Assembly (NCBI GenBank): GCA_965230125.1 | Contig: OZ245938.1 | Coordinates: forward strand, 1,613,535 to 1,677,534 | Direction: 5' to 3' | Length of the DNA: 64,000 nucleotides | DNA from: an uncultured Pseudohongiella sp. | GTDB taxonomy: Bacteria; Pseudomonadota; Gammaproteobacteria; Pseudomonadales; Pseudohongiellaceae | Part shown: positions 1 to 64,000 of the stretch, in pieces | How the letters are laid out: every line of letters starts with the position of its first letter | How positions within the stretch are numbered: position 1 is the stretch's first letter | Notes under the pieces: generated by a model | What the model was told of the DNA's origin: nothing | Seen by the model: only the letters and a program-made list of their open reading frames with translations | Databases searched by the model: none | Made by a program: the position numbers and the translations under genes

Positions 1-302
1 ATTTTGCCAACAGTCAGTATCTGGAAGAGCTGATCTTCAAGCTGGTGGCGAAGAAACCCAACCTTGAGCACGTCATCCTGATGTGCACGGCGGTCAACGA
101 GATTGATTTGAGCGCCCTGGATTCGCTGGAAAACATTAACAACACCCTCAAGGAACTGGACATCAAACTGCATTTGTCTGAGGTGAAAGGGCCAATCATG
201 GACCGGCTGGGCAGTACCGGGTTTTTCAAAACCCTGACTGGCAACAACTACCTGAGCCACAATCAGGCGGTGGAAGACTTGCGGGTCAAGGACCCGGTTT
301 AG
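1..302 (+). CDS. SulP-family anion transporter, C-terminal STAS domain (5' end outside window)
   Basis: Frame 3 is open from the window edge to TAG 300-302. The translation FANSQYLEELIFKLVAKKPNLEHVILMCTAVNEIDLSALDSLENINNTLKELDIKLHLSEVKGPIMDRL has the STAS pattern found at SulP C-termini. Confidence 0.75.
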   Translation, partial: FANSQYLEELIFKLVAKKPNLEHVILMCTAVNEIDLSALDSLENINNTLKELDIKLHLSEVKGPIMDRLGSTGFFKTLTGNNYLSHNQAVEDLRVKDPV

Positions 303-333
303 GTCGCGTGAATTGACCGGATAGCTGGTTCGC

Positions 334-1287
334 CTAGGCCGCCCTGGCGATAACCGCTATGTAGCCGAGGTAGCCAGCCAGCAGCAGCGCCCCTTCTCCG
401 CGACTCAGAGTGAAGCCGGTTCGGGCGATGGGTAACAGCACCAGAGCGAAAACCAGCATGGTGCCGAAGTCCACCAGTGAAAACTGTTCACCGGAAATAC
501 TGCCGACCACAGCGGTAACGCCAAGCACGCAAAGAATGTTGAACGTGTTGGAGCCCACCACGTTGCCAATGGCGATATCAGACTGGCGCCGAAAAGCAGC
601 GAGCACCGATGTGGCCAGTTCGGGAATGCTGGTGCCGACCGCCACCAGGGTCAGACCGATGATAGCTTCGCTGATTCCAAGAATCCGCGCCAGAATCACT
701 GCGTTATCCACGAACAGCTGACTGCCGTAAATCAGCAATCCCAGACCAAGCACAACAAATATCACATTGATGAGGGTGCGACCGGGTTGTTGCGGGGTGA
801 TTGCCGACGGCAGATCGAGCGTTTCGCCAGCATCGAATTCACCGCGGCTCTGCCTAAAGCTTAAATACAGATAGGCGAGCAGCCCGATGATCAGCAGGAA
901 ACCGTCCATTCGGTCGACCTCGCCATCCAGCAACAGCAGTCCCAGCAACACCGAGCAGGCAATGACGATGGGAATCTGCTGGCGCACCAGGCTGCGCTCC
1001 ACATGGATCGGCTGGATCATTGCGGTAATCCCCAGGATCAGCCCGATGTTGGCAATATTGGAACCGATCACATTACCCAGCGCCAGAGCACTGAGGTTGT
1101 TGATTGTGGCCTCGACGCTGACCGCCAGTTCCGGGGCGCTGGTGCCGAAAGCAACAATGGTCAGGCCCACCGCCAGCGGTGTGACGCCAAGACGCAGCGC
1201 CAGGCGGCTGGCGCCACCAACGAGCAACTCAGCCCCTGCTCCGAGAAGCAGAAAACCGATCAGTATTAAACCGATGGATGTCAGCAT
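334..1287 (-). CDS. CaCA-family cation/Ca2+ antiporter (YrbG-like)
   Basis: Two alpha-repeat motifs, GTSAPELAVS and GTSIPELATS, lie in a polytopic membrane protein. Start set at ATG 1287 (MLTSIGLILIG...) because the upstream 47 codons of the ORF look non-coding. Confidence 0.85.
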   Translation of the reverse strand: MLTSIGLILIGFLLLGAGAELLVGGASRLALRLGVTPLAVGLTIVAFGTSAPELAVSVEATINNLSALALGNVIGSNIANIGLILGITAMIQPIHVERSLVRQQIPIVIACSVLLGLLLLDGEVDRMDGFLLIIGLLAYLYLSFRQSRGEFDAGETLDLPSAITPQQPGRTLINVIFVVLGLGLLIYGSQLFVDNAVILARILGISEAIIGLTLVAVGTSIPELATSVLAAFRRQSDIAIGNVVGSNTFNILCVLGVTAVVGSISGEQFSLVDFGTMLVFALVLLPIARTGFTLSRGEGALLLAGYLGYIAVIARAA

Positions 1288-1375
1288 GAATAGTCCGCGA
1301 AATGCAGTGGCCCGCACCTGAAAGTGCGTCGGTAACCACTCGCCTGATGTGTGTAAAAGAACGTAAAAATGGTGC

Positions 1376-3409
1376 TCAGGAGGTAACAGCTTCCGGTGAA
1401 TTGCTGGCTGCCATACGTTTCTGAACAATTATGATGGTTGCCAGGATTCCGACACCGATCAAGTGGAAATACAGGGGAAACGGCGTCCACATCAGCAGCC
1501 CGGCGCTGAGCAGCAGTCCCGCAGCGATGGGGATGTTGATCCGCGTCTCAAGATGCCACTGTAACAGCCCTGACAAGGCATACAATCCCATGCTCGCCCA
1601 GAAAAACACTTCCAGACGCTCCGGCCAGGTTCCGGAGATTAGCGGCGAATAGGCAAACAGCACCGGGATGAGATACAGGCCTTTGGCGACCTTCCAGCTG
1701 GTCAGTCCGGTGGCCATGGCCCGGGTTCCGGCGATGCCGGCCGCGGCAAATGAGGCCAGGCACACCGGTGGCGTGACGTTGCTGTCCTGGGATAACCAGA
1801 AAATCACCAGATGGGCACTGAGCAGCATGCCGGTCAGCAGCTGCGGGTCGAGCATTTCCTGGCGGATAAGCTGTTTCATGGCCAGCGGCATTTGCTCCAG
1901 CGCCGCGGCCGTGCCGCCTTCAAACAAACTCAGGGTCGCTGCCACGTTCTGCGGCAGGCTGCCCTCGGAAATGGCCATCTGAATCGACTGCAGCAGCGCG
2001 GCCTGACTGATCAGGTCGAAGATCAGCGGCGCCGACAGCGTCGCCAGTACGATATAGGACGCGGTCACTGGCAAGCCCATACCGAGAACCAGGGAAGCCA
2101 GGGCCACCAGAATCAGCGTGATCAGCAGACTGCCATCGGCCCATTCGACGATCATCAGGGAGAACGCATTACCGACGCCAGTAGTGGTGACCACATTAAT
2201 GATGATACCGACGGCAACCAGGAGCAGGGCGGTGGATACCATGGTCTGCACGCCCTCCACCACGGCGTCGAAGATGTCCGGCAGTCGCATCGGATTTTTG
2301 GACAGCCAGGAAGCCACTATCACACTGAGGATGGCGAAGGCTGCAGACGTGGTCGGTGTGCGCCCGACGACCAGAAAACTCACCAGCACGGTCATGGGGA
2401 TAATAAAATGCCAGCCTTCCTTGAGAACCGTACTTACCTTTTCAGTCTCACCGATGGCGGTGGGCCGCAGTCCCAGGCGCTTGGCTTCAATACGCACGAA
2501 AAAGGACACGGTCAGGAAATAAAGTATCGCCGGCAGCGTTGAGGCCGCGATAATGGTTAGATAGGAGATCTGCGTGTAGCTGGCCAGGACAAAGGCACCT
2601 GCCCCCATTACCGGTGGCATCAGCGCGCCGCCGGTGGAGGCAGCCGCTACCACGCCTGCGGAAAACTGACCTTCAAAGCCTGACTTCTTCATCATCGGAA
2701 TGGTAATGACACCGGTGGACACGGTATTGGCCACTGCCGAACCGGATACCGAACCCATCAGGCCAGAGCCGATCACCGCCACCAGTCCGGCACCGCCAGT
2801 GAAGCGGCCGGCCAGGCAATGAGCCAGGCGAACAATAAAATCGCCGGCACCCGAGCGCAGCAGAAATGATCCAAAGATAATGAACATGAACACGAAGGTG
2901 GCGCTGATATTCGCGGTCAGGCCGAACATGCCTTCGCTGGTGAAGAAAGACCGGTACAGTACTGTTTCCAGACTCAGGCCAGGAAACGAAAACACGCCCG
3001 GAATATAGCGTCCCAGAAACAGGATGTAGGATAGGCTTACCAGGATCAGTATGGGCATGAACCAACCGGTGGTGCGCCGGGTGAATTCAATAGCCAGACC
3101 AATCGCGACCAGGGAGAACAGGTAGTCGCTGAAGATGTATTCAGTTTCCCGCGCGTAAAGCGCGTTCTCAAACAGAATCAGGTAGACGGAGGTGAGCACT
3201 GCAATCAGCGCCAGGCCGACATTGATCCAGTATTTAGGTGAGCGTGTGGAGACGTCGTCGGACTCATTGGCAATCAGCGCGCACAGGGCACAGAAGCCGC
3301 CAAAGTGGATAGCCGACAGCCACAGCTCGGAGATGCTGGCGAAGACGTTGCAGTAAATATGAAACAGCGCAAACAGGAACGCTGCCCATCGCAAATAGAT
3401 TGATCGCAT
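1376..3409 (-). CDS. TRAP transporter, fused permease subunit (TAXI-type system)
   Basis: A 677-aa highly hydrophobic protein with many TM segments. Its start shares one nucleotide with the stop of the upstream TAXI binding-protein gene (TGATG at 3407-3411). Confidence 0.85.
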   Translation of the reverse strand: MRSIYLRWAAFLFALFHIYCNVFASISELWLSAIHFGGFCALCALIANESDDVSTRSPKYWINVGLALIAVLTSVYLILFENALYARETEYIFSDYLFSLVAIGLAIEFTRRTTGWFMPILILVSLSYILFLGRYIPGVFSFPGLSLETVLYRSFFTSEGMFGLTANISATFVFMFIIFGSFLLRSGAGDFIVRLAHCLAGRFTGGAGLVAVIGSGLMGSVSGSAVANTVSTGVITIPMMKKSGFEGQFSAGVVAAASTGGALMPPVMGAGAFVLASYTQISYLTIIAASTLPAILYFLTVSFFVRIEAKRLGLRPTAIGETEKVSTVLKEGWHFIIPMTVLVSFLVVGRTPTTSAAFAILSVIVASWLSKNPMRLPDIFDAVVEGVQTMVSTALLLVAVGIIINVVTTTGVGNAFSLMIVEWADGSLLITLILVALASLVLGMGLPVTASYIVLATLSAPLIFDLISQAALLQSIQMAISEGSLPQNVAATLSLFEGGTAAALEQMPLAMKQLIRQEMLDPQLLTGMLLSAHLVIFWLSQDSNVTPPVCLASFAAAGIAGTRAMATGLTSWKVAKGLYLIPVLFAYSPLISGTWPERLEVFFWASMGLYALSGLLQWHLETRINIPIAAGLLLSAGLLMWTPFPLYFHLIGVGILATIIIVQKRMAASNSPEAVTS

Positions 3410-4551
3410 CAGGGAGCGCTCGTTGCGTCGCTGGCCGGGTCATCAGCTGATCCACCCGCCGGTTCTGCAACCAAAGTTGAGGGTTCTTCCATGATCAGGC
3501 GGTCGGGGATTTCCAGTCCGACCTCCCGGTAGTAACGCAGGGCTCCGGCATGCAATGGTGCACCCAGTCCGGCGACAGCGATTTCCAGACGCATGTCACG
3601 GGTAGCGCCGTGTATTTCCTGCAGGGTAGCCAGATTCTCCCATATAACCTTGGTGATGCTGTACACCACGGATTCGGGAATATCGGCGCGCGTCACCAGG
3701 ACATTGGGTGAGGCCACAGTGCGAATCAGCTCATCCTGGTTGGGGTAGGTATCCGGGGGAAATTCGTACCAGTCCCACAGCGGGTAGCGGGAATTGATGC
3801 GGTCCAGGGATTCCTGGGTCCAGTTGAGGATAGTCATACGGTCGCCCAATAGCGCATAGGCCTGGGTAATCGAACTGACCGGCGCACCCGCGGGAATGTT
3901 CATGCCGACGATGTTGCCGTCCTGGATAGCGCTGGTGGTCGGACCGTAGCCCATGTAGGCAAGATTGAATTTTTCCTGGTAGTTGATACCCAGGGTATCG
4001 AGGATAAAGCGACCAGTTTGTTCGGCTCCGGAGTTGCGCGCTCCCAGCACGTAGCGCTCGCCATCGAGATTGGCAAGATCGTCCATGGTCCCGGTTTCGG
4101 TCAGCCGGGTCAGCAGCACGAAGTGCTCAACGTTTTGCCACATCGCAGCAACACTGCGCATGTGGGTTTGCGGATTGCTGACCGGGCCTTCGCCGGCCCA
4201 GGACCAGGCGCCGAACGGTCCCTGCAACAGTGCAAACTGCGCCTGGTTATCGCGCAGCAGTTTGACGTTTTCCAGCGAGCCGGCTGAGCTGATGGCGGTC
4301 AGGGAAATCCCTTCGGAATCGGCGAGCTGGGCGTGGGCTATGGTAGCCAGGGCGACGCCTACCGGGTAATAGGTGCCTCCGGTAGTCGCCGTGGTCAGCA
4401 CGTAGGGCCGGGCCCGATTCAACTGGTCGCCGCAGCTGCTAACCAGCAGGGCCAGCAGCAGGGTAGCAAGGGCAGCAAGCATTCTGCGCGTGGCAGGCAC
4501 GAGGGGCTTGGTGAGGGTAATGGGCATGGAGAATCCGCTAAAGCTGGACAT
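3409..4551 (-). CDS. TAXI-family TRAP transporter solute-binding protein
   Basis: Lipobox LLVSSCG followed by TTATTGGTYYPVGVALA, which is characteristic of TAXI receptors. Start is uncertain: ATG 4551, TTG 4560 or internal Met codons. Confidence 0.8.
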   Translation of the reverse strand: MSSFSGFSMPITLTKPLVPATRRMLAALATLLLALLVSSCGDQLNRARPYVLTTATTGGTYYPVGVALATIAHAQLADSEGISLTAISSAGSLENVKLLRDNQAQFALLQGPFGAWSWAGEGPVSNPQTHMRSVAAMWQNVEHFVLLTRLTETGTMDDLANLDGERYVLGARNSGAEQTGRFILDTLGINYQEKFNLAYMGYGPTTSAIQDGNIVGMNIPAGAPVSSITQAYALLGDRMTILNWTQESLDRINSRYPLWDWYEFPPDTYPNQDELIRTVASPNVLVTRADIPESVVYSITKVIWENLATLQEIHGATRDMRLEIAVAGLGAPLHAGALRYYREVGLEIPDRLIMEEPSTLVAEPAGGSADDPASDATSAP

Positions 4552-4929
4552 AGGTTGCAAGTCAGGGCGTGTCGCCGGCAGTGCTTGTGTTTGTTATTAG
4601 CCCGGCAGACGGAAGCGTCTGGAAACGAGTCCGGGAGTGGTTCTTTATAGCTCGAATTGTTCCTGCCCGGAACCTGGGCCCGGGTTGGGTATTGCTCCTG
4701 GTCAGCTTCGGGCGGCGGGTTGCAAGTGATTGAATTGGGGCGGAAAAACCGCAGCAACCCAAGCGTCGAAAGCTGATCGATGAAAGCATATTTGTCGACA
4801 AAGAACAATCACCTCCAGGCTGGGGGCCGGGTGTATTGGTCTGGGGTCTGGGGCTCGGATCCGGGTCTCGAATCAGAGTCCTGGAGCAGGCTGTTATTCC
4901 TGACGGTTGCTCAGCATGAGGCTGGCGAG

Positions 4930-5172
4930 CTACTTGTTGCGATCAGCACCGAGAGTATCCCGGGCATTACCAGACAGGGATTTTTCTTCGTCCAGTTTGT
5001 TGATCAGCACACCGGCCCCGCCCAGCACTGATATACCGGTGGTGACACCCACGATCAGGGCGATGCGCAGAAACATGTTGATCTCAATGCCGGTCATTCG
5101 ATAGCCCACCTCGGCGATCACATTGACCAGAACGAACGCGATGCCAAAGGTAACCCAGACAATTTTTTTCAT
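4930..5172 (-). CDS. small hypothetical membrane protein (80 aa)
   Basis: ATG 5172 gives MKKIVWVTFGIAFVLVNVIAEV... with two hydrophobic helices. Same strand as, and 47 bp downstream of, the FG-GAP gene. No recognisable family. Confidence 0.35.
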   Translation of the reverse strand: MKKIVWVTFGIAFVLVNVIAEVGYRMTGIEINMFLRIALIVGVTTGISVLGGAGVLINKLDEEKSLSGNARDTLGADRNK

Positions 5173-5218
5173 AGCGATCTCAGTGGCGCGAGTGAAGAAG
5201 GCGGATGATGACCAGAAC

Positions 5219-6895
5219 TCACTTCGAGAGTAACAGCAATCCCCGAATGGCACTACCGTCAAAATCCTGAAACACAAACAGGTCATCGACGTTATCGCTG
5301 TTCAGCCGGACGGGAATAATGTCGCCGGTGATCAGGCTGCTGTCGAGGTTGATCTGCTGGTCTGCCGAGCGATCCTGAACCGCCGTAAGCTGCGCCGTGC
5401 CGCTGACATCTACATTGTCGATAATCTTCCGAATATCGATTTCGTAGTCGTCACGATCACGGCTGTAGCCCAGTGAGCCAAGGAAATTGTCCTGATCGGC
5501 TTCGGGCCTGACGCTGTCGAAAAAAACATCCACCCGATCTTCCATTAGTACCAGCAAATCCTGGATTTCAGCATCCCCGTCAAGCGACGCGGGTCGGTGC
5601 GGCGGGATGTCCCCGGCCCGCAGCCCATCCGCGGCGCTGTTCAAATCCTGATAGGCAGTGGCCAGCCGCACTACCGAAGGAAAACGCAGGTTAACTGTAA
5701 CCCGCCGCGTGGGTCGGCGCGCAAAACGCTCACCGTCATTGGGATAGATGAAGGCTTCGATAGCGATATTGCCCGACAAGGCCAGCCAGACGAACAGATC
5801 GCCCACGGATATGGTTTCCACCCGCCACAGCCACAGGTCTTTCAGTCCATCTTCATTTTCATCGTAGAGAAACGTGCTCAGAACATTGCCGCCGGAACGC
5901 AATACCTGTCGCGGCTGCTCAAGGTCCATGCCGGTAGGGGTGCCGCCAAAGAATGACACCTTACCCCCTTCCCGTAATAGCAGATCCTCGATGCCGTCAT
6001 TGTCGACGTCTTCCAGGATCTCCTCGTGGGTTAGCGCCAGCACGCCGGTCAGGTTGGAAAAATCCAGATTATCGACGTCGAATTCACCAAGGCGCTCTTC
6101 AATCTCGGCGATATCCAGACTATAGCTGGGCACGCTCGGGAAATAGTTGTTGTCGCTATTGGCCAAAAAGACATTCAGCGACTCATCAGTACGCGAAATC
6201 AGGTCGTTACTGCCGTCACTGTTGACATCACGCAGTTCCAGGCGCGGAATGCGTACTGCCTGGCCAGCGGAGCGGTTGAAGCGATTATTGCTCAGGCTGG
6301 TGCGCAGCTGCATTTCTGACTGCACTCTCAGCGGTGCCTGATAGTCGCCGCTATTGCTGCGAATCAGAATATGCAGCACGCCAGCGCCAGGTACCACCAG
6401 GTCTTCCAGGCCATCGCCGTTAACGTCCTGGGAAAAACGCAGGCGGTTGACGCCGCGCATCAGGAATCCGGGCAGGTTCACGGCCAGGGTAACCGGCTCC
6501 TGAAGCTGCTGCCCGGCTATCGGCCAGGCCCGGGCCTCGCGCCCGTCGAGCAGGGTAATGATGGCCGCACTGCCGTCAGTGCTGTAGCCCGAACTGATAT
6601 CCCAGCCAACAGCTGGCGATTCCAGTGGGATATCCACAAAGCCCGACTCAAAATTGAAGCCGCTGTCATTGCTAGCTGGATTATCCCCGCCGGTGCGGTG
6701 GAGATACACTCGCAGGCGATTGTCGATGACGGTAATGAGATCCCGAAAACCATCAGCATTTACATCGGCGACTACCAATGACTCGGTGTCAGCTGGGAGC
6801 TCGAAACGTTGCTGCCGGTAGTCCGCGGCAATGGCCGCAGCGGAGAACAGCAACAGACCGGCGAGCAGCCAGGAATTTTCCTTGCATCGCCTCAT
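5219..6895 (-). CDS. secreted FG-GAP/VCBS repeat (integrin-like beta-propeller) protein
   Basis: Signal peptide (LLLFSAAAIAADY). Repeated Ca-binding-like loops DVNADGFRD, DVNGDGLED, DVNSDGSND, DVDNDGIED, ENEDGLKD. ATGA start/stop overlap with the upstream paralog at 6892-6895. Confidence 0.7.
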   Translation of the reverse strand: MRRCKENSWLLAGLLLFSAAAIAADYRQQRFELPADTESLVVADVNADGFRDLITVIDNRLRVYLHRTGGDNPASNDSGFNFESGFVDIPLESPAVGWDISSGYSTDGSAAIITLLDGREARAWPIAGQQLQEPVTLAVNLPGFLMRGVNRLRFSQDVNGDGLEDLVVPGAGVLHILIRSNSGDYQAPLRVQSEMQLRTSLSNNRFNRSAGQAVRIPRLELRDVNSDGSNDLISRTDESLNVFLANSDNNYFPSVPSYSLDIAEIEERLGEFDVDNLDFSNLTGVLALTHEEILEDVDNDGIEDLLLREGGKVSFFGGTPTGMDLEQPRQVLRSGGNVLSTFLYDENEDGLKDLWLWRVETISVGDLFVWLALSGNIAIEAFIYPNDGERFARRPTRRVTVNLRFPSVVRLATAYQDLNSAADGLRAGDIPPHRPASLDGDAEIQDLLVLMEDRVDVFFDSVRPEADQDNFLGSLGYSRDRDDYEIDIRKIIDNVDVSGTAQLTAVQDRSADQQINLDSSLITGDIIPVRLNSDNVDDLFVFQDFDGSAIRGLLLLSK

Positions 6896-8487
6896 GGTCG
6901 CGCCACCAGAAAAGTTGTCGTGGTGCCATGACGCAGCATCAGGTCCGGGCGGTCGTCGTCATTCAGCGCCAGGACTTCGAACTCAAATACACTGCGCGGC
7001 GAGACGTACTCCCAGAATGGTTCGGTGGCGATTTGCAGATTCTCATCTATGCGGCGTGCTGCCAGAGTCCCGTTCTCGGTGATATAAAGTGCGTCGTTAT
7101 GCCCATCGCCATCGACATCGTAGCGCAGTGACATTTGCTCAGCTAAACCACGGACGTTGGCCGCGGAAAAACTTTCTTCCAGGCGCGAGTCGGGACGGCG
7201 ACTGAACAGCTCATCGGTGCCCGGCGAATTGCCGCGATACAGCAGTTGAATGCGATTAATGCTGGCGTTGCGGATCGCGTCCACCACCGGGATTGTGTAG
7301 TAGCTGGCATTTAAGGCTGGCGTACCGTCCGCTGCGGCGATAATGTCCACCCGCAGGTCGTAGCCGGAAAAGCGCAGCACCTGATTCGGTGCGTCCAGAC
7401 GGAACTGCCCGTCCTGGTTGCGATACAGACGTACCGTCCAGTCGCTGCCATCGTCGCTGACCCGCAGCAGGTCATCCAGACCATCGCCATCCAGGTCGGT
7501 CAGCTGCAAGTCCCCGCTGGAGTCAAAGGACTGCGACCAGTCGGGATCGCCACTGAAGCCGCTGTCCGCATTCTGGAAATGCACGTGCATTTGCCCCAGC
7601 CCGTTGTCGCCAGCATTAATATAAGTGATATCCGCCAGTCCGTCGGCATTCAGTTGCGCCAGGGTCGCGGTCGGCATCCACTGCTCGTCATCCAGCAGGG
7701 CAGCAGCTTCGTCCTGGTTCGGCCATTGCTCGACAAAACCCTGGAAAGGCGTTGGAGTTTCCACGCGCAGCGCAATCTGCACCCCGCTTTCTGCATTGAT
7801 GGCAAGCTGTCCTTCAAGGTCACCGCGCTGGCTACGCCGCTGAATCGGGGTGAGGTCGGCGTTAACTGTAGAAAACACCTGCTGCCGCTGGAACTGCTCT
7901 TCGCCGCTGCCGAGAAAAACGCCATACTCATCATCACCGGGCACCAGCATGTCGATCTGTCCATCGTTGTTAATATCCAGTAGATGATTTACAAAACGGA
8001 CGCTTTCCAGGTCGGGGATGGTAGCCAGGTAGTCCCATTGTGTCAGCAGCTTAAGGTTGTCGGTATATCCTTCGCGGGTAGTGCTGAGACTGAAAATACC
8101 GCTATTGGCGAACAGAACCAGTTCCTCCCCGGGGTCTGAGCGCAGGTCAGCGAAACCCACGGCGATAATCTCGGTTTTGATTTCCACCCGCTGCGGGTCC
8201 GGATTGAAATTGCCGTTTGCTTGCTGGTGATAGATGTGCAGTTCGCGACCCAGCCCGGGTTGATAGCCCGACGAGACTATATCCAGGCGTCCATCACCAT
8301 TCATGTCTTCCAGGCGCAGTGGCGCCCAGTTGTCCGCGCGGCGCAGTTCAAAAGACGTGTAGTTTTCCTGAGCAGCTACGGGCAGACAGCAACCGAGCAT
8401 CAGGCTGGCAATCAGCCAGGGCTTGGCGCTGCGTGTTGCGCTCAGGAGTGCGTTGTTAATCGAGCCGAGAGCTGCGCTGTGTGTCAT
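6892..8487 (-). CDS. secreted FG-GAP/VCBS repeat protein (paralog of 5219-6895)
   Basis: Signal peptide (LMLGCCLPVAAQE). Loops DMNGDGRLD, DINNDGQID, LNADGLAD, DLDGDGLDD, DVDGDGHND. Confidence 0.7.
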   Translation of the reverse strand: MTHSAALGSINNALLSATRSAKPWLIASLMLGCCLPVAAQENYTSFELRRADNWAPLRLEDMNGDGRLDIVSSGYQPGLGRELHIYHQQANGNFNPDPQRVEIKTEIIAVGFADLRSDPGEELVLFANSGIFSLSTTREGYTDNLKLLTQWDYLATIPDLESVRFVNHLLDINNDGQIDMLVPGDDEYGVFLGSGEEQFQRQQVFSTVNADLTPIQRRSQRGDLEGQLAINAESGVQIALRVETPTPFQGFVEQWPNQDEAAALLDDEQWMPTATLAQLNADGLADITYINAGDNGLGQMHVHFQNADSGFSGDPDWSQSFDSSGDLQLTDLDGDGLDDLLRVSDDGSDWTVRLYRNQDGQFRLDAPNQVLRFSGYDLRVDIIAAADGTPALNASYYTIPVVDAIRNASINRIQLLYRGNSPGTDELFSRRPDSRLEESFSAANVRGLAEQMSLRYDVDGDGHNDALYITENGTLAARRIDENLQIATEPFWEYVSPRSVFEFEVLALNDDDRPDLMLRHGTTTTFLVARP

Positions 8488-8497
8488 TGCTCTACCA

Positions 8498-9442
8498 TCA
8501 TTCTTCTACCAGTTCACCGACATCGCTGCTGAAATTGATAAGTCCGAGAATGCTGTGGGAGCGTTCTTCTTCCACCTGGCGGAAACTGTAAACCGAGAAC
8601 AGCCACAAATCGAGCAGGGAGAAGCTACGGCTTTCCGGGCTCAACGCGCTTTCGTAGCGCAGCAGCGGCCAGAAAGAAACGCGGCTGATGCGGCGCCCGG
8701 GGTCCCACAGAGACACGGTAACCTGGTCGATAGATTGATCGCGATACACAGTGAAGCTGACCTCGCTGCCCAGCTCGTGGTCACGATTCAGTCGGGTAAC
8801 CAGGTCCTGCGCAGAATTCAGGTAGCTGCCATTCAGTGCCAGTATCAGGTCGCCCACATTAATACCGGCTCCCGGCAATGGGCTTTCCGGGAAGAATCCG
8901 GTGACCTCGGCGGCAGCAACGGACCCTCGTGACGCAATGTCAACCAGCGTGGTGGTGAAGCCAGCCCGGGTGGCCAGTGGATCAACTCGATACAGCTCGA
9001 TGGGCGCTGGATTTTCAATCACCTGTCTGGCAATAACCGTGGCCTCGAAACCAGTAGTGCCGCGGCGCAGGGTGAAGCTGAACTGGTTGCTGTCACCAGT
9101 CTGCTGCAGGGCAAGGACGGCGTCGGGCTGATTGATCGCCAGGTCGTTGATCCGCAAAATGACGTCGCCCACCTGGATGCCAGCCGCCGCGGCGGGACCG
9201 CCGGGCACTACCTGACGCACTACTACTCCAGGCAGTACCTCAACATTGAACAGGGAATCGCTCTCGTTGCGGCTGACATCAAGACCAAAGTCCAGCCTGG
9301 CGTCTGCTGCGGATCCGGTATTGCGCAGGGTCACCTGTTCCGGTGACAGGGTAATTTCCGGCACCAGTACAGCCGGGGCGTAGCTGACACAACCGGCCAG
9401 CCCGCAGTTAGCGACGATCATTATTGCGCGGAACAGCTTCAT
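8498..9442 (-). CDS. lipoprotein with two PDZ domains
   Basis: Lipobox GLAGC. Two PDZ-like segments: GGPAAAAGIQVGDVILRINDLAI and PLPGAGINVGDLILALNGSYL. ATGA overlap with the ABC-2 permease gene at 9439-9442. Confidence 0.7.
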   Translation of the reverse strand: MKLFRAIMIVANCGLAGCVSYAPAVLVPEITLSPEQVTLRNTGSAADARLDFGLDVSRNESDSLFNVEVLPGVVVRQVVPGGPAAAAGIQVGDVILRINDLAINQPDAVLALQQTGDSNQFSFTLRRGTTGFEATVIARQVIENPAPIELYRVDPLATRAGFTTTLVDIASRGSVAAAEVTGFFPESPLPGAGINVGDLILALNGSYLNSAQDLVTRLNRDHELGSEVSFTVYRDQSIDQVTVSLWDPGRRISRVSFWPLLRYESALSPESRSFSLLDLWLFSVYSFRQVEEERSHSILGLINFSSDVGELVEE

Positions 9443-10296
9443 AATTTTCTCAGTCGCACGATTAGCAGCGCCAGGACAACGAATAGTGTCATTGCCGGCC
9501 AGGGTACCCAGGTATTCAGTTGCAGCAGGCGCTCGTCCACCAGGACATCCGAGTAACCGCGCACCAGCCTGCCGACATCCTGCAGATAGGACTGGTCGAG
9601 CAGTGACGGCTGAAAGCGGGCATACAGATAATTGGCGCTACTGCCCAGCATGCCCTTGAAGATATCCATGGCCAGGGTGATGCCCAGCGCGCCGGTCACT
9701 GCGCTGGTGGCCGAATTGGCGACCACCGAAACCAGAACCCCCAGGGCAATTGCCGCTGGCAGTGGCAGCAGTGCCAGACGCAGGCCCAGAGCGATCTCCT
9801 CGCGAATTTCCTGTTCGCCAATCAGTTCGAAACCGTCTTCAACCACGGGCCCGAACTCCCAGAGACTGCCGCTCAGGAAGTAGCAAACCGCTGTTAGTAA
9901 AACAATAGCAAGCACTGCCAGGAGATGGAAATAGATCAGTTTTGCCACTACCAGCGCAGGACGACTGACCCGGCGTATCAACAGGTGGCGCAAGGCGCCG
10001 GTATCGCGATCAAAGCTGAAGCTGTAAGCGGAAAGAGCGACCAGCAGCAGTCCCAGCAAGGTTAGGCCGGTGCTCAGGCCGTCGACAAAATAACCCCAGG
10101 CGTTACTGGTCAATGCCTGGTCAAAGCTATTTTGTCCTAACAAATTATCTCTGGCTTCGGTGCCGGCAGCGGTCAGCCGGGTCAGAAAATATTGCAGTGC
10201 GACCAGCAGCGCAGGTGTGACTATCACCAGCTTGCTGCCCAGAGTGTGCAGGCCGACATGAAGCTCTGAGCGCAGTGCCACCAGCACCCCGTTCAT
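9439..10296 (-). CDS. ABC-2 type transporter permease
   Basis: A 285-aa protein with about six TM helices, a large first loop and ABC-2-like topology. ATGA overlap with the ATPase gene at 10293-10296. Confidence 0.75.
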   Translation of the reverse strand: MNGVLVALRSELHVGLHTLGSKLVIVTPALLVALQYFLTRLTAAGTEARDNLLGQNSFDQALTSNAWGYFVDGLSTGLTLLGLLLVALSAYSFSFDRDTGALRHLLIRRVSRPALVVAKLIYFHLLAVLAIVLLTAVCYFLSGSLWEFGPVVEDGFELIGEQEIREEIALGLRLALLPLPAAIALGVLVSVVANSATSAVTGALGITLAMDIFKGMLGSSANYLYARFQPSLLDQSYLQDVGRLVRGYSDVLVDERLLQLNTWVPWPAMTLFVVLALLIVRLRKL

Positions 10297-11219
10297 GGCG
10301 CTGGCTCCCGGGTCAATTCGCGGAACAGGGTGTCCAGCGACGGTCGCTCCACCAATAGCTCGGCAACGGCGACGTCCCGGGCGACCAGTTCCTTGTTCAG
10401 GGCTGCCGAATCGACATTGTCAGCGCTCAGGTGCAAATAGCCACCGGCGTCCCGCTCACCGATTTGGATGTCGGGCATGGTGGCCAGGACCTGCCGGGCC
10501 AGCTCTTCATTGTTGGCGCGCAGCAGGATGCGGGTGCCGGAATCAGCCAGCAGTTCCGTCACTGCGGCACTGGTCGGAATACTGCCTCGATGCAGTACCG
10601 CGATGTGGGTGCAGATTTGTTCCAGGTAGGGTAGCTGGTGTGAAGACAGCAGAAACGACGTACGGTGCTGCTGATTGAGATCCTGGATCAGGTTCAGCAC
10701 GTCGTCCACGCCGCCAGCATCCAGACCATTGAATGGTTCGTCAAGGATGATCAGTTCCGGATTGCCTATCAGTGCGTGGGCAATGGCGGCTCGGCGTTTG
10801 TTGCCCAGCGACAGGTGTTTGATGCGGAAGTTGCGGAACCGGCTGATCGCCAGCAAATCCTCTACTTCCGCCGGGCGACGCTGAGGATTGGCGCACAGCA
10901 GTTCGGCCTGGGTGAGACATTGGCGCACAGTCAGGTTTGGGTTGAGACTGGGCGTATCAAATATACCCACCACGCGACCGGCACCTTGGTAGAGCTGATC
11001 AGGCGCCAGATCCAACACGTGGATCTCGCCGCCATCGAAACGCTGAAGCCCGAGAATGCATTCCAGGGTGGTGGTTTTGCCGGAACCATTAAGCCCCACC
11101 AGACCGTGTATGGCTCCGCGTTTCACCTGCAGATTCAGGCCGTCAACAACGGTGTGCTGACCATAGCGTTTGCTCAGGCCAGAAACAGCGAGAATACTGG
11201 CGTCGTCACTGGCGTTCAT
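10293..11219 (-). CDS. ABC transporter ATP-binding protein
   Basis: Walker A GLNGSGKTT, signature LSLGNKRR, Walker B LIILDEP, plus a C-terminal extension of about 80 aa. Confidence 0.9.
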   Translation of the reverse strand: MNASDDASILAVSGLSKRYGQHTVVDGLNLQVKRGAIHGLVGLNGSGKTTTLECILGLQRFDGGEIHVLDLAPDQLYQGAGRVVGIFDTPSLNPNLTVRQCLTQAELLCANPQRRPAEVEDLLAISRFRNFRIKHLSLGNKRRAAIAHALIGNPELIILDEPFNGLDAGGVDDVLNLIQDLNQQHRTSFLLSSHQLPYLEQICTHIAVLHRGSIPTSAAVTELLADSGTRILLRANNEELARQVLATMPDIQIGERDAGGYLHLSADNVDSAALNKELVARDVAVAELLVERPSLDTLFRELTREPAP

Positions 11220-11283
11220 CGCAGGCCCTAATGTCTGCCCCGGTATGAGGTGCTTGACTGGTGGTACTTAATGGACAGTGCAA

Positions 11284-14280
11284 TCAGTCCACGAACAGCG
11301 CGTCGGTACTGAGTTGCTCCACTTCGCCGAACTGGGCCAGGTCTTCCATATTGATGATGGACAGGTCGCCAAGCACCGAAATCAGCTTTGGCTTGCCCTG
11401 CACATGCTCGCGCTGGAACTGGACCAGGTCATCAAGACTGGCGGTTTGCAGCTGCGCAAAACGCTCACGCCGCGGGTCGCCCTCAAGGCCCAGTTCTTCC
11501 CAGCGCCGCACCGCGCCTATCACTTCCCGGAAACTCAGTTTGGAAGTCCGATAGCGATTCACCAGTGAGTTCACGGTTTCATCGAAGCGTTCACTGGAAG
11601 CGGGCATGTTGTCGATCAGGTCCACGAAAGCGGACAGGGCATCGACCGTCTTGTCGGTCTGTGTGCCGATCACACCCAGTACCAGGTTTTGCGCATTTTC
11701 GCGACTGCCCTGGGAGTAGGCTGCGGAGGCCGAATAGGCCAGCGCCCGTGCTTCACGCAGTTCCTGAAACACCACGCTGGACATGCCGCTGCCGAAGTAG
11801 CTGGTGTATAGCTGCGCATCCACGCTATCGGCTTCGCTGAACACGCCGTCACCAAACTCGATGCGCACCTGGGCCTGGGCAGTCTGCTGGTCTACCACCT
11901 TCACTTCGTTTTCCAGGGTTTCCCGCACGCGGCGATAGCGGTAAGGCGGCGTCTGGGCGAGCTCGTCCGCTACCGGGTAATGTTCGCGCAGAATACTCAC
12001 CACCTGTTCCAGCGGCAGGGAGCCGGTGTAGGCCAGGGTGTGCTCGTAGTTGAGTAGTTGCCCCGGCAAGGCCAGCAAGTCGTTGAGCTGTGCGGCCATG
12101 ATTTCATCGCTGGTGAGGGCTTCCAGCATCGGAGATTCTTCGCCATAGCGATTGTACAAAAATAGCGCGCGGGCGATGGCTGTGGGTGAAACTTTCTGGT
12201 CCTCGCGGGATTTCAGGGTGATCGCCTTGAGCTGCTCCAGGGTGCTGGCTTCGGCACTGGGGCTGGTGAGCAGAGCCATCATCAAGTCCAGGGATTCCTC
12301 GAACTGGTCATCAAGACCGCTCAGGGACATGGCCGAGCTGTTCTCGCCTGCGCCGAAGCGGAACTCGCTGCCCATGCGATACCATTCTTTCTGCAGTTCC
12401 TCGTTGCTCAGGCTGTCGGTGCCGGCTACATCCAGCAGGCCGCTGGCCATGCCCAGGTAATCATTTACCTCGGTGCCGACATCCACGCCAATGGAGAAGC
12501 TGAACAGGTCATTGAGGGGATTGGGTGCATAATAAAGCTGTACGCCCTCGGCGAACTCCACCACCCGGTAGTCCTCATCGGCTACCACATAGTCCGGCTC
12601 GATCGGCTGGTAGTCCATGGCCAGCACCCGGGCAGCGAAGTCTGACTGCCGCGACGGATCAATGGTGACCGGATCGATTTGTGGCTTTTCCACCAGCGGA
12701 ATACTGTTCTGCGCATTTTCGCGATATACCGCGACATAGTCATCACCGAAATATTTGTTGGCCACCGCCACCACATCTTGCTTGGTGATTTGCTCCAGGC
12801 GACTGATTTCGCCGACGTAGTGGTCCCATTCGGCACCTTCGATAAACGACTGACGCATGCTGGACACCCGGGCGGTGTTGAATTCCAGGCTGGCTTTTTC
12901 GTTCTTCTCAAAATCGTTGATGATGGCTGGGATAATCCAGTCCTCAAACTCACCGGCCTTGATCAGTTCCAACTGTTCCAGCAGCAATTGCTCCACTTCG
13001 GCCAGGGTCTGGTCCTGGCGTGGTACGCCGTACAGATTCTGGGTGCCGTAGTCATTGAGAAACAGTGGTGACGACCCGGCTTCCGCCACTCGCTGTTGCT
13101 GATTCAGGTTCAGGTTGATCAGCCCGGCTGTGCGATTGTCGAGAATCATGTCCACCAGGATCAGTGCTTCCTTGTCGGGACTACCGTTGGGTGCGGTGCG
13201 AAATGCCAGGCTGACCTGCTCCTGACCGGGATACTGAACGGTTTCCCGCTCGGCGCCACTTAATGCCGGTTCGCTCCAGGGACCCACTTCCGGCACTGGA
13301 CCGCGCTCCCACTGGTTGAAGTGTTCGGCAATCAGCTCGATGGTGTCCTCGATAGCAAAATCACCGCTGAGGAAAATGCCCATGTTGTTGGGCACGTAAT
13401 AGGTATCAAAATAATCGCGGATGTATACCAGTGAGGGATTCTTCAGATCTTCAACCGTTCCGATGGTGGGCTGCTGGCCGTAGGGGTGTACCTTGTACAG
13501 CAGTTCATCGACGGCGGTGGCAATGACGCGACCGGGGTTGTCCAGGGTGCGGTTCTTTTCCTCATAGACCGTTTCCAGTTCGGTGTGGAACAGGCGAAAC
13601 ACCGGGTTAATGAAGCGGTCGGATTCGATCAGTGCCCACTGCTCCAGGCGGTTTGACGGCAAGCTGACCTTGTATACGGTTTCCTCGTGCCAGGTGTGGG
13701 CGTTCAGGCCGGATGCGCCCATGCTGTTGTACAGCTTGTCGATCTCGTTGGGGATGGCGTATTGGGCTGCTTGCTGCGCCTCCTGGTTGATCTCGGCATA
13801 AATTTCGGCGCGGCGCTGCGGATCGGTTTCCTCAAAGTGCTGCTCATAGAGCTCAACAATACGTTCCAGGTGAGGGCGCTCTGCCTCGTAGTTCAATGTG
13901 CCCAGGTTGCGATTGCCCTTGAACAGCAGGTGCTCCAGATAGTGGGCCAGTCCGGTGGCATCGGCGGGGTCGTGTTTGCTGCCAGCGCGTATCGCGATTT
14001 CTGCGTAAAAGCGCGGCTCTTCGTGATTCTCGGTCAGGTAGACCCGCAGTCCGTTGTCCAGTTCATAGATATGGGCATCCAGCGGATCCTCGGGATTGGG
14101 GGTGTTAATTCGCTGGTAACCCGGTGACGCCGGGGCCTCGCTACTCGCTGCGTTCTGCGCTTCGCCGGAGCCGGTGGGCTGCTCACTACAAGCCAGCAGG
14201 GTCGGCAGCAACAGGGCGGTAGCGGCGATTTTCAGCCAGCTGCTGAAGCGGATAGTCAGGTAGGTACTGCTTGTCATCAT
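11284..14280 (-). CDS. M16 (insulinase/pitrilysin) family zinc peptidase, lipoprotein, about 998 aa
   Basis: HxxEH zinc motif in HYLEHLLFKG. Lipobox LLACS after MMTSSTYLTIRFSSWLKIAATALLLPT. Start set at ATG 14280, which has AGGAG 8 nt upstream. The ORF extends to 14409 but that part looks non-coding. Confidence 0.85.
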   Translation of the reverse strand: MMTSSTYLTIRFSSWLKIAATALLLPTLLACSEQPTGSGEAQNAASSEAPASPGYQRINTPNPEDPLDAHIYELDNGLRVYLTENHEEPRFYAEIAIRAGSKHDPADATGLAHYLEHLLFKGNRNLGTLNYEAERPHLERIVELYEQHFEETDPQRRAEIYAEINQEAQQAAQYAIPNEIDKLYNSMGASGLNAHTWHEETVYKVSLPSNRLEQWALIESDRFINPVFRLFHTELETVYEEKNRTLDNPGRVIATAVDELLYKVHPYGQQPTIGTVEDLKNPSLVYIRDYFDTYYVPNNMGIFLSGDFAIEDTIELIAEHFNQWERGPVPEVGPWSEPALSGAERETVQYPGQEQVSLAFRTAPNGSPDKEALILVDMILDNRTAGLINLNLNQQQRVAEAGSSPLFLNDYGTQNLYGVPRQDQTLAEVEQLLLEQLELIKAGEFEDWIIPAIINDFEKNEKASLEFNTARVSSMRQSFIEGAEWDHYVGEISRLEQITKQDVVAVANKYFGDDYVAVYRENAQNSIPLVEKPQIDPVTIDPSRQSDFAARVLAMDYQPIEPDYVVADEDYRVVEFAEGVQLYYAPNPLNDLFSFSIGVDVGTEVNDYLGMASGLLDVAGTDSLSNEELQKEWYRMGSEFRFGAGENSSAMSLSGLDDQFEESLDLMMALLTSPSAEASTLEQLKAITLKSREDQKVSPTAIARALFLYNRYGEESPMLEALTSDEIMAAQLNDLLALPGQLLNYEHTLAYTGSLPLEQVVSILREHYPVADELAQTPPYRYRRVRETLENEVKVVDQQTAQAQVRIEFGDGVFSEADSVDAQLYTSYFGSGMSSVVFQELREARALAYSASAAYSQGSRENAQNLVLGVIGTQTDKTVDALSAFVDLIDNMPASSERFDETVNSLVNRYRTSKLSFREVIGAVRRWEELGLEGDPRRERFAQLQTASLDDLVQFQREHVQGKPKLISVLGDLSIINMEDLAQFGEVEQLSTDALFVD

Positions 14281-14309
14281 AAAACTCCTGCGGGACGAGC
14301 GGCGTGCGA

Positions 14310-14331
14310 ACGTGCCGGATACGTGCCGGAT
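14310..14331. repeat. perfect tandem direct repeat ACGTGCCGGAT x2
   Basis: Read directly: ACGTGCCGGATACGTGCCGGAT. It lies 30-50 bp upstream of the M16 peptidase ATG, inside the divergent promoter region. Confidence 0.6.
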
Positions 14332-14626
14332 TAACAGTGGAGACCGCGAAGGGGCTGAAAACCTTACGAAAGGTCCGGCTGGTGCGGGCGTCGCGACCGG
14401 CATTGGCAATGGATTGCAACAATTGCTGCTATGGTAAGTAAAAAAAGCGCAAAATCATAATGATATCCCCCGTGCACAGGTATCGTTTGATCGCTAACTG
14501 GCGCATGATTTGCTGCTCGGGCGCGTATAATCCAGCATTCAACGGTACCCCGGCCAAGCTTTTGGTGAGCCGCAAGCTGGCGGGAAGCAGCGCAATAATA
14601 GCAAGAGACTCAAAAAGAGACCCCGT

Positions 14627-16312
14627 GTGAAATATCGTGCCTACACTATATTCCTGTCCCTGGCGATGCTCGGTGCCTGCACCAGCGCCGACTACAAGGA
14701 CAGCGCGGACCGGGAATCCTATGGCGTCATTGCCGACAAGGCAGCCGCAGTCCCGGGCACTACCGATCAGGTGATTATTGACCAGATGCCGGAGGTTGAT
14801 CTCAGTGCTTTCCCGGTAAATAACGACTCGTTTGCCTTTCTGGATGCCGTCGCCGACAGTGAGGTCGGGGCCCACATTATCAGCCTCGAAGCGGCACTTG
14901 ATCTGGCTTTCAAGCACAGTCGTGAATACCAGACCCAAAAAGAGCGGCTTTATCTTGAAGCGCTGGCCCTGACTCTGGATCGGTACCGCTACGCGCCGAT
15001 TTTTTCCGCCGTTGGTGGTAGTGAGATCCAGTGGCAGGCGGAAGACCAGTTCGTTTCGGACATGCAGACCCTCACCGGGATGCGGGCGGTAAGTATGACC
15101 GAGACCGTAACTTCCGGCACCAGCCTCGGCGGGCGGATCTTGCTGAAAAGCGGCGGTGCGGTGGCCCTGAACCTGACCAACAATCTGACGCGCTTTCTCA
15201 CCGGCAACAGCAGTGAAATCGCCAGCAGCGCGCTGATTGGTTCGTTTACGCAGCCGCTGCTGCGGGATTTCGGGCGTGCCGTGGAAACCGAGACCTTGCT
15301 GCAGGCGGAGCGGGACTTGCTCTATCAACTACGTGACTTCACCCGATTCCGCAAGGAACTGGCGGTACGGGTTGCCTCGCAGTACTACTCGGTATTGTTG
15401 AATCGGGAAACCGCGGTCAACAATTTTGCTGGCCTCAACGCCAACAACCTGTCCCTGGAGCGGGAACAGGCATTCCAGCAGGAAGGCCTGCGTACCTTGC
15501 TGCAGGTCGGCCGTCTCGAGCAATCCGCCCTGCAGGCCGATTTGCGCTGGACCGCATCGATTGCCCGCTACAAGCGCGCCCTGGACAATTTCAAGCTGCT
15601 GCTGGGCCTGGACGCCAATCTGAACATTGTGCTGGATGACAATGAAATGATGCTGATTTCTGAAACCGGGATGGACCGGCCCGAGATTGACCTGGATCAG
15701 GCCGTGGAGATGGCGGTGCGCACCCGTCTGGACCTGTACACTGAACTGGACCAGGTGCAGGACGCCGCACGTAAAATCGATGTGGCCGCCAATGTCCTGT
15801 TGCCAGCCCTGGATTTCAGTTTCGTGGCGGACGTACCGGATTCACCAAGCAATACCCTGGGTGAGCTGGACTTTGAAAATGCGGTATACACCGCTGGCCT
15901 CAATCTGGAGCTGCCGCTGGATACCAAGGCGCAACGCAATGACTACCGTCGCGCACTGATTAACTATGAAGTCGCGACACGCAACTATTTGCTGGCTCAG
16001 GACACCATTACACTGGACGTGATTGACGCCTGGCGACGAATGAACCAGTTTCGCGAAAGCTATGAAATCAGCCTGGCCAGCGTCCAGATCAATGAACGCC
16101 GGGTGGAAGAAGCTCAATTGCGGGCCGAATTAGGGCTAGGGGATATCCAGGATACAGTGGATTCCCAGAACGACCTGACGGAAGCGCAAACAGAACTGGT
16201 CAGTTCAATAGTCGATCATAATATAGCCAAGCTGGAATTCTGGCGCGACGTAGGTCTGCTTTACGTCGACGATTCCGGCCAGTGGGAGGAAGGCGTCGAT
16301 GAGCCGCAATAG
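14627..16312 (+). CDS. TolC-family outer membrane efflux protein
   Basis: GTG start. Signal plus lipobox (LAMLGAC). Two internally repeated coiled-coil/beta halves typical of outer membrane factors. Overlaps the downstream adaptor gene by 14 nt. Confidence 0.8.
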   Translation: MKYRAYTIFLSLAMLGACTSADYKDSADRESYGVIADKAAAVPGTTDQVIIDQMPEVDLSAFPVNNDSFAFLDAVADSEVGAHIISLEAALDLAFKHSREYQTQKERLYLEALALTLDRYRYAPIFSAVGGSEIQWQAEDQFVSDMQTLTGMRAVSMTETVTSGTSLGGRILLKSGGAVALNLTNNLTRFLTGNSSEIASSALIGSFTQPLLRDFGRAVETETLLQAERDLLYQLRDFTRFRKELAVRVASQYYSVLLNRETAVNNFAGLNANNLSLEREQAFQQEGLRTLLQVGRLEQSALQADLRWTASIARYKRALDNFKLLLGLDANLNIVLDDNEMMLISETGMDRPEIDLDQAVEMAVRTRLDLYTELDQVQDAARKIDVAANVLLPALDFSFVADVPDSPSNTLGELDFENAVYTAGLNLELPLDTKAQRNDYRRALINYEVATRNYLLAQDTITLDVIDAWRRMNQFRESYEISLASVQINERRVEEAQLRAELGLGDIQDTVDSQNDLTEAQTELVSSIVDHNIAKLEFWRDVGLLYVDDSGQWEEGVDEPQ

Positions 16313-18431
16313 TGACAGGATGCACAGTGTGCTCGGCAAACTGGCCGCGCGTGTTCCGGAACCAATCCGGATGCGCGGCAATGCGCTGGTGGCGCGCTTT
16401 CAGTCTGCCCCACGGCGCACGCGCCTGACTATTGGCGGCGGCGCTGGCGTGTTGTTGCTGGCGCTGCTGCTGGTTGCCGGCGGTGATGATGGCGTCAACA
16501 ACAGCGCCGTGACCTTTACCGCAAGGCGCGGTGATCTGGACATCACGGTACTTGAGGGCGGCGCCCTGGAAGCGTTGCAGTCCCAGGAAATCCGGTCCAT
16601 GGTCAAGGGGCGGGAAGGGGTCAAGATCCTCAGCATTGTCGAAGAAGGCTACCGGGTATCCGATGCCGATGTGGACAGCGGCAAGATACTGGTGGAGTTG
16701 GATACCTCGGCCTTGATCGATGAGAAACTGAATCAGGAAATCGCCGTTGAAACAGCGGAGGCGAGCTTTATTGAACAGAAGGCGGAATATGAGATTCAGC
16801 TCAACCAGAATATGACCGAGCTGAATGAGGCGCGGCAGAACATGCGTTTTGCGCGACTGGATTTTGAGAAGTTTCTGGGCGCAAATATTGTCACGGAAAT
16901 CATTGCCGAACTGGAAATCGAAGCGCGGCTGGCCAGAGCCGAAGCCGCACAGCTTGCCGGTCGGCAGCAGAGCGTACCGCCTGCCAATGAACCGCCGATG
17001 CAGCCTGAGGTGAACCCGGCCTCGCGCACCGAGATGCCGGTGGACATCGAATCCTTGCCCGCACCCATGCAGGACCGGATCCGCCAGCTGTTGGCTGAGA
17101 ATAACGGTGAAATTCCTGCCGAGATGTTGCAGCGCATGCAGCGGTTTTCCAGCGGTGATTTTCCCCGGGGCGGCCAGGATTTTGGCCAGCGACGCGGTGC
17201 CGGGAGCACACGCCAGGCAGACGCCTCGCTGCCCACTTCCGAGCCGGCAGATGTCGCAGCTGGTGAACCGGACAGCCTGACTCTCAATGACGACATGGTT
17301 GCGCCTTCTGCCGAAGTCACCCCGTCAATGCTCATGGATGAATCCTACATGATGGAGCGCGACCAGCTGGATTTTACCCAGTATGCCGACATCACCCAGC
17401 TGGAGGACGGCGAGGCCAAGCAGATGCTGCGGGCCCTGTTGGATGAACTGCAAGTGGCCCAGGAGGAATACCTGTTGGCCCAGGATCGTATCGAAGGGCA
17501 GCGCCGCCTGGAATCGCGTGGTTTTATCACGCCTACCGAACTTGAGGCGGAAGAGCTGAATCTGAACAAGGCGTTCAATAAACAGCAGGAAAAAGAAACA
17601 GCCCTGGCGTTGTATATCCAATATACGTTTCCCAAGGAAGCCGAGCAAAAACTGTCTGACTTTGAAAATGCAGTTATGGCTTATCAGCGGCAACTGATTG
17701 ACAACGTCGCCGAAGAAGCGCAGCAGCGCGCCCGGTTCCGTTCGGCAGAGCGTAAATACAATCTGGAGCAGGTCAAGCTGGTGGACGTCAACGAGCAGAT
17801 TCAGCTGGCCACGATCCGCGCCCAGCGACCCGGCCTGGTGGTGTATGGCGCCGCGGATTCCAATCGGTCGCGCTGGCGCGGAAGTAACCAGGAGGCGATT
17901 CAGGAAGGTGCCACGGTAAGCGAACGCCAGGCGATCCTGACTATTCCCGACATGCGCGAGATGGCGGTCAAGGTCAATATCCATGAATCTGCCGTGCAGC
18001 GCGTGGCAGTGGGACAGAAAGCCACAGTCAGTATTGATGCGTTTCCCGATCAGCGTCTCACCGGTATCGTGATCAAAGTGGCCGTGGTGGCCGATTCGAC
18101 GAACTCGTTTATGAATCCGGACCTCAAGGTTTACCCCACCACCATCAAGATTGATGGCATTCATGACTGGCTGCGACCAGGTATGAGTGCTGAAGTGGAG
18201 GTTCTCGTGGATCGCCTGGAAGACGTGGTTTACATTCCACTGCAGGCGGTGACCTACCAGGACGACCAACGGGTGGTCTATGTGCGCGGTGCAGGCGGCG
18301 CCCAGGCCAGGGAAGTCGAGGTCGGATCGTTCTCGGAATCCTTTATCGAGATTCGCAGCGGCCTGCGCGCTGGCGAAGAAGTGTTGCTCCTGCCCCCGCA
18401 ACAACAATCGGCGACCGTGGCCAGCAACTGA
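16299..18431 (+). CDS. HlyD/MacA-type periplasmic adaptor (membrane fusion protein), enlarged to 710 aa
   Basis: N-terminal TM anchor (GAGVLLLALLLVAGG), lipoyl/hairpin pattern and a C-terminal barrel (ATVSIDAFPDQRLTGIVIKVA). A Pro/Glu/Gln-rich insertion of about 150 aa sits in the hairpin region. Confidence 0.8.
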   Translation: MSRNSDRMHSVLGKLAARVPEPIRMRGNALVARFQSAPRRTRLTIGGGAGVLLLALLLVAGGDDGVNNSAVTFTARRGDLDITVLEGGALEALQSQEIRSMVKGREGVKILSIVEEGYRVSDADVDSGKILVELDTSALIDEKLNQEIAVETAEASFIEQKAEYEIQLNQNMTELNEARQNMRFARLDFEKFLGANIVTEIIAELEIEARLARAEAAQLAGRQQSVPPANEPPMQPEVNPASRTEMPVDIESLPAPMQDRIRQLLAENNGEIPAEMLQRMQRFSSGDFPRGGQDFGQRRGAGSTRQADASLPTSEPADVAAGEPDSLTLNDDMVAPSAEVTPSMLMDESYMMERDQLDFTQYADITQLEDGEAKQMLRALLDELQVAQEEYLLAQDRIEGQRRLESRGFITPTELEAEELNLNKAFNKQQEKETALALYIQYTFPKEAEQKLSDFENAVMAYQRQLIDNVAEEAQQRARFRSAERKYNLEQVKLVDVNEQIQLATIRAQRPGLVVYGAADSNRSRWRGSNQEAIQEGATVSERQAILTIPDMREMAVKVNIHESAVQRVAVGQKATVSIDAFPDQRLTGIVIKVAVVADSTNSFMNPDLKVYPTTIKIDGIHDWLRPGMSAEVEVLVDRLEDVVYIPLQAVTYQDDQRVVYVRGAGGAQAREVEVGSFSESFIEIRSGLRAGEEVLLLPPQQQSATVASN

Positions 18432-19183
18432 TGAGCTATCCGGGAACCGGCTCGGGGAAAAAATCACCCGCAGTCCCGCCGGAGTTGGCTCATGCAGCTG
18501 GCGCCAGGGTCGCGCGTCTGGAAGAAATCACCAAGACCTATTATATGGGCCAGCTCTCGGTTCAGGTGCTGCATGGCATCAGTCTCGATTTCTATGCGGG
18601 CGACTACATTTCCGTCATGGGACCTTCGGGCTGTGGTAAGTCGACGCTGATGAACATCCTTGGCTGTCTCGACCAGGCCACCACCGGCAAATACTTTCTG
18701 GGCGAAGAAGATACTTCGCAAATGGACGACGATGACCTGTCCTCTATCCGCGGCGCACGGCTTGGGTTCATCTTCCAGTCCTACAATTTGATTCAGCAGT
18801 TGAACGTCCTGGAAAACATCGAAATGCCGCTGTTCTACCAGGGTTATTCCGAATCGGAAAGTCGCGCCACCGCGCTGGCCCTGGCCGAACGGGTTGGACT
18901 GTTGGATCGGGTGGAGCACAAACCGTTTGAATTGTCCGGCGGCCAGCAGCAGCGGGTGGCGATCGCCCGGGCGCTGTCGGTAGATCCATTGATTATCCTC
19001 GCCGACGAGCCTACCGGTAATCTGGACTCACGCTCTGGCGCCGAAATTCTAAATCTGTTTGATGAGCTGAACCAGCAGGGCAAGACCCTGATTATGGTGA
19101 CCCACTCTGATGAGCTGGCCGAACGGTCACGACGTCGCATCAAACTGCTGGACGGCCGGGTGGAGAGTGATGAGCGAGATTAG
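18431..19183 (+). CDS. MacB/LolD-type ABC transporter ATP-binding protein
   Basis: Walker A GPSGCGKST, signature LSGGQQQR, Walker B ILADEPTGNLD. TGATG junction with the adaptor gene. Confidence 0.9.
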   Translation: MSYPGTGSGKKSPAVPPELAHAAGARVARLEEITKTYYMGQLSVQVLHGISLDFYAGDYISVMGPSGCGKSTLMNILGCLDQATTGKYFLGEEDTSQMDDDDLSSIRGARLGFIFQSYNLIQQLNVLENIEMPLFYQGYSESESRATALALAERVGLLDRVEHKPFELSGGQQQRVAIARALSVDPLIILADEPTGNLDSRSGAEILNLFDELNQQGKTLIMVTHSDELAERSRRRIKLLDGRVESDERD

Positions 19184-20519
19184 CCTGGGCAGCGGTGCGC
19201 CAGCGCGGCCTGTCAGGCCGCAAGCCAGTTTCAACCTGGTGCGTCTGAAAAAGATCACCCAGGTGGGGCTGAAAAGTATTTATAGTCACGGTTTGCGCTC
19301 GCTGCTGACTGTGCTCGGCATTGTCATCGGCGTGGCCGCAGTGATTGCCATGCTGGCGGTGAGCGAGGGCGCGAGCTTTGAGGCGCAGCAGCAGTTTCGC
19401 GATCTGGGTGCCGCCAATATCCTGGTGAAAAGCGTCAAGCCGGCGGAAGTGGAAGCAAGTGCCAGCAGCGGATTTGGTCCGCCCCAGGCGGTGGTGTACG
19501 GCCTCACTTACGGCGATATTCGCACTATCGAGAATTCCATACCCGGCGTCACCAACGTGATTGCTTCCCGAATTATAAAAAAGAATGTCTGGCACCTTGG
19601 CAGGAGCATGAATACTGACGTGGTGGGAACCACCGTCGACTATCCGGTGTCACGTAACTACAACCTGCGCACCGGCCGTTTTTTCACCGAATCCGAGGCG
19701 CGAGAGAATGCCAACGTCGTGGTGCTCAGTGATGAGGTGGCTCAGCAGCTTTATCCCATCGATAATCCCCTGGATAAATCGCTGCGCATTGACGGTGACT
19801 ACTACGACATCATTGGCATCATGGAGTCGGAAGGGTATTCAAATCTCGGCCAGAACCAGGCCGGCAGCTCCAACGCAGCGCCAAGTCGCATCTTTATGCC
19901 CATTACTTCTTCGCGCAGCCGTTTTGGCGAAACCAGCACGCGGCAGACTGCTGGTGGGGTTGAATCAGAAACCGTTGAGCTGCATGAAGCAATTATCCAG
20001 GTGGACAGTCAGGACACCGTTATCGAAGTAGGCGAAGTGATCGAGCAGATTCTCGCTCGACGTCACAGCAATATAGACTACGCCGTTGAAGTGCCCCTGT
20101 CGCTGCTGCGTCAGGCAGAAGAAAGCGCCCTGCGCGACCAGATTGTCGCCGGCGCCATTGCCGGTATTTCGCTGCTGGTGGGCGGCATTGGCATCATGAA
20201 TATCATGTTGGCCAGCGTCACCGAACGTACCCGGGAGATAGGCATCCGCCGTGCTCTGGGCGCCAAGAAGCGCGACATAGTCACCCAGTTTCTCATTGAA
20301 GCCGTGATCCTGTCCGGGGTTGGTGGACTGATCGGCGTGGTGCTGGGAGTGACTATCCCGTTCTTCATTTCCCTGTTTTGGGGCATGACCACAATCGTCA
20401 CCCCGATTGCTCCATTACTGGCCTTTTCCATCTCCGCATTGATTGGCGTCATCTTCGGGATTTACCCAAGCGTGCGCGCCGCTGGCATGGATCCTGTGGA
20501 GGCACTCAGACATGAATAA
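19170..20519 (+). CDS. MacB-type ABC transporter permease (periplasmic domain plus FtsX domain)
   Basis: Start ATG 19170 (MSEISLG...) with GGAGAG upstream. TM1, then a large periplasmic domain, then an FtsX-like C-terminus containing TREIGIRRALGAKKRDI. Confidence 0.85.
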   Translation: MSEISLGSGAPARPVRPQASFNLVRLKKITQVGLKSIYSHGLRSLLTVLGIVIGVAAVIAMLAVSEGASFEAQQQFRDLGAANILVKSVKPAEVEASASSGFGPPQAVVYGLTYGDIRTIENSIPGVTNVIASRIIKKNVWHLGRSMNTDVVGTTVDYPVSRNYNLRTGRFFTESEARENANVVVLSDEVAQQLYPIDNPLDKSLRIDGDYYDIIGIMESEGYSNLGQNQAGSSNAAPSRIFMPITSSRSRFGETSTRQTAGGVESETVELHEAIIQVDSQDTVIEVGEVIEQILARRHSNIDYAVEVPLSLLRQAEESALRDQIVAGAIAGISLLVGGIGIMNIMLASVTERTREIGIRRALGAKKRDIVTQFLIEAVILSGVGGLIGVVLGVTIPFFISLFWGMTTIVTPIAPLLAFSISALIGVIFGIYPSVRAAGMDPVEALRHE

Positions 20520-20551
20520 CTTATCCACAGCAGCGTGCGACGGTGGCGCTG

Positions 20552-21208
20552 TCAGGAATTCTGGCTTCCCATTGAGTCAGGCCCCGACGTGCCAGGACCA
20601 GGCAGCTTATCATCGGGATTCTGCTGTTCTGCGGTTGACTCCATTGAATCATGACTCAGCCGCGCCAGGGAGTCTGGTACATCTATACTGATTTGACTGA
20701 ATATGCTGTGGACACTGTCCTGGAAATTAGCTTCAAGCCGCGCCAGGTCCTCGCTGGATGAGCGAGCGGAATCATAGGCTGTATTGTAAATGGTGGAAAT
20801 TTCGCGCGAAGGAAGCCACGATTTGATTGTCCCGCGAAGTGTTTTTACTACTCGCTCGTTTTTTGGATTTTGCTTTGGATTTCCGGCCTCACCATCTCGA
20901 TGCCCGTCCTCGACTGTCAATTTGACCGCTTTTTCTACAAGCGCAGCGTATCTCTGATGTTCCTTCTCGATAGTGTCACCGTCGAGTTTGTCGGCGCTCC
21001 TGCCGGACATGATGTCCCATAATTCTTTACCCTGGTAGCCGCCGAACGGTCCTTCGGCGCGTTTTTCCTTTTCTGCGGCCGGAGACTCGCGGATCAACGC
21101 TTCAGCAACGTCTTCGATTCGCCTGATTCGATCGATCACGTAGAGCAACAACACCACGAGCGATACGGAGCTGACAAGCAGAAAGGAGAGAATAACAAGG
21201 TTGATCAT
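20552..21208 (-). CDS. hypothetical membrane-anchored protein (218 aa)
   Basis: Single N-terminal TM (MINLVILSFLLVSSVSLVVLLLYVI) followed by a charged soluble region. No recognisable family. Last gene of the minus-strand string that starts at flhA. Confidence 0.5.
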   Translation of the reverse strand: MINLVILSFLLVSSVSLVVLLLYVIDRIRRIEDVAEALIRESPAAEKEKRAEGPFGGYQGKELWDIMSGRSADKLDGDTIEKEHQRYAALVEKAVKLTVEDGHRDGEAGNPKQNPKNERVVKTLRGTIKSWLPSREISTIYNTAYDSARSSSEDLARLEANFQDSVHSIFSQISIDVPDSLARLSHDSMESTAEQQNPDDKLPGPGTSGPDSMGSQNS

Positions 21209-21370
21209 AGCTCAATTAACTCGACGAGTTGAACTCGCTGTATTCTCAAAGAGAGGGTACGCCTATTTTTTTGAGGTGAACATATCCTTTGCAGCTTGTT
21301 GTCGATGTGCTGGGCTCAAGCACGGCTGAAAAGTATTCCGCAGTGAGCACAGCATCGTCCTGCCACCATG

Positions 21371-21769
21371 TTATCTTTCCAGAAATTCCAGGACATCTGG
21401 ACTTAAACGCTGTTTGTTCTTGATTATTTCTTCAATGGGGGTGCTAAAACAATCCAGGCTCTTATTGCATTGCATGCGGCAATTCAATACTGCACCTTCC
21501 TCTACTTCGAGTTCGCTACAGGTCAGACTACCCGCAATCTTGCCGCTTCTGCGCAGTGATACGTTGCCTGAAGCAATAACATTACCGATGACTTTTCCGA
21601 AAATAACAGCATTTCTGCACTCGATGTTCCCCTTCACAACCGCAGCTTCGGAGATCTCAAGGTCCTTGCAGGTGAATCTGCCGATGCTCAAGCCGTGAAG
21701 TTTAATATCCGTATCCATGATGAAATTTCCGTCGATAAAACCGGATAGAGAAAGTGTTTCTTGTTGCAT
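21371..21769 (-). CDS. bactofilin-family (DUF583, CcmA-like) polymer-forming protein
   Basis: Beta-helical repeat pattern VVKGNIECRNAVIFGKVIGNVIASGNVSLRRSGKIAGSLTCSELEVEEGAVL. ATG 21769 is preferred over the TTG at 21817. Confidence 0.7.
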   Translation of the reverse strand: MQQETLSLSGFIDGNFIMDTDIKLHGLSIGRFTCKDLEISEAAVVKGNIECRNAVIFGKVIGNVIASGNVSLRRSGKIAGSLTCSELEVEEGAVLNCRMQCNKSLDCFSTPIEEIIKNKQRLSPDVLEFLER

Positions 21770-21813
21770 ACCAGCTATTCCTTGGAAAAAATGTGATACT
21801 TCGCTGTGGCTAC

Positions 21814-22308
21814 TCAATACTCTGGACCTGCGGATGCCGATTCTTTAGCAAGAAGTAATGCAAGGCGTTTGGCGTAGAGACCCTCTTGTAAAGAAAGGTC
21901 TTTAATTCGAATCAGCACTGCTTTTTTATTGATTCGTCTGGCAATCGTGATTTGTACTGATGCCTGGTTCTCTAGCAACGCGGGTTCATTTTTTTCTCGC
22001 TTTTTCAGCGTGCCGATGGCCCCGATCAGATCGGTTGCTGACGGCTCCAGTCTCTGGAATTGGCTGGCACTCCGGGTAGGAATATCAAGCTGCGCGTCAT
22101 AGCCATCCAGGTAGATTTTGTTCAAAACTCCGGAAAATCTGCCTGATTCGAGAGACAGTACAATTGGCAACTCGACTCTGATCAACAGGGCAGGCGTCTT
22201 GAAAACGGAGAAATCAGTTGGCTTGCACATCACTCGTCGACGACGTTCGTCTGGGATTAGACGTCGTTCGGTATCGATCAACTGTGGATTGCTAGAAGGC
22301 TCCATCAT
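21814..22308 (-). CDS. hypothetical protein, possibly a degenerate PilZ-like domain
   Basis: Arg cluster DERRRRV followed about 25 aa later by LSLESGRFSG. This resembles but does not satisfy the RxxxR ... D/NxSxxG c-di-GMP motifs. The coding call rests on ORF length and operon context. Confidence 0.4.
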   Translation of the reverse strand: MMEPSSNPQLIDTERRLIPDERRRRVMCKPTDFSVFKTPALLIRVELPIVLSLESGRFSGVLNKIYLDGYDAQLDIPTRSASQFQRLEPSATDLIGAIGTLKKREKNEPALLENQASVQITIARRINKKAVLIRIKDLSLQEGLYAKRLALLLAKESASAGPEY

Positions 22309-22428
22309 ATGGGATGCATTACGTTGCCAGAAACAAATCGGGCAAAGCTATCATTTCTCTAAGTAGTTTTATTTGTGAAATTGGTAACATTCGGTATCAA
22401 CAAGAAGGGCGTCTGTCGCGTAGAAACG

Positions 22429-22896
22429 CTAGTCTCCGGGCTCGTCATCCTCGCGGTCGTCATTATCTTCCTGCAGGAATGCGAGAGTTTGGAAGCTGTC
22501 CGGGAGCTTCAGTTCCTGGCATATCTGATCAGCAACAACCTGCGCCTTTGATACGGCCTCATAGGCGCTGATAGAGCCTTCCTGGAAGTCTTGCCCCAGC
22601 TCATAAATTCTCTCGGCATGTTCCTCGCGGATGTAGGTATAAATGTAACCGTCTCCAGATTTGATGAGTTGATAAGGGCTTGCTTTCATTTCTTTAACGG
22701 AATCTTCTGCATCCGCTGATTCCGTTGCTTTGGCGCTATTGATGAATGCACGGTCGATATTTGCCCGGCAGCGTAATGCGATTTTTACCCGAAAGGAACG
22801 ACTCGCCCGGTTGTCATCGGCGGCCAACTCATAATCAGCTCTTGCCTGATCTTTGAGTTTTTCGGAGTTGTTCTTGCGTGGTAGAGACCAGATCAT
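22429..22896 (-). CDS. hypothetical protein (155 aa) translationally coupled to fliA
   Basis: Its ATG overlaps the fliA stop (ATGA at 22893-22896). Basic N-terminus and strongly acidic tail (QEDNDDREDDEPGD). No family recognised. Confidence 0.55.
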   Translation of the reverse strand: MIWSLPRKNNSEKLKDQARADYELAADDNRASRSFRVKIALRCRANIDRAFINSAKATESADAEDSVKEMKASPYQLIKSGDGYIYTYIREEHAERIYELGQDFQEGSISAYEAVSKAQVVADQICQELKLPDSFQTLAFLQEDNDDREDDEPGD

Positions 22897-23624
22897 GGCT
22901 CAAGAATATCTTCCTCGTTTTCCTTCAGGATGCTACGTAGTTTTTCAACGCATCCACTCAGTAACTGGCTAACGCGCGATTCGTTGACACCTATGGTTGC
23001 CCCTATCTCTTTGAGGTTCATTTCTTCGACATAGTAAAGTGCAAGTATGAGCTGACGGCGCTCATCGAGTTGCGTGATAGCCCTTGCTAATAGTGCTTTT
23101 ACTTCAGTATCGTTTATGTTGTCGATGATACTTTGTCCGGAATCAGGGAGATCGAATGGTTGTTCTTCGCTAAGACTTTCGATCGCCAGTATGTCAAAGT
23201 TGTTTGCGTGAGTGCGCTGGCGTTCGAGCTCCTCAAGACTTATCTCCAAATGTGCAGCCACTTCGCGGTTGTTTGGAGTCCTGTTCAGTTGCTGAGAAAG
23301 TCCGGCTCTTGCCGCCGCGTGTCGCTGCATATTTTTTACCGCAAGACGTGACTGGTTGCTCAGTCGGCGCACCTCGTCGAGTATTGCGCCCTTGATCCTG
23401 CTTTTTGCGAAATCTTCGAAACCAACTCCCTGGTTGGCGTCAAACTTTTTCTCAGCCTCTATCAGTCCCAGAGTGCCTAGTTGAATCATGTCATCTGTCT
23501 CTACATAGGAAGGAATTCTAGGGCGCAGATAAATTGCGATCTTCCTCACCAATCCCAGATACGCGGAGATGCGGGAGTTGCTTACACCATCTTGCTGGAT
23601 CGTCTCGTAGAGTTCTGTCTTCAT
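22893..23624 (-). CDS. fliA: flagellar sigma factor FliA (sigma28)
   Basis: Region 2 DDMIQLGTLGLIEAEKKFD. Region 4 HTH NLKEIGATIGVNESRVSQLL. Start at ATG 23624 (MKTELYE...) lies just after the fleN stop. The ORF is open to 23681. Confidence 0.9.
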   Translation of the reverse strand: MKTELYETIQQDGVSNSRISAYLGLVRKIAIYLRPRIPSYVETDDMIQLGTLGLIEAEKKFDANQGVGFEDFAKSRIKGAILDEVRRLSNQSRLAVKNMQRHAAARAGLSQQLNRTPNNREVAAHLEISLEELERQRTHANNFDILAIESLSEEQPFDLPDSGQSIIDNINDTEVKALLARAITQLDERRQLILALYYVEEMNLKEIGATIGVNESRVSQLLSGCVEKLRSILKENEEDILEP

Positions 23625-23634
23625 TCTAGGCTGC

Positions 23635-24435
23635 TCAATTCCAGCGTGTGAAAAACTGAGCTGCAGAACCGTCGAGCTCAAGTTGAGGCTGAGATATCGC
23701 CAGATTGTTGGCGATTTTTCGATAGTTGCCTGAAATCTGTGAATGCGGTGCGAGTGACATAATCGGAATGCCGCGCTGCCATGACTGGTTCACCGCCTGG
23801 TCAATAAATACTGATCCCAGGTATCCGAGTCTGGTAAAGAGAAACTTGTTAACGATCAGGTTCAGGCTATCAAACAGTGCCACACCAGCTTTCTCGTTGC
23901 GGACGCTATTCGGTACAAAATATATATTGTCGAGTTGTTTTTCCTTGACCATAACTTTTATTGTTGCGTAAGCATCGGCTACAGAAGTCATGTCGGGAGT
24001 ACCGACGATAATGCGCTGTTGGCAGCCCTTCAAAAATGCCATAACGGTGGCAGAAATCCCGGCTGCGCAGTCAACAATCATATAATCGAATCTATCCTCC
24101 AGCTTGCTAAATGCCTGTACAACCACTGATGACCGAAAACTGTCTAGAGAAGCCAGTTCGCCCTCTCCGCTCGCTCCTGGTACCAGCGTTATTCCAAAAC
24201 CGGTATCCACCAGTATCTCCTCGATTTCCATCTCTCCAGACAAAACATGGCCGAAATTACTTTCGGCGCTGCAATTGAAGCCTATCTGTGCATTGGCCAA
24301 ACCAAGGTCCCCATCAAAATAGAGTACTCGGTGGCCGAGTTCCGCCAGGGCCATGGCAAGGTTGATGGAAAAAGTGGTTTTACCGACACCTCCTTTACCG
24401 CTGGCGATAGCGATTGACCGTTTCATATTTGTCAT
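23635..24435 (-). CDS. fleN: MinD/ParA-type ATPase FleN (FlhG), flagellar number regulator
   Basis: Deviant Walker A IASGKGGVGKTT. Sits between flhF and fliA. Start ATG 24435 (MTNMKRSIAIA...). Confidence 0.9.
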   Translation of the reverse strand: MTNMKRSIAIASGKGGVGKTTFSINLAMALAELGHRVLYFDGDLGLANAQIGFNCSAESNFGHVLSGEMEIEEILVDTGFGITLVPGASGEGELASLDSFRSSVVVQAFSKLEDRFDYMIVDCAAGISATVMAFLKGCQQRIIVGTPDMTSVADAYATIKVMVKEKQLDNIYFVPNSVRNEKAGVALFDSLNLIVNKFLFTRLGYLGSVFIDQAVNQSWQRGIPIMSLAPHSQISGNYRKIANNLAISQPQLELDGSAAQFFTRWN

Positions 24436-24462
24436 GATACTAGCTGAGCTGCTCCATAAACG

Positions 24463-24480
24463 TTGTTGATACCAATTGAT
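24463..24480. repeat. 18-bp motif TTGTTGATACCAATTGAT, copy 1
   Basis: Exact 18-mer also present at 49069-49086. It contains the direct repeat TTGATAC-CAA-TTGATAC. Lies in the flhF-fleN spacer, 28-45 bp upstream of the fleN ATG. Confidence 0.5.
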
Positions 24481-24502
24481 ACAGGGGCGAAGTTGTTCTG
24501 CT

Positions 24503-25765
24503 CTAAAATAAATGAAAAGCAAATTCCGCATCGTCATTGATACCGGAGGGAGGTGTTTCCGCCCACTCGCCAGATTCCTGTATCAATTTTCTCGATAGCG
24601 TTTCCGCAGTTACTTCAATCAGTTTGTCCAGAACACTTGCATGACCACAGCCCATAGAAGCGGGTAGGCCATTGGCGGAGAGAATCTTCAGCAGCGGCCA
24701 GGGCTGTACTACCTGATCCAGTCGCGATACCAGTGCGGATTCAAAGCGATGCAGGTGCTGTTTAACCAGCGGGGGTAGCGACGTCAGGTAGGTGTCTGCC
24801 GGGAGAACCAGATGGCAACGCGCCTCGGGCGCTGCTTTGCTGATGTCTTGCAGACAGTCGCCGACAGTATTCGATGATGTATCGATTATAATGCTGCGAC
24901 TGTTCGAAAACTCTTTGATCAGTGCCCTGAGATTTTCTTCGCCGCACGCCTGGAATGTGGCGATCCCCGCTTTCGCGCCCAGAACCTGCAGGACACTCCA
25001 GGCACCATCTTTGTCGTCCCTGTAGGAGACTACGATAGCTGGCTTATCCGTGCTGCTCAGAAATGAGGCGAGTTTTATCGCCAGGGTTGTTTTGCCGCAG
25101 CCATGATTGCCGAAAAGCGCGTGTATCCCAGGCTTAATGGGCTGGCCAACCAGCTTGCTGTGGCGCAAGTGATCTGCCACCAGATGTGTCAGTGGGTTGG
25201 GGTCACTTCCCCGCGACAATAATTCACGGCATTCATCGAGATAGGAATCAGTCGCTCCGGTCTCGCGAAGATACTCCAGTAGTGGATGCGCTGGCCCGGA
25301 AATGTTTGCAAACTGCTTCGCGCTGCGAAGACTGGCAATCTCCGATTTCAATGAGGTGAGTTCCTGGCGTATCTGAAGCGCGAGAGAACGCATGGCCTGC
25401 GCTTCTACTCCGTTGTGATGATCGCTGGGTCCTGAATCGCCGGCTTTGGAGGTGATGGTCACTGTCGGTCTTTCATTGTCTTGCGCTATAACAGGTTTTT
25501 TGGTTGCTTTTGCCCTGGTGTCGGGCGCTACTGAATCTGACTCCAATTGCTGCTTTAAAGACTCTTCCCGGTTTGCCAGAATCTGTTCAAACCGCATAGA
25601 TTCCACCGTAGCGGGAGGACTTGCGTCATTGTCGACAGCAACAAGAATGACATTTTGATCGTCTTGCCTTCTGTTGGACAGGATCATGACGTTGTCCCCG
25701 CATTGTCGGGTAATCCGTTCGATGCCGGTTTTTGTGTCAGGAGCGTAGACGCGCTTAAGTTTCAT
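24503..25765 (-). CDS. flhF: flagellar biosynthesis GTPase FlhF (SRP-type)
   Basis: N-terminal B-domain MKLKRVYAPDTKTGIERI..VMILSNR. G1 motif LFGNHGCGKTT. Sits between flhA and fleN. Confidence 0.9.
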   Translation of the reverse strand: MKLKRVYAPDTKTGIERITRQCGDNVMILSNRRQDDQNVILVAVDNDASPPATVESMRFEQILANREESLKQQLESDSVAPDTRAKATKKPVIAQDNERPTVTITSKAGDSGPSDHHNGVEAQAMRSLALQIRQELTSLKSEIASLRSAKQFANISGPAHPLLEYLRETGATDSYLDECRELLSRGSDPNPLTHLVADHLRHSKLVGQPIKPGIHALFGNHGCGKTTLAIKLASFLSSTDKPAIVVSYRDDKDGAWSVLQVLGAKAGIATFQACGEENLRALIKEFSNSRSIIIDTSSNTVGDCLQDISKAAPEARCHLVLPADTYLTSLPPLVKQHLHRFESALVSRLDQVVQPWPLLKILSANGLPASMGCGHASVLDKLIEVTAETLSRKLIQESGEWAETPPSGINDDAEFAFHLF

Positions 25766-25768
25766 AGC

Positions 25769-27886
25769 TTAGTTTCCTGTTTTTTCTTCACTGAGCCCAA
25801 TCCGAGCGATTACCCTGACGTTCTGGTCATCAGGTAGTTCGGTATAGGCCAGGACTGTGAGACCGGGAGCTCGTTGGCGCAAGGTTTTCGCCAGCCAGGT
25901 GCGAACACCGGGTGACACAACCATCACTGCGGGATGTCCAGCTTCTTCTGCTTTGCGTTTGTCTCTGGCGATTGCGTTAAACAGGTTCTCAGCGACGCCG
26001 GGATCGATAACCAGTTCTCCGGACTGCCGGCTTTTGTTTAAAGTTTCCGTGAGCATCTGTTCGAGCGCGGGTTCGAGTGTAATAACTGGTAAGTCCTGAT
26101 CGACTTCTATCAGGCCCTGCATGATCACGCGGGATATTTTTGGTCTGATCAGTGCAGTTAACTCGTCTGCGTCCTTCGTTTTACTGCTCTCGCTGATCAA
26201 GCCTTCAACGATGGTCCGGATGTCGCGAAGCGAGACGGACTCAGCAACCAGATTGCGGAGTACCTGGGCCACAGTAGAAATAGGCAGTCGGTCTGGCACC
26301 AGGTCCTCGATCAACTTGGGAGACTTTTCGGCAATATTGTCGAGCAGCTGCCGGCTTTCTTCATGGCCGAGGAGTTCTGCCGCGTTATCCTTTAGCACCG
26401 TGTTCAGGTGGGTAGCGATGGCAGTGGCGGCATCAACCACGGTGTATCCCATGGTCCGTGCATAGTCGCGTTGTTCCGGGTGAATCCAGTAGGCTTCCAG
26501 ACCGAAAGCTGGCTCCCGGGTTTTCAGCCCTTCGAGGGGCACCTGGGTGTTCCCGGGATTAATGGCGAGATCCCTGCCAATGTGGATCTCACCCTTGCCT
26601 CGCACTGTTCCTCGAATCAGAATCTGGTAACAATCGGCATTGATATTCAGGTTGTCCCTTACCCGGATGGGTTGGAGCAGGAAGCCGAGTTCTGCGGAAA
26701 GTTTCTTACGTACTCCTTTAATTCGGGATAGCAACACGCCGCCGTTTTCTTTGGTCACTAGCGGTATAAGGCCGTAGCCTATTTCCAGGGACACCGGGTC
26801 GACCTGCTCGATTTCTTCCCAGTTAAGTGAATCTTCCTCATCTTCGTCAGCTTCCGCTGACTTGCTTTCAGACTCTGACGTTTGGGTTAATCGGTTATGC
26901 TTCTGACGTAGCAGCAGTACGCCGATCGCGCCAGACAGTACACTAAACAGTAAAAAAATCGCATGTGGCATTCCCGGTATCACGCCCAAAATTAAAAGAA
27001 TCAGTGCCGCGATAAGAAATGCTTCCGGACTAGCCAGCTGCACGCCTGCTTGACGTGAAATCGATTCTGAGGTGGTGACCCGGGTGACAACAATAGCCGT
27101 GGAAAGCGATAACAGCAGGGCGGGGATTTGTGCGACCAGACCATCACCGATAGTGAGCAGCACATAAATCTCTCCAGCCTCAGAAAAGCTGAGAGCATGC
27201 TGGCTCATACCGATCGCCAGGCCACCAACTATGTTGATGATCAGGATCAGAAAGCCAGCAATAGCGTCACCGCGTACGAACTTCGAGGCACCGTCCATTG
27301 AGCCAAAAAAGTCCGACTCCTGGGAAATTTCCTCACGCCGTTCCCGAGCCGTGTTCTGGTCAATAATGCCGGCATTAAGGTCAGCATCAATAGCCATCTG
27401 CTTGCCTGGCATGGCATCCAGAGTGAAACGAGCGATGACTTCCGAAACCCGTCCTGCACCTTTGGTGACTACGATGAAATTGATAATCATCAGGATGGTG
27501 AAGATGATGAATCCGACGATGTAGTTGCCTGCGATGACAAAGTCTCCGAACGCTTCAATAACGCGTCCCGCAGCATCTGGGCCCTCGTGTCCCTTGATTA
27601 GCACGATGCGGGTTGAGGCAACGTTGAGGCTCAGGCGCAGCATGGTGGCCAGGAGCAAGATCGAGGGGAACGAAGAAAACTCTAGCGGCCTGGAGACGTT
27701 GATGGCGATCATGATGATGATCAGGCCGAATACAATGTTCACTGTGAACAGGGTGTCGAGCACCAGAGCAGGCATCGGAATGACCAGCATGGACAGGATC
27801 ACCAGGATCATGACTGGGACACCGAGACCGCCGAGATTCAGGGTCGGCAGCCACTGTCGCAAACTTGACATCACTAGTGAGCTCAA
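25769..27886 (-). CDS. flhA: flagellar type III export gate protein FlhA
   Basis: A 705-aa protein with an N-terminal 8-TM domain, RFTLDAMPGKQMAIDADLNAG (FHIPEP region) and a large cytoplasmic C-domain. Confidence 0.95.
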   Translation of the reverse strand: MSSLVMSSLRQWLPTLNLGGLGVPVMILVILSMLVIPMPALVLDTLFTVNIVFGLIIIMIAINVSRPLEFSSFPSILLLATMLRLSLNVASTRIVLIKGHEGPDAAGRVIEAFGDFVIAGNYIVGFIIFTILMIINFIVVTKGAGRVSEVIARFTLDAMPGKQMAIDADLNAGIIDQNTARERREEISQESDFFGSMDGASKFVRGDAIAGFLILIINIVGGLAIGMSQHALSFSEAGEIYVLLTIGDGLVAQIPALLLSLSTAIVVTRVTTSESISRQAGVQLASPEAFLIAALILLILGVIPGMPHAIFLLFSVLSGAIGVLLLRQKHNRLTQTSESESKSAEADEDEEDSLNWEEIEQVDPVSLEIGYGLIPLVTKENGGVLLSRIKGVRKKLSAELGFLLQPIRVRDNLNINADCYQILIRGTVRGKGEIHIGRDLAINPGNTQVPLEGLKTREPAFGLEAYWIHPEQRDYARTMGYTVVDAATAIATHLNTVLKDNAAELLGHEESRQLLDNIAEKSPKLIEDLVPDRLPISTVAQVLRNLVAESVSLRDIRTIVEGLISESSKTKDADELTALIRPKISRVIMQGLIEVDQDLPVITLEPALEQMLTETLNKSRQSGELVIDPGVAENLFNAIARDKRKAEEAGHPAVMVVSPGVRTWLAKTLRQRAPGLTVLAYTELPDDQNVRVIARIGLSEEKTGN

Positions 27887-27966
27887 AAAAATACCTTGTA
27901 AAACAGTGAATTAAAATTATTTGGCCAAAGCCGCCAGGGGCCAGAAACCGTGTCTTGACTGGTAGT

Positions 27967-27982
27967 GGCAATTATCATGCCA
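27967..27982 (-). promoter_or_regulatory. candidate sigma54 (-24/-12) promoter for flhA
   Basis: The minus strand reads TGGCAT-GATAA-TTGCC, with GG and GC 12 nt apart, about 80 bp upstream of the flhA ATG. The element is near-palindromic, so the plus strand reads TGGCAA-TTATC-ATGCC. Confidence 0.5.
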
Positions 27983-28031
27983 GCAAAAAATGACACCCCT
28001 TTTGGCGCCGTGCTTAAAGGCTGTTTGGGCA

Positions 28032-28059
28032 TAAAGATTTAAGCGTCATCTGTCGACCG
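28032..28059 (+). promoter_or_regulatory. candidate sigma28-type promoter for the flgP-like operon
   Basis: TAAAG-N15-GTCGACCG, about 105 bp upstream of ATG 28164. Same architecture as the sites upstream of flgM and fliC. Confidence 0.4.
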
Positions 28060-28090
28060 GTAATAGTGAAACCGGCGGCCAATAGAGACG

Positions 28091-28118
28091 GGCCAGTTGC
28101 GGGGGTCCGGCCAGTTGC
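28091..28118. repeat. direct repeat GGCCAGTTGC x2 (8-bp spacer)
   Basis: GGCCAGTTGC at 28091-28100 and 28109-28118, about 110-135 bp upstream of the flhA sigma54 element. The core CCAGTTGC recurs at 59241-59248, upstream of the other strong sigma54 element. Confidence 0.4.
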
Positions 28119-28163
28119 TGCCAGGGCGATGGCAATCCGGCTTTGCCTCTGGAAGGAGAAATT

Positions 28164-28709
28164 ATGGATAACAACAGATTTCACAGGTTGGCACTGGCCA
28201 GTGTGGTCATTGCATTGCTGACAAATTGCACGGCGGTCACCACCCGGACCGACCTGGGTGTCAATCAGGACTGTGTTGCTCTGGGGTTGAAGCCATGCTC
28301 ATCGCTGGCGGCAACCCGGCAGGCAGAATCCGGCGGATCAGTAATCAATCTGATCAACCAAAGCCAGCGCATCACCGCCACCGGTTATGCCGTGATCGAA
28401 ATTCAAAACAGTACTGTGCCAGCCCAGCGTCGCCTGCTGGCGATTCGCGCTTCAAAGCTCGACGCCTACCGGACGCTTGCCGAACAGGTCTATGGGCAAT
28501 ATTTGGATGCCACGACGACGGTTGCAGATCTGGTAGTGGTCAGCGACAGTTTCCGTGCTCGCGTGGAGGGCGTGATTTACGGTGCCCGGCTGGAAAGCAT
28601 TAGTCCGGTTGGGCAGGACAGTTACGAAGTGACGCTGAGCCTGGGGCAGGACGTGGTGAACGATCTGCGACTGCTATACCTCGAATACATCAGCGCGGGA
28701 TCGGCCTGA
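28164..28709 (+). CDS. LPP20/FlgP-like flagellar lipoprotein
   Basis: GGAAGGAG RBS upstream. Lipobox LLTNC. Core ITATGYAVIE...AQRRLLAIRASKLDAYRTLAEQVYG...VEGVIYGARLE matches the LPP20/FlgP pattern. Confidence 0.6.
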   Translation: MDNNRFHRLALASVVIALLTNCTAVTTRTDLGVNQDCVALGLKPCSSLAATRQAESGGSVINLINQSQRITATGYAVIEIQNSTVPAQRRLLAIRASKLDAYRTLAEQVYGQYLDATTTVADLVVVSDSFRARVEGVIYGARLESISPVGQDSYEVTLSLGQDVVNDLRLLYLEYISAGSA

Positions 28710-28713
28710 AATC

Positions 28714-29886
28714 ATGAGGGGGCGCAAGACTATTAAAAGGTTTCGAGACTGGAGCATGACCCTGCTGCTGGGCTTTATCGTCGCGGTGCAGGCCGAGGAA
28801 ACTGGCGAATACACCGATGCTCTGAGGCGTCTGGACCAGGTGCGCCAAACGCTGTTGTCACAGGCGCTGGACGAAGGGGTTGCACTGCTCAGCCACGGTT
28901 ATATCGACAGCAGCGGCCGCCTGGTGGAGTCCGCTTACTTTCAAACCGGCACCCAGGCGCGCGGTTTGCGTATCGCTTCTTATTTGGAAGAAATGACTGC
29001 GCCGACTTTCAATGAACCGTCGGTCCTGCCGCCGGTGCTCCGCGCCGGAAACAGTTGCAGCCCCCGCTTTGCCAGTACCGTGCTGATCACGCCGGTGTCC
29101 TTGAGGGGTGGTATGCCCGCGATCGTATTCAATGAGCGCGAATTGGCAGCACTACTGACCCGGTCTCTGGCAGACAGTTTACAAGGGAGTCAACGCCTGC
29201 TGCCTGTTATAGCCAACCCGGTCGCCGGGACATTGAGTAACTACGAACGGCTGATGAGCGGCATAACTTCTGCGCAGGCGGAACTGGTCCTGGACACTGA
29301 ATTGCGGATCGTCAAGTCGTCGACCCATGACCGCGAGGGGCTGCGCGGGATGGCTCGTAACAGCGTGGTGATTCTACGGGATTCGGTCACTGAGTTGGCC
29401 TCACAGGCTGCCTATTATCCTTCGTGGATGCTGGAGTTGCGGATAAGGCTCACTGATACTGTCGACAGCGAAGCACTACTGGTGTTCAGCCGCGCGTATC
29501 GAATTCCGGGTCAGCGGGCAAGACTGGATCAAGCTCCGGGGCTGGGAAACTTGCCGCAGCAGATCGCGACAGACATGCTGGAATTTGCGGGGCAGGTCGC
29601 GACTCTTGAACACTGTGCACTAGCCCGGTTGCGGCTTGGTGAGGACTATCAAGGGGATACATCGGTGCGCCTTCTGGGTCGCGGGCGCCTTCATGGAGTC
29701 GGCCCTGGGATGCAGTTCCTGATGTCCAGTCAGGATCTGAATCGTTCGCCGGATGCCCTGGCCGATGAGTTGCTGGCAGGCCTGGCGATTGGCGAAGTGA
29801 TTGAGGTCAGTGCCGAAGAAGCGCGCATTCGCGTTATTGCCGGCAACCAGGACCCCAGCATGCTGAAATTTGCTGTGCCGTTCTGA
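28714..29886 (+). CDS. periplasmic protein, possibly FlgT/FlgO-like flagellar ring accessory protein
   Basis: Signal peptide (MTLLLGFIVAVQAEE), 390 aa, starts 5 bp after the flgP-like gene. The size and position suggest FlgT. The call rests on context, not on clear motifs. Confidence 0.35.
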   Translation: MRGRKTIKRFRDWSMTLLLGFIVAVQAEETGEYTDALRRLDQVRQTLLSQALDEGVALLSHGYIDSSGRLVESAYFQTGTQARGLRIASYLEEMTAPTFNEPSVLPPVLRAGNSCSPRFASTVLITPVSLRGGMPAIVFNERELAALLTRSLADSLQGSQRLLPVIANPVAGTLSNYERLMSGITSAQAELVLDTELRIVKSSTHDREGLRGMARNSVVILRDSVTELASQAAYYPSWMLELRIRLTDTVDSEALLVFSRAYRIPGQRARLDQAPGLGNLPQQIATDMLEFAGQVATLEHCALARLRLGEDYQGDTSVRLLGRGRLHGVGPGMQFLMSSQDLNRSPDALADELLAGLAIGEVIEVSAEEARIRVIAGNQDPSMLKFAVPF

Positions 29887-29947
29887 GCCTGCGGCTGGCT
29901 GTAAACTGACGATTTGATCAAATTTCGGAACTTGAGGTGACGACGTC

Positions 29948-30391
29948 ATGAATGATACTGCCTTTGCCCGACAATGGCTGTTGGCACTGCTGGTCTGCTG
30001 TGGGTTACTGCTGGGAAATTCTGTCTACTCTGCTGAAGCGGATATTGAATCGGCATTGCAGACGCTGCTTGCCGATGTCGATCTGGCGTCGTTTATTGAC
30101 GCTGGCCGGAAAGACGAAATGGCCAGCGGCGAGTACAGAATTCGGGTTGGAGATACCCTTGACGGTATCCTGAATCGCGCTTTTCCTGACACCCCTATTC
30201 GCCGCGATTTCCTGCGTCAGGCTTTCGTTCGAACCAACCCCGGAGCATTCAGAAGAGGTAATCCCAATTGGATGTTAGCTGGCGTCACGGTGCGCATTCC
30301 TGCAGCTGAAGATCTGATGCATGTGATTTTTGAAGACTCAGCGGCGCTTGATCCAAGAGCTGCACAGCGCCACTGGATTCGTTACCCTTGA
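29948..30391 (+). CDS. secreted LysM/FimV-N-terminal-like peptidoglycan-binding protein (147 aa)
   Basis: Signal peptide, then YRIRVGDTLDGILNRAF....FLRQAFVRTNPGAFRRGNPNWMLAGVTVRIP. This is the FimV/HubP-type LysM motif. Confidence 0.6.
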   Translation: MNDTAFARQWLLALLVCCGLLLGNSVYSAEADIESALQTLLADVDLASFIDAGRKDEMASGEYRIRVGDTLDGILNRAFPDTPIRRDFLRQAFVRTNPGAFRRGNPNWMLAGVTVRIPAAEDLMHVIFEDSAALDPRAAQRHWIRYP

Positions 30392-30397
30392 TCAGCA

Positions 30398-31537
30398 ATG
30401 GGTGTTGATACCCTGTGCGGGAGGATGTCACTGCTCATGGTATTTGTTGGTGATACCAATTCAGCGAACCCACTGTTCAGGGTAGGCGGCGAGGGTGGTC
30501 CAGTGGCCCTGTTGCGGATCAGCAATGAGGCTGCGCGACAGCTCGGGCTTGATGATCAGCAGGTTGTCAAAGGGCTGATCGATTCCCGGTCGGGCACCAT
30601 CCGCCTCAGCACTGATAGCGCCTCGCTGGCATTTAATTACCGCCCCAGCGCGTATGCGCCCGCCGTTATCTGGTTCCGGGTTTCACAATCAGCTTATGGC
30701 GTCACTCTGAGACCCCTCCCGAGCCACCAATCTACCGATAGCGCCAGGCCGACAAGCTCAGCGTCACTGCCCGTTTCGGGTGACGCGATAGCGGACTTGT
30801 CGCGCCGACTGGTGCTGACTATGGCTTCACGACCGTCGCTGGCGTCTATTTGGTCATTGCTCGATAGCCAGCGCCAGCCAGCGAGCCAGGCGCATCAGAT
30901 CTTGCGGCAGGAATATCAGCGGGTGCAGCAGCAATTGCCGCAGGTCGCGGACCTTGACCTGGACGCGATTCGCAGCGCATTTACTGCTATGACAGCAGTG
31001 GCGGGAAGCGGCACAGCGCCTTCGCTACTGAAGATACTTTGGCAGGCGCTGATGAACAGGCGCCAGGTTGCCCACAGCAGTCTTGACAGCACGAATTTGT
31101 CTGAACTGATCAAGCCGCTACAGGAATATCAGGATAGCGCGCGGCTTGAGTCGCTTCTCAATCAGGATCAGGGGAGACTGGTGACGCGCTTTCCGCTTTT
31201 TTTTGCGGATGCGCCGCCAGTGGAAATCAGCCTTACCGGTCAAGGCAAGGGGCATCGGGAAGACGGCAGCGGCTGGCGACTTGATCTTGAGATGTTGCTT
31301 CTGGGCGATCAGCGGCTTTGGCTTAACTGTTTGTTCGACTCGGCGTGGGACGTACAGGCGACAGCCTGGACTGATAACCCAGATCTCGCCAGGGACCTGC
31401 GCGACAATGTCGGCGAACTCAGACACAATCTCGCCAGTTTTGGTTTAGAGCTGCGCTCATTGCAGGTGGTTGATCAGCCAAGGCCGTCGGGAACTGGCCT
31501 GCCGTTTCAGGGCGTGTTTGCAGCCGAGCGAGATTAA
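30398..31537 (+). CDS. FliK-like hook-length control family protein
   Basis: The C-terminal segment WRLDLEMLLLGDQRLWLNCLFDSAWDVQATAWTDNPDLARDLRDNVGELRHNLASFGLELRSLQV fits the Flg_hook (FliK C-terminal) pattern. The N-terminal part is Ser/Ala/Pro-rich. Confidence 0.55.
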   Translation: MGVDTLCGRMSLLMVFVGDTNSANPLFRVGGEGGPVALLRISNEAARQLGLDDQQVVKGLIDSRSGTIRLSTDSASLAFNYRPSAYAPAVIWFRVSQSAYGVTLRPLPSHQSTDSARPTSSASLPVSGDAIADLSRRLVLTMASRPSLASIWSLLDSQRQPASQAHQILRQEYQRVQQQLPQVADLDLDAIRSAFTAMTAVAGSGTAPSLLKILWQALMNRRQVAHSSLDSTNLSELIKPLQEYQDSARLESLLNQDQGRLVTRFPLFFADAPPVEISLTGQGKGHREDGSGWRLDLEMLLLGDQRLWLNCLFDSAWDVQATAWTDNPDLARDLRDNVGELRHNLASFGLELRSLQVVDQPRPSGTGLPFQGVFAAERD

Positions 31538-31558
31538 CAAGAAAAGGAGAGCCACATT

Positions 31559-31828
31559 TTGCCAGACAAAAAATCGAGAGCAGCGGCGCTGGAATATGGC
31601 GAACTCAAAGCGCCGCAACTGGTTGCGCGTGCCGAAGGGGAGTTAGCGGACCTGATGAAGGAAGCGGCGCAGCGCAGCGGGATTCCGATCATGACGGACG
31701 ACGCCCTGCTGCAAGCATTGCAGCAAATCCCATTAAATGAGGAAATTCCTGAATCCCTGTATGTGGCGGTGGCGGTGGTGCTGTCCTGGGCTTACTGGTT
31801 GACTGGCCGTCGACCTGACAGCATGTAG
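31559..31828 (+). CDS. FlhB/EscU C-terminal-domain-only protein (YlqH-like), no TM domain
   Basis: TTG start with AGGAGA 8 nt upstream. AAALEYGELKAPQLVARAEGELADLMKEAAQRSGIPIMTDDALLQAL...IPESLYVAVAVVLSWAY resembles the post-NPTH part of the FlhB cytoplasmic domain. Confidence 0.75.
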   Translation: MPDKKSRAAALEYGELKAPQLVARAEGELADLMKEAAQRSGIPIMTDDALLQALQQIPLNEEIPESLYVAVAVVLSWAYWLTGRRPDSM

Positions 31829-31927
31829 TCGCCCGCGCCTATGAAATTCAATTGCCAATGAATATTCCGGCGGTGCGCCGTTCGTGGTTGGCATCAGCGC
31901 CGCTGAGTGTGATTTACGTCATAAATA

Positions 31928-32368
31928 CTATAAAACACCACCGGGTCCGTTGCCACTGCTGGTCATTCTCCCCTGCCGATTGTAGGTTTGCACGCCAGCA
32001 TCGGCGGGAGCAACCAGACTCGAGAGCGCGGTGCGGACCACAGCCAGTTTGCGATCGATCAGAATTTCATTGCGTTTCTGCATATTTCGGCAGGTGCTTG
32101 CCAGCCCTGTCAGTGTTCGCCACTGTGCCGCAGATTTCCCATCGCCAGCGGATTTGGCGGCCTCCGACGCATCTTCTATCAACGATTCCATAGATTTATC
32201 TCCCAGTTGACTGACGATCTGCTCCTTGGTGACAACCAGCCGATCAAGAGCATCAAGATCTTGCTCTTTGAGGGCTTGAAACTCAGCTTGGAGCAGTTTC
32301 TGCAGATCTTCAAGCCTGAGCTGCAAGTCATGCAATTGAGGATCGGAGCTGTTGGCAGTGCTGGTCAT
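31928..32368 (-). CDS. flgN: flagellar chaperone FlgN
   Basis: Helical 146-aa protein. LQKLLQAEFQALKEQDLDALDRLVVTKEQIV is the FlgN pattern. Lies immediately downstream of flgM. Confidence 0.8.
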   Translation of the reverse strand: MTSTANSSDPQLHDLQLRLEDLQKLLQAEFQALKEQDLDALDRLVVTKEQIVSQLGDKSMESLIEDASEAAKSAGDGKSAAQWRTLTGLASTCRNMQKRNEILIDRKLAVVRTALSSLVAPADAGVQTYNRQGRMTSSGNGPGGVL

Positions 32369-32391
32369 CGTATCATCGCACCTCAGGAAGA

Positions 32392-32691
32392 TTATAGAAG
32401 GCGTTCAAGCGGCAGAAAGTTTTCGGCCACCTTGCTGGCGTCCAGCGGATAGTTTCCGGATTGGATAGCAGCTTTCATCGCTGCCACCTTGTCCTGATCA
32501 AAATCTGCTGCTTTCAGCGCGGTTTCGACACTCTCTGACAGTGCTACCGGCTTTTCCGGGGGCAGTGCAGCCGAAGTCTGATTCACCGTGTCCGCAGCTG
32601 GCTTTTCAGACTGTCGGGTTTCAGCCCGCTGTTGCTCCTGCATGGCCGCCAATTCTGCTGATTTGCCGGCACCTGTATTAATCGGGTTCAT
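32392..32691 (-). CDS. flgM: anti-sigma28 factor FlgM
   Basis: A 99-aa protein with C-terminal DQDKVAAMKAAIQSGNYPLDASKVAENFL, typical of FlgM. Sits between flgA and flgN. Confidence 0.85.
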   Translation of the reverse strand: MNPINTGAGKSAELAAMQEQQRAETRQSEKPAADTVNQTSAALPPEKPVALSESVETALKAADFDQDKVAAMKAAIQSGNYPLDASKVAENFLPLERLL

Positions 32692-32738
32692 GGCAGTATT
32701 CGTCCTGGGTAAGGTTAAAAATTTTTATGCTATTCAGC

Positions 32739-32766
32739 CATTCGACACTTCAAGTGCCAAACTTTA
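32739..32766 (-). promoter_or_regulatory. candidate sigma28 promoter for flgM-flgN
   Basis: The minus strand reads TAAAG-TTTGGCACTTGAAGT-GTCGAATG. It lies in the 84-bp flgA-flgM spacer, about 48 bp upstream of the flgM ATG. Confidence 0.6.
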
Positions 32767-32775
32767 GGGTCAGGA

Positions 32776-33840
32776 TTACCTTATTTTGGCCTGTCGAGCA
32801 CCAGTTACGATTGCCGAGACGAGCTGTCCTGACTGAGGGTTGCGCAAATTGATCTGCTGGCCGATGCGACCGTCTTCCTGCGCTTCCAATGGAACAGAAA
32901 TCTCCAAATTACCTCTCACAATAATGGTGTCAACCCGTTCTCCCGCTACCACCTCCGGGAGAATACGCAATTGACTGTGGCGAATAATCTGTCCGGGTGA
33001 AATGCGTGCAGTGGCTACCGCGCGGGGTAGTTCAGCCTGATGGGGGAACACGTCGCTGGGCAGATCAGTCCAGGTCTCTTGACGCTGGCTATTGGTTGCG
33101 GTCACTGCGGCACCACGCTCAATCAGTGCAGTCGCCTTGAGTACTATGTTGCGAACCTTTAGATCCGGCCCGCGCAGTTGATAACCAGCAGCGAGATCGC
33201 GACCAGTCCGGGCGCCCACAATCGTTTCCAGTTCCAGTCTTGCATAGTCGGGCAGATAGCTTGCCGCGACCCGAAAGCTGCTAACGTCGTCGGCGGACAA
33301 CAGCCAGTCCTCGGGTACATCACGGGTAAGCCGATAGCTGACGATGGCCTGGTCGAGAAGCCGCTGGTGAACGCGTTGCCCGGCACGCACCGGAACCTTG
33401 AGAATTTTACCGACCAGCGCAGCAGAGGGATGCGCCGGTCTGTTGTTTGATGCTGGCCGAAGGTCGTGGGGCACAAGCTGATGGCCAGCTGGCAATGACG
33501 TAGCAAATAGCCAGGACGTGTCCAATGCGCTTAGCTTGATGGAGACAATTGCGCGCCAGCCCAGATCCCGGCATTCAACCTGGACAGTTTCGGCGTTTCC
33601 AAAGGGCCGCGACACCTGAAAACCAGACCGACACTCCGGAACCTGCAGGCGTCGGTCGGTGGCCATAACCGTGATCGTATCCGGGCTCACATTATTCTGT
33701 TCGCTCACCCACAACTGAATAGTGCTGATCATTTTCTGCTTGGGCGCGGTGATGTCACTCCACGGCTGTTGCGCGTGAACCTGTGTCACGGCCATGGCGA
33801 GTAAAACTAAGCTACTAAGGACTACAAGTCGGCTAATCAT
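32776..33840 (-). CDS. flgA: flagellar P-ring assembly chaperone FlgA, extended form (354 aa)
   Basis: Signal peptide. C-terminus EAQEDGRIGQQINLRNPQSGQLVSAIVTGARQAKI is the FlgA signature. Extra SAF-like segments sit in the middle. ATG 33840 is preferred over TTG 33858. Confidence 0.8.
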   Translation of the reverse strand: MISRLVVLSSLVLLAMAVTQVHAQQPWSDITAPKQKMISTIQLWVSEQNNVSPDTITVMATDRRLQVPECRSGFQVSRPFGNAETVQVECRDLGWRAIVSIKLSALDTSWLFATSLPAGHQLVPHDLRPASNNRPAHPSAALVGKILKVPVRAGQRVHQRLLDQAIVSYRLTRDVPEDWLLSADDVSSFRVAASYLPDYARLELETIVGARTGRDLAAGYQLRGPDLKVRNIVLKATALIERGAAVTATNSQRQETWTDLPSDVFPHQAELPRAVATARISPGQIIRHSQLRILPEVVAGERVDTIIVRGNLEISVPLEAQEDGRIGQQINLRNPQSGQLVSAIVTGARQAKIR

Positions 33841-33876
33841 GGACGCTTTGTAACCCAATCCTGAAGCCTGCGCAAC

Positions 33877-33949
33877 GTGGCAAGAAAAGTGGCAACAGGG
33901 CTCAGTTTGATTTGCCGCTTTAGCTTGCCACTTCGTTTGAAAGTGGCAG
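33877..33949. promoter_or_regulatory. cluster of four (A)AGTGGCA(A/G) motifs, candidate activator binding region
   Basis: GTGGCAAG 33877-33884; AAAAGTGGCAAC 33885-33896; AAGTGGCAAGC on the minus strand 33923-33933; AAGTGGCAG 33941-33949. They lie 110-185 bp upstream of the flgB sigma54 element. Confidence 0.35.
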
Positions 33950-34059
33950 TTTAAAATAAAGGGGACAGGTGGCTTACTAATAGAAAGATGCAGATTCGAA
34001 TTTATAAGCTATTGATATATATATTGAATCCATCATTGGTCGGCGTTATTTTTCAACCC

Positions 34060-34075
34060 TGGCATTAAACCTGCA
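34060..34075 (+). promoter_or_regulatory. candidate sigma54 (-24/-12) promoter for flgBCDEFGHIJKL
   Basis: TGGCAT-TAAAC-CTGCA with correct GG/GC spacing, 108 bp upstream of the flgB ATG, in an AT-rich divergent intergenic region. Confidence 0.55.
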
Positions 34076-34182
34076 GTTAATACAGCGGACAGTCAGGCCA
34101 CCATGCCTGGTTACGAAGTTAAGCTGGAAACGATGAGTATTTTTCCCGGGACATATGAAAAAGGTTGATTGGATTGTAAGTA

Positions 34183-34575
34183 ATGAAGACTCTTGGCACC
34201 TATTTCTCGCAGCATGATTCGGCCCTTCAGGTTCGTAATCAGCGTCTGCAGGTCATTTCGGAGAATATCGCCAATGCCAGCACGCCTGGCTTCCGGGCCC
34301 GGGATATCGATTTTGCTGCCGCCATGCGTGATGCTGGTCAGGCTTTCACACTGCGGGCCACAGCGCAGACTCATTACAGCGCAGATGTCCCCGGTGCCAG
34401 AATTGATGACGCACTGGTTTACCGGACTCCGCTCAATCCCAGTCTCGATAGCAATACCGTAGAGATCGGGGTTGAACAGGCCAAGTTCGGTCGTGCGGCG
34501 ATGGAATATCAGGCGTCACTACAGTTCTTCGAAAACAAGGTCAGCGGCCTGCGCAAGGCGCTGCGAGGAGAATAA
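34183..34575 (+). CDS. flgB: flagellar proximal rod protein FlgB
   Basis: RNQRLQVISENIANASTPGFRARDIDF N-terminal rod motif. First gene of the flgB-L order. Confidence 0.9.
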   Translation: MKTLGTYFSQHDSALQVRNQRLQVISENIANASTPGFRARDIDFAAAMRDAGQAFTLRATAQTHYSADVPGARIDDALVYRTPLNPSLDSNTVEIGVEQAKFGRAAMEYQASLQFFENKVSGLRKALRGE

Positions 34576-34577
34576 TC

Positions 34578-35000
34578 ATGGCATTGAATAAATTGATGGA
34601 CATTGCCGGTAGCGGCATGAACGCACAACTGGTTCGAATGAACGCAACTGCCAGTAACATTGCCAATGCGGGTGTCGTTGCGGAAGCTCCGGATTCTGCG
34701 TATCGGGCCAAGCGTGCTGTATTCGAAACAGTATTGGAGGACGCCTTTATGCGCCAGGACAGTCTCACTAACGGGGTGCGGGTACGACAGATCATTGAAG
34801 ACCCGAAGCCGGCGCGACAAATGTTTGATCCTGGCAACCCGCTGGCCAATGAAGAAGGTTATGTGTGGGGCAGCAATGTCAATCAGGTTGCCGAAATGAT
34901 CGATATGCTGGATGCGTCTCGCGCCTATCAGAACGGAGTCGAAGTGGCGACCACCGCCAAAGACCTCATGTTGCGCACTCTGGAAGTAATCAGAGTTTGA
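34578..35000 (+). CDS. flgC: flagellar rod protein FlgC
   Basis: IAGSGMNAQLVRMNATASNIANA N-terminus and LDASRAYQNGVEVATTAKDLMLRTLEV C-terminus. Confidence 0.95.
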   Translation: MALNKLMDIAGSGMNAQLVRMNATASNIANAGVVAEAPDSAYRAKRAVFETVLEDAFMRQDSLTNGVRVRQIIEDPKPARQMFDPGNPLANEEGYVWGSNVNQVAEMIDMLDASRAYQNGVEVATTAKDLMLRTLEVIRV

Positions 35001-35025
35001 TTGACTCGAACAGGAAACCAATACC

Positions 35026-35715
35026 ATGCTGAATGATATTTCTGTGCCTGAATCGATTCTGACGGTGGATCGCTACGAACAGGATCAAAGACAGCAGAAC
35101 ATGGCGTCTGAGGACGCTCTTGGACGCGATGCCTTTCTGACTTTATTTACCACCCAATTGAAAAACCAGAGCCCATTGAATCCGATGGAGAATGAGGCAT
35201 TTGTGGCGCAACTTGCCCAGTTTTCATCCCTGGAATCCATGAAAGGCATGCAGGCTTCCATAGAAGACCTGGCCGCTGAGATGAAGTTTGACCGCTTTTA
35301 TACCGGTTCCAACTTTCTTGGCAAAAGCGTGGCCGTGAACAGTGGCCTGGTTCAGGCGGGTAACGAACAGGTCGCGGAAGCTCAAACCAATCTGGGCAGT
35401 GCCGCCGACTCTGTAGTGTTCGTGGTGTCCGACAGCCAAGGTCAGGTGGTGTACCGCGACCAGTCCGGAGCACGCATGCCGGGGCCGGTTGAATTCACCT
35501 GGACCGGTGTCGACGATGACGGCGAACCGGTAGCTCCCGGCAATTATCGTATTGTGGCGTTACGGGAAGAAAACGGTGTATTCCGGGAACTGCCGGTACA
35601 AACCCGCGACATAATTTCGTCCATTCAATGGGATGAGAGCGCAAAGAATATCGTGGTCGAAACCCGCAACGGACATCGCTTGTCTGCTGCGGAACTAGAC
35701 CGAATTGAATTGTAA
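35026..35715 (+). CDS. flgD: flagellar hook capping protein FlgD
   Basis: DAFLTLFTTQLKNQSPLNPMENEAFVAQLAQFSSLE is the FlgD signature. Confidence 0.9.
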   Translation: MLNDISVPESILTVDRYEQDQRQQNMASEDALGRDAFLTLFTTQLKNQSPLNPMENEAFVAQLAQFSSLESMKGMQASIEDLAAEMKFDRFYTGSNFLGKSVAVNSGLVQAGNEQVAEAQTNLGSAADSVVFVVSDSQGQVVYRDQSGARMPGPVEFTWTGVDDDGEPVAPGNYRIVALREENGVFRELPVQTRDIISSIQWDESAKNIVVETRNGHRLSAAELDRIEL

Positions 35716-35764
35716 TCAAAATCTGAAAACTGACTTTTATTTATCGACTGCCGGAGACTGATTT

Positions 35765-38683
35765 ATGTCATTTTATACTTCGTTGACTGGATTGAATGCG
35801 GCCACCACGCAGCTATCCGTAACTTCCAATAATATTGCCAACGCCGGAACGTCCGGTTTTAAACGGTCAACCGCAGACTTCGGCGATATTTTTGCGACAT
35901 CACCGCTGCAGAAATCCTCATCTGTGGTTGGTGCCGGTGTATCGCTTAAGGAGGTGCGCCAGGAATTCAGCCAAGGCAATATCGAGTTCTCCGCCAATTC
36001 TCTGGACCTGGCGATTACCGGAGACGGTTTTTTCGCGCTGGAAACGCCAGACGGCACCAAGGTGTTCACGCGCAATGGTGGGTTCATGCTCAATGAGCAG
36101 AATCAGATGGTCAACGCAGCCGGGCAGGCACTGATGTCGCTGCCAGTTGACTCCACCAATAAAGCGGATTTCAGCGAGCCACTTACTGCCTTGTCGATTC
36201 CACGCAATACGGTCTCGGAATTCCAGGCCACTACCGAAGTTGAATTGGGTCTTAACCTGCCTTCAGACGCCCAGCCGATTTCCCAGACATTCAATCCCAG
36301 CAAGCCGGAAACCTATCACAAGACTACATCCCTAACGGTATACGGAGCTTCTGGCTCATCGCATCTGGCGACGATTTACTATGCAAAAACCAAGAACGCC
36401 ACTGCTGATTCCCCGTTCAACAAATGGCAGACCCATGTGTACATTGATGAGCAGCCGGTAGAGCCAGCGCTGATTCAGGCGTCGGATAACGGCGATGAAT
36501 TTTTCGTCAACAAATATGGTGAAATCAAGTCTCGAACGGAGTTGTTGGAACTGCAGCGTACCAGCTCGGAAAGTGAAAAATACCTGATCACTACCGGTAC
36601 CCTTTACAAGAAGTATTCCTTTGACAGGTTGTCCACACCGGTTGATTCCACACCAGCAACTATTCCGTTGCCGATCCCGGAAGAATCGCCGTACATTGAT
36701 AACCTCAACTTGACTAACAATCAGGATGGTGTTGATTTTTCTAACGGCACAACTATCGCAGACGACGGCGCTGAAACCGCGACCGGCTTTACTCGAGCAG
36801 ATTTGACCAACATGTTTCAGGTATCGGTGGACGGCTCAGCCTTCGTTGAGGTAGGGCTGGAACACCTGGCGGGACGTAATGTGCAGCTGTCAGGCACGGA
36901 GCTGGCATTTGAGCTGAGCAATGTGCTCAATACCCGTTTCGGTGATGGTCGAAAATTCAATCTTTCTGAGGATGCTGCCAAGAGCCTTGAGCTGACCAGA
37001 ATTCTGGGGGATGCCGATCCGGTTACGCTGGCTATTGATCTGGGCGCCGTGATAGAGGCGGCCGAGGGCGTCTCGCTGTCGGAAAGCGGCGATATTGAGC
37101 CCGAGGCGCTGGCGTTTGCGCTGAACGATCATCTTTCCAATCAGGCTGATCCAAAATTCGACGATCTCACTGTCGAGTATGACGAGGCGAATCGCGGTTT
37201 TCGTTTTACCCAGAACGATGCCAATAACGTGACTGAGTTGTATCTGAGTGGCGGTGCCGCGCTGAACCCGGTGTTCGGGGTAAGCGCCTCTGCTGCCGCG
37301 GACGGCGAAACACCTGCTTACTATGGGAAATTACTTTCTCCACTTGATAACGATGATGATGTAGTGCTGTTGCGCAATGTGCTTCCCAACGGAGCGCAAT
37401 ACAGCACGGCCCGAGATCAACGCTATGGCATTGAGGTCACTTATTCCGATGGGCAGTTCCGTATTCAGAGCGGTACCACCGGCGACGAATCCAGTCTGCA
37501 ACTGCGGCTGAATACGAACGAGGCAGATGACGGCACGGTCAGTTTGACCGCAGCCTCAGCATTGGCGGCGAGTCTGTTCGGAATACCGGAGTCCGGCGCC
37601 ATCGTTGAGCCACAGACTTCGCAGATTGACAATCTCCCAACAGTTCGGGGTCAGCGTTCCGAGCCGGCGGTACTGGAGGGTAACCAGATGGGTGTGGACC
37701 CACGTAAATCCTTCTCGGTAACCGCGGCCAATCAGAATCTGACGGTAATTGTCGATGGAATTTCGGCGCAGATCAGCCTGACTCCAGGTCAATACTCAAT
37801 CGGCACCTTTACCCAGCATCTGCAGGATCAAATCAATCTGATGGCTGATAGCCTGGGTCGCACTGTGTCCGGGGTCAAGGTGGATTTTGATGACACCAGC
37901 GAAGCTCTGGTTATTACCGGCGCCACGGCGTCCAACGAATCCTTCATTCAGGTTGCGGGCCACTCCGACTGGGGGCTGGAAGATCTGGATGCGGTATTTG
38001 GTTCGACGTCCAACTATATCCAGCTCGAGCAGGATACCCAGGGAGCCAGCTCGGTTTATGTGATCCAGGATAACGACGGCAACTGGAATGAGACCACTGA
38101 CAAGGGTGATTTTGACGAGAACAATATTCCGTACTGGTCGCCCATCTTTCTTGACAAGGGCGAGCTTACTTTTGATACCAGTGGCTCGCTGGTGTCACCC
38201 ATTAGTGGCTCGAGACTAGAAAGCGAAAGTATTACCGGTACTGCGATCTCCATTGACTACGCCAACAGCACTCAGTTTAACAGTCCGTTTGCAGTGTTGA
38301 GTCAGACTCAGAACGGTGCGCCAGAAGGTGATCTGGTAGGAGTGAACATTGGTGACGATGGTCTGGTGGTGGCCAGTTATTCAAACGGTTCGCAGCGTTC
38401 TCTGGGAAAGATCATTGTGGCCAATTTTGCAACACCTCAGGGGCTGCGTCAGATCGGTGATTCCAGTTTTTATGAAACGTCCGAGTCCGGTGGAGCCGAC
38501 TACGGCGAGCCTGGATCGGCGGGCTTTGGTACCTTGCGTGCCGGCGCCCGGGAGCGCTCGAATGTCGATCTCACCGCCGAGTTGGTGGACCTGATTACCG
38601 CGCAGCGGAACTTCCAGGCTAATGCCAAGGCGATCGAGACCACCACCTCTATGACCCAGACCATTATCAATATTCGCGGATAA
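35765..38683 (+). CDS. flgE: flagellar hook protein FlgE, unusually large (972 aa)
   Basis: N-terminus MSFYTSLTGLNAATTQLSVTSNNIANAGTSGFKR. C-terminus SNVDLTAELVDLITAQRNFQANAKAIETTTSMTQTIINI. About 500 extra residues lie between the conserved ends. Confidence 0.9.
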   Translation: MSFYTSLTGLNAATTQLSVTSNNIANAGTSGFKRSTADFGDIFATSPLQKSSSVVGAGVSLKEVRQEFSQGNIEFSANSLDLAITGDGFFALETPDGTKVFTRNGGFMLNEQNQMVNAAGQALMSLPVDSTNKADFSEPLTALSIPRNTVSEFQATTEVELGLNLPSDAQPISQTFNPSKPETYHKTTSLTVYGASGSSHLATIYYAKTKNATADSPFNKWQTHVYIDEQPVEPALIQASDNGDEFFVNKYGEIKSRTELLELQRTSSESEKYLITTGTLYKKYSFDRLSTPVDSTPATIPLPIPEESPYIDNLNLTNNQDGVDFSNGTTIADDGAETATGFTRADLTNMFQVSVDGSAFVEVGLEHLAGRNVQLSGTELAFELSNVLNTRFGDGRKFNLSEDAAKSLELTRILGDADPVTLAIDLGAVIEAAEGVSLSESGDIEPEALAFALNDHLSNQADPKFDDLTVEYDEANRGFRFTQNDANNVTELYLSGGAALNPVFGVSASAAADGETPAYYGKLLSPLDNDDDVVLLRNVLPNGAQYSTARDQRYGIEVTYSDGQFRIQSGTTGDESSLQLRLNTNEADDGTVSLTAASALAASLFGIPESGAIVEPQTSQIDNLPTVRGQRSEPAVLEGNQMGVDPRKSFSVTAANQNLTVIVDGISAQISLTPGQYSIGTFTQHLQDQINLMADSLGRTVSGVKVDFDDTSEALVITGATASNESFIQVAGHSDWGLEDLDAVFGSTSNYIQLEQDTQGASSVYVIQDNDGNWNETTDKGDFDENNIPYWSPIFLDKGELTFDTSGSLVSPISGSRLESESITGTAISIDYANSTQFNSPFAVLSQTQNGAPEGDLVGVNIGDDGLVVASYSNGSQRSLGKIIVANFATPQGLRQIGDSSFYETSESGGADYGEPGSAGFGTLRAGARERSNVDLTAELVDLITAQRNFQANAKAIETTTSMTQTIINIRG

Positions 38684-38696
38684 CAGGTAGCCGGCC

Positions 38697-39452
38697 ATGG
38701 ATAGACTGATTTTTACTTCGCTTGGCGCGGCCTCCAGTCAGGAGGCCTTGCGGATCCAGTTGGCCAATGACATGGCCAACCTGTCGACGGTGGGCTACAA
38801 GCGCGGCAGTGCCTATTCACCGGAGGCTGCCTATCTGAATGGGCCGGGCTTCGCGTCGCGATTCCAGCCGGTAGTACAGGAGATACAGGACGGGGTCAAT
38901 CTTGAGTCTGGTGCTGTGAGCTACACCGGGAACGATCTGGATATCGCCATGAGCGGCAAAACGTTGTTGGGAGTGCAGGCTGCTGACGGAACAATCGCGT
39001 TCACCCGGCGTGGCGACTTGCGACTTAATGCCGACGGCTTTCTGCAAACCGGTGCTGGCCAGGTGGTGATGGGTGAGGGGGCGCCGCTGCAGATACCCCC
39101 CGGTTATTCCGTCACCCTGACGCCTGACGGCTCGGTCTATGGTACCGATTTGGCGTTGGAAGCCGGGCAGCCGGAACTTTTGGGCCAGCTTATGCTGCGT
39201 GACGCGAGCGCCACAACTATAAGCCGCCGTGAAGATGGGCTGTTTGAAGCCCAGGGGCAAGTTGGCGACTTTGCCACTGGTCCCGAGCCGGTGTCGATTT
39301 CAGTGGGTTCTTTGGAAGGCAGTAATGTCAATCCCATCGAGGTCATGGTCTCGCTGCTGGATTTGTATCGCTCGTTTGAAACTCAGCTGAAAATAATCAA
39401 AAACGCCGAGGATATCGATACCGGCGGCACCAAAATGATGAGTATCCGCTGA
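38697..39452 (+). CDS. flgF: flagellar proximal rod protein FlgF
   Basis: ANDMANLSTVGYKR N-terminal motif and LEGSNVNPIEVMVSLLDLYRSFE C-terminal motif. Confidence 0.9.
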   Translation: MDRLIFTSLGAASSQEALRIQLANDMANLSTVGYKRGSAYSPEAAYLNGPGFASRFQPVVQEIQDGVNLESGAVSYTGNDLDIAMSGKTLLGVQAADGTIAFTRRGDLRLNADGFLQTGAGQVVMGEGAPLQIPPGYSVTLTPDGSVYGTDLALEAGQPELLGQLMLRDASATTISRREDGLFEAQGQVGDFATGPEPVSISVGSLEGSNVNPIEVMVSLLDLYRSFETQLKIIKNAEDIDTGGTKMMSIR

Positions 39453-39480
39453 TAACAGCGGTCACCAAGGAGACTGATTG

Positions 39481-40266
39481 ATGGATGCTTCAATGTGGGT
39501 TGCCAAGACTGGCCTGTCCGCCCAGTCCACGCGCATGACGACGATTGCCAATAACCTGGCCAACGTCAATACCATTGGTTTCAAGAAAGACCGCGCGATG
39601 TTTGAGGACCTGTTGTACCAGCGTATCGTGCAGGCTGGCGCCCAGGCGGACGCGGTTTCCCTGAATCCCACCGGCTTGATGCTGGGGACTGGCACGCGTG
39701 TGGTTTCGACGGAGAAGATACATCGCCAGGGCAACATGATTTCGACCGAGAATGCGCTGGATCTGGCCATTGCCGGCGACGGTTTCTTCGCGATCCAGCA
39801 GGCTGATGGTACCACTGCCTACACGCGCAATGGGTCGTTCAAAATGTCGGTTGACGGCAACGTGGTGACAGCGTCCGGTGAGTCACTGTTGCCGGCCATT
39901 ACTATCCCTCAGAATGCTGCCAGTATCACGGTTGGTCGCGATGGCACTGTCAGCGCCGAACTGGCCAATGGTGGTGGTGCCGTGCAGGTCGGCCAGATTC
40001 AGATGAGTCGTTTTGTGAACAGCGCGGGCCTGCAGCCAATCGGCCGCAATCTGTATGCGGAAACAGCCTCAAGTGGACAGCCCATTGTTGGCATTCCTGG
40101 TGATCAGGGTGCAGGTTTGTTGATGCAGGGTAGTCTTGAAGCTTCGAACGTGAACGTGGTGGAAGAAATGGTCAACATGATCGAAACCCAGCGCGCCTAT
40201 GAGATTAATTCCAAAGCGATTTCCGCGGCCGACGGCATGCTGCGCTTCCTGAATAACAACCTGTGA
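39481..40266 (+). CDS. flgG: flagellar distal rod protein FlgG
   Basis: MDASMWVAKTGLSAQSTRMTTIANNLANVNTIGFKKDR and LEASNVNVVEEMVNMIETQRAYEINSKAI. AAGGAG RBS upstream of ATG 39481. Confidence 0.95.
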   Translation: MDASMWVAKTGLSAQSTRMTTIANNLANVNTIGFKKDRAMFEDLLYQRIVQAGAQADAVSLNPTGLMLGTGTRVVSTEKIHRQGNMISTENALDLAIAGDGFFAIQQADGTTAYTRNGSFKMSVDGNVVTASGESLLPAITIPQNAASITVGRDGTVSAELANGGGAVQVGQIQMSRFVNSAGLQPIGRNLYAETASSGQPIVGIPGDQGAGLLMQGSLEASNVNVVEEMVNMIETQRAYEINSKAISAADGMLRFLNNNL

Positions 40267-40982
40267 TGAAAGGTATTAACATGGTTTCGACTGCTGTCGC
40301 TCGTTGTCTTGCTCTGGTTACCGCCCTGATGCTACTGGCATCCTGTGCCAGCCCACTGCGTTCCCCCCTGGCTCAGCAAACTGAATTTCAGTTTACCTAC
40401 CCGAATGCCCAGCCTGCCCCGGCCCTGGTGACCGGAAGTATTATGGATAATGGTGTCGGGCTGTATCCTAGCCGCCGCATCTACCAGGCGGGTCAGATTA
40501 GTGTAGGTGACATAATCACCGTGATTCTGGATGAAACTGCCCAGGCCTCAAGAACCAATGGCATTACTGCTGAGCGCGAATCCAGCAACAATGTGATTGG
40601 CGCAGCCCAGGCCGGGGCGTTGTTCCCGGGAGACAGTTTTTTCAACGAGATTTCGACGGGTGGCTCAACGCTGAGCAGCGTGGGCACCGGCGTGTCTGAT
40701 CAATCGGCTTCTTTACGGGGATCTATTACTGCTGCGGTTGTGGATGTGCTCGCGAACGGTAACCTGGTGATATTGGGTGAAAAGGAACTAACCCTGACCG
40801 AAGGTAGTGAGGTGATTCGTGTCAAGGGCCTGGTCAGACCGGAAGATATTCAGCCTAATAACACCGTACTGTCCCATCGTATTGCCAGTGCGCAAATTTC
40901 CTACAGCGGTACCGGTGACCTGGCGCGGGCCATTAAGCCGGGCTGGGGCGCGAAGATTCTGTTCGGCCTATGGCCATTCTGA
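40263..40982 (+). CDS. flgH: flagellar L-ring lipoprotein FlgH
   Basis: Lipobox LLASC. GDIITVILDETAQASR and GNLVILGEKELTLTEGSEVIRVKGLVRPEDI. Start ambiguous: GTG 40263, ATG 40266 or ATG 40281. Confidence 0.9.
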   Translation: MMKGINMVSTAVARCLALVTALMLLASCASPLRSPLAQQTEFQFTYPNAQPAPALVTGSIMDNGVGLYPSRRIYQAGQISVGDIITVILDETAQASRTNGITAERESSNNVIGAAQAGALFPGDSFFNEISTGGSTLSSVGTGVSDQSASLRGSITAAVVDVLANGNLVILGEKELTLTEGSEVIRVKGLVRPEDIQPNNTVLSHRIASAQISYSGTGDLARAIKPGWGAKILFGLWPF

Positions 40983-40993
40983 GGATGCGATTG

Positions 40994-42160
40994 ATGAAAT
41001 CCGTGAAACATTTTTCCCTAGTTTCGACTGTCTGTGTCCTAGTAATGACGTCGGTAACCGCCAGCGCAGAGCGTATCAAGGATCTGGCCGATCTGGGTGG
41101 TGTACGCAGTAATCAGCTGGTCGGCTACGGGCTGGTGGCCGGTTTGTCCGGTAGTGGTGATGGCCGAGATTTGCTGATCACCGGGCAGAGCCTGAAAACT
41201 TTGTTATCCGGCCTGGGAGTGAGTGTCGATGGTCCAGTTTCTGAATTTGAACTGGGTGACAACCTGATCAATCTGGTCACCCAGGCGGCGCAGCGGCCGT
41301 TGCAAACCGACAATGTGGCTGCCGTGCTGGTGACCGCCGAGCTCCCGCCGTTCGCCAAGCCGGGCCAGAAAATCGATGTCAATATTTCCACTATCGGCAC
41401 CGCGGAGAGCCTGCGTGGCGGCAATCTGGTGCTGACTGAGCTGCGCGGCATTGATGGTCAGGTCTATGCGCTTGCCCAGGGGCCCCTGACAGTAACCGGT
41501 GTGTCCGTCGACGCGGCGGGTTCCAGTGTTGAAATCGGCGTACCTACCTCTGGCCGGATTCCCAATGGCGCTACTGTCGAGCGGGTGATTCCCACACCAT
41601 TCGAAGAATCTGACCATGTGGTCCTGAATATGCGTAGTGCCGACTTTGGCGCCATTAACGCCATTACCAATGCTATCAATTCCCGATACGGTGAAGGAGT
41701 GGCGACGCCTCTGGACAGCGTGTCGGTGGCGGTGCGTGTACCGCAAAATCCGGCCCAGAAAATCGGGTTTATCAGCGACATTCAGGATATGGATGTTGAT
41801 CCTGGCGAGCCCATGGCGCGAGTCGTGGTTAATTCCCGCACCGGGACCGCGGTAATCAATCGTTCGGTCAGAGTGTCGGCGGCAGCTGTTTCTCATGGCA
41901 CCTTGAGCGTTCGGGTGACGGCATTTAATGAAGTCAGTCAGCCGGCGCCATTCAGTGAGGGGGATACGGTGGGCGTCCAGAACGCGGACATCGACGTGGA
42001 GGAAGAGCTCAGCAACATGTTTATTTTTGAGTCAGGCGTTGATCTGCAGGATATCGTCGATGCGGTGAATCAGGTGGGGGCGACACCTTCGGCACTGATT
42101 GCGATCCTCGAAGCCTTGAAGCGATCCGGTAGCCTTCGGGCCGATCTGGTGGTGATCTGA
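40994..42160 (+). CDS. flgI: flagellar P-ring protein FlgI
   Basis: Signal peptide, then RIKDLADLGGVRSNQLVGYGLVAGLSGSGD and a C-terminus ending LIAILEALKRSGSLRADLVVI. Start ATG 40994 with GAGGA upstream. Confidence 0.95.
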   Translation: MKSVKHFSLVSTVCVLVMTSVTASAERIKDLADLGGVRSNQLVGYGLVAGLSGSGDGRDLLITGQSLKTLLSGLGVSVDGPVSEFELGDNLINLVTQAAQRPLQTDNVAAVLVTAELPPFAKPGQKIDVNISTIGTAESLRGGNLVLTELRGIDGQVYALAQGPLTVTGVSVDAAGSSVEIGVPTSGRIPNGATVERVIPTPFEESDHVVLNMRSADFGAINAITNAINSRYGEGVATPLDSVSVAVRVPQNPAQKIGFISDIQDMDVDPGEPMARVVVNSRTGTAVINRSVRVSAAAVSHGTLSVRVTAFNEVSQPAPFSEGDTVGVQNADIDVEEELSNMFIFESGVDLQDIVDAVNQVGATPSALIAILEALKRSGSLRADLVVI

Positions 42161-42534
42161 TGTCTGACGTTATGCCAGCAGGCGGCAGCTTTTATGACCT
42201 GGCCGGACTGGCGGATCTACGCTCCCGAGCCACTCGCGCAAACGGAGGCGCAGATGCCGAGACCCGTCAGCGCGTGGCGGCAGAATTTGAGAGTGCGTTT
42301 ATGCAGTTAATGCTGCAGTCCATGAAGAAGGCGTCCGAACCCCTGAAAAGCGATTTGCTGCACAGTCAGTCCACGGACTTCGTAGACGATATGTTTATCA
42401 CCGAGGTGTCCCACTTTATCGCCATGCGTCAGTCACTGGGGGTTGGCAAGTGGATTGACGAGGCCATGGAAAACACCGGCATGCTGCCCGGCGAAGAGAC
42501 ATCCGGCGCAGAAGTGAGCATCGATCGTGGCTGA
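42160..42534 (+). CDS. flgJ: FlgJ rod-binding domain protein (no muramidase domain)
   Basis: The 124-aa protein carries only the rod-binding motif VAAEFESAFMQLMLQSMKKA. It overlaps the flgK start, so there is no room for a glucosaminidase domain. Confidence 0.8.
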   Translation: MSDVMPAGGSFYDLAGLADLRSRATRANGGADAETRQRVAAEFESAFMQLMLQSMKKASEPLKSDLLHSQSTDFVDDMFITEVSHFIAMRQSLGVGKWIDEAMENTGMLPGEETSGAEVSIDRG

Positions 42535-45451
42535 TCTTACCTCCATTGGCGCGTCCGCGACCCAGGTTTACCGGCAGGCTCTGTCCACGGTCAGTAATAA
42601 TATTGCCAACCTGAATACCGAGGGCTATTCCCGCCAGGAAGCAGTGACCACCGCCAATGCACCTGCCCAACAGGGAGTGCACTATATTGGCACCGGCGCG
42701 CGCCTGGTGGCAGTGCAGCGCAACTATGACCAGTTCGTGGAAAGCAACCTGCGTCAGGGCCAGAGTCAGCTCAGTGCGCAAAGTCCGATGGTGGATTACA
42801 GTAGTCGCATACTCGATATTATGGGCGACGACAGCAGTTCACTGACCAGTGCCCTCGACCGGTTTTTCGAAAGCGCGAACAAGCTGGCGGTGGACCCGGC
42901 CTCACGCGCACTCCGCGGCGGAGTGCTGTCGTCCGGTGATTATCTGGCCAGTCGGACGCGGGATATCGCCGGACAGCTGGCAGATGTAGAGGCGGACTCC
43001 GCCGCAGCGCTTGACTCGGCCGTGGGGCAGTTGAATACGCTCGCGCAACAACTGGCAAAGATTAACGTTGAACTGGCCAGGAATAACAGTCTTGACCGTC
43101 AGCCTCCCACCCTGCTTGATCAGCGCGACAAACTGCTGAGAGACTTGTCGGAACTGGCCAGTCTGGCGGTGGAAGAAGCAGCTAACGGCGAAGTGGCTGT
43201 GCGTTTGGCCGGTTCATCCAGCGGTTCCTGGCTGGTGTCCCGTGGCGATATGCGCCGTTTGGACGTGGCATTCTCGCCGCTGGATGCGGGGAACCATGCC
43301 TTTATCGTTGACGCCTATGGCGCCAATATCAACGTGGCACCACCTGGTGGCGGCGAACTGGGTGGCTTGGTGTCATTTCGGGGTGAGGTGCTTAATCCAC
43401 TAGTCCAGAACATAGACCGCTTTGCGGAATCACTTGCCGCCGCCGTTAATGAGATTCACAGTTCAGGAATCAACCTCGAAAATCAGACCGGTCTTGATCT
43501 GTTCACTATTACCCAGCAAGTCGTTGCGCTGGACGCGAGCGGACAACTTGCGAATGAGGTCAGCGTGTCGGCGAGCGTTAATGCCGACAAACTGCAATCA
43601 GCGGTTCAGATTACCTACACCGGCAATAATCAGTGGTTGGTACAGGATAGTGACGGTAACAGCAAGGGGCAGGTGGAGGGACGGGATGAAGACGGGCTTT
43701 ATCGTCTCACGCTGGACGGGCTTGATCTGCGTTTCGCGCAAACCCCGGAAGCCGGCAAGACCTATGCGCTAGCGGCTACGACCGGCTCCGCCCGGAATAT
43801 GCGGCTGGCACTGACGGATGCGGCGTCTATTGCCGCCGGAGGCCGGCTTATTGCGTCCGCCCAGCCCGACAATGAACGTAGCTACGATATCTCCTTCGAT
43901 TACTCCGTCGCTGCTCCAGACGTCACAACAGGTATCGAACTGGCTGACCTGAACGGGCGCAATGTGCAGGCCAGGGTGACTACGCAATGGCTCGAGCCCG
44001 CAGTTACAGTTGCGCCGGACCTTGAAGAATTCGTCGTCAGCTTTCAGCCGTCAGTGGATTCCGAACAACATTTGCAAGTGTTGAATGCCGATTTCGCCCA
44101 TCTGCTGGGAACGGAATTGAGTGCTGACGAGCAAGGGCAACTCGCGCAAACTGGCGCTTTTACCAGCAACACGCTTTATCAGGATGCCACCCGGAATGAT
44201 CCAAATCACGGTATTTTCTATGGCTTTCGCAGCGGTCAGCAGGCCTTCACTAACGCAATTCCGTTGCAGCAAAATCAAACCGGTGGCTCAATTGACCTGA
44301 TTGCCAGCGGCGCCCTGTCGCTGAATGGTCACGATCTCCCGACACTGCAGTTAGCGGATGACAAAACACTGAGCGCAGCCGATTTGGCGACGTGGTTAAA
44401 CAATGAGACTGCGAGCACCGGGGTAACCGCCAGCGCCGAAACCGTCATCCGTTTGTCCGTCGATACCCTGAACTACCAGCAGAGTCTGGTGCTGAACGGC
44501 GAGACGGTATTTAACGGACTGGCGGAAGGAGTCTCGGGAACGCCGCAGCAGCTCATTGCCGCGATTAATGGGGCGACAGACACAACCGGCGTGGAAGCCT
44601 GGCTGGGTACTGACGGCCAGCTTAATTTGCGCAATGTACCTACCCGTGCCGGCGCCAATATACAGGTGGGCGTTGCTGCTGGGGAAACAGCGAACTTGTT
44701 TGGCTGGAGCGACACCCTGGTGACCGGCCGTCTGCGCCTGGAGGCGTCCGATACAGCCGGGGCCATTGCCCTTGAGCTGAACGAGACCGGTCGCCCTGCA
44801 GATTTGTCACGTCTCGGTCTGGCCACGGGGGTGTACGGCGACGGCCGGCGCGACAGCCTGCTACAGGTTTTTGTCAGTGCTGATCAGGCTGGTGAGGTCG
44901 ACCTTGTTCTGCAGGCTGGCGATCTGCTTGCGCCACAAGCCCCGACTAACGATCGTAGCTACCGGATTGAGTTTCTCGACAATGATATCTACGAGCTCAA
45001 GACCGGTGCCGGCACACTGTTGCGCAAGGCTCGCTATGACCATGAGGCGGGAATCGCGCTGTTCGATGCACAGGTACGCTTTGATCTGCAGCCGCGGGCC
45101 GGAGAAGGGTTTGTCATTAATCCCAATATCGATGCCAGCGGCGACAATCGCAATCTACTGGCCATTAATGACCTTGCTGATCAGGCACTTATAGATGATA
45201 TGACCATTGCTCAATTCTATGTTGACCAGGTGAACAAGGTAGGCACCGTTTCCGAGCTGTCGCAGTTGTCAAAGGAAGCGCTTCAGGTCGTTTATGATCA
45301 GGCGGAGGAAACCCGGGCCCGGGTGTCCGGGGTCAGCCTCGATCAGGAAGCGGCGGACCTGATCAGGTTTCAACAGGCTTACCAGGCTGCCGCACAGGTG
45401 ATACAGGTATCAACCCGTTTGTTCGACACTATCCTTGGTGTGGGACGTTAG
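42527..45451 (+). CDS. flgK: hook-filament junction protein FlgK (HAP1), unusually large (974 aa)
   Basis: GTG start. N-terminus LSTVSNNIANLNTEGYSRQ. C-terminus SGVSLDQEAADLIRFQQAYQAAAQVIQVSTRLFDTIL. Confidence 0.9.
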   Translation: MADLTSIGASATQVYRQALSTVSNNIANLNTEGYSRQEAVTTANAPAQQGVHYIGTGARLVAVQRNYDQFVESNLRQGQSQLSAQSPMVDYSSRILDIMGDDSSSLTSALDRFFESANKLAVDPASRALRGGVLSSGDYLASRTRDIAGQLADVEADSAAALDSAVGQLNTLAQQLAKINVELARNNSLDRQPPTLLDQRDKLLRDLSELASLAVEEAANGEVAVRLAGSSSGSWLVSRGDMRRLDVAFSPLDAGNHAFIVDAYGANINVAPPGGGELGGLVSFRGEVLNPLVQNIDRFAESLAAAVNEIHSSGINLENQTGLDLFTITQQVVALDASGQLANEVSVSASVNADKLQSAVQITYTGNNQWLVQDSDGNSKGQVEGRDEDGLYRLTLDGLDLRFAQTPEAGKTYALAATTGSARNMRLALTDAASIAAGGRLIASAQPDNERSYDISFDYSVAAPDVTTGIELADLNGRNVQARVTTQWLEPAVTVAPDLEEFVVSFQPSVDSEQHLQVLNADFAHLLGTELSADEQGQLAQTGAFTSNTLYQDATRNDPNHGIFYGFRSGQQAFTNAIPLQQNQTGGSIDLIASGALSLNGHDLPTLQLADDKTLSAADLATWLNNETASTGVTASAETVIRLSVDTLNYQQSLVLNGETVFNGLAEGVSGTPQQLIAAINGATDTTGVEAWLGTDGQLNLRNVPTRAGANIQVGVAAGETANLFGWSDTLVTGRLRLEASDTAGAIALELNETGRPADLSRLGLATGVYGDGRRDSLLQVFVSADQAGEVDLVLQAGDLLAPQAPTNDRSYRIEFLDNDIYELKTGAGTLLRKARYDHEAGIALFDAQVRFDLQPRAGEGFVINPNIDASGDNRNLLAINDLADQALIDDMTIAQFYVDQVNKVGTVSELSQLSKEALQVVYDQAEETRARVSGVSLDQEAADLIRFQQAYQAAAQVIQVSTRLFDTILGVGR

Positions 45452-45461
45452 GAGTACAGCG

Positions 45462-46382
45462 ATGAAGGTGGCAACCAATCAGTACTTTAATATGCTCACT
45501 CGCTACATGGGCGATCAGCAGGGCAAGATTGCCGAGTTGCAGGCCAAGCTTGCCACCGGTGACAACATGGTCAAGCCCAGTGCTGAACCGGATCTTGCTG
45601 CACAATCACTGCAGTTGCGGTCAACCATCAAGCGCCAGGAAACCTTTCTGCAAAACCTGACGGCACTGGACAGCCGGCTGCAACAGCAGGAAACCGCTAT
45701 TAGCGGCATGGAAAAAATGCTGGTGCGTATGCAGGAGCTGGCGGTCAGAGCTGCAAACGATACCTACAGTGCCTTGGATCGTGAGGCGATTGCTGTCGAA
45801 GTGCGGGGCTATCGCGATGAAATACTGGCCCTGGCAAACTCCCGGGACGGTAATGGCAACTACTATTTTTCCGGGATCAAGAGCACCACCAGGCCGTTTG
45901 TCGAAAATCAGTCTGGTGCTGTTGACTATCGCGGGGACGAAACCCGGATCGAGATTGATGTAGACGAAGGCAATCGGCTGACAATTAACATCGACGGTAA
46001 GACACTGCTACCGGATATTGTACGCAGCTCGGACGCCGGACCTGAAAAAGTTGCGACATTCGACGTTCTCGATGATTTTGCCAATGCTCTGAGCGCATCG
46101 GATGGCGATGGTATTCAGCAGGCCATTACCGACCTGGATATGGTAGCCAGCAATCTGCAGCAGCTCATGGTGGATATTGGGCTGCGCCGGACCGTCGTCG
46201 AGGCCAAACAGGAAATAATCGAAGAAAAAAAACTGGTGGTGGAGTCGATTCTTTCCAATGCCAGGGACCTCGATTACAACACCGCGGTCAGCCAACTGTC
46301 AGCCGAAATGCTGGCGCTGGAAGCTGCACAAAGCACTGTTGCCAAGGTTACTCAGCTCAGTTTGTTTAATTACCTCAGATAG
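45462..46382 (+). CDS. flgL: hook-filament junction protein FlgL (HAP3)
   Basis: Flagellin-like N-terminus and C-terminus (AVSQLSAEMLALEAAQSTVAKVTQLSLFNYL). ATG 45462 with AGGAG upstream. Confidence 0.85.
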   Translation: MKVATNQYFNMLTRYMGDQQGKIAELQAKLATGDNMVKPSAEPDLAAQSLQLRSTIKRQETFLQNLTALDSRLQQQETAISGMEKMLVRMQELAVRAANDTYSALDREAIAVEVRGYRDEILALANSRDGNGNYYFSGIKSTTRPFVENQSGAVDYRGDETRIEIDVDEGNRLTINIDGKTLLPDIVRSSDAGPEKVATFDVLDDFANALSASDGDGIQQAITDLDMVASNLQQLMVDIGLRRTVVEAKQEIIEEKKLVVESILSNARDLDYNTAVSQLSAEMLALEAAQSTVAKVTQLSLFNYLR

Positions 46383-46429
46383 TCAGTAAATTATCGCCAG
46401 CAGCGCGCGGCGCACGCAGGAGTTTTTTC

Positions 46430-47860
46430 ATGTCGACCGTTAACGACAGCGCAAGTCAAGCCTCGGGAATTATTCAGGCTCTGCAGCTTGGGTCAGGCGT
46501 CGATATTCAGGCGCTGGCCCGCAATCTTGCCGAGGCAGAAAATGCGCCCCGTATTGAGCAAGTGACGGCTCGACAGGATTCAGTGGAAGCACGCATATCC
46601 GGATACGGTCTGTTGTCAACGGGTCTGGACTCGTTGCGGCAGGGTTTCAGTAGTTTGGGCAGCTATTCTGGTCTGCGTCAGAACTCCGTGGAAGGTGTTG
46701 ACCCTTCGGTACTGGCCGCCAGCGTTGATGCCAATGCGCGAGCGGGTAGCTATGAGATTGATGTCACTCGATTGGCGACGTCCCAGACAGTCCGCTCCAA
46801 CAGTTTTAGCAGCACAACCCAGAGTCTCAACAGTGGCGCAGCCTTCAGTCTGAACGTGACGGTAGGGGCAAGCAATCCTACCCTGCACACGGTAAACATA
46901 ACCGATGCGACGCCCGCGGGTGTGGTCAACGCCGTCAATTCTGCGGACATTGGCATCAGTGCTACCTTGGTCAATAAAAGTGCGGCTGGCGACGATTGGT
47001 ATATCTTGCTGCAGGGGGAAACCGGCACGGAAAACAGTTTTAGCGTTGCGGCCGTGGCTGGTCTCGGGTTCGACGATGCAGCCAATCAATTGACCAGTGC
47101 CGGCAACGCGCAACTGAGCGTTAATGGCTTGACTCAGATCGAACGCGCCAGCAACACCATTGATGATGTGATCACGGGACTTTCCATGTCGTTGAAAAAG
47201 GCCGGTGGCGACACGCAACTGTTAACGGTCAGCCAGTCCACCGAGCCACTTCGTTTCGCGATAAATGACCTGGTAATCAGGTTTAATGATCTGCAGACCA
47301 TTACCAATGATTTGACTAATCCTGATTCCCAGGCCAACGACTATTCCGGCTCCCTGGCGCGCGACAAAGCGCTGGCCAACGCGCTGATGCGTGAAGCTCG
47401 AGCCCTTTTCGAGATTGAGTCTGGCTCGCCATCCGGTGGCTTGATCACCATGAAAGACCTGGGGCTGAGCTTTCAGCGTGACGGTTCTCTGGCTCTTGAT
47501 GAGGCTGTGTTTGGTGGCTTGCTTGCCGCGCAACCAGATGATGTACTGCAGATGCTGACCGCGGGTAATGACAGTGAGAACAGCTTTAGTACCGATGAGC
47601 AGGGCTTGGCGACTGATCTGGCGGCGCAGTTGGAAGGTATTCTGGATAACAACGGTATGGTACAGCTTCGTATCAACGCGGCGCAGGATCAGGTGGACGA
47701 TTATCAAACTGAACTGGATCGCCTGGAACAACGACTGGAAGCGGCGCGGGTAAGGTATGTCCAGCAGTTTGCTGCCATGGAGGCGTTTGTGGAAAGGACT
47801 CAGGGCATCGGTGATTATCTTGAGGGCCAGTTTGAGGCCATGAACAAGATGTACGATTAG
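46430..47860 (+). CDS. fliD: flagellar filament cap protein FliD
   Basis: N-terminus GSGVDIQALARNLAEAENAPRIEQVTARQDSVEARISGYG. C-terminal coiled coil QDQVDDYQTELDRLEQRLEAARVRYVQQFAAME. Confidence 0.85.
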   Translation: MSTVNDSASQASGIIQALQLGSGVDIQALARNLAEAENAPRIEQVTARQDSVEARISGYGLLSTGLDSLRQGFSSLGSYSGLRQNSVEGVDPSVLAASVDANARAGSYEIDVTRLATSQTVRSNSFSSTTQSLNSGAAFSLNVTVGASNPTLHTVNITDATPAGVVNAVNSADIGISATLVNKSAAGDDWYILLQGETGTENSFSVAAVAGLGFDDAANQLTSAGNAQLSVNGLTQIERASNTIDDVITGLSMSLKKAGGDTQLLTVSQSTEPLRFAINDLVIRFNDLQTITNDLTNPDSQANDYSGSLARDKALANALMREARALFEIESGSPSGGLITMKDLGLSFQRDGSLALDEAVFGGLLAAQPDDVLQMLTAGNDSENSFSTDEQGLATDLAAQLEGILDNNGMVQLRINAAQDQVDDYQTELDRLEQRLEAARVRYVQQFAAMEAFVERTQGIGDYLEGQFEAMNKMYD

Positions 47861-47943
47861 GCCAGTTGTCTGCAGGTAGTGGTCATGGCGGTGAGTATTC
47901 CGGTAGCGACCACAGTCCGGCGAGCCTGGGTGGATGGGACAAA

Positions 47944-48168
47944 ATGAAGACTGACCGGGAACGGCCAAAAGACACCTGTGTCATGTGTCGGATCATCCGT
48001 ATCTACCTGATGATCGGTGCGCCAATCGTGGTGATGATGATGCTGGGGCTACAGGCAGATGCACTCCGGGGCATTATGCTGACCAATATTTTTGCAGTAA
48101 TGGTCGCCGTTGCGTTTGTAGCGCTGGTGGCCTGGAAAGCCTACGATGAGTTCTGGCGACACAAGTAA
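47944..48168 (+). CDS. small hypothetical membrane protein (74 aa)
   Basis: ATG 47944 gives MKTDRERPKDTCVMCRIIRIYLMIGAPIVVMMMLG... with two hydrophobic helices. Follows fliD on the same strand. Confidence 0.35.
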   Translation: MKTDRERPKDTCVMCRIIRIYLMIGAPIVVMMMLGLQADALRGIMLTNIFAVMVAVAFVALVAWKAYDEFWRHK

Positions 48169-48421
48169 TCCCGGCGAAACCCAGCCAATCGAGCCTCAAT
48201 GTGCAGACTGCCAGTTCTTCTATATCACCTGGGAGCTGAATCAGCGTTACGGCTGTCGCGCCTTCGGATTCAAAAGTCAGCAGCTCCCCTGCCGTGTGGT
48301 CCTGCAAGTGGATGGCAACCCCTGTAACAGTTACCGCAGTCTCAGTGCTGCCAGTGCGGATGCCGACTCAGATGAAGCGTCCGGATTGCCCAAATCTGGC
48401 CGCATCGATCTTAAAATTTGA
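48146..48421 (+). CDS. small Cys-rich hypothetical protein (91 aa)
   Basis: CADCQFFYITWELNQRYGCRAFGFKSQQLPCRVVLQVDGNPCNSY contains five Cys, including a CxxC. Overlaps the preceding small ORF by 23 nt. I cannot name the family. Confidence 0.4.
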   Translation: MSSGDTSNPGETQPIEPQCADCQFFYITWELNQRYGCRAFGFKSQQLPCRVVLQVDGNPCNSYRSLSAASADADSDEASGLPKSGRIDLKI

Positions 48422-48452
48422 AGTCTTGAGTTGTTGGCGTGCGGTTGCGGGA

Positions 48453-48986
48453 TTATTGGTCCAGAACGAGCAGGAAAGGATAGGTATTGCTACGAGATTC
48501 CCGGCAGGACAAATCGCCCTGATAGGTGTACACCGCGCAGCGAAAGCTGTCGTTATGCAGTGAGTCACTGGATGTCCAATGGTTGGCCACGTCAATGGCC
48601 GGAAAGACGAAGTGGTTGGTTGACGGGTTGCGACAGCTTTTCTCCTGGATTGCTCGCAGTTCCCGGTTAGTGGGCAGTCGCCACGGGCGTCCGCTGGCTG
48701 CGGAAAACTCGTCCGCATAGGCCATGGCTTCGTCCCAGGTGGAGCGCAACATTTCGCCGCGGCAACGACTGGCAGCGAACGTCATCCCAGCGGGGCAACG
48801 GTACCAGGTGGTTGCGGATTGCTGATGACGGGCCAGGCCATCGCCAGTGGCGATGAATCCGGGAGTTTGCGCGACGGTGAAGAAGTCTGCGCACGACGGC
48901 GGGGATTTGAAAAAATCACAGCCGGACAACAGGCAGGCCAGGCTGGCTAGCACTACAGTTTTGAGAACGTGGTGTCGATTGAACAT
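48453..48986 (-). CDS. lipoprotein with DUF1566 (Lcl C-terminal-like) domain
   Basis: Lipobox LLSGC. WYRCPAG...WDEAMAYA....RPWRLPTNRELRAI resembles the DUF1566 pattern. Start ATG 48986. Confidence 0.55.
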   Translation of the reverse strand: MFNRHHVLKTVVLASLACLLSGCDFFKSPPSCADFFTVAQTPGFIATGDGLARHQQSATTWYRCPAGMTFAASRCRGEMLRSTWDEAMAYADEFSAASGRPWRLPTNRELRAIQEKSCRNPSTNHFVFPAIDVANHWTSSDSLHNDSFRCAVYTYQGDLSCRESRSNTYPFLLVLDQ

Positions 48987-49068
48987 ATACGTGGTTGATT
49001 TCTTGCGCTTCGGTTCATTGCTGGGCAGGACTCTACTGGATTTGTCGCACAACGCAAGCAACAGACTA

Positions 49069-49086
49069 TTGTTGATACCAATTGAT
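49069..49086. repeat. 18-bp motif TTGTTGATACCAATTGAT, copy 2
   Basis: Exact match to 24463-24480. Lies in the divergent spacer between the DUF1566 gene (83 bp away) and pomA (135 bp away). Confidence 0.5.
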
Positions 49087-49220
49087 GCATTGAATCACTT
49101 GTCGAGTGCTCCAGCGTTGATGAGATTATAGTCAGCGTGCCATAACTGCAATATGCGTTTGGTGCCGCGTTCGCTGCCTTCAACTGCAACTCATTTACTA
49201 GTACCTGGAGCTTTCTGAAC

Positions 49221-49976
49221 ATGGATCTCGCAACGATTATCGGTCTGCTTGGAGCATTCGGCATGATCGCCATGTCGATCAGCCAGCCCTCGGCATTTAT
49301 CGATACTCCCTCTATGCTCATCGTGGTTGCCGGCTCGATCATGGTGGTGCTGTTCCGCTCATCCCTTGGCGAGTTTCTGGGTGCGATCAAAGTGATGGGC
49401 AAGACCTTCAAGAACAAGCTGGATAAACCGGAAGATCTGGTTCACAAACTGGTTGAACTGGCCACTATCGCTCGCAAAGACGGCATGATTGCGCTGGAAG
49501 GGCAGGATATTCCCAACTCCTTTATGGCCAAGGGCATCAGCATGCTGGTGGATGGGTCGGATCCGGAAATGATCAAGAAGTCATTGGACCAGGACAATGC
49601 AGCCATGAAGCAACGTCACAAGATGGGGGCAGATATTTTCAGCGCCTGGGGTGAAATTGCCCCAGCCATGGGGATGATCGGCACGCTGATTGGTCTGGTG
49701 CAAATGCTGGGCAATATGGATGACCCAAAGGCGATCGGGCCGGCCATGGCGGTAGCGTTGTTGACAACAATGTACGGTGCGATTCTCGCTAACGTCATTT
49801 GCTTGCCAATCTCCATGAAACTGCGCAACCAGTCCGACCTTGAGGCGCATAACTGCGAACTGATCATCGAAGGTGTTCTGTTTATTCAGGGCGGCGGTAA
49901 TCCGCGTGTTCTTACCGACTACCTGGCCTCGTTTGTGGCACCCAAGGAGCGTGCCAAACTGGAAGCTGCAGCTTAG
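49221..49976 (+). CDS. pomA: flagellar stator channel protein MotA/PomA
   Basis: A 251-aa four-TM protein. IAPAMGMIGTLIGLVQML and GPAMAVALLTTMYGAILANVICLPI are the MotA/PomA TM3-TM4 motifs. Confidence 0.9.
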   Translation: MDLATIIGLLGAFGMIAMSISQPSAFIDTPSMLIVVAGSIMVVLFRSSLGEFLGAIKVMGKTFKNKLDKPEDLVHKLVELATIARKDGMIALEGQDIPNSFMAKGISMLVDGSDPEMIKKSLDQDNAAMKQRHKMGADIFSAWGEIAPAMGMIGTLIGLVQMLGNMDDPKAIGPAMAVALLTTMYGAILANVICLPISMKLRNQSDLEAHNCELIIEGVLFIQGGGNPRVLTDYLASFVAPKERAKLEAAA

Positions 49977-49998
49977 CCTCGCGGTGCATCACTGAGCT

Positions 49999-51270
49999 AT
50001 GGCCGAGAGTGACGCACAGGATCAGTCCGAAGCACCCCCGCCCGCCGATAAGGACACGGTGGCGGTCGCCCCTGAGGGTACAGGCCCCGGGGAAATCGAC
50101 GCTCAGGACGCTGCTATCGACAATCCGGAAGCGGCCGATGGCGGTGGCGCGCCGCTGGATGATTCTGGCGACGAGGAGTGTCCTCCCTGCAAAGGCGGGG
50201 CCCCAGGCTGGATGGCCACCTTTGCCGATATGGCCACACTGCTGATGGCCTTCTTCGTGCTGATTCTGTCCTTCTCCGATACCGAATTACCCAAGTTCGA
50301 GCAGATCAATGGCTCAATACAGGCCGCCTTTGGCATCAAAAAAATTATTCCCACCATTACTATCCCCATGGCGCGCAGCATCATTGTGGAGGACTTCACG
50401 CCAGCACTGGCCGAGCCCACGGTGGTTGACCGGCGGGAGCAACAGGCGGAAAACCCCAATGACCCCTTTGTGCAGAAAAAAACCGAGGAGTTCTCGGAGG
50501 ATTTTCCGATCGAGGAACAGTACCGCGTGGTCGAGGCAGAACTTGCAGAAGCGATCGAACAAGGGCAGGTCAGCGTGCGCATTGTCGATGAGCGTCTGGT
50601 AGTGGAGGTGACGTCTCCAGCCAGTGGCGGTGGCGACGGCCAGGCTGGAATGCAAAGCCGTGACGCCGGTAGCGTTGATCAGCCGCTACTGGACATTGCC
50701 GCGCAAGTGGTAGCGGTGCAGTCTCAGGTGACCGCTGAAGTACAGGTTTACGTCAATGCGCCGGGTGCCACCGACTCAGAGGTGAACGATAGCAGCAGTG
50801 CGCAGTCCGGGGCCGGAGAACCCAGTGCTCAGGAGCGTTTCGAGCGCATCTCTGTCGCGCTGAATACTGATATCGAACAGGGGCGGGTGGAAGTTGAACG
50901 CCAGGGAGATGCAGTGGTGGTCAGGCTGGCCTCTCAGGGGAGCTTTGTCTCCGGTAGCGCGGATTTGCAGAACCAGTTTCTGCCGCTGCTGACCCGGGTC
51001 GGTCAGAGTGTTGCTGAGGGTGGTGGTCGTATTAACGTGGAAGGACATACGGATAACATTCCTATCGCGTTCAGTGAGCAGTTCAATTCCAATTGGGATT
51101 TGTCGGCCGCGCGCGCCGCGTCTGTGGCGGACTTCTTTAACAATCAGCTGGTGATCGACGAATCGCGACTTGAGGTGCTCGGTTATGCCGATACCCGACC
51201 ATTGGCCTCCAACGCCAGTGCCGATGGCCGTTCGCAAAACCGTCGTATTGAAATCGTCGTGGATAACTAG
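49999..51270 (+). CDS. pomB: PomB/MotB-type stator protein, paralog 1 (423 aa)
   Basis: CPPCKGGAPGWMATFADMATLLMAFFVLILSFS is a Vibrio PomB-like Cys motif plus a TM segment with the conserved Asp. OmpA-like C-terminus EGHTDNIPI...SNWDLSAARAASV...NRRIEIVV. Long acidic N-terminus and linker. Confidence 0.85.
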   Translation: MAESDAQDQSEAPPPADKDTVAVAPEGTGPGEIDAQDAAIDNPEAADGGGAPLDDSGDEECPPCKGGAPGWMATFADMATLLMAFFVLILSFSDTELPKFEQINGSIQAAFGIKKIIPTITIPMARSIIVEDFTPALAEPTVVDRREQQAENPNDPFVQKKTEEFSEDFPIEEQYRVVEAELAEAIEQGQVSVRIVDERLVVEVTSPASGGGDGQAGMQSRDAGSVDQPLLDIAAQVVAVQSQVTAEVQVYVNAPGATDSEVNDSSSAQSGAGEPSAQERFERISVALNTDIEQGRVEVERQGDAVVVRLASQGSFVSGSADLQNQFLPLLTRVGQSVAEGGGRINVEGHTDNIPIAFSEQFNSNWDLSAARAASVADFFNNQLVIDESRLEVLGYADTRPLASNASADGRSQNRRIEIVVDN

Positions 51271-51290
51271 ATTGGATAGACAGGTGAACC

Positions 51291-52472
51291 ATGGCTGAGG
51301 AAGACGAACAGGAACTGGAGCTAGAGGAAGCGGAGCCGCCCGAGGAGTCGCCCCCGGAGGATTGCCCGCCGTGTAAGGCGGGGGCGCCTGCCTGGATGGC
51401 AACATTCGCCGACATGGCGACGCTGCTGATGGCGTTTTTCGTGCTCATCCTGTCTTTCGCCCACGTCAATGTGCCCAAGTACAAACAGGTCAGCGGATCC
51501 ATGCGCATGGCGTTTGGGGTGCAGACGCAGATACCGGTGATCGAGCCACCCAGCGCGGATAACATTATTGCCACCCAGTACCGCACTGCCAGGGTCGATC
51601 CCACACCGGTCCAGACAGTTGAAGAACAGAAAACCGAGCAGCCGCAACCGGAGGATGTCGAGCTGAGAAATGACACCGGGCCCGGTGAATCGGAGACCAA
51701 TGCTGCCGAACAGGCGTTGGAGCAGGCGCTGGCTGAGCAACTGGCGCAGGGCAGGGTGCGGATCAGCACAGCAGACAACAAGGTGCAGGTGGAAATTGTG
51801 GATCGCGGTCAGGAAGGACTGCGCGATTCTCCCGATGCAGGTGGTCCAAGGGGTCAGGTAGACCAGGATACGCTAGAGATCTATGCCCGGGTTGCTGCGG
51901 CGCAGACCGAAACCGATAGCCTGATCGAGGTAATCGATCCGCGTTTTGCCGAAACCACAGTTCAGCAGCAGAATGCGAGCGCCAGCGGTGCCGGTGCGGC
52001 GGTTGGCAGTTCACCGCTTGATGATCAGTACCAGCAGATCCGCGCCAATCTTTCGGAACAAATCCGTGACGGTCTCGCCGAGGTGGAGCGCGATGGCGAT
52101 CAGATCATTATCCGGCTCGCTGAGCAGGGCACCTTTGACAGCGGACAGGCAGAATTGAAACCGGAGTTTTTCACGCTGATCAATACGGTGGGTGCGTCAA
52201 TTTCCGGCACCCAGGGGCGGATCAGCGTCGAGGGGCACACCGATAATGTGCCCATCGGCTTTGGCAGTCGCTATCGATCGAACTGGGATTTGTCAGCAGC
52301 CCGCTCCGCCGCAGTAGCAGACTATCTGGTCAATAATGATTTTGTGCAGGCTGGTCGGGTCAGCATCAAGGGTTTTGCTGACTCACGACCGCTGGCAGAT
52401 AATGACAGTGCGATCGGCCGCGCCAGCAATCGCCGGATTGAAATCATTATCAATGGCTCTGGCAGCAGTTAA
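51291..52472 (+). CDS. pomB: PomB/MotB-type stator protein, paralog 2 (393 aa)
   Basis: CPPCKAGAPAWMATFADMATLLMAFFVLILSFAHVNVPKYKQVSGSMRMAFGVQTQ includes a plug region close to my recollection of Vibrio PomB. OmpA-like C-terminus EGHTDNVPI...SNWDLSAARSAAV...NRRIEIII. Confidence 0.85.
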   Translation: MAEEDEQELELEEAEPPEESPPEDCPPCKAGAPAWMATFADMATLLMAFFVLILSFAHVNVPKYKQVSGSMRMAFGVQTQIPVIEPPSADNIIATQYRTARVDPTPVQTVEEQKTEQPQPEDVELRNDTGPGESETNAAEQALEQALAEQLAQGRVRISTADNKVQVEIVDRGQEGLRDSPDAGGPRGQVDQDTLEIYARVAAAQTETDSLIEVIDPRFAETTVQQQNASASGAGAAVGSSPLDDQYQQIRANLSEQIRDGLAEVERDGDQIIIRLAEQGTFDSGQAELKPEFFTLINTVGASISGTQGRISVEGHTDNVPIGFGSRYRSNWDLSAARSAAVADYLVNNDFVQAGRVSIKGFADSRPLADNDSAIGRASNRRIEIIINGSGSS

Positions 52473-52502
52473 TCCCGTTGTGTGCGCGCTGCCGGAGGCG
52501 GA

Positions 52503-53273
52503 TCAGGCGGGGCAATCGCTCAGCCCGTCACCGAGACAGTTGTTGATAACAGCGTCCGCCTCGGCAACCTCATCATCTTCCAGCAAAATCACTGCCACCG
52601 CAGACACGTCGCCGGCATCAGTGAAACCGCTACGTTCGGCAATCGTGGCCCACACGTAGGCGCCAAACGGGTTCGATTCGTCCGCGCCTTCGCCCGCCTG
52701 CAGCATGTAGGCGTACATGAACTGGGCGTTCACCGAGCCTTGCCGAGCCGCCTTGAGAAACCAGCGCCGTGCTTCACGGTAGTCCAGGTCAACACCCTTG
52801 CCTTGCTGATAGGCCAGGCCCAGCATGTACTGCGCTGGCACGATGTCCTGTTCAGCAGCCTGGCGGAACCAGCGCACCGCCTCGCGCGGATTTTCCGCCA
52901 CCCCGTAACCGTTGTAGTACAGCAGGCCGATATTGTGCATGGCCTCCGGTAGGTCATTGTCGGCGGCCTGGCGATACCACCGCATGGCCGTGGTGTAGTT
53001 CTGTGCGACTCCCAGGCCTTCTTCATACATATGGCCAATATTGTTTTGCGCTTCGGGCACGCCGGACTCTGCCAGTGGCTGCCAGGCGCGAATGGCGGTG
53101 GCAAAATGGCCACGATCTTTGGCGGCCACACCGGCTTCCAGACTGGTTTGTTGAGCCTGGGCCGGCGCAGATAGTGTGCAGGCGACTGCCAACGCCAGTA
53201 GCAGTATGCGCGGCAGCGACCCGGGTTTGGCGCTGTTATCGGCAGGACCGAGAGCGACAATTATGTCAGGCAT
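52503..53273 (-). CDS. secreted Sel1-repeat (SLR) protein, MotX candidate
   Basis: At least four Sel1 repeats (AQNNIGHMYEEGLGVAQNYTTAMRWYRQAA, AMHNIGLLYYNGYGVAENPREAVRWFRQAA and others). Signal peptide present. Lies next to pomAB. ATG 53273 is preferred; GTG 53285 is the alternative. Confidence 0.75.
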   Translation of the reverse strand: MPDIIVALGPADNSAKPGSLPRILLLALAVACTLSAPAQAQQTSLEAGVAAKDRGHFATAIRAWQPLAESGVPEAQNNIGHMYEEGLGVAQNYTTAMRWYRQAADNDLPEAMHNIGLLYYNGYGVAENPREAVRWFRQAAEQDIVPAQYMLGLAYQQGKGVDLDYREARRWFLKAARQGSVNAQFMYAYMLQAGEGADESNPFGAYVWATIAERSGFTDAGDVSAVAVILLEDDEVAEADAVINNCLGDGLSDCPA

Positions 53274-53288
53274 AGAGTGGTTCACTTA

Positions 53289-54983
53289 TTAACTCCTTTC
53301 CAGTTGGCGCACGCTATTCTGAACTTGCAACACCGCCTGGAACAGATCACCTTCGGTAACTACCCCAAGCACGCGACGAGAATCGGCAGCCAGCACCGGG
53401 ATGCTCTCGCCGACAAAGCGGCTTACCTTGTGCATAACTTCCGCGAGGCTTTCCGACTCGTTAAAACACAGCGGGTTTCGGTCCAGGCAGCTGGCAATGG
53501 GTTCGCTGCCGGCATTGGCGCTGTCGAACACTGTGACTTTGCCCAGCAACTGTTGTTCGGAGTCGACGATATAGGCTTCAGTAAACGGTCCTTCAGCCAT
53601 GCGCCCCATCAATTCATGGCCGGTGAGACTGTCGGGTACACTCAGGTATCGCGCTCCCACGTAGTCGCCAACCCGACTTTTGTCCAGGGCCAGGGATTCG
53701 CGACCCATGCGCAGGTCGATGCCCCGGTCCAGCAGCTGTCGATCAAAATAGGATTGGCCGAACAGGCGGTGGGTGAGCAAGTTGCTGATAATGACCGCAA
53801 TCATTGCCGCCACGGCAAAGCCATAGGAGCCGGTCAACTCCAGCACAATTAGTACTGCTGAAATGGGCGCGCCGATCACGGCGGCGCTCACCGCGGCCAT
53901 GGCGGCCACGCTGATCACCTCATCCAGGCCGGTTATGCCGAAGCCAGCCAGTAGCTGCGCAACAATGGCGCCGGTGGCCACGCCCACAAACAGGGCCGGA
54001 GAAAACACGCCGCCGAATAAGCCAAAGCCGATACACAGGGCGGTCATCACCAGCTTGCCAACCAGCAGCGCCAGCAGCAGATTCAGGCTGGCATCACCAG
54101 CGATCATGCCGTTAATGCCGTCGATACCGATACCCAGGATCTGCGGCAGAAAAACACCGGTAGAACCACAGATCAACGCGGCCAGAACCGGCAGGGTATT
54201 GGCTGACAGTGGCAGGTGTTTGCCGAGCGCGGTGGCGCCGCGCAACGCCGTCATAAAACTGATGGCCACCAGTGCGGCCAGTGGGCCCAACAGCAGCAGA
54301 ATCGGTGCGAGCTGTACCAGCGGCGGCACGGACTGATGGATCTGGAAGGTGGTGCCGCTGCTGCTGAAAAACAGGCTGTCAAACGTACTGGCGCTGATGG
54401 CGGCTATAAAGATCGGAGCAATGGCCCGCGGGGAAAAATGGCGCAGGACTGCCTCATGAGCAAACACCACGCCAGCCAGTGGCGCGTTAAAGCCGGCAGA
54501 AATTGCTGCCGCCACGCCGCAACCCAGAAAAATATCCTGAGAGAGCAAGTTGCCAAACACCCGCCGCAAGGCGCAACCCACTGTGGCGCCAAAGTGGACC
54601 ACCGGTCCGTACTGGCCCACCGAAGCGCCGCCGGCAGCGGAGATGAATGCCGCCAGAGTGGAGCCCGCGCCCTGTTTGATATCCAGACGGTGCTGAACAT
54701 TGTGTGCGGCGTAGATGCTGTCTGCAGGACCAGCCCAGGCGCCAAGGCGCAGCAGCCTGCGCAACCCGATGACGGCCAGGGCAGCCAGCAGCAGAAAAAT
54801 GATCGGTGCCAGGGAATAACGGCCCCAGGGCAGGCCTACGCTCAACAATTGGCTGGACTCGCGCAACACCTTGGCGGATTGCACACCGAGTACGAACAGA
54901 TTGGCTACCACCGCCATCAGCAGACCGATAAAGCAGCCCACCAGCAGGATGATTAACAGTTCTTTGAATATCCGATATGACAT
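53289..54983 (-). CDS. ClC-family chloride channel/antiporter with C-terminal CBS pair
   Basis: Polytopic protein with selectivity-type segments GGASVGQYGPVVHFG and GVFSPALFVG, plus two CBS-like modules at the C-terminus. Start ATG 54983 (MSYRIFKELL...). Confidence 0.85.
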   Translation of the reverse strand: MSYRIFKELLIILLVGCFIGLLMAVVANLFVLGVQSAKVLRESSQLLSVGLPWGRYSLAPIIFLLLAALAVIGLRRLLRLGAWAGPADSIYAAHNVQHRLDIKQGAGSTLAAFISAAGGASVGQYGPVVHFGATVGCALRRVFGNLLSQDIFLGCGVAAAISAGFNAPLAGVVFAHEAVLRHFSPRAIAPIFIAAISASTFDSLFFSSSGTTFQIHQSVPPLVQLAPILLLLGPLAALVAISFMTALRGATALGKHLPLSANTLPVLAALICGSTGVFLPQILGIGIDGINGMIAGDASLNLLLALLVGKLVMTALCIGFGLFGGVFSPALFVGVATGAIVAQLLAGFGITGLDEVISVAAMAAVSAAVIGAPISAVLIVLELTGSYGFAVAAMIAVIISNLLTHRLFGQSYFDRQLLDRGIDLRMGRESLALDKSRVGDYVGARYLSVPDSLTGHELMGRMAEGPFTEAYIVDSEQQLLGKVTVFDSANAGSEPIASCLDRNPLCFNESESLAEVMHKVSRFVGESIPVLAADSRRVLGVVTEGDLFQAVLQVQNSVRQLERS

Positions 54984-55132
54984 CTTTGTTGCTTTGCAGC
55001 GCAGTCTGACCAGCACCCGATCGGTGGCATCTTTCCGCCGCCAGGGCGCGACTGCCGCGACGCTGGAGGTGCTGCAAGAAATCGATAAGAAGGCGCTCTA
55101 GACCGGCTCTGGCAAGGGGCAACAATAACCGA

Positions 55133-55543
55133 CTAGAGCACCTGATCGAACAACACTCCCTTGAGCGCTTCGATATTGTGGGCCACGCGTAATACGGCTT
55201 CCGCGGGCACCTGGCGGATCACTTCGCCGTTGCTCTGGTCGGTGACTACCACCAGATAGCGTTTCGAGACCTCATCCACCGAAAAACTTAAATCCTTTGG
55301 TCCTTTGGCCATGCGCTCGTTGAGCGTTTGTATGGCCGCGTCAAGTCGCTCGCGAATGCCTTCCATGGTGGCCGCCGAGCGCGATCGCTGGTCGAGAATC
55401 CGCGAGTTGACCTGCTGCAGCGACTGCACGGCCTGCTCGGCCTTGCCGGTCGCGACTGCCGACTCGCTGCGCGTCTTGCTTGAGCCGGTATCAGCCGCCA
55501 CCACTTTGGCCGATGGCGAGGCGGTAACATTCACATCGCTCAT
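55133..55543 (-). CDS. flaG: flagellar protein FlaG
   Basis: C-terminal LSFSVDEVSKRYLVVVTDQSNGEVIRQVPAEAVLRVAHNIEALKGVLFD is the FlaG pattern. Lies downstream of fliC. Confidence 0.8.
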   Translation of the reverse strand: MSDVNVTASPSAKVVAADTGSSKTRSESAVATGKAEQAVQSLQQVNSRILDQRSRSAATMEGIRERLDAAIQTLNERMAKGPKDLSFSVDEVSKRYLVVVTDQSNGEVIRQVPAEAVLRVAHNIEALKGVLFDQVL

Positions 55544-55594
55544 TGTGCCTCCCTCCCTAGCTCAGATTAAGTACATTACTGTATCAAAGGGTCG

Positions 55595-55625
55595 CAAAAG
55601 CCGGGGCGGCGTCAACCACCCCGGC
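55595..55625 (-). terminator. rho-independent terminator after fliC
   Basis: The minus-strand RNA has GCCGGGG, a 12-nt loop, then CCCCGGC followed by UUUU. The plus strand shows AAAA at 55596-55599 and stems at 55600-55606 and 55619-55625. It lies 23 bp after the fliC stop. Confidence 0.6.
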
Positions 55626-55647
55626 GGCTTGCGACTTGAAGCGCCGC

Positions 55648-56841
55648 TTACTGGAGCAGGGCCAGGACCGACTGCTTCACCTGATTGGCCTGGGCCAGCA
55701 TCGCGGTGCCAGCCTGGGCGATAATCTGGGTGCGCGCCAGTTCAGTGGTTTCCGCGGCGTAGTCCGCGTCTGTAATCTGACCTCTGGCCGACTCGGTATT
55801 CATTGATATATTGCTAAGATTATCAACGGTGTGCGTGAGGCGGTTTTGAAAAGCACCCAGGCTGGCTCGTTGTGATGAAATATTGGCTATCGCCGTATCG
55901 AGTGTCGTGATAGCTGTACTGGCGTTGGACTGGGTGGTGATGTCGCCAGAGACAGATGTTGCGTCAGTAGCGCCAGCCATCACCTCGACTGAATAGGGAT
56001 TGTCGACATCTACACCAGTCAATGTCAGTGTATTTGTACCATCTACGCTCGCTGCAGCATGTATTGTTCCTTGCATGCTGGTGTTGGAATTGATCATGGC
56101 TGCCAGATTTGTAGCAAGCAGATCGCCAACTCCGTCATCATTATTATCGCCGCTGTTCGCTAAGTCGGCTACGTCGGCTGCCGTGACTGTGTAGTTAAAG
56201 GATTGGTCACCTATAGTAAGGGAAACGGTTTCATCGGCGGCCATGCCGCTGTAATCAGTGGCAAAGTCAAGAACAGAAACCTGTCCGTTAGTTCCGTCCG
56301 GTGCGGTAATGGTAGCCGCAATAGCTGTTCCGTTAGTTCCAGCTGATCCGGCGATATCCGAAATGGCAACTGCCATGGTTTGTGTTGCTTCGGAACCTAT
56401 CTGAAAGGTAAAACTCGCAGTGCTGCCATCCAGCAAGAGCATGTCATTGAACTCAGTCGTATCCCTGACCCTGGTTATTTCAGTAGCCAGAGCCTGAAAT
56501 TCATCATCCAGATAACCACGATCATCTGCGCTGTAAGTGTCGCTTGATGCTTGAACAGCGAGCTCTCGCATCCGCTGCATCATATTTGTTACTTCATCCA
56601 GCGCACCCTCAGCAGTCTGAAGTAAGGATGTTGCATCGTTCGCATTTCGAACCGCCTGGTCCAGCCCCCGGATCTGAGAAGTCATCCGCGAAGAAATCGC
56701 GAGGCCAGCGGCGTCATCTTTGGCGGAGTTGATGCGCTGGCCGGTGGATAGCCGTTCCATCGCGGTGCTCATCGTGCGTTCGTTCCGGGTCAGCGCATTG
56801 GCCGCCAGGGTAGCTGAGACATTGGTATTGATTGCAGTCAT
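55648..56841 (-). CDS. fliC: flagellin
   Basis: N-terminus MTAINTNVSATLAANALTRNERTMSTAMERLSTGQRINSAKDDAAGLAISSRMTSQIRGL. C-terminus DADYAAETTELARTQIIAQAGTAMLAQANQVKQSVLALLQ. Confidence 0.95.
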   Translation of the reverse strand: MTAINTNVSATLAANALTRNERTMSTAMERLSTGQRINSAKDDAAGLAISSRMTSQIRGLDQAVRNANDATSLLQTAEGALDEVTNMMQRMRELAVQASSDTYSADDRGYLDDEFQALATEITRVRDTTEFNDMLLLDGSTASFTFQIGSEATQTMAVAISDIAGSAGTNGTAIAATITAPDGTNGQVSVLDFATDYSGMAADETVSLTIGDQSFNYTVTAADVADLANSGDNNDDGVGDLLATNLAAMINSNTSMQGTIHAAASVDGTNTLTLTGVDVDNPYSVEVMAGATDATSVSGDITTQSNASTAITTLDTAIANISSQRASLGAFQNRLTHTVDNLSNISMNTESARGQITDADYAAETTELARTQIIAQAGTAMLAQANQVKQSVLALLQ

Positions 56842-56960
56842 TCTGGTTACTCCGTTACGTTGTCATAAAAGTACTGATAACGACCACTCACCTTCGCATT
56901 AGTCCTGTCCGGTCGCGATCATGAGACCGGTTCGTCACCGGGAATATGCCGTTAACAAGA

Positions 56961-56988
56961 CGTTCGACACTTGGCTGAACGATCTTTA
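56961..56988 (-). promoter_or_regulatory. candidate sigma28 promoter for fliC
   Basis: The minus strand reads TAAAG-ATCGTTCAGCCAAGT-GTCGAACG, about 120 bp upstream of the fliC ATG. It shares AAGTGTCGAA with the flgM site. Confidence 0.6.
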
Positions 56989-57107
56989 TAGGCTGAGCCT
57001 GGAGAACTACTGGAGAATTACAGGTGGCGCCTTATGCATATAAGCAATGCCGCAACCGCGTTATCGGCGGAATAGAAGCCCCGGCGGTGTCAGCTTGCTG
57101 CCCGCTC

Positions 57108-57135
57108 TAAAGTTATGCCTGGCAAAGTCCGAATG
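57108..57135 (+). promoter_or_regulatory. weaker sigma28-type promoter candidate for fliS
   Basis: TAAAG-TTATGCCTGGCAAAG-TCCGAATG, 45 bp upstream of the fliS ATG 57180. Confidence 0.4.
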
Positions 57136-57179
57136 GCGAAGAAATGGTAAATGTGCAGGGAGTTGTACTTGTGAATATA

Positions 57180-57578
57180 ATGGTAAAAAACGCACTATCG
57201 TCCTATCAGGACGTTGGCTACACGGCCAGTGTGGACTATTCCGATCCTCATCAGCTGGTGGGCATGCTGTTTAATGCGCTGTTGGAGTCGCTGGCTGATG
57301 CCAGACGACATCTCTCTGCTGCAGATCTGGTCAGCAAAGGTCGCAGTATCGCCCGCGCCCAGAAAATTATTTATGGTTTACGCAGCACGCTGGATTTCAA
57401 GCGCGGCGGTGAGCTGGCGCGGAATCTGGATGCCTTGTATGACTACTGTTTGCGGCGCCTGTCGCTCGCCAATGCGGAAAACGATCCGGCGGTGCTTGCG
57501 GAAGTCGCCAGTCTGCTCGGTGAGATCAGTGAAGCCTGGCATTTAATGCCTAACCGGGTGTTTCCTGAGCAGCAGTGA
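57180..57578 (+). CDS. fliS: flagellin-specific chaperone FliS
   Basis: MVKNALSSYQDVGYTASVDYSDPHQLVGMLFNALLESL...AQKIIYGLRSTLDFKRGGELARNLDALYDYCLRRL is the FliS four-helix pattern. Confidence 0.85.
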   Translation: MVKNALSSYQDVGYTASVDYSDPHQLVGMLFNALLESLADARRHLSAADLVSKGRSIARAQKIIYGLRSTLDFKRGGELARNLDALYDYCLRRLSLANAENDPAVLAEVASLLGEISEAWHLMPNRVFPEQQ

Positions 57579-57750
57579 CGGGTAGTCAGTGGTCTGCGGG
57601 TCGTGCCTGGCCGATACAGTCTGATACCAATTTTTCGGCAATTGGGGCTCTTTGCAGATTGTCATCCACCGGTTAGTCAGTAGAATTGGATGCCCCTGTA
57701 CGTCATAACAAGAGTCGTCTGGCTCCAGCTGACCATGCCCTGGAATCGCA

Positions 57751-58864
57751 ATGCGCAACAATCATAGCTTGCTGCTCGGTGACTGTCCCGCAATGCTGGA
57801 GCTGAAGGCGATGGTTGCTGCCTGCGCGCCCAGCAATGCGTCAGTACTTATCCGAGGCGAGACTGGTGTCGGCAAGGAAGTGGTCTGCAGGCAATTACAT
57901 GCCATGTCAGGTCGCGCCCAGCAAGCTTTGGTAGCAATTAACTGTGGTGCGATTCCCGGCACGTTGCTGGAAAGCGAGCTGTTTGGTCACCGCAAAGGAG
58001 CCTTTACCGGCGCCCTGTCGGATCGCATTGGCCGTATCGAGATGGCCGAGGGCGGCACCCTGTTTCTGGATGAGATCGGCGATATGCCGATGGATCTTCA
58101 GGTCAAGCTGCTCCGGGTGCTCGAAGATCGCTGCGTTGAGCCGCTTGGCGGAGGTGAATCCCGTCCGGTTGATATCCGGGTCGTCTACCCACCAGAATCT
58201 GGCTGCCATGGTGGAGCGTGGTGAGTTTCGCGAAGATCTCTACTATCGACTGAATGTCATTCCGCTGACCATTCCGCCGTTACGGGATCGCGGGGTGGAC
58301 ATCGCGACCCTGTGCCGCCATTTTACGGAACTGCACGCCAGTAACGGCAACGCCATCAGCTTTACTGCGCGATCCCAGCACGTGCTGGAACAGTATGGCT
58401 GGCCCGGCAATGTTCGGGAAATGTCGAACCTCATCATGCGTTTCAGTGTGCTGTTCGCCGGTAATCGCATTGATCTTGCCCAGGTTCCCCAGTCAGCCAT
58501 GCCCGAAGCGCTGGTGCGCCTTACCACAGATATGCTTACCCCACTGGATCCCGGCCCCGATGTAGACGAGCTGGACCTGCTGAAACGGCTGCCGACTGAA
58601 ACGACGCCGGCGGCCGTTGAATCAGCACCAGACTCGGACGACTGGACACCGCAGCAGGCCGAAGAACTGGTGGCTCTTGCTCAGGGCCGGCGCGATCTGC
58701 CCAGCCAGGGCATTGCCACCAAGCAGATTCTTCAGGATCTGGAGAGTAACTTCATCAAAGTGGCGCTGAACCAGGCCAATGGTAATGTGTCCAAGGCGGC
58801 CATGTTGCTTAAGTTGCAGCGCACCACACTTATTCAGAAAATTGAAAAGTACAATCTGAGTTGA
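57751..58864 (+). pseudogene. sigma54-dependent enhancer-binding protein (FleQ/FlrA position) lacking an N-terminal regulatory domain, interrupted by a frameshift
   Basis: Frame 1 (57751-58224) encodes Walker A GETGVGKE, GAFTGA and Walker B TLFLDEIG, ending ...VDIRVV. The sequence [22 protein letters not shown]...GWPGNVREM and the HTH GNVSKAAMLLKLQRTTL continue in another frame to 58864. The shift lies near 58183-58190. Confidence 0.8.
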
Positions 58865-59323
58865 TGCGAGATCGAATCTATAGATAACCGCGACTCGGCT
58901 CACGCCTCGATTTCTTCTGTCTGTCCGCTCATTTGTTTTACCTCCTCATTATTTTAACTCCGCGCGTAACTTGAGCTAACAAGCCGCGACTTCAATTATT
59001 GTCGTCGAGCCATCACGGTTTCTCGTTTCTTGCGCCACTGGTCATATTAAGGTACGACCGGTTAGAAACATTCGAAACAATGAAGACAATTGATCACAAA
59101 ACTCTTTTTAACATTGCTTACTAAAACATCAATATACCGAACGCACGGCGAAAAAAGCTTTTATTGGATGCTTAAAAGTAACAGGGCCATGTAACCCACA
59201 AATAGGTAACCAACAAAATGGTGTTTATAAAAAGTGGCAACCAGTTGCGCGTTAAAGATTAATAGCTGTCATAAAAATGGCAGCCGTTTTTTTAGCTATT
59301 GAAAAACAAGGAGAAATATTCAC

Positions 59324-59339
59324 TGGCACGGTGATTGCA
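59324..59339 (+). promoter_or_regulatory. sigma54 (-24/-12) promoter upstream of the second activator gene
   Basis: TGGCAC-GGTGA-TTGCA is a full match to the TGGCAC-N5-TTGCW consensus, 34 bp upstream of ATG 59373. Confidence 0.7.
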
Positions 59340-59372
59340 GGTACAGATTAGAACGTCAGTTATTTAACGGCC

Positions 59373-60419
59373 ATGGTCATGTATCAGATGCAACAGCAGA
59401 AGAACGATAAAGTCGATTCGCAACCCGGTATGGGTAACGCCGAACAACCATTTGTGTTTGTTGATCCGGAAAGTGCGCGACTATTTTCGCTGGCCACTCG
59501 TGTCGCGGCTACCAATGTGCCGGTGTTGGTGGCCGGACCTACCGGCGCTGGCAAAGAAATAGTTGCCAAGGTTGTCCACGAGGCTTCGCCACGGGCCAGC
59601 GGCCCCTTCGTTGCGGTTAATGCCGCTGCTGTGCCAGGGAGTCTTGCCGAGGCACTGTTCTTCGGTCATGAGAAAGGTGCGTTTACCGGCGCCCAGGCGG
59701 CCAGCCCCGGATATTTTGAGCAGGCTCATGGTGGCACCTTGTTTCTGGACGAGATTGGCGAGATGCCGCTGGATTTGCAGCCGAAAATTTTGCGCGTGCT
59801 GCAAGACAAGAAGGTCACTCGCATCGGCAGCACGCGTTCAATTGATGTGGACGTGCGGATTGTGGCCGCGACCAATGTTGATCTGCGCAAAGAACTGGCG
59901 GACGGGCGGTTTCGGGAAGATCTGTATTACCGACTAAGCGCATTCCGACTCTCTGTGTCACCACTGGCTGCCCGACCTCTTGATATCAAGCCCCTGAGTC
60001 TGTTGATGCTACAAAAATACGGTTCTGGGGGGCGACACTCAGGGTTTACCGCCACGGCTATGAACAAACTGCTTGGCCACAGTTGGCCTGGCAATGTTCG
60101 GGAACTGGAGAATGTGATTGCCCGGGCGATTGTGCTCGCTGAGGACCACCAAATCGGCGTCGACGCCATTGTGTTCGACGACGAGGAGTTAGGCGCGGCA
60201 TCGGTGGTCGCCGTTAAGGAGGCGCGACCCGAACGCCAGCAGATTGCGCTGGACCCTTGTGCCAGTGCCGAGGCCAATAGCATCGTGACCGCAATGCAGC
60301 AGGCCCGTAATCGGAAAGAAGCCGCGAGCCGGCTGGGCATTAGCACCCGGACTCTGCGCCACAAGCTGCAGCAGTTGCGCAGCAGTGGATTTGATGTGCC
60401 CAAGGCCTATTCACGCTAA
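59373..60419 (+). CDS. sigma54-dependent enhancer-binding protein without receiver domain (AAA+ plus HTH only)
   Basis: Walker [15 protein letters not shown], Walker [29 protein letters not shown], and a C-terminal Fis-type [23 protein letters not shown]. Only about 35 aa precede the AAA+ core. The stop is 14 bp before fliE. Confidence 0.85.
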
Positions 60420-60433
60420 GCGGAGGACTGACC

Positions 60434-60784
60434 ATGAACAGCAGTGCTATTCAGCAAAGCAACGAGCTCCTGTCACAGATCCGCGCCTATCAGGACCGTA
60501 TAGGGGAGCAGCGGCCAGCGGAACTGGACCAGGCCGGTGGTATCGCCACCGACAAAGCATTCAATACCCGTATGATTGAGGCGATGAAAACCTCTATCAA
60601 CGAGGTCAACAGCCTGCAGGCGAATTCGGCCGACATGATCGCCCGCTACGAGTCTGGCGAGGACGTGCCGCTTACCGAAGTCGTGCTGGCTATGCAGAAG
60701 TCTTCTCTGGCCTTTGAAGCCACTGTGCAGGTCCGCAACAAGGTCATCAAAGCCTACGAAGACATCATGAATATGCCGGTGTAA
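60434..60784 (+). CDS. fliE: flagellar hook-basal body protein FliE
   Basis: C-terminus LTEVVLAMQKSSLAFEATVQVRNKVIKAYEDIMNMPV is the FliE signature. Confidence 0.9.
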   Translation: MNSSAIQQSNELLSQIRAYQDRIGEQRPAELDQAGGIATDKAFNTRMIEAMKTSINEVNSLQANSADMIARYESGEDVPLTEVVLAMQKSSLAFEATVQVRNKVIKAYEDIMNMPV

Positions 60785-60805
60785 TGCCGCGAGAGACAAC
60801 CAGCT

Positions 60806-62605
60806 ATGGAAGCAATACAGGACAACAGCATGGCTTTTCAGCCGGCCCCGCTGGAAAAGCCAGCCTCGACGCCGGCGCCGGCCAGCGACGGCAATACTGG
60901 TGAGGCTAATTTGCCGGCCAAAGCGCCTTCGGAAGGGGCGTTTCCGAGCGTCACTGAAATAGTCTCCCAACCACTGGTCAGGAAATCATTGCCAGCCATT
61001 CTGGCTGTGCTGGTACTGGCTGGGTTCGCGCTGGTGTTTCTCTGGATAGATGACGGTGAGTTCCGCGCGCTGTATCCGGGGATGTCCGACCTTGATCGGG
61101 GCGAGGCTTATGAGGCTCTGATTGCAGCAGGTATCAATGCGCGCATTGACAGCGCAAGCGGATCTATTACCGTCCCGCTGGACCGCTACTACGAGGCACG
61201 GATGGCGCTTGCATCCGCTGGCTTGCCTCGTGAGGCTTCCAGCAGCGCCATGGATTATTTCAATAATCAAAGTTCCATGACTACCAGTCAGTTTATGGAG
61301 CAGGCAAGGTATGGGGCGGTCATCGAAAATGAGCTGGTCAAGAGTATTGCCCAGATTTCTTCGATTCAATCGGCGCGGGTGCATCTTGCTACCCCCCGGC
61401 AAAGCGCATTCATTCGCAACCGAACGCCGACCAAGGCATCAGTGGTGGTAGTGCCATATGCAGGTCGCAGCATAAGTCCCGGCCAGGTCCAGGCCATCAC
61501 GCACCTGGTTGCCTCCAGCGTGCCGTATTTGTCCGCCAGTGATGTGTCAGTGGTAAACCAGCAGGGAGATCTACTCACCAATACCATGTCACCTTTGCTG
61601 AACGAAGCCTCCATGCAGACCAATTTCGAGCGAACCGTGGAGGAAAACTACCGCGAGCGCGTGGAAAGCCTGCTGGCGCCGATGGTCGGAATGGACAATG
61701 TACGTGCCGACGTCGACGTGATTCTTGATTTCACGGAGCTTGAAACCACCGTTGAGGAATATGACCAGAACGATCAGGGACCACAGACCCGGTCCGAGGT
61801 GCTGATAGAAGACCGCACTGAAACCCTGACCGCTGCCGGTGTGCCGGGCGCGCCCACGAATGTGGCACCGGAGAACACTGACCTGGCGGAAGCCAATACT
61901 GCCGACCTGGGCGTCGAGGGTGGCACCGATAGCGGCGTGCGCAGTTCGCGGACAACCCGCAATTACGAGTTGGACCGCTCGATTCGGTATGTGCGTAACC
62001 AGCCCGGCAGTTTGACCCGATTGTCCATTGCCGTGGTAATCAACGAACAGGCCTTTGCTGATTCTGAAGGCGAGGGCGGTGAGCCAGCCGCGGATATTGA
62101 TCAGCGTCGCACCGAGATGACCGAACTGGTGCGTGCCGCGGTGGGCTTTGATGCTAATCGCGGTGACTCGGTCACGGTGATCAGCGCGCCGTTCCGTCCT
62201 GAACAGGAAATTCGCACTGTTACTCCCTGGTATGAAGACCCGGCCATTTTGTCTTTGATCAAGTATGGATCCGGGCTTTCCGCATTCCTGATTCTTGCGC
62301 TTTTTGTACTTCGACCCGTGATCAAGCTGTATCTGCCGGAGAAAGAGAATGAGGCTGAAGAAAGAGCCAAAGCACTGGCTGACGGGGAACTGTCAGAAGA
62401 GGAACTGCAGATGATTAGCCTGGGTGAGGGTGAGTCTCTGGAAGAAATCAAGTCCAAGCTCAAACCGAAGAAATCCACTATCTCTGCTGACATGCTCGAT
62501 ACTGCCAATACCTATGACGACAAGGTAGCCCTGATCAGGCTGCTGGTGGCAGAGGACTCCGGTCGCGTGGCGAATGTGCTGAAGAAGATGATTAAACCAG
62601 TTTAG
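60806..62605 (+). CDS. fliF: flagellar MS-ring protein FliF
   Basis: A 599-aa protein with an N-terminal TM, YARMALASAGLP, ELVKSIAQISSIQSARVHLATPRQSAFIR and a second TM near the C-terminus. Confidence 0.95.
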   Translation: MEAIQDNSMAFQPAPLEKPASTPAPASDGNTGEANLPAKAPSEGAFPSVTEIVSQPLVRKSLPAILAVLVLAGFALVFLWIDDGEFRALYPGMSDLDRGEAYEALIAAGINARIDSASGSITVPLDRYYEARMALASAGLPREASSSAMDYFNNQSSMTTSQFMEQARYGAVIENELVKSIAQISSIQSARVHLATPRQSAFIRNRTPTKASVVVVPYAGRSISPGQVQAITHLVASSVPYLSASDVSVVNQQGDLLTNTMSPLLNEASMQTNFERTVEENYRERVESLLAPMVGMDNVRADVDVILDFTELETTVEEYDQNDQGPQTRSEVLIEDRTETLTAAGVPGAPTNVAPENTDLAEANTADLGVEGGTDSGVRSSRTTRNYELDRSIRYVRNQPGSLTRLSIAVVINEQAFADSEGEGGEPAADIDQRRTEMTELVRAAVGFDANRGDSVTVISAPFRPEQEIRTVTPWYEDPAILSLIKYGSGLSAFLILALFVLRPVIKLYLPEKENEAEERAKALADGELSEEELQMISLGEGESLEEIKSKLKPKKSTISADMLDTANTYDDKVALIRLLVAEDSGRVANVLKKMIKPV

Positions 62606-62623
62606 GAATGAGGCGAACAGATC

Positions 62624-63694
62624 ATGGCTGAAGAAGCGAATATCGATCTTCCGACGGCACCGGAGGAGAAAGAACTTCCGGAAAATGTAAAGCAGGAACT
62701 GGAAGTGATGACCGACACCGAACGGGCCGCGGTCATAATGTTGTTGCTTGGTGAACAGCAGGCCGCAGACATTATCAAGTTTTTGTCGCCCCGTGAAGTC
62801 CAGGCACTGGGCGCCAGCATGGTCGGGGTTGCCGATTTGTCCCAGGAGACAGTCAATGTGGTACTGGACGATTTTGTTGCGACCATTAAAAAACAGACAA
62901 ATCTTGGCCTTGGTACTGTCGACTACGTGGAGAGCGTGTTCAAACGTGCGCTTGGTGACGAGAAGGCGGCTACTGTTCTTGGTCGGATCATGCCGGGTTC
63001 ATCCAGCAAGGGGCTGGAAATTCTGCGCTGGATGGACGCGCGATCGATTGGCGAGATGATTCAGGACGAACATCCTCAGGTCATCGCCATCATTTTGTCG
63101 GTCCTTGAATACGACGTTGCAGCCGACGTGCTGAATTTTCTTGAACCAGAAATTCGTCCGGGAGTTATCCAGCGCGTCGCCATGCTGGATACAGTGCAGC
63201 CATCCGCCATGGAAGAGCTGGAGTCAATTATGAAACAACAGTTCACTAACAGCTCGTCCGCCAAGTCGTCCAATTTTGGTGGTATCAAGGCGGCGGCAAA
63301 GATCATGAACTTCACCAAGGTTGAGCTGGAAAGCAAGATCATGGAAGGGGTAACTGAAAAAGATGAAGAGCTGGCGCTCAAGATTCAGGACAATATGTTC
63401 ACGTTTGAGAACCTGTCCGCCCTCGATAATCGCAGTATTCAGACGCTGATGCGAAGTATTGAAAACGATATGTTGATGACTGCTCTGAAAGCCGCTGATG
63501 AAACTGTCAAGGACAAGTTCCTGGATAACATGTCGCAACGTGCGAAAGTCATGTTCCTTGACGAGATGGAAGCGAAGGGGCCGATCCGCATTACCGATGT
63601 CGAGGATGCCCAGAAAAACATTATGCGCATAGCGCGTAAGCTTTCTGACAAGGGTGAAATTGTGCTGGCCGGTCGAGGTGATGATTTTGTCTGA
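62624..63694 (+). CDS. fliG: flagellar rotor switch protein FliG
   Basis: ERAAVIMLLLGEQQAADIIKFL, EHPQVIAIILSVLE, and MFTFENLSALDNRSIQTLMRSI...MSQRAKVMFLDEME. Confidence 0.95.
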   Translation: MAEEANIDLPTAPEEKELPENVKQELEVMTDTERAAVIMLLLGEQQAADIIKFLSPREVQALGASMVGVADLSQETVNVVLDDFVATIKKQTNLGLGTVDYVESVFKRALGDEKAATVLGRIMPGSSSKGLEILRWMDARSIGEMIQDEHPQVIAIILSVLEYDVAADVLNFLEPEIRPGVIQRVAMLDTVQPSAMEELESIMKQQFTNSSSAKSSNFGGIKAAAKIMNFTKVELESKIMEGVTEKDEELALKIQDNMFTFENLSALDNRSIQTLMRSIENDMLMTALKAADETVKDKFLDNMSQRAKVMFLDEMEAKGPIRITDVEDAQKNIMRIARKLSDKGEIVLAGRGDDFV

Positions 63695-64000
63695 GCCATT
63701 GTCTAGTGTTGACTGGAAGCTCAATGAACTGCTGGCAGCAGACCGGCGGGCGCGTGAGTATGCTCAGCATTCCGGCCAGCAGGAGATGACCGAGCAGAAG
63801 CCCTTCGCCCCCTGGGAGCCACGCGCGCTTAATGCTGACATTGCAGACCATACCCAGGACAAGGTGGATGCGGAAGCTGACCCGCTGGTCGCCGAAGGTG
63901 AGCCCGAGCCGGCGGATCAGCCCGATGATCAAGACCATGAACACTTTGGACCTGAGCCAGATTTTGACGCCATGCTCGCCGACGCCCGCAGTGCGGGTGA
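63681..64000 (+). CDS. fliH: probable FliH (flagellar export ATPase regulator), 5' part only
   Basis: ATG 63681 overlaps the fliG end by 14 nt and the frame stays open to the window edge (MILSEPLSSVDWKLNELLAADRRAREYAQ..., acidic). The call rests mainly on fliEFGH synteny. Confidence 0.55.
   Translation, partial: MILSEPLSSVDWKLNELLAADRRAREYAQHSGQQEMTEQKPFAPWEPRALNADIADHTQDKVDAEADPLVAEGEPEPADQPDDQDHEHFGPEPDFDAMLADARSAG

Follow-up and report, generated by a model that had tools for sequence, protein, structure and literature searches.

A translationally coupled operon of five genes, encoding an ABC ATPase, an ABC-2 permease, a two-PDZ lipoprotein, and two FG-GAP β-propeller proteins (propellers A and B), is present in the window (the whole 64,000-nucleotide stretch of DNA analyzed, from an uncultured Pseudohongiella sp.). 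Sequence comparisons indicate that this module has remained complete in lineages as far apart as marine Gammaproteobacteria and Planctomycetota. An earlier note on this DNA had grouped seven same-strand genes into one unit and had proposed an envelope processing or assembly machine rather than a nutrient transporter. The latter proposal is the most plausible reading of the data presented here. Seven minus-strand genes are present, but the gene junctions and the distant loci restrict the unit to the five central ones.

11284-14280, minus strand: M16-family lipoprotein, putative zinc peptidase, 998 aa, from MMTSS
10293-11219, minus strand: ABC ATPase, NosF-like, with a C-terminal regulatory extension, 308 aa
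9439-10296, minus strand: ABC-2 (type V) permease, NosY-like fold, 285 aa, six transmembrane helices
8498-9442, minus strand: two-PDZ lipoprotein, lipobox LAGC, Cys18
6892-8487, minus strand: FG-GAP β-propeller A, 531 aa, signal-peptide-like N terminus
5219-6895, minus strand: FG-GAP β-propeller B, 558 aa, signal peptide ending AIA-AD
4930-5172, minus strand: small protein with two hydrophobic helices, 80 aa as called

The three ATGA overlaps and the 10-nt gap described in the earlier note were read directly from the window. The overlaps join the stop codon of the ATPase gene to the start codon of the permease gene (10293-10296), the stop of the permease gene to the start of the PDZ gene (9439-9442), and the stop of the propeller A gene to the start of the propeller B gene (6892-6895); the gap (8488-8497) separates the PDZ gene from the propeller A gene. 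Median junctions within the five-gene core were −4, +3, +7, and −4 nt in 68 to 75 related loci. The M16 gene ends 64 nt upstream from the ATPase gene in the window (median gap of 75 nt in related loci), and the gene for the 80-aa protein, called at this length and not as the 118-aa open reading frame, follows the propeller B gene at a median distance of 44 nt, with overlap in no locus in either case. Since the tight junctions are confined to the core and since the flanking genes do not travel with the module outside one family, the unit comprises five genes and not seven. The lipoboxes or signal peptides attributed to the exported products were recognized by eye in the N termini of the M16 protein (LLAC), the PDZ lipoprotein (LAGC), and both propellers.

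The order of the five genes was kept in 80 of 80 Pseudohongiellaceae-type loci. This family-level order says little, since synteny extends across the whole region and takes in unrelated transporter genes on the flanks. As judged from sequence comparison, the decisive evidence for the module comes from 19 loci outside the clade, found in Planctomycetota MAGs, in the cultured strain Aurantivibrio plasticivorans NBRC 116494, and in metagenome contigs. The ABC pair adjoins the PDZ gene in 15 of these loci (L084, L086, L088 to L091, L093, L095, L096, L097, L099, L109, L112, L122, and L124), and the whole module is present in all of them except L088, which ends just inside the propeller A gene. Overlaps of 1 to 4 nt are seen in most of these 14 complete copies, Planctomycetota and Aurantivibrio copies among them, and identities are about 23 to 41% where the window proteins were compared. 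The PDZ-propeller-propeller trio occurs without ABC genes in the other 4 of the 19 loci (L092, L106, L119, and L123). Conservation of gene order far beyond close relatives, on which the earlier proposal had been made to depend, was therefore found for the five core genes and not for the M16 gene or the gene for the 80-aa protein. The latter gene, detected at 61 of the 66 Pseudohongiellaceae-type loci, is absent at all 19 loci outside the clade, and its product displays no homology to the products of small open reading frames located after the module in Planctomycetota. Loosely attached downstream of the module, the gene is specific to the clade and lies outside the cross-phylum core. Beyond the module, the neighborhoods are inconsistent among the distant loci and offer no hint of a cargo. 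We found no curated equivalog family, defense model, or paper describing this combination of genes, in agreement with the earlier statement that it had no characterized counterpart. PADLOC returned generic ABC/AAA matches for the ATPase and no match for the other six proteins.

Pfam recovered all of the domains that had been recognized in the unaided sequence (ABC, PDZ, FG-GAP, and M16). The ATPase (ABC_tran; E value, 1.5e-25) contains a Walker A motif (GLNGSGKTT, residue 42), a signature motif (LSLGNKRR, residue 136), and a Walker B motif (LIILDEP, residue 156, with E161). Among solved structures, the best single-domain match over its full length is NosF (7o0y_B; residues 10 to 300 versus 4 to 292; E value, 5.4e-32). 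Every NCBIfam equivalog score of the ATPase was far under the cutoff (for example, 116 versus 403 for TIGR03522), and the curated cutoffs of the lantibiotic-protection, GldAFG, PedABC, and NodIJ equivalogs were not reached. The permease belongs to Pfam family PF12679 (ABC2_membrane_2; 45.7 bits versus a cutoff of 27.2). A Foldseek search of the PDB with its AF2 model (pLDDT, 80; pTM, 0.81) returned NosY chains as the top eight matches (TM scores of 0.55 to 0.69; probability, 1.00). No PDB match was found for the permease at the sequence level, so that the likeness to NosY is one of fold. The two predicted periplasmic segments are the best conserved parts of the permease (3.56 and 3.30 bits versus 2.88 overall), a modest excess that depends on a topology taken from the model. 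The two proteins have the composition of an ABC-2 (type V) system, an ABC_tran ATPase and an ABC2_membrane-family permease encoded by separate adjacent genes with a 4-nt overlap, and the matches, that at the fold level included, support their assignment as a NosFY-like pair.

The third product gave matches to Pfam families PDZ_2, PDZ_6, and PDZ and to no trypsin-like protease domain. The predicted lipidated residue, Cys18, and the loop glycine of PDZ1, G72, are invariant in 91 sequences, with Cys18 conserved in both clades, and the C-terminal tail G-E-L-x-E is conserved. In the AF2 model (pLDDT, 92), an HtrA-type PDZ1-PDZ2 tandem is carried by an extra β-sheet domain (strands at 18 to 23, 49 to 60, 152 to 169, and 250 to 306). 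Foldseek retrieved only the PDZ tandems of DegQ, DegP, and RseP, with superposition on DegQ/DegP PDZ1-PDZ2 at an E value of 3e-11, and NCBIfam models of the Do family aligned partially, with the PDZ regions only (67 bits versus 416). Unlike the HtrA proteins and RseP, the lipoprotein contains neither a trypsin-like nor a metalloprotease domain, is predicted to be lipid anchored, and has the additional β domain. The non-PDZ part of the model is all β-strand and without a match, and a profile of the C-terminal 70 residues found nothing in the PDB or Pfam.

Both propellers exceeded the FG-GAP_3 cutoff of 26.9 bits (70.3 bits for A and 49.8 bits for B), and B also matched Pfam FG-GAP. The DxDxDG-type loops noticed earlier, including DVNGDGLED and DLDGDGLDD, are present, with four DxDxDGxxD loops in propeller A and five in propeller B. 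Profile matches in the PDB that assign the proteins to the FG-GAP class were to the PVL lectin, TcB, and integrin propellers; for propeller B, they were limited to generic FG-GAP propellers, namely, the PVL lectin and the Tc-toxin protein TcB. In all of the distant loci, propeller A is orthologous to the product of the first propeller gene. Propeller B is orthologous to that of the second (E values of 1e-27 to 1e-55), versus cross-matches to the first of 3.5e-5 or weaker. By these scores, A and B are anciently diverged paralogs whose gene positions are fixed.

NosDFYL offers a precedent: its periplasmic protein is anchored by an ABC-2 pair and cooperates with a chaperone that is a lipoprotein (PMC8457098). 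The resemblance to NosFYL-type modules pointed out in the earlier note is borne out by the end-to-end alignment of the ATPase with NosF, by the six-helix permease with NosY chains as its best structural matches, by the presence, within one operon, of genes for a lipoprotein and soluble periplasmic partners, and by the ATPase-permease-lipoprotein order, which resembles nosF-nosY-nosL. In contrast, the permease lacks sequence-level similarity to NosY, and the partners are a two-PDZ lipoprotein and two FG-GAP propellers instead of the NosD β-helix and the NosL copper chaperone, a difference that had also been anticipated. Pfam and NCBIfam returned no NosD or β-helix family match for any protein of the module and no NosL match for the PDZ lipoprotein. 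No nosZ gene was found within 10 kb of the window copy or of the distant loci.

Our preferred reading, to which we assign a probability of roughly 0.45, is that the five products form a NosDFYL-like envelope complex devoted to ATP-driven periplasmic handover or extraction. The five proteins would assemble into a single complex in which an inner membrane ABC-2 dimer hydrolyzes ATP mainly as a conformational motor for its periplasmic partners. The propeller pair would occupy the place of NosD and the PDZ lipoprotein that of NosL. These partners would capture an envelope ligand and then pass it on or pull it from the membrane. The PDZ domains suggest that the ligand may be a peptide, a protein C terminus, or a β-strand; a glycan would also fit the lectin-like propellers. 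Since the trio is encoded with no ABC genes beside it in some lineages, these three periplasmic proteins may be the functional heart of the machine, with the ABC pair as its usual energizer. This mechanism is drawn by analogy with one characterized system, whose NosD and NosL are both absent here.

Genuine extrusion of a substrate has to be weighed against this complex, since PmtCD, the phenol-soluble-modulin exporter (TM scores of about 0.55 to 0.63), and the ABCG exporters come directly after NosY in the fold search with the permease. The module would then be a true type V exporter or extruder, comparable to PmtCD, LanFEG, or Wzm-Wzt, that expels an amphipathic peptide, a lipid-linked molecule, or a polymer from the inner membrane. 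In the periplasm, the lipoprotein and the two propellers would serve as acceptors or as shields, for instance to protect the cell itself against membrane-active peptides. We consider such an exporter possible, although rather unlikely. The type V fold is common to these systems, and the NCBIfam model that scores highest with the ATPase is TIGR03740 (lantibiotic-protection subfamily), although at 131 bits versus a cutoff of 310. Peptides are known ligands of PDZ domains, and the tandem here is similar to that of DegP/DegQ. The propellers gave subthreshold NCBIfam matches to XAC2610-type immunity proteins, and precomputed tables list faint PliI-type inhibitor matches for propeller A of L086 and L095. 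However, all of the family-specific scores are well under their cutoffs, PADLOC detected generic ATPase similarity only, and four loci encode the trio without ABC genes. The distant loci have no consistent linkage to genes for precursor peptides, biosynthesis, or polysaccharides, no peptide precursor or LanI-type immunity lipoprotein is present here, and the PmtCD and LanFEG systems have no counterpart of the PDZ and propeller partners. Much less probable is metal or cofactor insertion in the strict Nos sense, in which the propellers and the lipoprotein would deliver Cu, Ca, or a lanthanide to a periplasmic enzyme. PedA1A2BC, found in PQQ-alcohol-dehydrogenase clusters, is a comparable case of an ABC-2 system with a β-propeller; TIGR03861, TIGR03864, and TIGR03866 presumably represent this type, composed of an ABC-2 pair and a periplasmic seven-bladed propeller. 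The Nos-like ABC pair, the many acidic Ca-type loops, and the identity of the sole NCBIfam match of the permease (PedC, TIGR03861) fit such a function, as does a single locus, L088, that adjoins Sco1, PCuAC, and multicopper-oxidase-like genes. The scores are nevertheless far under the cutoffs (20.6 versus 241 for PedC and 116 versus 302 for PQQ_ABC_ATP, TIGR03864), the propellers are of the FG-GAP rather than the YVTN type, and the DxDxDG loops of FG-GAP propellers are normally structural. The lipoprotein contains no conserved Cys/His/Met metal motif besides the lipidated Cys, no gene for a metalloenzyme or a chaperone recurs near the distant loci, and no PQQ-dehydrogenase genes are linked here.

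It is similarly improbable that the seven genes encode a machine centered on the M16 peptidase, which would process a substrate then exported or assembled by the ABC-2, PDZ, and propeller proteins. The M16 protein (Pfam Peptidase_M16 and M16_C) is a four-domain fused M16B-type lipoprotein, with Sphingomonas M16B, PqqL, and MPP-β as solved relatives. The HxxEH zinc motif, reported earlier as intact, is HYLEH at residues 113 to 117, followed by a NAHTWHEETVY region at residue 193. In all 65 Pseudohongiellaceae-type loci compared, the gene adjoins the module and has the same orientation, and some peptide maturation clusters, such as albCD/albEF of subtilosin, pair M16 peptidases with ABC-2 proteins. 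PqqL/YddAB likewise combines a large fused four-domain periplasmic M16 protein with an ABC transporter. Unlike in that system, the ABC proteins here are an ABC-2 half-transporter pair, and no TonB-dependent receptor gene was found in kb 1 to 20.5 of the window or among the called genes of L001. The inclusion of M16 in the system did not withstand the comparison with the loci outside the clade, as it is missing from 19 of 19, including that of Aurantivibrio, which belongs to another family of the same class. The M16 gene also never overlaps the ATPase gene, and the protein appears to be under a different constraint (median identity of 72% versus 55 to 62% for the module proteins). Unrelated flanks are as syntenic within the family, namely, a TAXI-TRAP receptor (51/56) and a MacAB-TolC-like operon (OEP, 38/56). 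By this comparison, M16 is a Pseudohongiellaceae-specific upstream neighbor located outside the conserved module, and at most a locally recruited helper. Synteny within the family, taken alone, would wrongly have included it, and it was the comparison across phyla that excluded it.

Genomes very commonly encode ABC-2 pairs of the NosY/COG1277 type, and these are routinely named "multi-copper enzyme maturation permease," the COG name used by JGI annotators, without evidence for this function. To our knowledge, NosDFYL is the only system to show how an ABC-2 pair can drive periplasmic partners as their motor. With another set of partners that is structurally unrelated, tightly coupled, and retained in different phyla, one could ask whether mechanotransduction is general in this subfamily. 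We tentatively suggest, as a possibility of rather low probability, that the trio and its NosFY-like motor represent an unrecognized class of periplasmic machine and a second case of the NosDFY principle: the ABC-2 "transporter" would transport nothing but would drive its periplasmic partners through conformational cycles, by which a protein or peptide of the envelope would be captured and handed over, or else extracted. Experiments on this question are feasible, since the module is present in the cultured strain of A. plasticivorans. The module would add a new function to those known for the envelope of abundant marine heterotrophs and, if the proposal is true, the machine would be a new envelope quality control or assembly pathway common to marine Gammaproteobacteria and Planctomycetota.

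Seven consecutive ORFs occupy the minus strand of the window between positions 4930 and 14280, as described in an earlier note, which took them for a single operon.

Genes of the region (window positions, strand, product)
11284-14280, minus: M16 zinc-peptidase lipoprotein, 998 aa; gene callers start at MMTSS, and the ORF extends to a TTG at 14409
10293-11219, minus: ORF for an ABC ATPase, 308 aa
9439-10296, minus: ORF for an ABC-2 permease, 285 aa
8498-9442, minus: ORF for a two-PDZ-domain protein (PDZ lipoprotein), 314 aa
6892-8487, minus: ORF for an FG-GAP protein (propeller A), 531 aa
5219-6895, minus: ORF for an FG-GAP protein (propeller B), 558 aa
4930-5172, minus: small gene, 80 aa by gene calling (longest ORF, 118 aa)

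The local features reported in that note were recovered: the three ATGA overlaps lie exactly where they had been placed, as does the 10-nt gap, every domain assignment exceeded the Pfam gathering score, the HxxEH motif of the M16 protein reads HYLEH at residues 113 to 117, and the quoted DxDxDG-type loops were found, four of them in propeller A and five in propeller B. The lipoboxes (LLAC in the M16 protein and LAGC in the PDZ protein) and the signal-peptide-like N termini of the propellers, all recognized by eye, were likewise present. A scan for promoter and terminator consensus sequences between 4300 and 14800 returned sites no more numerous than in shuffled sequence and was therefore uninformative on the operon boundaries.

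Scanning the PDZ-lipoprotein alignment against one genome per GTDB species provided 80 loci, all from metagenome-assembled genomes (MAGs) and mostly labeled Pseudohongiella, Pseudohongiellaceae, Pseudomonadales, or Gammaproteobacteria, with a few others; identical or near-identical copies sit on Pseudohongiella-type MAG contigs. Gene content was determined by a tblastn census.

Census of the 80 related loci (denominators are the loci with enough flank)
Order M16-ATPase-permease-PDZ-A-B-(small): 80/80
ATPase and permease: 75/75
M16: 65/65
Both propellers: 69/69
80-aa gene: 61/66
Downstream TAXI-TRAP receptor (unrelated): 51/56
Upstream divergent TolC-like/MFP/MacB operon: 38/56

The whole region is syntenic in the family, including unrelated genes such as those for a TAXI-family TRAP solute receptor (NMT1_3) and a fused DctM-type permease located directly 3' of the module (1376-4560, minus; syntenic in 51/56 related loci, ~80% identity). 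Synteny at family depth therefore cannot define a functional unit. Unlike synteny, junction lengths, which depend on a heuristic choice of start codons, do discriminate: in the related loci the medians within ATPase-permease-PDZ-A-B are -4, +3, +7, and -4 nt, whereas the M16-ATPase and B-small gene gaps have medians of 75 and 44 nt, respectively, and never overlap. On the other side of the M16 gene, from which it diverges at a distance of ~350 nt, an operon at 14627-20519 (plus strand; upstream in 38/56 related loci) encodes a TolC-like outer membrane efflux protein (561 aa), an HlyD-type adaptor of unusual length (710 aa), a MacB-type ATPase (250 aa), and a MacB/FtsX permease (469 aa).

Conservation beyond the family was explored by an exhaustive search of 1.84 billion cluster representatives with the PDZ-lipoprotein profile. 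This revealed 97 clusters at E <= 1e-30 and, beyond these, a long tail of ~300-aa proteins matched across nearly the whole profile, the named members of which belong to Planctomycetota MAGs and to the cultured Cellvibrionaceae species Aurantivibrio plasticivorans (strain NBRC 116494, PDZ protein WP_460231620.1). The succession ATPase, ABC-2 permease, and PDZ lipoprotein was present in nine retrieved contexts (L084, L086, L088, L089, L090, L091, L093, L095, and L096), in which 1- to 4-nt overlaps are common. Eight of the nine include both propellers, and L088 stops just inside the first propeller gene. A metagenome scan with the propeller-B alignment added six full modules (L097, L099, L109, L112, L122, and L124). 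Of these, L124 alone has an M16 gene (73% identity), and it is Pseudohongiellaceae-like. No M16 gene was found at any locus outside the Pseudohongiellaceae-type clade, even with 3 to 4 kb available 5' of the ATPase gene. The same scan detected the PDZ-A-B trio alone in L106, L119, and L123, with no ABC genes in the >5 kb upstream; L092 likewise carries the trio alone. Searching proteins with a profile of the distant PDZ lipoproteins gained nothing, since the output was swamped by HtrA PDZ candidates. Because distant loci keep the ABC pair and the trio without an M16 or 80-aa homologue, the conserved module comprises five genes, the PDZ-A-B trio is its invariant heart, and the M16 and 80-aa proteins are clade-specific neighbors. 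The anatomy proposed in the earlier note thus holds, but its seven-gene boundaries do not.

Two candidates for additional conserved genes were discarded. The small ORFs found after the propeller-B gene in Planctomycetota share no homology with the 80-aa protein of the window. In the Planctomycetota MAG locus L084 (12566-14233), the second propeller gene was called at 417 aa, with an alignment that degenerates past residue ~330, and the 125-aa ORF that follows is probably part of this gene, which would point to a frameshift or an assembly error.

Both propellers contain 3 to 6 DxDxDG loops spread along their full length in all orthologues, and their PDB profile matches are limited to generic FG-GAP proteins (Psathyrella lectin, Tc-toxin TcB, and integrins). 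In comparisons with distant loci, E values were 1e-34 to 3e-9 for propeller A of the window against the first propeller gene and 1e-55 to 1e-27 for propeller B against the second, with cross-matches of 3.7e-7 or weaker for A and 3.5e-5 or weaker for B. At one locus, L091, propeller A matched the first gene only ~100-fold better than its best cross-match. This difference between like-position matches and cross-matches indicates that the duplication is old and that the two positions are fixed.

The ATPase displays canonical Walker A, signature, and Walker B motifs. Among single-domain relatives of solved structure that align end to end, NosF ranks first (E 5.4e-32), above LptB; ABCA-type domains also score highly. 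The permease belongs to PF12679 and has no sequence-level match in the PDB, profile search included. An AF2 model built from an alignment of database homologues (pLDDT 80, pTM 0.81) had as its eight best matches NosY chains from the NosDFY, NosDFYL, and NosDFY-NosZ complexes (TM 0.55 to 0.69), followed by PmtCD and ABCG transporters. The predicted periplasmic segments 146-160 and 226-264 are the best-conserved parts of the permease, with a modest excess (3.56 and 3.30 bits versus 2.88 overall).

In the PDZ lipoprotein, which lacks a protease domain, the lipidated Cys and a glycine of the PDZ1 loop are invariant in 91 sequences from both clades. In the AF2 model (pLDDT 92), the PDZ tandem superposes on those of DegQ, DegP, and RseP (E 3e-11). 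Approximately eleven additional beta strands, contributed by the N terminus, the linker between the PDZ domains, and the final 65 residues, have no counterpart among the top Foldseek matches, PDB sequences, or Pfam, and a profile of the C-terminal beta domain did not match PDB sequences or Pfam. The extreme C terminus (8498-8515) carries a G-E-L-x-E tail, kept in most members of both clades and modeled with the lowest confidence (pLDDT 61), which could be a self-ligand or partner ligand of the PDZ groove; acidic C termini are atypical PDZ ligands. The propellers' own C termini were rejected as PDZ ligands for want of cross-clade support, since the conserved endings LVAxP (A) and LLLS-x (B) are confined to the gamma clade and the Planctomycetota orthologues end in basic tails.

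Several neighborhoods deserve mention. The ABC-less trios of L092 (7461-9922 and 15245-16102), L119 (2764-5252 and 9589-10413), and L123 (4106-5323 and 9664-10497) have recurring neighbors of their own, with which the trio may partner instead: upstream, two divergent ORFs of ~405 to 426 aa in L092 (HlyD-like and alpha/alpha-toroid-like [SQHop_cyclase_C/TED]) and L119, with one listed in L123, and downstream, in all three, a convergent ~275- to 285-aa protein with a similar hydrophobic N terminus. At a single locus, L088 (1-5795), the neighbors of the module encode Sco1/SenC, a PCuAC-like (LpqE-like) protein, a MauG-type peroxidase, and a 1,635-aa multicopper-oxidase-like protein on the opposite strand, a setting that is notable given the Nos-like ABC core. 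In A. plasticivorans (L093, 14590-16981), an S11 D-Ala-D-Ala carboxypeptidase and a U32 peptidase are encoded ~260 nt after the module. A peptidase thus adjoins the module in a second gammaproteobacterial family, though not of the M16 family, and this may be a coincidence. The M16 protein itself, a peptidase of the M16B type with four fused domains and an intact zinc motif, has the Sphingomonas heterodimer, PqqL, and MPP-beta as relatives.

The window also holds a flagellar region (23635-27886, 35765-47860, and 60806-62605) encoding FlhA, an FlhF-like GTPase, a MinD/FlhG-like ATPase, an FlgL-like protein, FliD, and FliF, together with a hook protein FlgE (972 aa) and a hook-junction protein FlgK (974 aa) of about twice the usual size. 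The PDZ-tandem model (m6f2fefb53d49) matched, at Foldseek rank 28, a periplasmic scaffold chain of the Campylobacter jejuni flagellar motor (9hmf_D, E 8e-8). Flagellar neighbors occur at no distant locus, so a link of the module to flagella was rejected and this match was taken as generic PDZ similarity.

Five co-oriented, translationally coupled genes found together across two phyla thus encode an ABC-2 core resembling NosF/NosY, a PDZ tandem with a lipid anchor, and two secreted propellers, an anatomy that we regard as very likely. Stoichiometric co-production suggests that the products form a complex. In NosDFYL, which is the sole characterized relative of the ABC pair, NosFY anchors the periplasmic protein NosD, which works with the lipoprotein chaperone NosL (PMC8457098; PDB titles). 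Going beyond these sources, we infer that NosFY acts there as a motor and not as a pore. By analogy, we propose, with a probability of about 0.35 to 0.45, that the module is a NosDFYL-like motor handing over an envelope ligand via the propellers and the PDZ lipoprotein. In this scheme, the two propellers would dock as a pair on the permease dimer, at its conserved periplasmic side, the ligand would be offered or accepted by the PDZ lipoprotein, and ATP hydrolysis would drive the alternation of the complex between capture and release. HtrA- and RseP-type PDZ tandems recognize protein C termini or exposed beta strands, making a protein or peptide the best guess for the cargo; a glycan is also possible, given the lectin-like propellers. 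That some loci have the trio alone argues that the specific function resides in the periplasmic proteins.

The module could instead extrude a membrane-embedded peptide or lipid, in the manner of PmtCD or LanFEG. PmtCD is indeed the next fold neighbor of the permease, and there are weak immunity-type matches (XAC2610 and faint PliI entries), but linked biosynthetic or precursor genes were not seen, and we consider extrusion less likely. Strict metal insertion, for which no metalloenzyme is recurrently linked, and a seven-gene machine centered on the M16 peptidase, which the distribution data contradict, are both improbable.

Compared with known systems, the module, with its NosF-like and NosY-like features, appears to work most like NosDFYL, yet it is not a member of that system, since NosD, NosL, and nosZ are absent from it. 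Its scores, all far under the cut-off (two- to nine-fold for the NCBIfam equivalogs of the ATPase), likewise place it outside the lantibiotic-protection, Gld, Ped, and Nod ABC families. The PDZ lipoprotein is not an HtrA protease, and a PqqL/YddAB-type import system was excluded, no TonB-dependent receptor having been found in the first 20.5 kb of the window. PADLOC returned generic ATPase similarity only and no catalogued defense system, databases give the proteins generic names ("PDZ domain-containing protein," "serine protease Do," and "multi-copper enzyme maturation permease"), and full-text literature searches retrieved no description of the combination of ABC-2, PDZ lipoprotein, and FG-GAP proteins. 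The module is real, compact, widely conserved, and undescribed, best classed as a variant NosFY-type ABC-2 system with an unprecedented set of periplasmic partners, for which the envelope processing or assembly machine suggested in the earlier note seems a reasonable guess from the sequence. Uncharacterized operons are common; the cross-phylum conservation, tight coupling, fixed paralog pair, and cultured host of this one offer a tractable way to test how general mechanotransduction is within this ABC subfamily.

What the first reader, a model, noticed from the sequence alone, without database searches (positions are those of the whole stretch)
49221..52472. One pomA followed by two complete pomB paralogs
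A single MotA/PomA gene is followed by two full-length B-subunit genes.
- Both carry the Vibrio PomB-like motif CPPCK-GAP-WMATFADMATLLMAFFVLILSF. The 22-residue TM segment, with the essential Asp, is identical at protein level.
- The DNA of that segment differs at many synonymous positions (compare tggatggccacctttgccgatatggccacactg with tggatggcaacattcgccgacatggcgacgctg). The duplication is therefore old and under purifying selection.
- The plug and linker regions differ: SFSDTELPKFEQINGSIQAAFGIKK versus SFAHVNVPKYKQVSGSMRMAFGVQTQ.
- Both have long acidic linkers and intact OmpA-type peptidoglycan-binding domains.

Known dual-stator bacteria duplicate both A and B subunits. An A-B-B operon suggests alternative or mixed B subunits sharing one channel partner.
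Basis: partly seen in the sequence, partly recalled or inferred. Interest (0 to 1): 0.65.

Follow-up and report, generated by a model that had tools for sequence, protein, structure and literature searches.

The report
One PomA, two PomB stator operon
This marine bacterium's flagellar motor operon encodes one channel subunit (PomA) followed by two intact, anciently duplicated anchor subunits (PomB1, PomB2); the layout is conserved in dozens of related marine species and has one published precedent (Aquifex), so it is real and moderately interesting but not a new kind of system.

Summary
pomA (49221-49976), pomB1 (49999-51270) and pomB2 (51291-52472) lie 20-22 nt apart inside a polar-flagellum gene cluster of a Pseudohongiellaceae genome. 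Both B proteins have the CPPC motif, an identical 22-aa TM helix with the essential Asp, a plug and a PomB-type peptidoglycan-binding domain. They are 42% identical overall. In the TM segment 11 of 66 nt differ, all silently.

The interpretation needs two corrections.
- A one-A/two-B operon is already published for Aquifex aeolicus (motA/motB1/motB2).
- The layout is not peculiar to this genome. It occurs in about 55 GTDB species (Pseudohongiellaceae, Porticoccaceae/SAR92, Halieaceae and others).

First-position and second-position B genes form two separate clades, which fits one ancient tandem duplication. Both copies are under purifying selection (dN/dS 0.03-0.13), and no loss of either copy was seen.

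Paralog-specific divergence lies in the plug and post-plug segments, not in the TM helix or the PG-binding domain. PomA keeps the Na+-selectivity threonines.

Most likely both B subunits are co-expressed and share the single PomA ring. Whether they form heterodimers or separate homodimeric units is untested. No second motA lies in the window, and the rest of the genome could not be searched.

The parts
49221..49976 (+). pomA: the single A (channel/rotor-contact) subunit, 251 aa
   Evidence: Pfam MotA_ExbB; NCBIfam PomA 330 bits (cutoff 341); full-length match to Vibrio PomA 8bri_A, E = 5e-79. The equivalents of Vibrio T158, T185 and T186 are present in MIGTLIGL and LLTTMYG.
49999..51270 (+). 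pomB1: first B subunit, 423 aa; member of the 'first-position' clade
   Evidence: MotB_plug + OmpA; NF006508 263 bits (cutoff 259); matches Vibrio PomB 8zyv_A, E = 2e-53. Clade bootstrap 0.76; dN/dS 0.03-0.13.
51291..52472 (+). pomB2: second B subunit, 393 aa; member of the 'second-position' clade
   Evidence: MotB_plug + OmpA; NF006508 282 bits. Clade bootstrap 0.85; dN/dS 0.03-0.12. AGGTGA ribosome-binding site 6 nt upstream of the ATG.
50209..50274 (+). PomB1 TM helix (aa 71-92) with the ion-binding Asp77
   Evidence: Identical in protein to the B2 helix; 11 silent nt differences. The Asp is invariant in 129 of 129 readable family members.
51393..51458 (+). PomB2 TM helix (aa 35-56) with the ion-binding Asp41
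50275..50493 (+). PomB1 plug and post-plug segment (aa 93-165): the region where the paralogs differ most relative to their orthologs
   Evidence: Same-genome B1 vs B2 identity is 0.45 (plug) and 0.21 (post-plug), against 0.60-0.66 and 0.45-0.50 among orthologs. The only strict clade-discriminating site is B1 Q148 / B2 E112.
51459..51677 (+). PomB2 plug and post-plug segment (aa 57-129)
   Evidence: By the clade consensus strings, B2 is closer than B1 to the single-copy and Vibrio consensus here (FGVQ..P.VEpP).
50506..50757 (+). PomB1 extra periplasmic module (aa 170-253), predicted alpha-beta-beta-alpha-beta fold inside the 'linker'
   Evidence: AlphaFold2 block-mean pLDDT about 87-91 over the modelled elements (low in the 209-220 loop). 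Weak internal repeat of the start of PomBc (aa 172-209 vs 278-315, 32% identity, E = 0.006). Absent from Vibrio PomB.
51687..51935 (+). PomB2 extra periplasmic module (aa 133-215)
   Evidence: AlphaFold2 gives the same order of secondary-structure elements, with block-mean pLDDT about 64-82 and a low-confidence loop at 173-188.
50821..51267 (+). PomB1 PomBc/OmpA-like peptidoglycan-binding domain (aa 275-423)
   Evidence: Foldseek to Vibrio PomBc 3wpw_A: target-normalised TM-score 0.88, rmsd 1.9 A. GHTDN and NRRIE motifs are conserved.
52008..52469 (+). PomB2 PomBc/OmpA-like peptidoglycan-binding domain (aa 240-393)
   Evidence: Pfam OmpA 1.5e-15; GHTDN and NRRIE conserved; AlphaFold2 block-mean pLDDT about 72-93.
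48453..49061 (-). Context: Lcl_C-domain lipoprotein gene, divergent from pomA, syntenic in essentially all related loci
   Evidence: Pfam Lcl_C 2.5e-16; present upstream of pomA in the loci.
52503..53285 (-). Context: secreted Sel1-repeat protein gene, convergent with pomB2, syntenic in related loci. MotX-like at best.
   Evidence: Pfam Sel1 2.3e-37. MotX scores only about 30-34 bits (NCBIfam cutoff 330). Co-oriented directly behind pomB in some single-B genomes.

Best explanation
pomA-pomB1-pomB2 is a genuine three-gene stator operon of a Vibrio-type, probably Na+-driven, polar flagellar motor.

Shown
- One tandem duplication of pomB happened long ago, in an ancestor of several marine gammaproteobacterial families. 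Gene order has been kept ever since.
- Both copies have stayed under purifying selection, with every element a working B subunit needs: the TM helix with the ion-binding Asp, the plug, and the PomB-type peptidoglycan-binding domain.
- What distinguishes B1 from B2 is mainly the plug and post-plug segment, not the ion pathway or the cell-wall anchor.

Inferred
- The genes are 20-22 nt apart here (median 18 nt across 53 relatives, sometimes overlapping), so the two B proteins are made together from one mRNA.
- Both insert into the same PomA pentamer. Their membrane helices are identical, so the membrane part cannot tell them apart.
- The plug/post-plug segment is the one that, in Vibrio PomB, keeps the channel shut until the unit docks at the motor (PMC10374538). 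The motor would therefore get B chains with two gating or activation characters on one common torque generator.

Unresolved
- Whether the B pair in a unit is B1-B2, B1-B1 or B2-B2. I consider units containing heterodimers somewhat more likely than strictly separate homodimeric units (about 0.45 vs 0.35 within this explanation).
For: - Gene structure and families.
- Full-length similarity to Vibrio PomA and PomB structures.
- Na+-signature threonines are present in PomA. PMC10374538 reports them as conserved in all Na+-driven stators, with T158 and T185 replaced by Ala in H+-driven ones.
- Flagellar cluster context (flhAFG, fliA, flgA-L, fliD, flagellin, fliFG), with no other MotA/MotB in 64 kb.
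- A-B-B order in about 55 species loci; each locus has only one pomA.
- Position-1 and position-2 clades with NJ bootstrap 0.76 and 0.85.
- Asp invariant in 129/129 readable sequences; CPxC, plug, GHTDN and NRRIE conserved in both clades.
- dN/dS 0.03-0.13 for both copies.
- Silent divergence in the TM segment rules out recent gene conversion.
- Tight intergenic spacing.
- Divergence concentrated in plug and post-plug.
- No true loss of either copy; the apparent exceptions are a masked run of N and a 1-nt assembly deletion.
- Aquifex precedent, where chimeric B proteins carrying either B's N-terminal TM region worked with the one MotA in E. coli: PMC4525482.
Against: - There is no expression, proteomic or genetic data.
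- No promoter was identified upstream of pomA in this window. A sigma-28-like motif was found in only 18 of 75 related loci, and not here.
- The rest of the roughly 4.1-Mb genome could not be searched for a second motA.
- Na+ use is inferred from three residues and overall similarity to PomA, and the NCBIfam PomA equivalog score is just under its cutoff (330 vs 341).
- No MotY was found in the window, and the Sel1 neighbour is not demonstrably MotX.
- NJ trees with p-distance correction are crude. The root, and the position of the single-B lineages, are unresolved.
- The best-80 sampling was ranked by similarity to B1, which biases the species set.
Confidence: 0.78

Rival explanations
1. One of the two B proteins is not a torque-generating subunit. 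It would be a regulator, decoy or brake that competes for PomA or for motor slots, or it is effectively dispensable.
For: B1 evolves somewhat faster than B2 in several pairs (for example 81% vs 88% identity between the window and L049; 83% vs 92% between L023 and L028). B1's plug and post-plug have drifted further from the single-copy and Vibrio consensus than B2's.
Against: Both copies keep the invariant Asp, the plug, and the PG-binding motifs. dN/dS values are equally low. Neither copy was lost in about 55 species. A pure decoy would not need both an intact ion-binding Asp and an intact PG anchor.
Confidence: 0.1
2. One B pairs with a MotA-like protein encoded elsewhere in the genome. The system would then be an ordinary dual stator whose second A gene is simply unlinked.
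For: The genome outside the 64-kb window could not be examined. Many Gammaproteobacteria do carry extra mot gene sets.
Against: The two TM helices are identical to each other and nearly invariant family-wide, as expected if both contact the same A ring. Within genomes, the single variable TM position (I/L) agrees between B1 and B2 in 41 of 54 pairs and is never I in B1 with L in B2; this is not corrected for phylogeny. No second motA lies in the window or in any 13-kb locus. The genes are tightly spaced behind pomA.
Confidence: 0.07
3. Artefact: an assembly duplication or a recent, strain-specific tandem duplication with no functional meaning.
For: None beyond the fact that the source is probably a metagenome-derived genome.
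Against: The copies are only 42% identical. The same arrangement appears in independent assemblies and in isolates such as HTCC2207 and SAR92 H921. The two copies fall into orthologous clades.
Confidence: 0.01

Closest known systems
Aquifex aeolicus motA/motB1/motB2 operon (Takekawa et al. 2015, Sci Rep 5:12711; PMC4525482)
   Same: One A gene is followed by two B genes in one operon. The TM region is near-identical between the two B proteins (97% in Aquifex, 94-100% here) and the periplasmic part is divergent. Na+-type coupling was shown for Aquifex chimeras and is inferred here.
   Different: The phylum is different and the duplication is almost certainly independent: here B1, B2 and the single-copy relatives are all closer to each other than to Vibrio PomB. 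No Aquifex sequence was included, so this is an inference. In Aquifex the whole periplasmic region is only 23% identical. Here the PG-binding domain stays about 48-54% identical and the paralog-specific change sits in the plug and post-plug. Here the arrangement is conserved across several families and about 55 species, and the cytoplasmic N-terminal tails differ in length (about 60 vs 24 aa).
Vibrio alginolyticus PomAB Na+-driven polar stator (PDB 8bri, 8zyv, 3wpw)
   Same: PomA is similar over its full length and carries the T158/T185/T186 equivalents. PomB has the CPPxx-TM-Asp-plug N-terminus and a PomBc fold (target-normalised TM-score 0.88). The operon lies in a polar flagellum cluster with flhF/flhG.
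   Different: Vibrio has a single pomB of 315 aa. Here there are two B genes of about 400 aa, each with an extra folded module of about 85 aa between plug and PomBc. MotX and MotY partners were not identified with confidence.
Dual-stator systems that duplicate both subunits (Pseudomonas MotAB/MotCD, Shewanella PomAB/MotAB, Aeromonas PomAB/PomA2B2, B. subtilis MotAB/MotPS)
   Same: More than one kind of B subunit is available to a single flagellar motor, which could broaden the range of operating conditions.
   Different: Those systems have separate A subunits, and their gene sets are described as distinct pairs (for Aeromonas, two sets of redundant, non-exchangeable proteins: PMC4960245). That they are usually separately regulated operons is my own knowledge, not checked here. 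In this locus one A is shared and the two B genes are obligatorily co-transcribed, so any differential use must be post-transcriptional.

Membership tests
Flagellar stator MotAB/PomAB (5:2 ion-driven rotary unit) | A subunit of the MotA/ExbB family with full-length similarity to flagellar MotA/PomA | tested here: met
   Pfam PF01618 4e-30; 8bri_A PomA E = 5e-79 over residues 1-245.
Flagellar stator MotAB/PomAB (5:2 ion-driven rotary unit) | B subunit with a single N-terminal TM helix carrying the conserved Asp, a plug, and a C-terminal OmpA-like PG-binding domain | tested here: met
   Met for both B1 and B2: MotB_plug + OmpA; Asp77/Asp41, with the Asp invariant in 129/129; B1 C-terminal domain superposes on PomBc 3wpw at target-normalised TM-score 0.88.
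Flagellar stator MotAB/PomAB (5:2 ion-driven rotary unit) | Encoded with flagellar genes and used by a flagellar motor | tested here: met
   The operon lies between fliD and flagellin/fliF/fliG in a polar flagellar cluster. Actual use by the motor is inferred.
Na+-driven PomAB subtype | PomA threonines equivalent to Vibrio T158, T185 and T186 (T158 and T185 are Ala in H+ stators) | tested here: met
   MIGTLIGL and LLTTMYG align with Vibrio MIGTLVGL and LLTTLYG. The criterion comes from PMC10374538.
Na+-driven PomAB subtype | Passes the curated equivalog/subfamily models | tested here: inconclusive
   PomA scores 330.3 bits against a cutoff of 341 (just below). B1 scores 262.8 and B2 282.4 against a cutoff of 259 for NF006508, a subfamily model named 'MotB family protein'.
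Na+-driven PomAB subtype | Na+-dependent, phenamil-sensitive rotation | not testable with these tools
   Needs swimming assays.
Na+-driven PomAB subtype | T-ring partners MotX and MotY | tested here: inconclusive
   The adjacent Sel1-repeat protein scores only 30-34 bits against MotX, versus up to 277 bits against generic Sel1 proteins. No further B-subunit/OmpA-domain relative was found in the window by phmmer with B1 and B2 as queries; MotY itself was not used as a query. The rest of the genome was not searched.
One-A/two-B stator operon (Aquifex motA/motB1/motB2 type) | A single A gene followed by two complete B genes in one transcription unit | tested here: met
   Gaps are 22 and 20 nt here; the median B1-B2 gap is 18 nt in 53 loci. 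Co-transcription is inferred from spacing.
One-A/two-B stator operon (Aquifex motA/motB1/motB2 type) | Near-identical TM region and divergent periplasmic region between the two B proteins | tested here: met
   CPxC+TM 0.94; plug 0.35; post-plug 0.28; extra module 0.25; PomBc 0.48 identity in the window pair.
One-A/two-B stator operon (Aquifex motA/motB1/motB2 type) | Descent from the same duplication event as the Aquifex pair | not tested
   No Aquifex sequences were available. Independence is inferred because B1, B2 and the single-B forms are all closer to each other (0.66-0.83) than to Vibrio PomB (0.98-1.11).
Classical dual-stator system (two A and two B) | A second A subunit dedicated to the second B | tested here: not met
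   No second MotA-like ORF in the 64-kb window or in any of 78 related loci of up to 13 kb. A genome-wide check was not possible.

The most novel reading that the evidence does not exclude
The stator unit of these bacteria is an obligate heteromer, PomA5-PomB1-PomB2. The two B chains sit in structurally non-equivalent positions inside the five-fold A ring, and here they would be two different proteins. They would share an identical membrane helix but have specialised plug and post-plug segments, for example one chain governing plug release or activation and the other docking. That would be the first natural heterodimeric B core in a flagellar stator. It would explain why both genes are kept, in fixed order and tightly coupled, in every A-B-B species examined.
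Probability: 0.3. Interest if true: 0.7.

Novelty: new member of a known kind. Interest (0 to 1): 0.42.

Why it matters
Stator units are PomA5PomB2 or MotA5MotB2 rotary motors in which the two B chains occupy non-equivalent positions (PMC10374538). All solved units found in my PDB searches have two copies of one B protein.

A one-A/two-B operon maintained by selection in abundant marine bacterioplankton (SAR92/Porticoccaceae, Halieaceae, Pseudohongiellaceae) is a natural system for two questions. Can B dimers be heteromeric? What do the plug and post-plug segments contribute to gating and to load- or condition-dependent stator recruitment? Cultured A-B-B strains exist (HTCC2207, SAR92 H921).

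It also exposes a blind spot in surveys. A 2025 stator survey took only the gene immediately downstream of A as the B subunit (PMC12505986), so it would miss such operons.

The practical impact is modest. The parts are ordinary PomAB parts, and the architecture has an Aquifex precedent whose in-vivo meaning is also unknown.

Tried and rejected
- Recent gene conversion or an assembly artefact as the cause of the identical TM segment. Rejected: 11 silent differences in 66 nt, and orthologous clades.
- Loss or pseudogenisation of one paralog in some lineages. The apparent cases were a 1-nt deletion in one of four sibling assemblies (L001), a masked run of N (L046), and N-terminal extensions or different start calls (L036, L073).
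- The Sel1 neighbour as MotX. Only about 30 bits to MotX against up to 277 bits to generic Sel1 proteins, so not accepted.
- The Lcl_C lipoprotein against the PDB by sequence: no hit.
- A sigma-28 promoter upstream of pomA. Found in 18 of 75 related loci but not in the window. The sigma-70 and terminator scans were at shuffle level.
- Rooting the B tree with Vibrio PomB, to decide whether single-B lineages are ancestral or secondary losses. Unresolved: best bootstrap 0.37.
- Clade-discriminating sites as a clue to a heterodimer interface. Only one strict site was found (Q148/E112).
- Foldseek of the full B1 model. It returned only OmpA-like and PomBc hits and was uninformative about the extra module.
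- Literature searches for PomB1/PomB2, for orphan, second or additional motB, and for pomA/pomB together with these taxa. Nothing described this arrangement outside Aquifex. The library lacks most subscription journals.
- A genome-wide search for a second motA was not possible.


Full report

Yes. Three same-strand ORFs sit at the stated coordinates:
- pomA, 49221-49976, 251 aa
- pomB1, 49999-51270, 423 aa
- pomB2, 51291-52472, 393 aa

The gaps between them are 22 and 20 nt.

PomA belongs to Pfam MotA_ExbB. It scores 330 bits on the NCBIfam PomA equivalog (cutoff 341). It aligns over its full length with Vibrio PomA from the cryo-EM structures (E = 5e-79).

Both B proteins contain MotB_plug and OmpA domains. 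Both exceed the cutoff of NCBIfam NF006508, a subfamily model named 'MotB family protein'. B1 aligns with Vibrio PomB at both ends.

B1 and B2 are 42% identical over 369 aa (E = 8e-90).

The 22-residue helix WMATFADMATLLMAFFVLILSF is identical in the two proteins. Its DNA differs at 11 of 66 positions, all silent, touching 11 of the 18 codons that can vary. The quoted plug sequences and the acidic character of the region between plug and PG-binding domain are also correct.

**2. Context**

The window is a polar-flagellum gene cluster. It contains flhA, flhF, a MinD/FlhG-type ATPase, fliA, flgA, flgD-L, fliD, flaG, a flagellin, sigma-54 activators, fliF and fliG.

There is no other MotA- or MotB-like ORF in the 64 kb.

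The nearest database proteins are labelled Pseudohongiellaceae. B2 is found identically on a 4.11-Mb contig.

PomA retains the equivalents of Vibrio T158, T185 and T186. PMC10374538 reports these as conserved in all Na+-driven stators, with T158 and T185 replaced by Ala in H+-driven ones. A Na+-coupled motor is therefore the likely reading, though it is inferred.

**3. How widespread is the layout, and how old?**

A pattern scan of one genome per GTDB species returned 78 loci. I classified them with phmmer.
- The order Lcl_C(-), pomA, B, B recurs in about 55 species. These include Pseudohongiellaceae, Porticoccaceae/SAR92 (with isolates HTCC2207 and H921), Halieaceae and the K189A clade. Metagenomic contigs of distant relatives show it too.
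- About 17 species have a single B: Litoricola, Litorivicinus, HIMB30 and several Burkholderiales.

In a neighbour-joining tree of 129 B proteins, every first-position gene falls in one clade (bootstrap 0.76). Every second-position gene falls in another (0.85). The single-copy genes lie outside both.

All three groups are closer to each other than to Vibrio PomB. This points to one tandem duplication within this gammaproteobacterial PomB lineage, with gene order fixed afterwards. The root, and hence whether single-B lineages are ancestral or lost a copy, is unresolved.

**4. Are both copies functional?**

- dN/dS is 0.03-0.13 for B1, 0.03-0.12 for B2 and 0.008-0.08 for PomA, in all pairs where dS is not saturated.
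- The Asp is invariant in 129 of 129 readable sequences. The CPxC motif, the plug, GHTDN and NRRIE are conserved in both clades.
- Apparent exceptions were artefacts: a 1-nt deletion in one of four sibling assemblies, a masked run of N, and N-terminal extensions or different start calls.
- So no loss of either paralog was seen. The species set was chosen by similarity to B1, which is a sampling bias.

**5. Where do the paralogs differ?**

| Region (B1 numbering) | B1 vs B2, same genome | Among B1 orthologs | Among B2 orthologs |
|---|---|---|---|
| CPxC + TM (61-92) | 0.93 | 0.89 | 0.90 |
| Plug (93-115) | 0.45 | 0.60 | 0.66 |
| Post-plug (116-165) | 0.21 | 0.45 | 0.50 |
| PomBc/OmpA (275-423) | 0.54 | 0.58 | 0.59 |

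All values are mean fractional identity.

The identity of each paralog is therefore written mainly in the plug and post-plug segments. In Vibrio this part keeps the channel closed until the unit engages the motor (PMC10374538).

By the clade consensus strings, B2 resembles the single-copy and Vibrio consensus there more than B1 does.

The TM helix is nearly invariant in the whole family. Its identity between B1 and B2 is family-wide constraint, which is what one expects if both contact the same PomA ring.

**6. An additional finding about the 'linker'**

These B proteins are about 100 residues longer than Vibrio PomB. The extra sequence lies between plug and PomBc.

AlphaFold2 predicts a folded alpha-beta-beta-alpha-beta module there:
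- B1 aa 170-253, block-mean pLDDT about 87-91 over the modelled elements, with a low-confidence loop at 209-220
- B2 aa 133-215, block-mean pLDDT about 64-82, with a low-confidence loop at 173-188

Its first helix-hairpin weakly repeats the start of PomBc (32% identity over 38 aa, E = 0.006).

Single-copy relatives are of similar length (median 415 aa), so the long linker predates the duplication.

The C-terminal domain of B1 superposes on Vibrio PomBc (target-normalised TM-score 0.88).

**7. Mechanism**

Shown:
- one A gene and two intact, constrained B genes
- tight spacing: median 18 nt, range -8 to 65, in 53 genomes
- identical membrane helices

Inferred:
- The three genes are co-transcribed.
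- Both B proteins are made together and both insert into PomA pentamers. Any functional difference arises after translation, from the plug/post-plug segment and perhaps the cytoplasmic tails (about 60 vs 24 aa).

The membrane part cannot discriminate B1 from B2. Mixed B1-B2 dimers should therefore form unless the periplasmic domains enforce homodimers. Strict co-retention of both genes also fits a need for both.

I rate the core claim (two working B subunits sharing one PomA) at 0.78. Within it, I put units containing heterodimers at about 0.45 and strictly separate homodimeric units at about 0.35.

Rivals:
- one copy is a non-motor regulator or is dispensable (0.10)
- one copy pairs with an unlinked motA (0.07; untestable here)
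- artefact (0.01; refuted)

**8. Comparison with what is known**

Aquifex aeolicus has a motA/motB1/motB2 operon with 97% TM identity and 23% periplasmic identity. Chimeric B proteins carrying either B's N-terminal TM region worked with the one MotA in E. coli (PMC4525482).

The present case is best filed as a second, almost certainly independent instance of that architecture, within the Vibrio-type PomAB family.

It differs from the classical dual-stator systems, such as Aeromonas PomAB/PomA2B2, in sharing the A subunit and in obligatory co-expression.

I found no paper describing this arrangement in these taxa. A 2025 stator survey defined B as the gene immediately downstream of A, so it would have missed it. 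The library lacks most subscription journals, so absence of a report is weak evidence.

**9. Verdict**

Novelty: a new member of a known but barely studied kind.

Interest is moderate (0.42). The parts are ordinary and the layout has a precedent. However, it is conserved by selection across abundant marine clades that include cultured strains. That makes the question of whether a stator can have a heterodimeric B core experimentally approachable.

Noticed in passing
window 48453-49061 (-); e.g. L001 4265-4888, L004 4567-5124, and nearly all of L005-L082: An Lcl_C (DUF1566-type) lipoprotein gene (lipobox LSGC) sits divergently upstream of pomA in essentially every related locus that has sequence there, in both Gammaproteobacteria and Burkholderiales. 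Such strict synteny suggests an undescribed motor-associated periplasmic component. It has no sequence match in the PDB.
   Followed up: partly
window 52503-53285 (-); L019, L020, L029, L035, L037, L038, L041 (+ strand, directly after pomB): A secreted Sel1-repeat protein is conserved next to the stator operon. In some single-B genomes it is co-oriented immediately behind pomB. Similarity to Vibrio MotX is only about 30-34 bits, against up to 277 bits to generic Sel1 proteins. It may be a MotX analogue, but it is not demonstrably MotX.
   Followed up: partly
window 50506-50757 (B1 aa 170-253) and 51687-51935 (B2 aa 133-215): The 'acidic linker' of these PomB proteins contains a predicted folded alpha-beta-beta-alpha-beta module (block-mean pLDDT up to about 90) that weakly repeats the N-terminal half of PomBc. 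It is absent from Vibrio PomB. Single-B relatives have similar lengths, so it predates the duplication.
   Followed up: partly
window 35765-38683 (+) and 42527-45451 (+): The hook protein FlgE (972 aa) and the hook-filament junction protein FlgK (974 aa) look very large, presumably through big inserted domains.
   Followed up: no
window 53289-55016 (-); L001-L003 about 11112-12837: A ClC-type chloride channel/exchanger gene lies next to the Sel1 gene, both here and in the distantly related contigs L001-L003. This synteny with the flagellar region is conserved and unexplained.
   Followed up: no
L050, L053, L058, L065, L066, L068, L071, L081, L082: Burkholderiales (betaproteobacterial) genomes, including isolate MOLA814, carry this gammaproteobacterial-type Lcl_C/pomA/pomB locus with a single B of about 410-450 aa. 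This suggests horizontal transfer of the stator locus.
   Followed up: no
window 28714-29886 (+) and 30398-31537 (+): Two ORFs of about 380-390 aa inside the flagellar cluster, near flgA, have no Pfam match. They could be uncharacterised basal-body accessory proteins.
   Followed up: no
B1 aa 89 / B2 aa 53 (window 50263-50265 and 51447-51449), across 54 genomes: The only variable position of the TM helix (Ile/Leu) agrees between B1 and B2 of the same genome in 41 of 54 pairs, and the combination B1 = Ile with B2 = Leu never occurs (Fisher p = 2e-6, not corrected for phylogeny). This could reflect co-adaptation to the shared PomA.
   Followed up: partly
window 20001-28000: GC content falls to 0.48-0.52 across 20-28 kb, which includes flhA/flhF/flhG/fliA, compared with 0.57-0.59 in most of the window.
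   Followed up: no
L030, L033, L034, L036, L039 (Halieaceae), B1 genes: Halieaceae B1 proteins reach about 450-510 aa because of a long, highly acidic cytoplasmic N-terminal extension, seen directly in L036. B2 in the same genomes is mostly about 420 aa (469 aa in L030).
   Followed up: no

Follow-up and report, generated by a model that had tools for sequence, protein, structure and literature searches.

Two flagellar sigma-54 activators reduced to an AAA+ core and a C-terminal HTH at a kinase-less locus of an uncultured Pseudohongiella sp.

How a flagellar hierarchy may be ordered when both of its sigma-54 activators lack an N-terminal sensory domain and no kinase gene lies beside them is the question raised by a 64-kb stretch of DNA (hereafter, the window) from an uncultured Pseudohongiella sp. 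A flagellum-associated two-component system was found in 19 of the 21 FlhF/FlhG species surveyed (PMC7064773). From work on Vibrio, Pseudomonas, Campylobacter, and Helicobacter, polar flagellates are held to tie rod and hook gene expression, through such a system, to completion of the export gate and the MS ring. The window carries flhF, flhG, and fliA, which are markers of a polar flagellum, and two activator genes, called gene 1 and gene 2 here, between fliS and fliE (Table 1). A sequence-only reading had likened this pair to the fla1 hierarchy of Rhodobacter sphaeroides.

Table 1. Coordinates of the activator genes, their neighbors, and candidate regulatory sites in the window.
Feature	Position	Strand	Remarks
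flhF, flhG (fleN-type MinD-like ATPase), fliA	22893..25765	-	NCBIfam FlhF, MinD-type, and FliA matches
Sigma-54-like promoter TGGCATGATAATTGCC	27967..27982	-	81 nt upstream of flhA; candidate target
Sigma-54-like promoter TGGCATTAAACCTGCA	34060..34075	+	108 nt upstream of flgB; candidate cascade target
fliS	57144..57578	+	144 aa; upstream of gene 1; Pfam FliS, E = 2.9e-33
Conserved box CGATAC-N4-TGATACCAATT	57612..57632	+	fliS-gene 1 spacer; candidate operator
Sigma-70-type promoter candidate of gene 1	57659..57686	+	TTGTCA, 16 nt, TAGAAT; 10/12 consensus match
Gene 1, 5' part (frame 1)	57751..58185	+	Codons 1-145; Walker A, GAFTGA, Walker B
Frameshift site	58184..58186	+	5-nt deletion and one substitution relative to near-identical genomes
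Gene 1, 3' part (+1 frame)	58187..58864	+	Sensor I, arginine finger, AAA lid, HTH_8; stop included
AAGTGGCA motif	59232..59239	+	Candidate enhancer element
Palindrome TGTCATAAAAATGGCA	59267..59282	+	Starts 57 bp before the -24 element; candidate site bound by activator 1
Sigma-54 promoter TGGCAC-N5-TTGCA of the gene 2 operon	59324..59339	+	Sequence TGGCACGGTGATTGCA
Gene 2	59373..60419	+	348 aa, intact; AAA+ and HTH_8, no receiver (Pfam)
fliE	60434..60784	+	14 bp after gene 2; Pfam FliE
fliF	60806..62605	+	Pfam YscJ_FliF, YscJ_FliF_C
fliG	62624..63694	+	Pfam FliG_N, FliG_M, FliG_C

Both proteins begin almost at the AAA+ core, as the sequence-only reading had stated. Pfam matched Sigma54_activat from residue 9 of the frame-repaired gene 1 protein (E = 2e-67) and from residue 31 of the gene 2 protein. 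HTH_8 was matched at residues 329-369 of the former (E = 7.5e-10), together with AAA_lid_14, and at residues 299-334 of the latter. Gene 1 as a whole extends over 57751-58864, and its protein begins MRNNHSLLLGDCPAM at an ATG separated from the end of fliS by the 172 bp given earlier (57578 to 57751). In-frame stops lie 7 codons 5' of the gene 1 ATG and 8 codons 5' of the gene 2 ATG, the latter start leaving about 30 residues ahead of the AAA+ domain; an N-terminal extension from an earlier start was therefore rejected for both genes. Neither protein matched Response_reg or the FleQ domain at E ≤ 0.01.

The earlier claims that no receiver or FleQ domain lies upstream and that no histidine kinase gene is present also held. 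Histidine kinase and receiver domains were absent from the window ORFs scanned. When five FleS/FlrB proteins, REC, and the FleQ N-domain were used as tblastn queries against the 64 kb, the kinase queries went unmatched, and the best hit of all (E = 0.012) was far from gene 1 and gene 2. The 508-bp spacer between the two genes contained no ORF of at least 60 aa on the + strand. Thus, no relic of a kinase, REC, or FleQ N-domain was detectable in the 64-kb window. The rpoN gene lies outside it, and a partner regulator may be encoded elsewhere in the genome.

By sequence, gene 1 is closest to FleQ and FlrA, and gene 2 to FlrC; these belong to the FleQ/FleS-FleR system of Pseudomonas aeruginosa and its equivalent, FlrA/FlrB-FlrC, of Vibrio cholerae. 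Among solved structures, the top match of gene 1 was P. aeruginosa FleQ from its residue 147 onward (282 bits vs 201 for FlrC), with FlrA also among the top matches, and the HTH of the gene 1 3' part aligned with the FleQ C-terminus. For gene 2, the top match was V. cholerae FlrC (250.6 bits vs 215.8 for FleQ). In a neighbor-joining tree, gene 2 was sister to FlrC/FleR with a support of 74, and gene 1 stood beside FleQ/FlrA, a join with weak support (<50). The two proteins are paralogues, approximately 46% identical over the AAA+ core.

Gene 1 is a FleQ/FlrA-type flagellar sigma-54 activator that starts straight at the AAA+ core. It has the AAA+ domain with GAFTGA, the Fis-type HTH, the closest similarity to FleQ/FlrA, and the position between fliS and the second activator and fliE, and it lacks the N-terminal REC-like FleQ domain. 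Gene 2 is a FleR/FlrC-type sigma-54 activator without a receiver domain. It has the FlrC/FleR-like AAA+ core and HTH and precedes fliE; a receiver with a phospho-accepting Asp and an adjacent fleS/flrB kinase gene are both absent. Both orthologues are cut to the AAA+ ATPase core and a C-terminal Fis-type HTH, and the FleS/FlrB gene usually located between them is absent. The sequence-only reading had set this scheme apart from FleQ/FleSR and FlrA/FlrBC; the best matches, the tree, and synteny instead point to the pair as reduced orthologues of Pseudomonas/Vibrio FleQ and FleR, and a separate scheme of Rhodobacter descent was not supported. Public annotation gives the name "two-component system response regulator FlrC" to proteins of this kind that have no receiver domain.

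Like the Pseudomonas and Vibrio systems, the window places the activators between fliS and fliEFG, contains FlhF/FlhG and FliA, and has sigma-54 promoters before the second activator, flgB, and flhA. Unlike them, it lacks the FleQ N-terminal domain, the FleS/FlrB kinase, and the receiver on the FleR homologue. The order fliC-flaG...fliS-[gene 1]-[gene 2]-fliEFG agrees with that of classic loci (L007-L010 and L012), in which 1.7-2.0 kb carrying the kinase and REC lies between the two AAA+ cores.

In Pseudohongiellaceae-like contigs, the N-domain-less pair and the fliEFG genes after it are conserved, with gene 2 at 72-99% identity. The same pair occurs, with both genes intact, in L002, L086, L084/L085, and L088. 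Walker A and B, GAFTGA, the arginine finger, sensor II, and the HTH are invariant across gene 2 relatives that are 46-76% identical, and the catalytic motifs and HTH are likewise invariant across gene 1 relatives, which indicates purifying selection on both. Metagenome matches also abound in short FleQ homologues and in REC-less FlrC-like proteins of 330-365 aa.

The comparison with named relatives covered loci L003-L013; among the matches listed, most were unrelated NtrC-family loci, and none came from a Pseudohongiella or Cereibacter genome. OM182-type genomes have a partial form of the pair. In the tree, two loci of the OM182 clade and related marine gammaproteobacteria (L003 and L006) came out as sister to both window proteins. 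Like the window, they have a short FleQ (337-364 aa), no kinase, a sigma-54 promoter, a second activator, and then fliE. Unlike gene 2, their second activator has an N-terminal extension of about 130 aa without a Pfam match; since Response_reg was not matched, its identification as a degenerate receiver was unsupported. The best plasmid match to gene 2 (47% identity) was the activator of an activator-fliEFGHI operon on the Qipengyuania citrea plasmid NZ_CP098495.1. That protein (388 aa) also has no receiver, and it overlaps the fliE start. Unlike the window, this is an alphaproteobacterial plasmid with a single activator, which has about 65 aa before its AAA+ core.

The promoters predicted for the two genes differ in type. 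In the fliS-gene 1 spacer, no sigma-54-like site scoring at least 8/11 was found, in line with the earlier remark that gene 1 has no recognizable sigma-54 promoter. The spacer does contain the sigma-70-type candidate; its -10 element CAGTAGAAT is invariant and L083 and L084 keep the TTGT of its -35, giving three lineages in all. The box CGATAC-N4-TGATACCAATT is the invariant block in the spacer alignment of the window, L083, and L084; the rest of the spacer is poorly conserved.

The perfect TGGCAC-N5-TTGCA element reported ahead of gene 2 was recovered. TGGCACGGTGATTGCA lies 33 nt before the gene 2 ATG and is the sole exact match in the window (0.09 expected). L083, L003, and L006 have counterpart sites 33-41 nt ahead of the start of gene 2, and L084 has one approximately 39 nt ahead of the revised start; the promoter is kept in five lineages. 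As the sequence-only reading had indicated, fliE-fliF-fliG-fliH follows after 14 bp: Pfam confirmed fliE, fliF, and fliG, and fliH crosses the window end and is present in L002. The gap between gene 2 and fliE contained no terminator-like site, and fliE is probably co-transcribed with gene 2. Because gene 2 abuts fliE, it is probably the first gene of the fliE operon and not, as in the Pseudomonas and Vibrio systems, part of a separate fleSR operon.

Candidate activator sites lie upstream of the sigma-54 promoters. All four window copies of AAGTGGCA are so placed, one at gene 2 and three at 33887-33948 before flgB, 112-173 bp upstream of the TGGCATTAAACCTGCA promoter. The pattern TG[CT]CA-N6-TG[GA]CA occurs three times in the window against 0.155 expected, and two of the copies are upstream of sigma-54 promoters. 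Boxes resembling TGTCATAAAAATGGCA occur at equal distance in L083 and L084, and a further palindrome, TGCCAGGGCGATGGCA, lies at 28119-28134, upstream of the TGGCATGATAATTGCC promoter of flhA. A broader motif, CTGTCA-N6-TGGCAG with two mismatches, was not enriched (12 vs 7.3 expected). The stretch 59265-59284, a candidate enhancer, can equally be read as an intrinsic terminator by its pattern, though in the window only. An Rfam scan of 56800-60500 at E ≤ 1 gave no match, indicating no riboswitch or sRNA family in the spacers, and a tRNA scan found no tRNA genes.

Taken together, we favor, at somewhat better than even confidence, the reading that the locus encodes reduced FleQ/FlrA and FleR/FlrC orthologues which, with the kinase gone, would form a two-tier kinase-less cascade. 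Gene 1 would be transcribed from its own conserved sigma-70-type promoter. Its product would bind upstream of the sigma-54 promoter at 59324-59339 and turn on the gene 2-fliEFGHIJ operon, and probably flhA as well. Gene 2, alone or with gene 1, would then turn on the sigma-54 promoters of rod and hook genes, e.g., flgB; having no receiver, it is proposed to be active as soon as it is made. FliA would next drive flagellin expression. Timing would then be set not by a phosphorylation checkpoint but by the order of transcription and possibly by an action of FlhG/FleN on gene 1. FleN/FlhG acts on FleQ/FlaK, and by analogy FlhG is a possible trans-acting brake on activator 1. We infer all regulatory arrows of this cascade from the DNA sequence.

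Two findings from Pseudomonas bear on gene 2. In P. aeruginosa, FleR depends on its REC domain and on being phosphorylated, and a REC-deleted FleR retaining the AAA+ domain and DBD did not restore flagella or flgB/flgF expression (PMC10696123). A REC-less FleR is thus not automatically active, which argues against the cascade. P. putida can almost do without its FleR, and the role of gene 2 may accordingly be no more than minor.

A Rhodobacter-type scheme was also considered, in which gene 1 alone would activate the gene 2 operon, and gene 1-gene 2 hetero-oligomers, with gene 2 as FleT, would recognize the next promoter class. In R. sphaeroides, a fleT-fliEFGHIJ operon is activated by FleQ (PMC7277832), and neither FleQ nor FleT has an N-terminal regulatory domain (PMC9542535). 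The arrangement of genes and the types of promoter in the window agree with fleQ followed by a sigma-54-dependent fleT-fliEFGHIJ, the window proteins are paralogous over the AAA+ core, and a TGGCA core is common to the motifs upstream of flgB and gene 2. In its published descriptions, the Fla1 system of Rhodobacter (Cereibacter) sphaeroides resembles the window in its master activator without an N-terminal domain, and FleT would resemble gene 2 as the N-domain-less first gene of a sigma-54-dependent operon with fliEFGHIJ, a position to which the promoter, the 14-bp gap, and the lack of a terminator point for gene 2. However, what defines FleT is the lack of a DNA-binding HTH and of any activity by itself, whereas gene 2 keeps its HTH_8, an exception already pointed out by the sequence-only reading. 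The HTH and the C-terminal tail are strongly conserved in gene 2 and 12 aligned relatives, and gene 2 groups with FlrC/FleR. Rhodobacter uses a dedicated RpoN2. We regard the Rhodobacter-type scheme as unlikely. The fla1 likeness drawn by the sequence-only reading stands as a resemblance in the published descriptions (PMC7277832, PMC9542535), and the equation of gene 2 with FleT does not, since the HTH is kept and the nearest relatives are FlrC/FleR. Four AAA+-only matches of 281-312 aa (P0383, P0297, P0386, and P0363) were considered as FleT-like and rejected as fragments on ~1 kb contigs.

Two other flagellar systems share parts of the architecture. LafK of Vibrio parahaemolyticus and Aeromonas is among the sigma-54 activators with AAA+ and HTH and without a signal-recognition domain (PMC3162934), which by description is the architecture of gene 1. 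LafK is the master activator of lateral flagella, whereas gene 1 of the window is part of a polar FlhF/FlhG system that has a further activator. Xanthomonas and Stenotrophomonas are polar flagellates of the FlhF/FlhG kind that have no flagellum-associated two-component system (PMC7064773). In a locus of this type (L013), fleQ lies directly before fliE; unlike the window, these systems have one full-length FleQ with the N-terminal region (frame of at most 540 aa in L013) and no FleR homologue.

The proposed kinase-less cascade depends on gene 1, which is frameshifted in the window. The sequence-only reading had counted two activators; gene 2 is indeed intact, but a 5-nt deletion that had gone unnoticed means that gene 1 is not a single frame. 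Frame 1 opens at 57751 and, after 157 aa, meets a stop at 58222-58224, with the remainder of the protein in the +1 frame at 58187-58864, so that the full activator cannot be made from the sequence as written. The deletion sits between Walker B and sensor I and removes both Ala of VIAATH (GTCGT-----CTACC in the window vs GTCATCGCGGCTACC in L002). Programmed +1 frameshifting was rejected, as the site has no slippery or stop-codon context and any frame-shifted product would still be short of two residues, in the strand leading into sensor I.

Either the master regulator of this strain is inactive, and the strain would be expected to lack flagella, or there is a local error in the assembly. In the second case, the organism would have an intact 372-aa activator 1 and normal motility, a possibility that we take seriously while holding it slightly short of an even chance. 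The near-identical assemblies L002, 99.6% identical to the window at this locus, and L086 both encode the unbroken 372-aa protein, and the 5 bases are present in the noisy assembly L001. Window-only substitutions number 9 in the 435 nt just 5' of the deletion (6 of them synonymous) against 7 in about 5.9 kb elsewhere, a pattern expected of a strain-mixture consensus or a recombination junction, and the remaining flagellar genes of the window are all full length. On the other hand, the deletion is the sole indel in 16.25 kb aligned to L002 and lies outside any homopolymer, and a loss of 5 nt is atypical of read error. A second lineage, L083, has a separate gene 1 frameshift 20-odd nt away (G6 vs G7), which makes natural knock-outs plausible and argues against an artefact.

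These two broken copies of gene 1, together with the small role of FleR in P. putida, would also fit the view that both short activators are decaying FleQ/FleSR remnants and that something else drives the flagellar regulon. Nevertheless, the catalytic and sigma-54-contact motifs of both architectures stay invariant in relatives with as little as 46-50% identity, both architectures are conserved across many metagenomic clusters, the promoters of both genes are conserved, and five further loci carry the two genes intact, and we consider such decay highly improbable.

More speculatively, the Pseudohongiellaceae clade might have swapped the widespread FleSR/FlrBC assembly checkpoint for a phosphorylation-free, purely transcriptional relay of two domain-less activators, a joint reading that we find doubtful as a whole yet worth stating. 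As parts of it, these FlhF/FlhG polar flagellates in Pseudomonadales may have OM182-type genomes as an intermediate stage, and the FleR homologue may have evolved REC-independent oligomerization. The lineage may also be the gammaproteobacterial origin of the Rhodobacter FleQ/FleT by further loss of the HTH, and frameshifts in the master activator, such as those of the window and L083, may be a means of turning off motility in natural populations.

With the master regulator broken in the window, a flagellar gene set that is complete in other respects is no ground for taking this organism to be motile. The pair may also supply relatives, from Gammaproteobacteria, to a Rhodobacter FleQ/FleT scheme that would otherwise stand isolated. 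A conserved lineage with a receiver-less FleR orthologue and no kinase gene at the locus is a ready-made test case for the flagellar checkpoint, which may be dispensable, or replaced by a simple transcriptional delay or by protein-protein control.

The activator pair was located at the end of the 40-kb flagellar cluster of the window. Domain searches bore out the sequence-only reading that both proteins lack N-terminal sensory domains: Sigma54_activat began at residue 9 of the gene 1 protein (FleQ/FlrA-type, 57751-58864) and at residue 31 of the gene 2 protein (FleR/FlrC-type). The gene 2 protein also carried an AAA lid plus HTH_8, and it lacked a receiver domain. Gene 2 was intact (59373-60419, 348 aa), and gene 1 started at the ATG at 57751, 7 codons after an in-frame stop. 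The distances given in that reading were exact: fliS and gene 1 are 172 bp apart, and fliE follows gene 2 after 14 bp. A kinase gene was absent, as claimed: no kinase or receiver domain was detected among the window ORFs scanned, and tblastn with 5 kinases, 3 receivers, and 4 FleQ N-terminal domains revealed no relic in the 64 kb.

FlgE (972 aa, 35765-38683) and FlgK (974 aa, 42527-45451) were more than twice the usual length and had large central insertions flanked by conserved ends. The single pomA-like gene was followed by two tandem MotB-family genes (49999-51270, 423 aa; 51291-52472, 393 aa), both encoding long, acidic, low-complexity linkers. An insertion separating the stator genes from flaG-fliC (52503-55016) encoded a Sel1-repeat protein and a CBS-domain ClC chloride channel. 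Contigs L001, L002, and L083, which are related to the window, had this insertion too.

Flagellar genes, promoters and candidate sites in the window
Feature	Position	Strand	Remark
flhA-flhF-flhG-fliA	27886-22893	minus	
flgA, flgBCDEFGHIJKL, then fliD	32776-46382 (flgA-flgL)		
pomA and two motB-like genes			after fliD
flaG, fliC		minus	between stator genes and fliS
fliS	57144-57578		then gene 1, gene 2, fliE, fliF, fliG
Predicted sigma-70-type promoter of gene 1	57659-57686		TTGTCA, 16 nt, TAGAAT; 10/12 match
Sigma-54-like promoter of flgB	34060-34075		
Sigma-54-like promoter of flhA	27967-27982	minus	
Palindrome copy	28119-28134		upstream of flhA sigma-54 promoter
Palindrome copy	59267-59282		upstream of gene 2 sigma-54 promoter
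Palindrome copy	24037-24052		within flhG, upstream of fliA
AAGTGGCA, three copies	33887-33948		in a 62-bp stretch upstream of flgB, one inverted
AAGTGGCA, one copy	59232-59239		upstream of gene 2 sigma-54 promoter

The best matches of the frame-repaired gene 1 protein were P. aeruginosa FleQ (282 bits; the alignment starts at FleQ residue 147 and includes the HTH) and FlrA; FlrC scored 201 bits. The gene 2 protein was closest to V. cholerae FlrC (250.6 bits; FleQ, 215.8). A neighbour-joining tree of AAA+ cores was built from FleQ/FlrA and FleR/FlrC proteins (Pseudomonas, Photobacterium, Rheinheimera, and others) with NtrC-type outgroups. It placed FlrC/FleR as the sister of the group formed by gene 2 and its relatives (support 74), while gene 1 and its relatives lay beside the FleQ/FlrA clade with weak support. 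In contrast to the window, the classic loci (L007-L010, L012) had 1.7-2.0 kb with a kinase and a receiver between the two AAA+ cores, and both their activators carried N-terminal domains of ~130 aa.

The reduced pair was not confined to the window. Two short activator genes directly before fliEFGHIJ, both without N-terminal domains, also occurred in L002, L086, L084/L085, and L088 (gene 2 identity 72-99%). Hundreds of metagenomic proteins (337-387 aa, no N-terminal domain) resembled gene 1, and many receiver-less proteins (330-365 aa) resembled gene 2. Walker A/B, GAFTGA, the arginine finger, sensor II, and the HTH were invariant across these relatives. Judged from such sequence conservation, the reduced activator architecture is real biology. 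In the tree, the sister group of the window pair comprised two marine gammaproteobacterial genomes (L003 and, from the OM182 clade, L006), in which gene 1 was likewise short and the second activator was not preceded by a kinase gene. Their second activator (9318-10802 and 3436-4869, respectively) keeps a conserved N-terminal extension of ~130 aa; no Pfam match to it was found, and it possibly represents a regulatory domain that is either new or highly degenerate. The state of these two loci suggests that the N-terminal domains were lost stepwise, although the order of events is one that we infer.

Gene 1 starts at the AAA+ core as described, but the sequence-only reading missed a frameshift: the first frame ended at a stop at 58224 after 157 codons, and the remainder through the HTH lay in the +1 frame (58187-58864). 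The near-identical Pseudohongiellaceae MAG contig L002 shared 99.6% identity with the window over 16,255 bases with a single indel, GTCATCGCGGCTACC in L002 versus GTCGTCTACC in the window. This loss of 5 nt, together with one substitution, removes both alanines of the conserved VIAATH strand preceding sensor I. An intact 372-aa protein was encoded by L002 and also by L086, another close relative, and the five bases were retained in a third assembly, L001. The near-identical L001 (GCA_965284165.1) showed 53 gap openings against the window in 14.6 kb, with most flagellar genes fragmented; it is error-rich and unfit for calling pseudogenes. All other flagellar genes of the window had full-length frames. 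Window-specific substitutions numbered 9 (6 synonymous) in the 435 nt just 5' of the deletion versus 7 in the other ~5.9 kb; the cluster spanned 57783-58183, reaching through the 5' portion of gene 1 to the deletion, and suggests a recombination tract or a consensus of mixed strains more than it does slow decay. The deletion may therefore be either a recent natural knock-out or a local assembly error. An independent gene 1 frameshift was present in L083, a 75-80% identical lineage (4887-4912, ~25 nt upstream of where the window has its deletion), where a G run had six bases versus seven in L088 (3346) and L089 (1015). It could reflect homopolymer slippage, as in on/off switching, or sequencing error.

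The perfect sigma-54 element reported before gene 2, TGGCACGGTGATTGCA (59324-59339), proved to be the sole exact match in the window (0.09 expected), and this promoter was conserved in five lineages at the same distance. No sigma-54 site was found for gene 1, again as claimed; a sigma-70-type candidate was present instead, whose hexamers were conserved in L083 and L084. A box, CGATAC-N4-TGATACCAATT (57612-57632), in which GATAC is directly repeated at a 10-bp spacing, was invariant in three lineages while the fliS-gene 1 spacer otherwise diverged, and may be an operator through which the master activator is controlled. In post hoc motif searches, the palindrome TG[CT]CA-N6-TG[GA]CA occurred three times in the window versus 0.155 expected, and all four copies of AAGTGGCA lay upstream of the sigma-54 promoters of flgB or gene 2. 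Both motifs are candidate enhancer sites.

The pair is best read as a kinase-less two-tier sigma-54 cascade. Gene 1 would be driven by the sigma-70 promoter and would switch on gene 2-fliEFGHIJ as a sigma-54 operon, and probably flhA too; gene 2 would activate the rod and hook operons, and FliA would then drive flagellin expression. FlhG/FleN acts on FleQ and FlaK, and by this analogy may plausibly serve as a brake on gene 1. The main caution comes from P. aeruginosa FleR, which is inactive without its receiver (PMC10696123), so that a receiver-less gene 2 protein must either form oligomers in another way or depend on a partner. FleR is of little importance in P. putida.

In Rhodobacter sphaeroides, FleQ activates fleT-fliEFGHIJ (PMC7277832) and thereafter acts with FleT, and both proteins lack N-terminal domains (PMC9542535). 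The analogy drawn with this system was accurate for the layout. However, FleT is defined by an absent HTH and no activity alone, whereas gene 2 keeps its HTH_8, as the sequence-only reading had itself observed, and is not FleT. Flagellar activators without an N-terminal domain are already known, such as LafK (PMC3162934). Likewise, an alphaproteobacterial plasmid of Qipengyuania citrea (Erythrobacteraceae, NZ_CP098495.1) carried an uncharacterised short activator joined to the fliE operon. This receiver-less sigma-54 activator (58676-59842, 388 aa), whose gene overlaps the fliE start, was the only one in the plasmid's flagellar cluster and, among plasmid hits, matched gene 2 best.

Overall, the earlier observation was largely confirmed though incomplete, and its interpretation was partly supported. 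The cascade roles are predicted from sequence, and gene 1 is broken in the window. No paper on a receiver-less FleR/FlrC lineage without FleS/FlrB was found in open-access text, and a conserved gammaproteobacterial FlhF/FlhG lineage with a receiver-less FleR/FlrC orthologue and no FleS/FlrB appears to be undescribed. A flagellum-associated two-component system was present in 19 of the 21 FlhF/FlhG species surveyed (PMC7064773), a pattern to which the window lineage is an exception.
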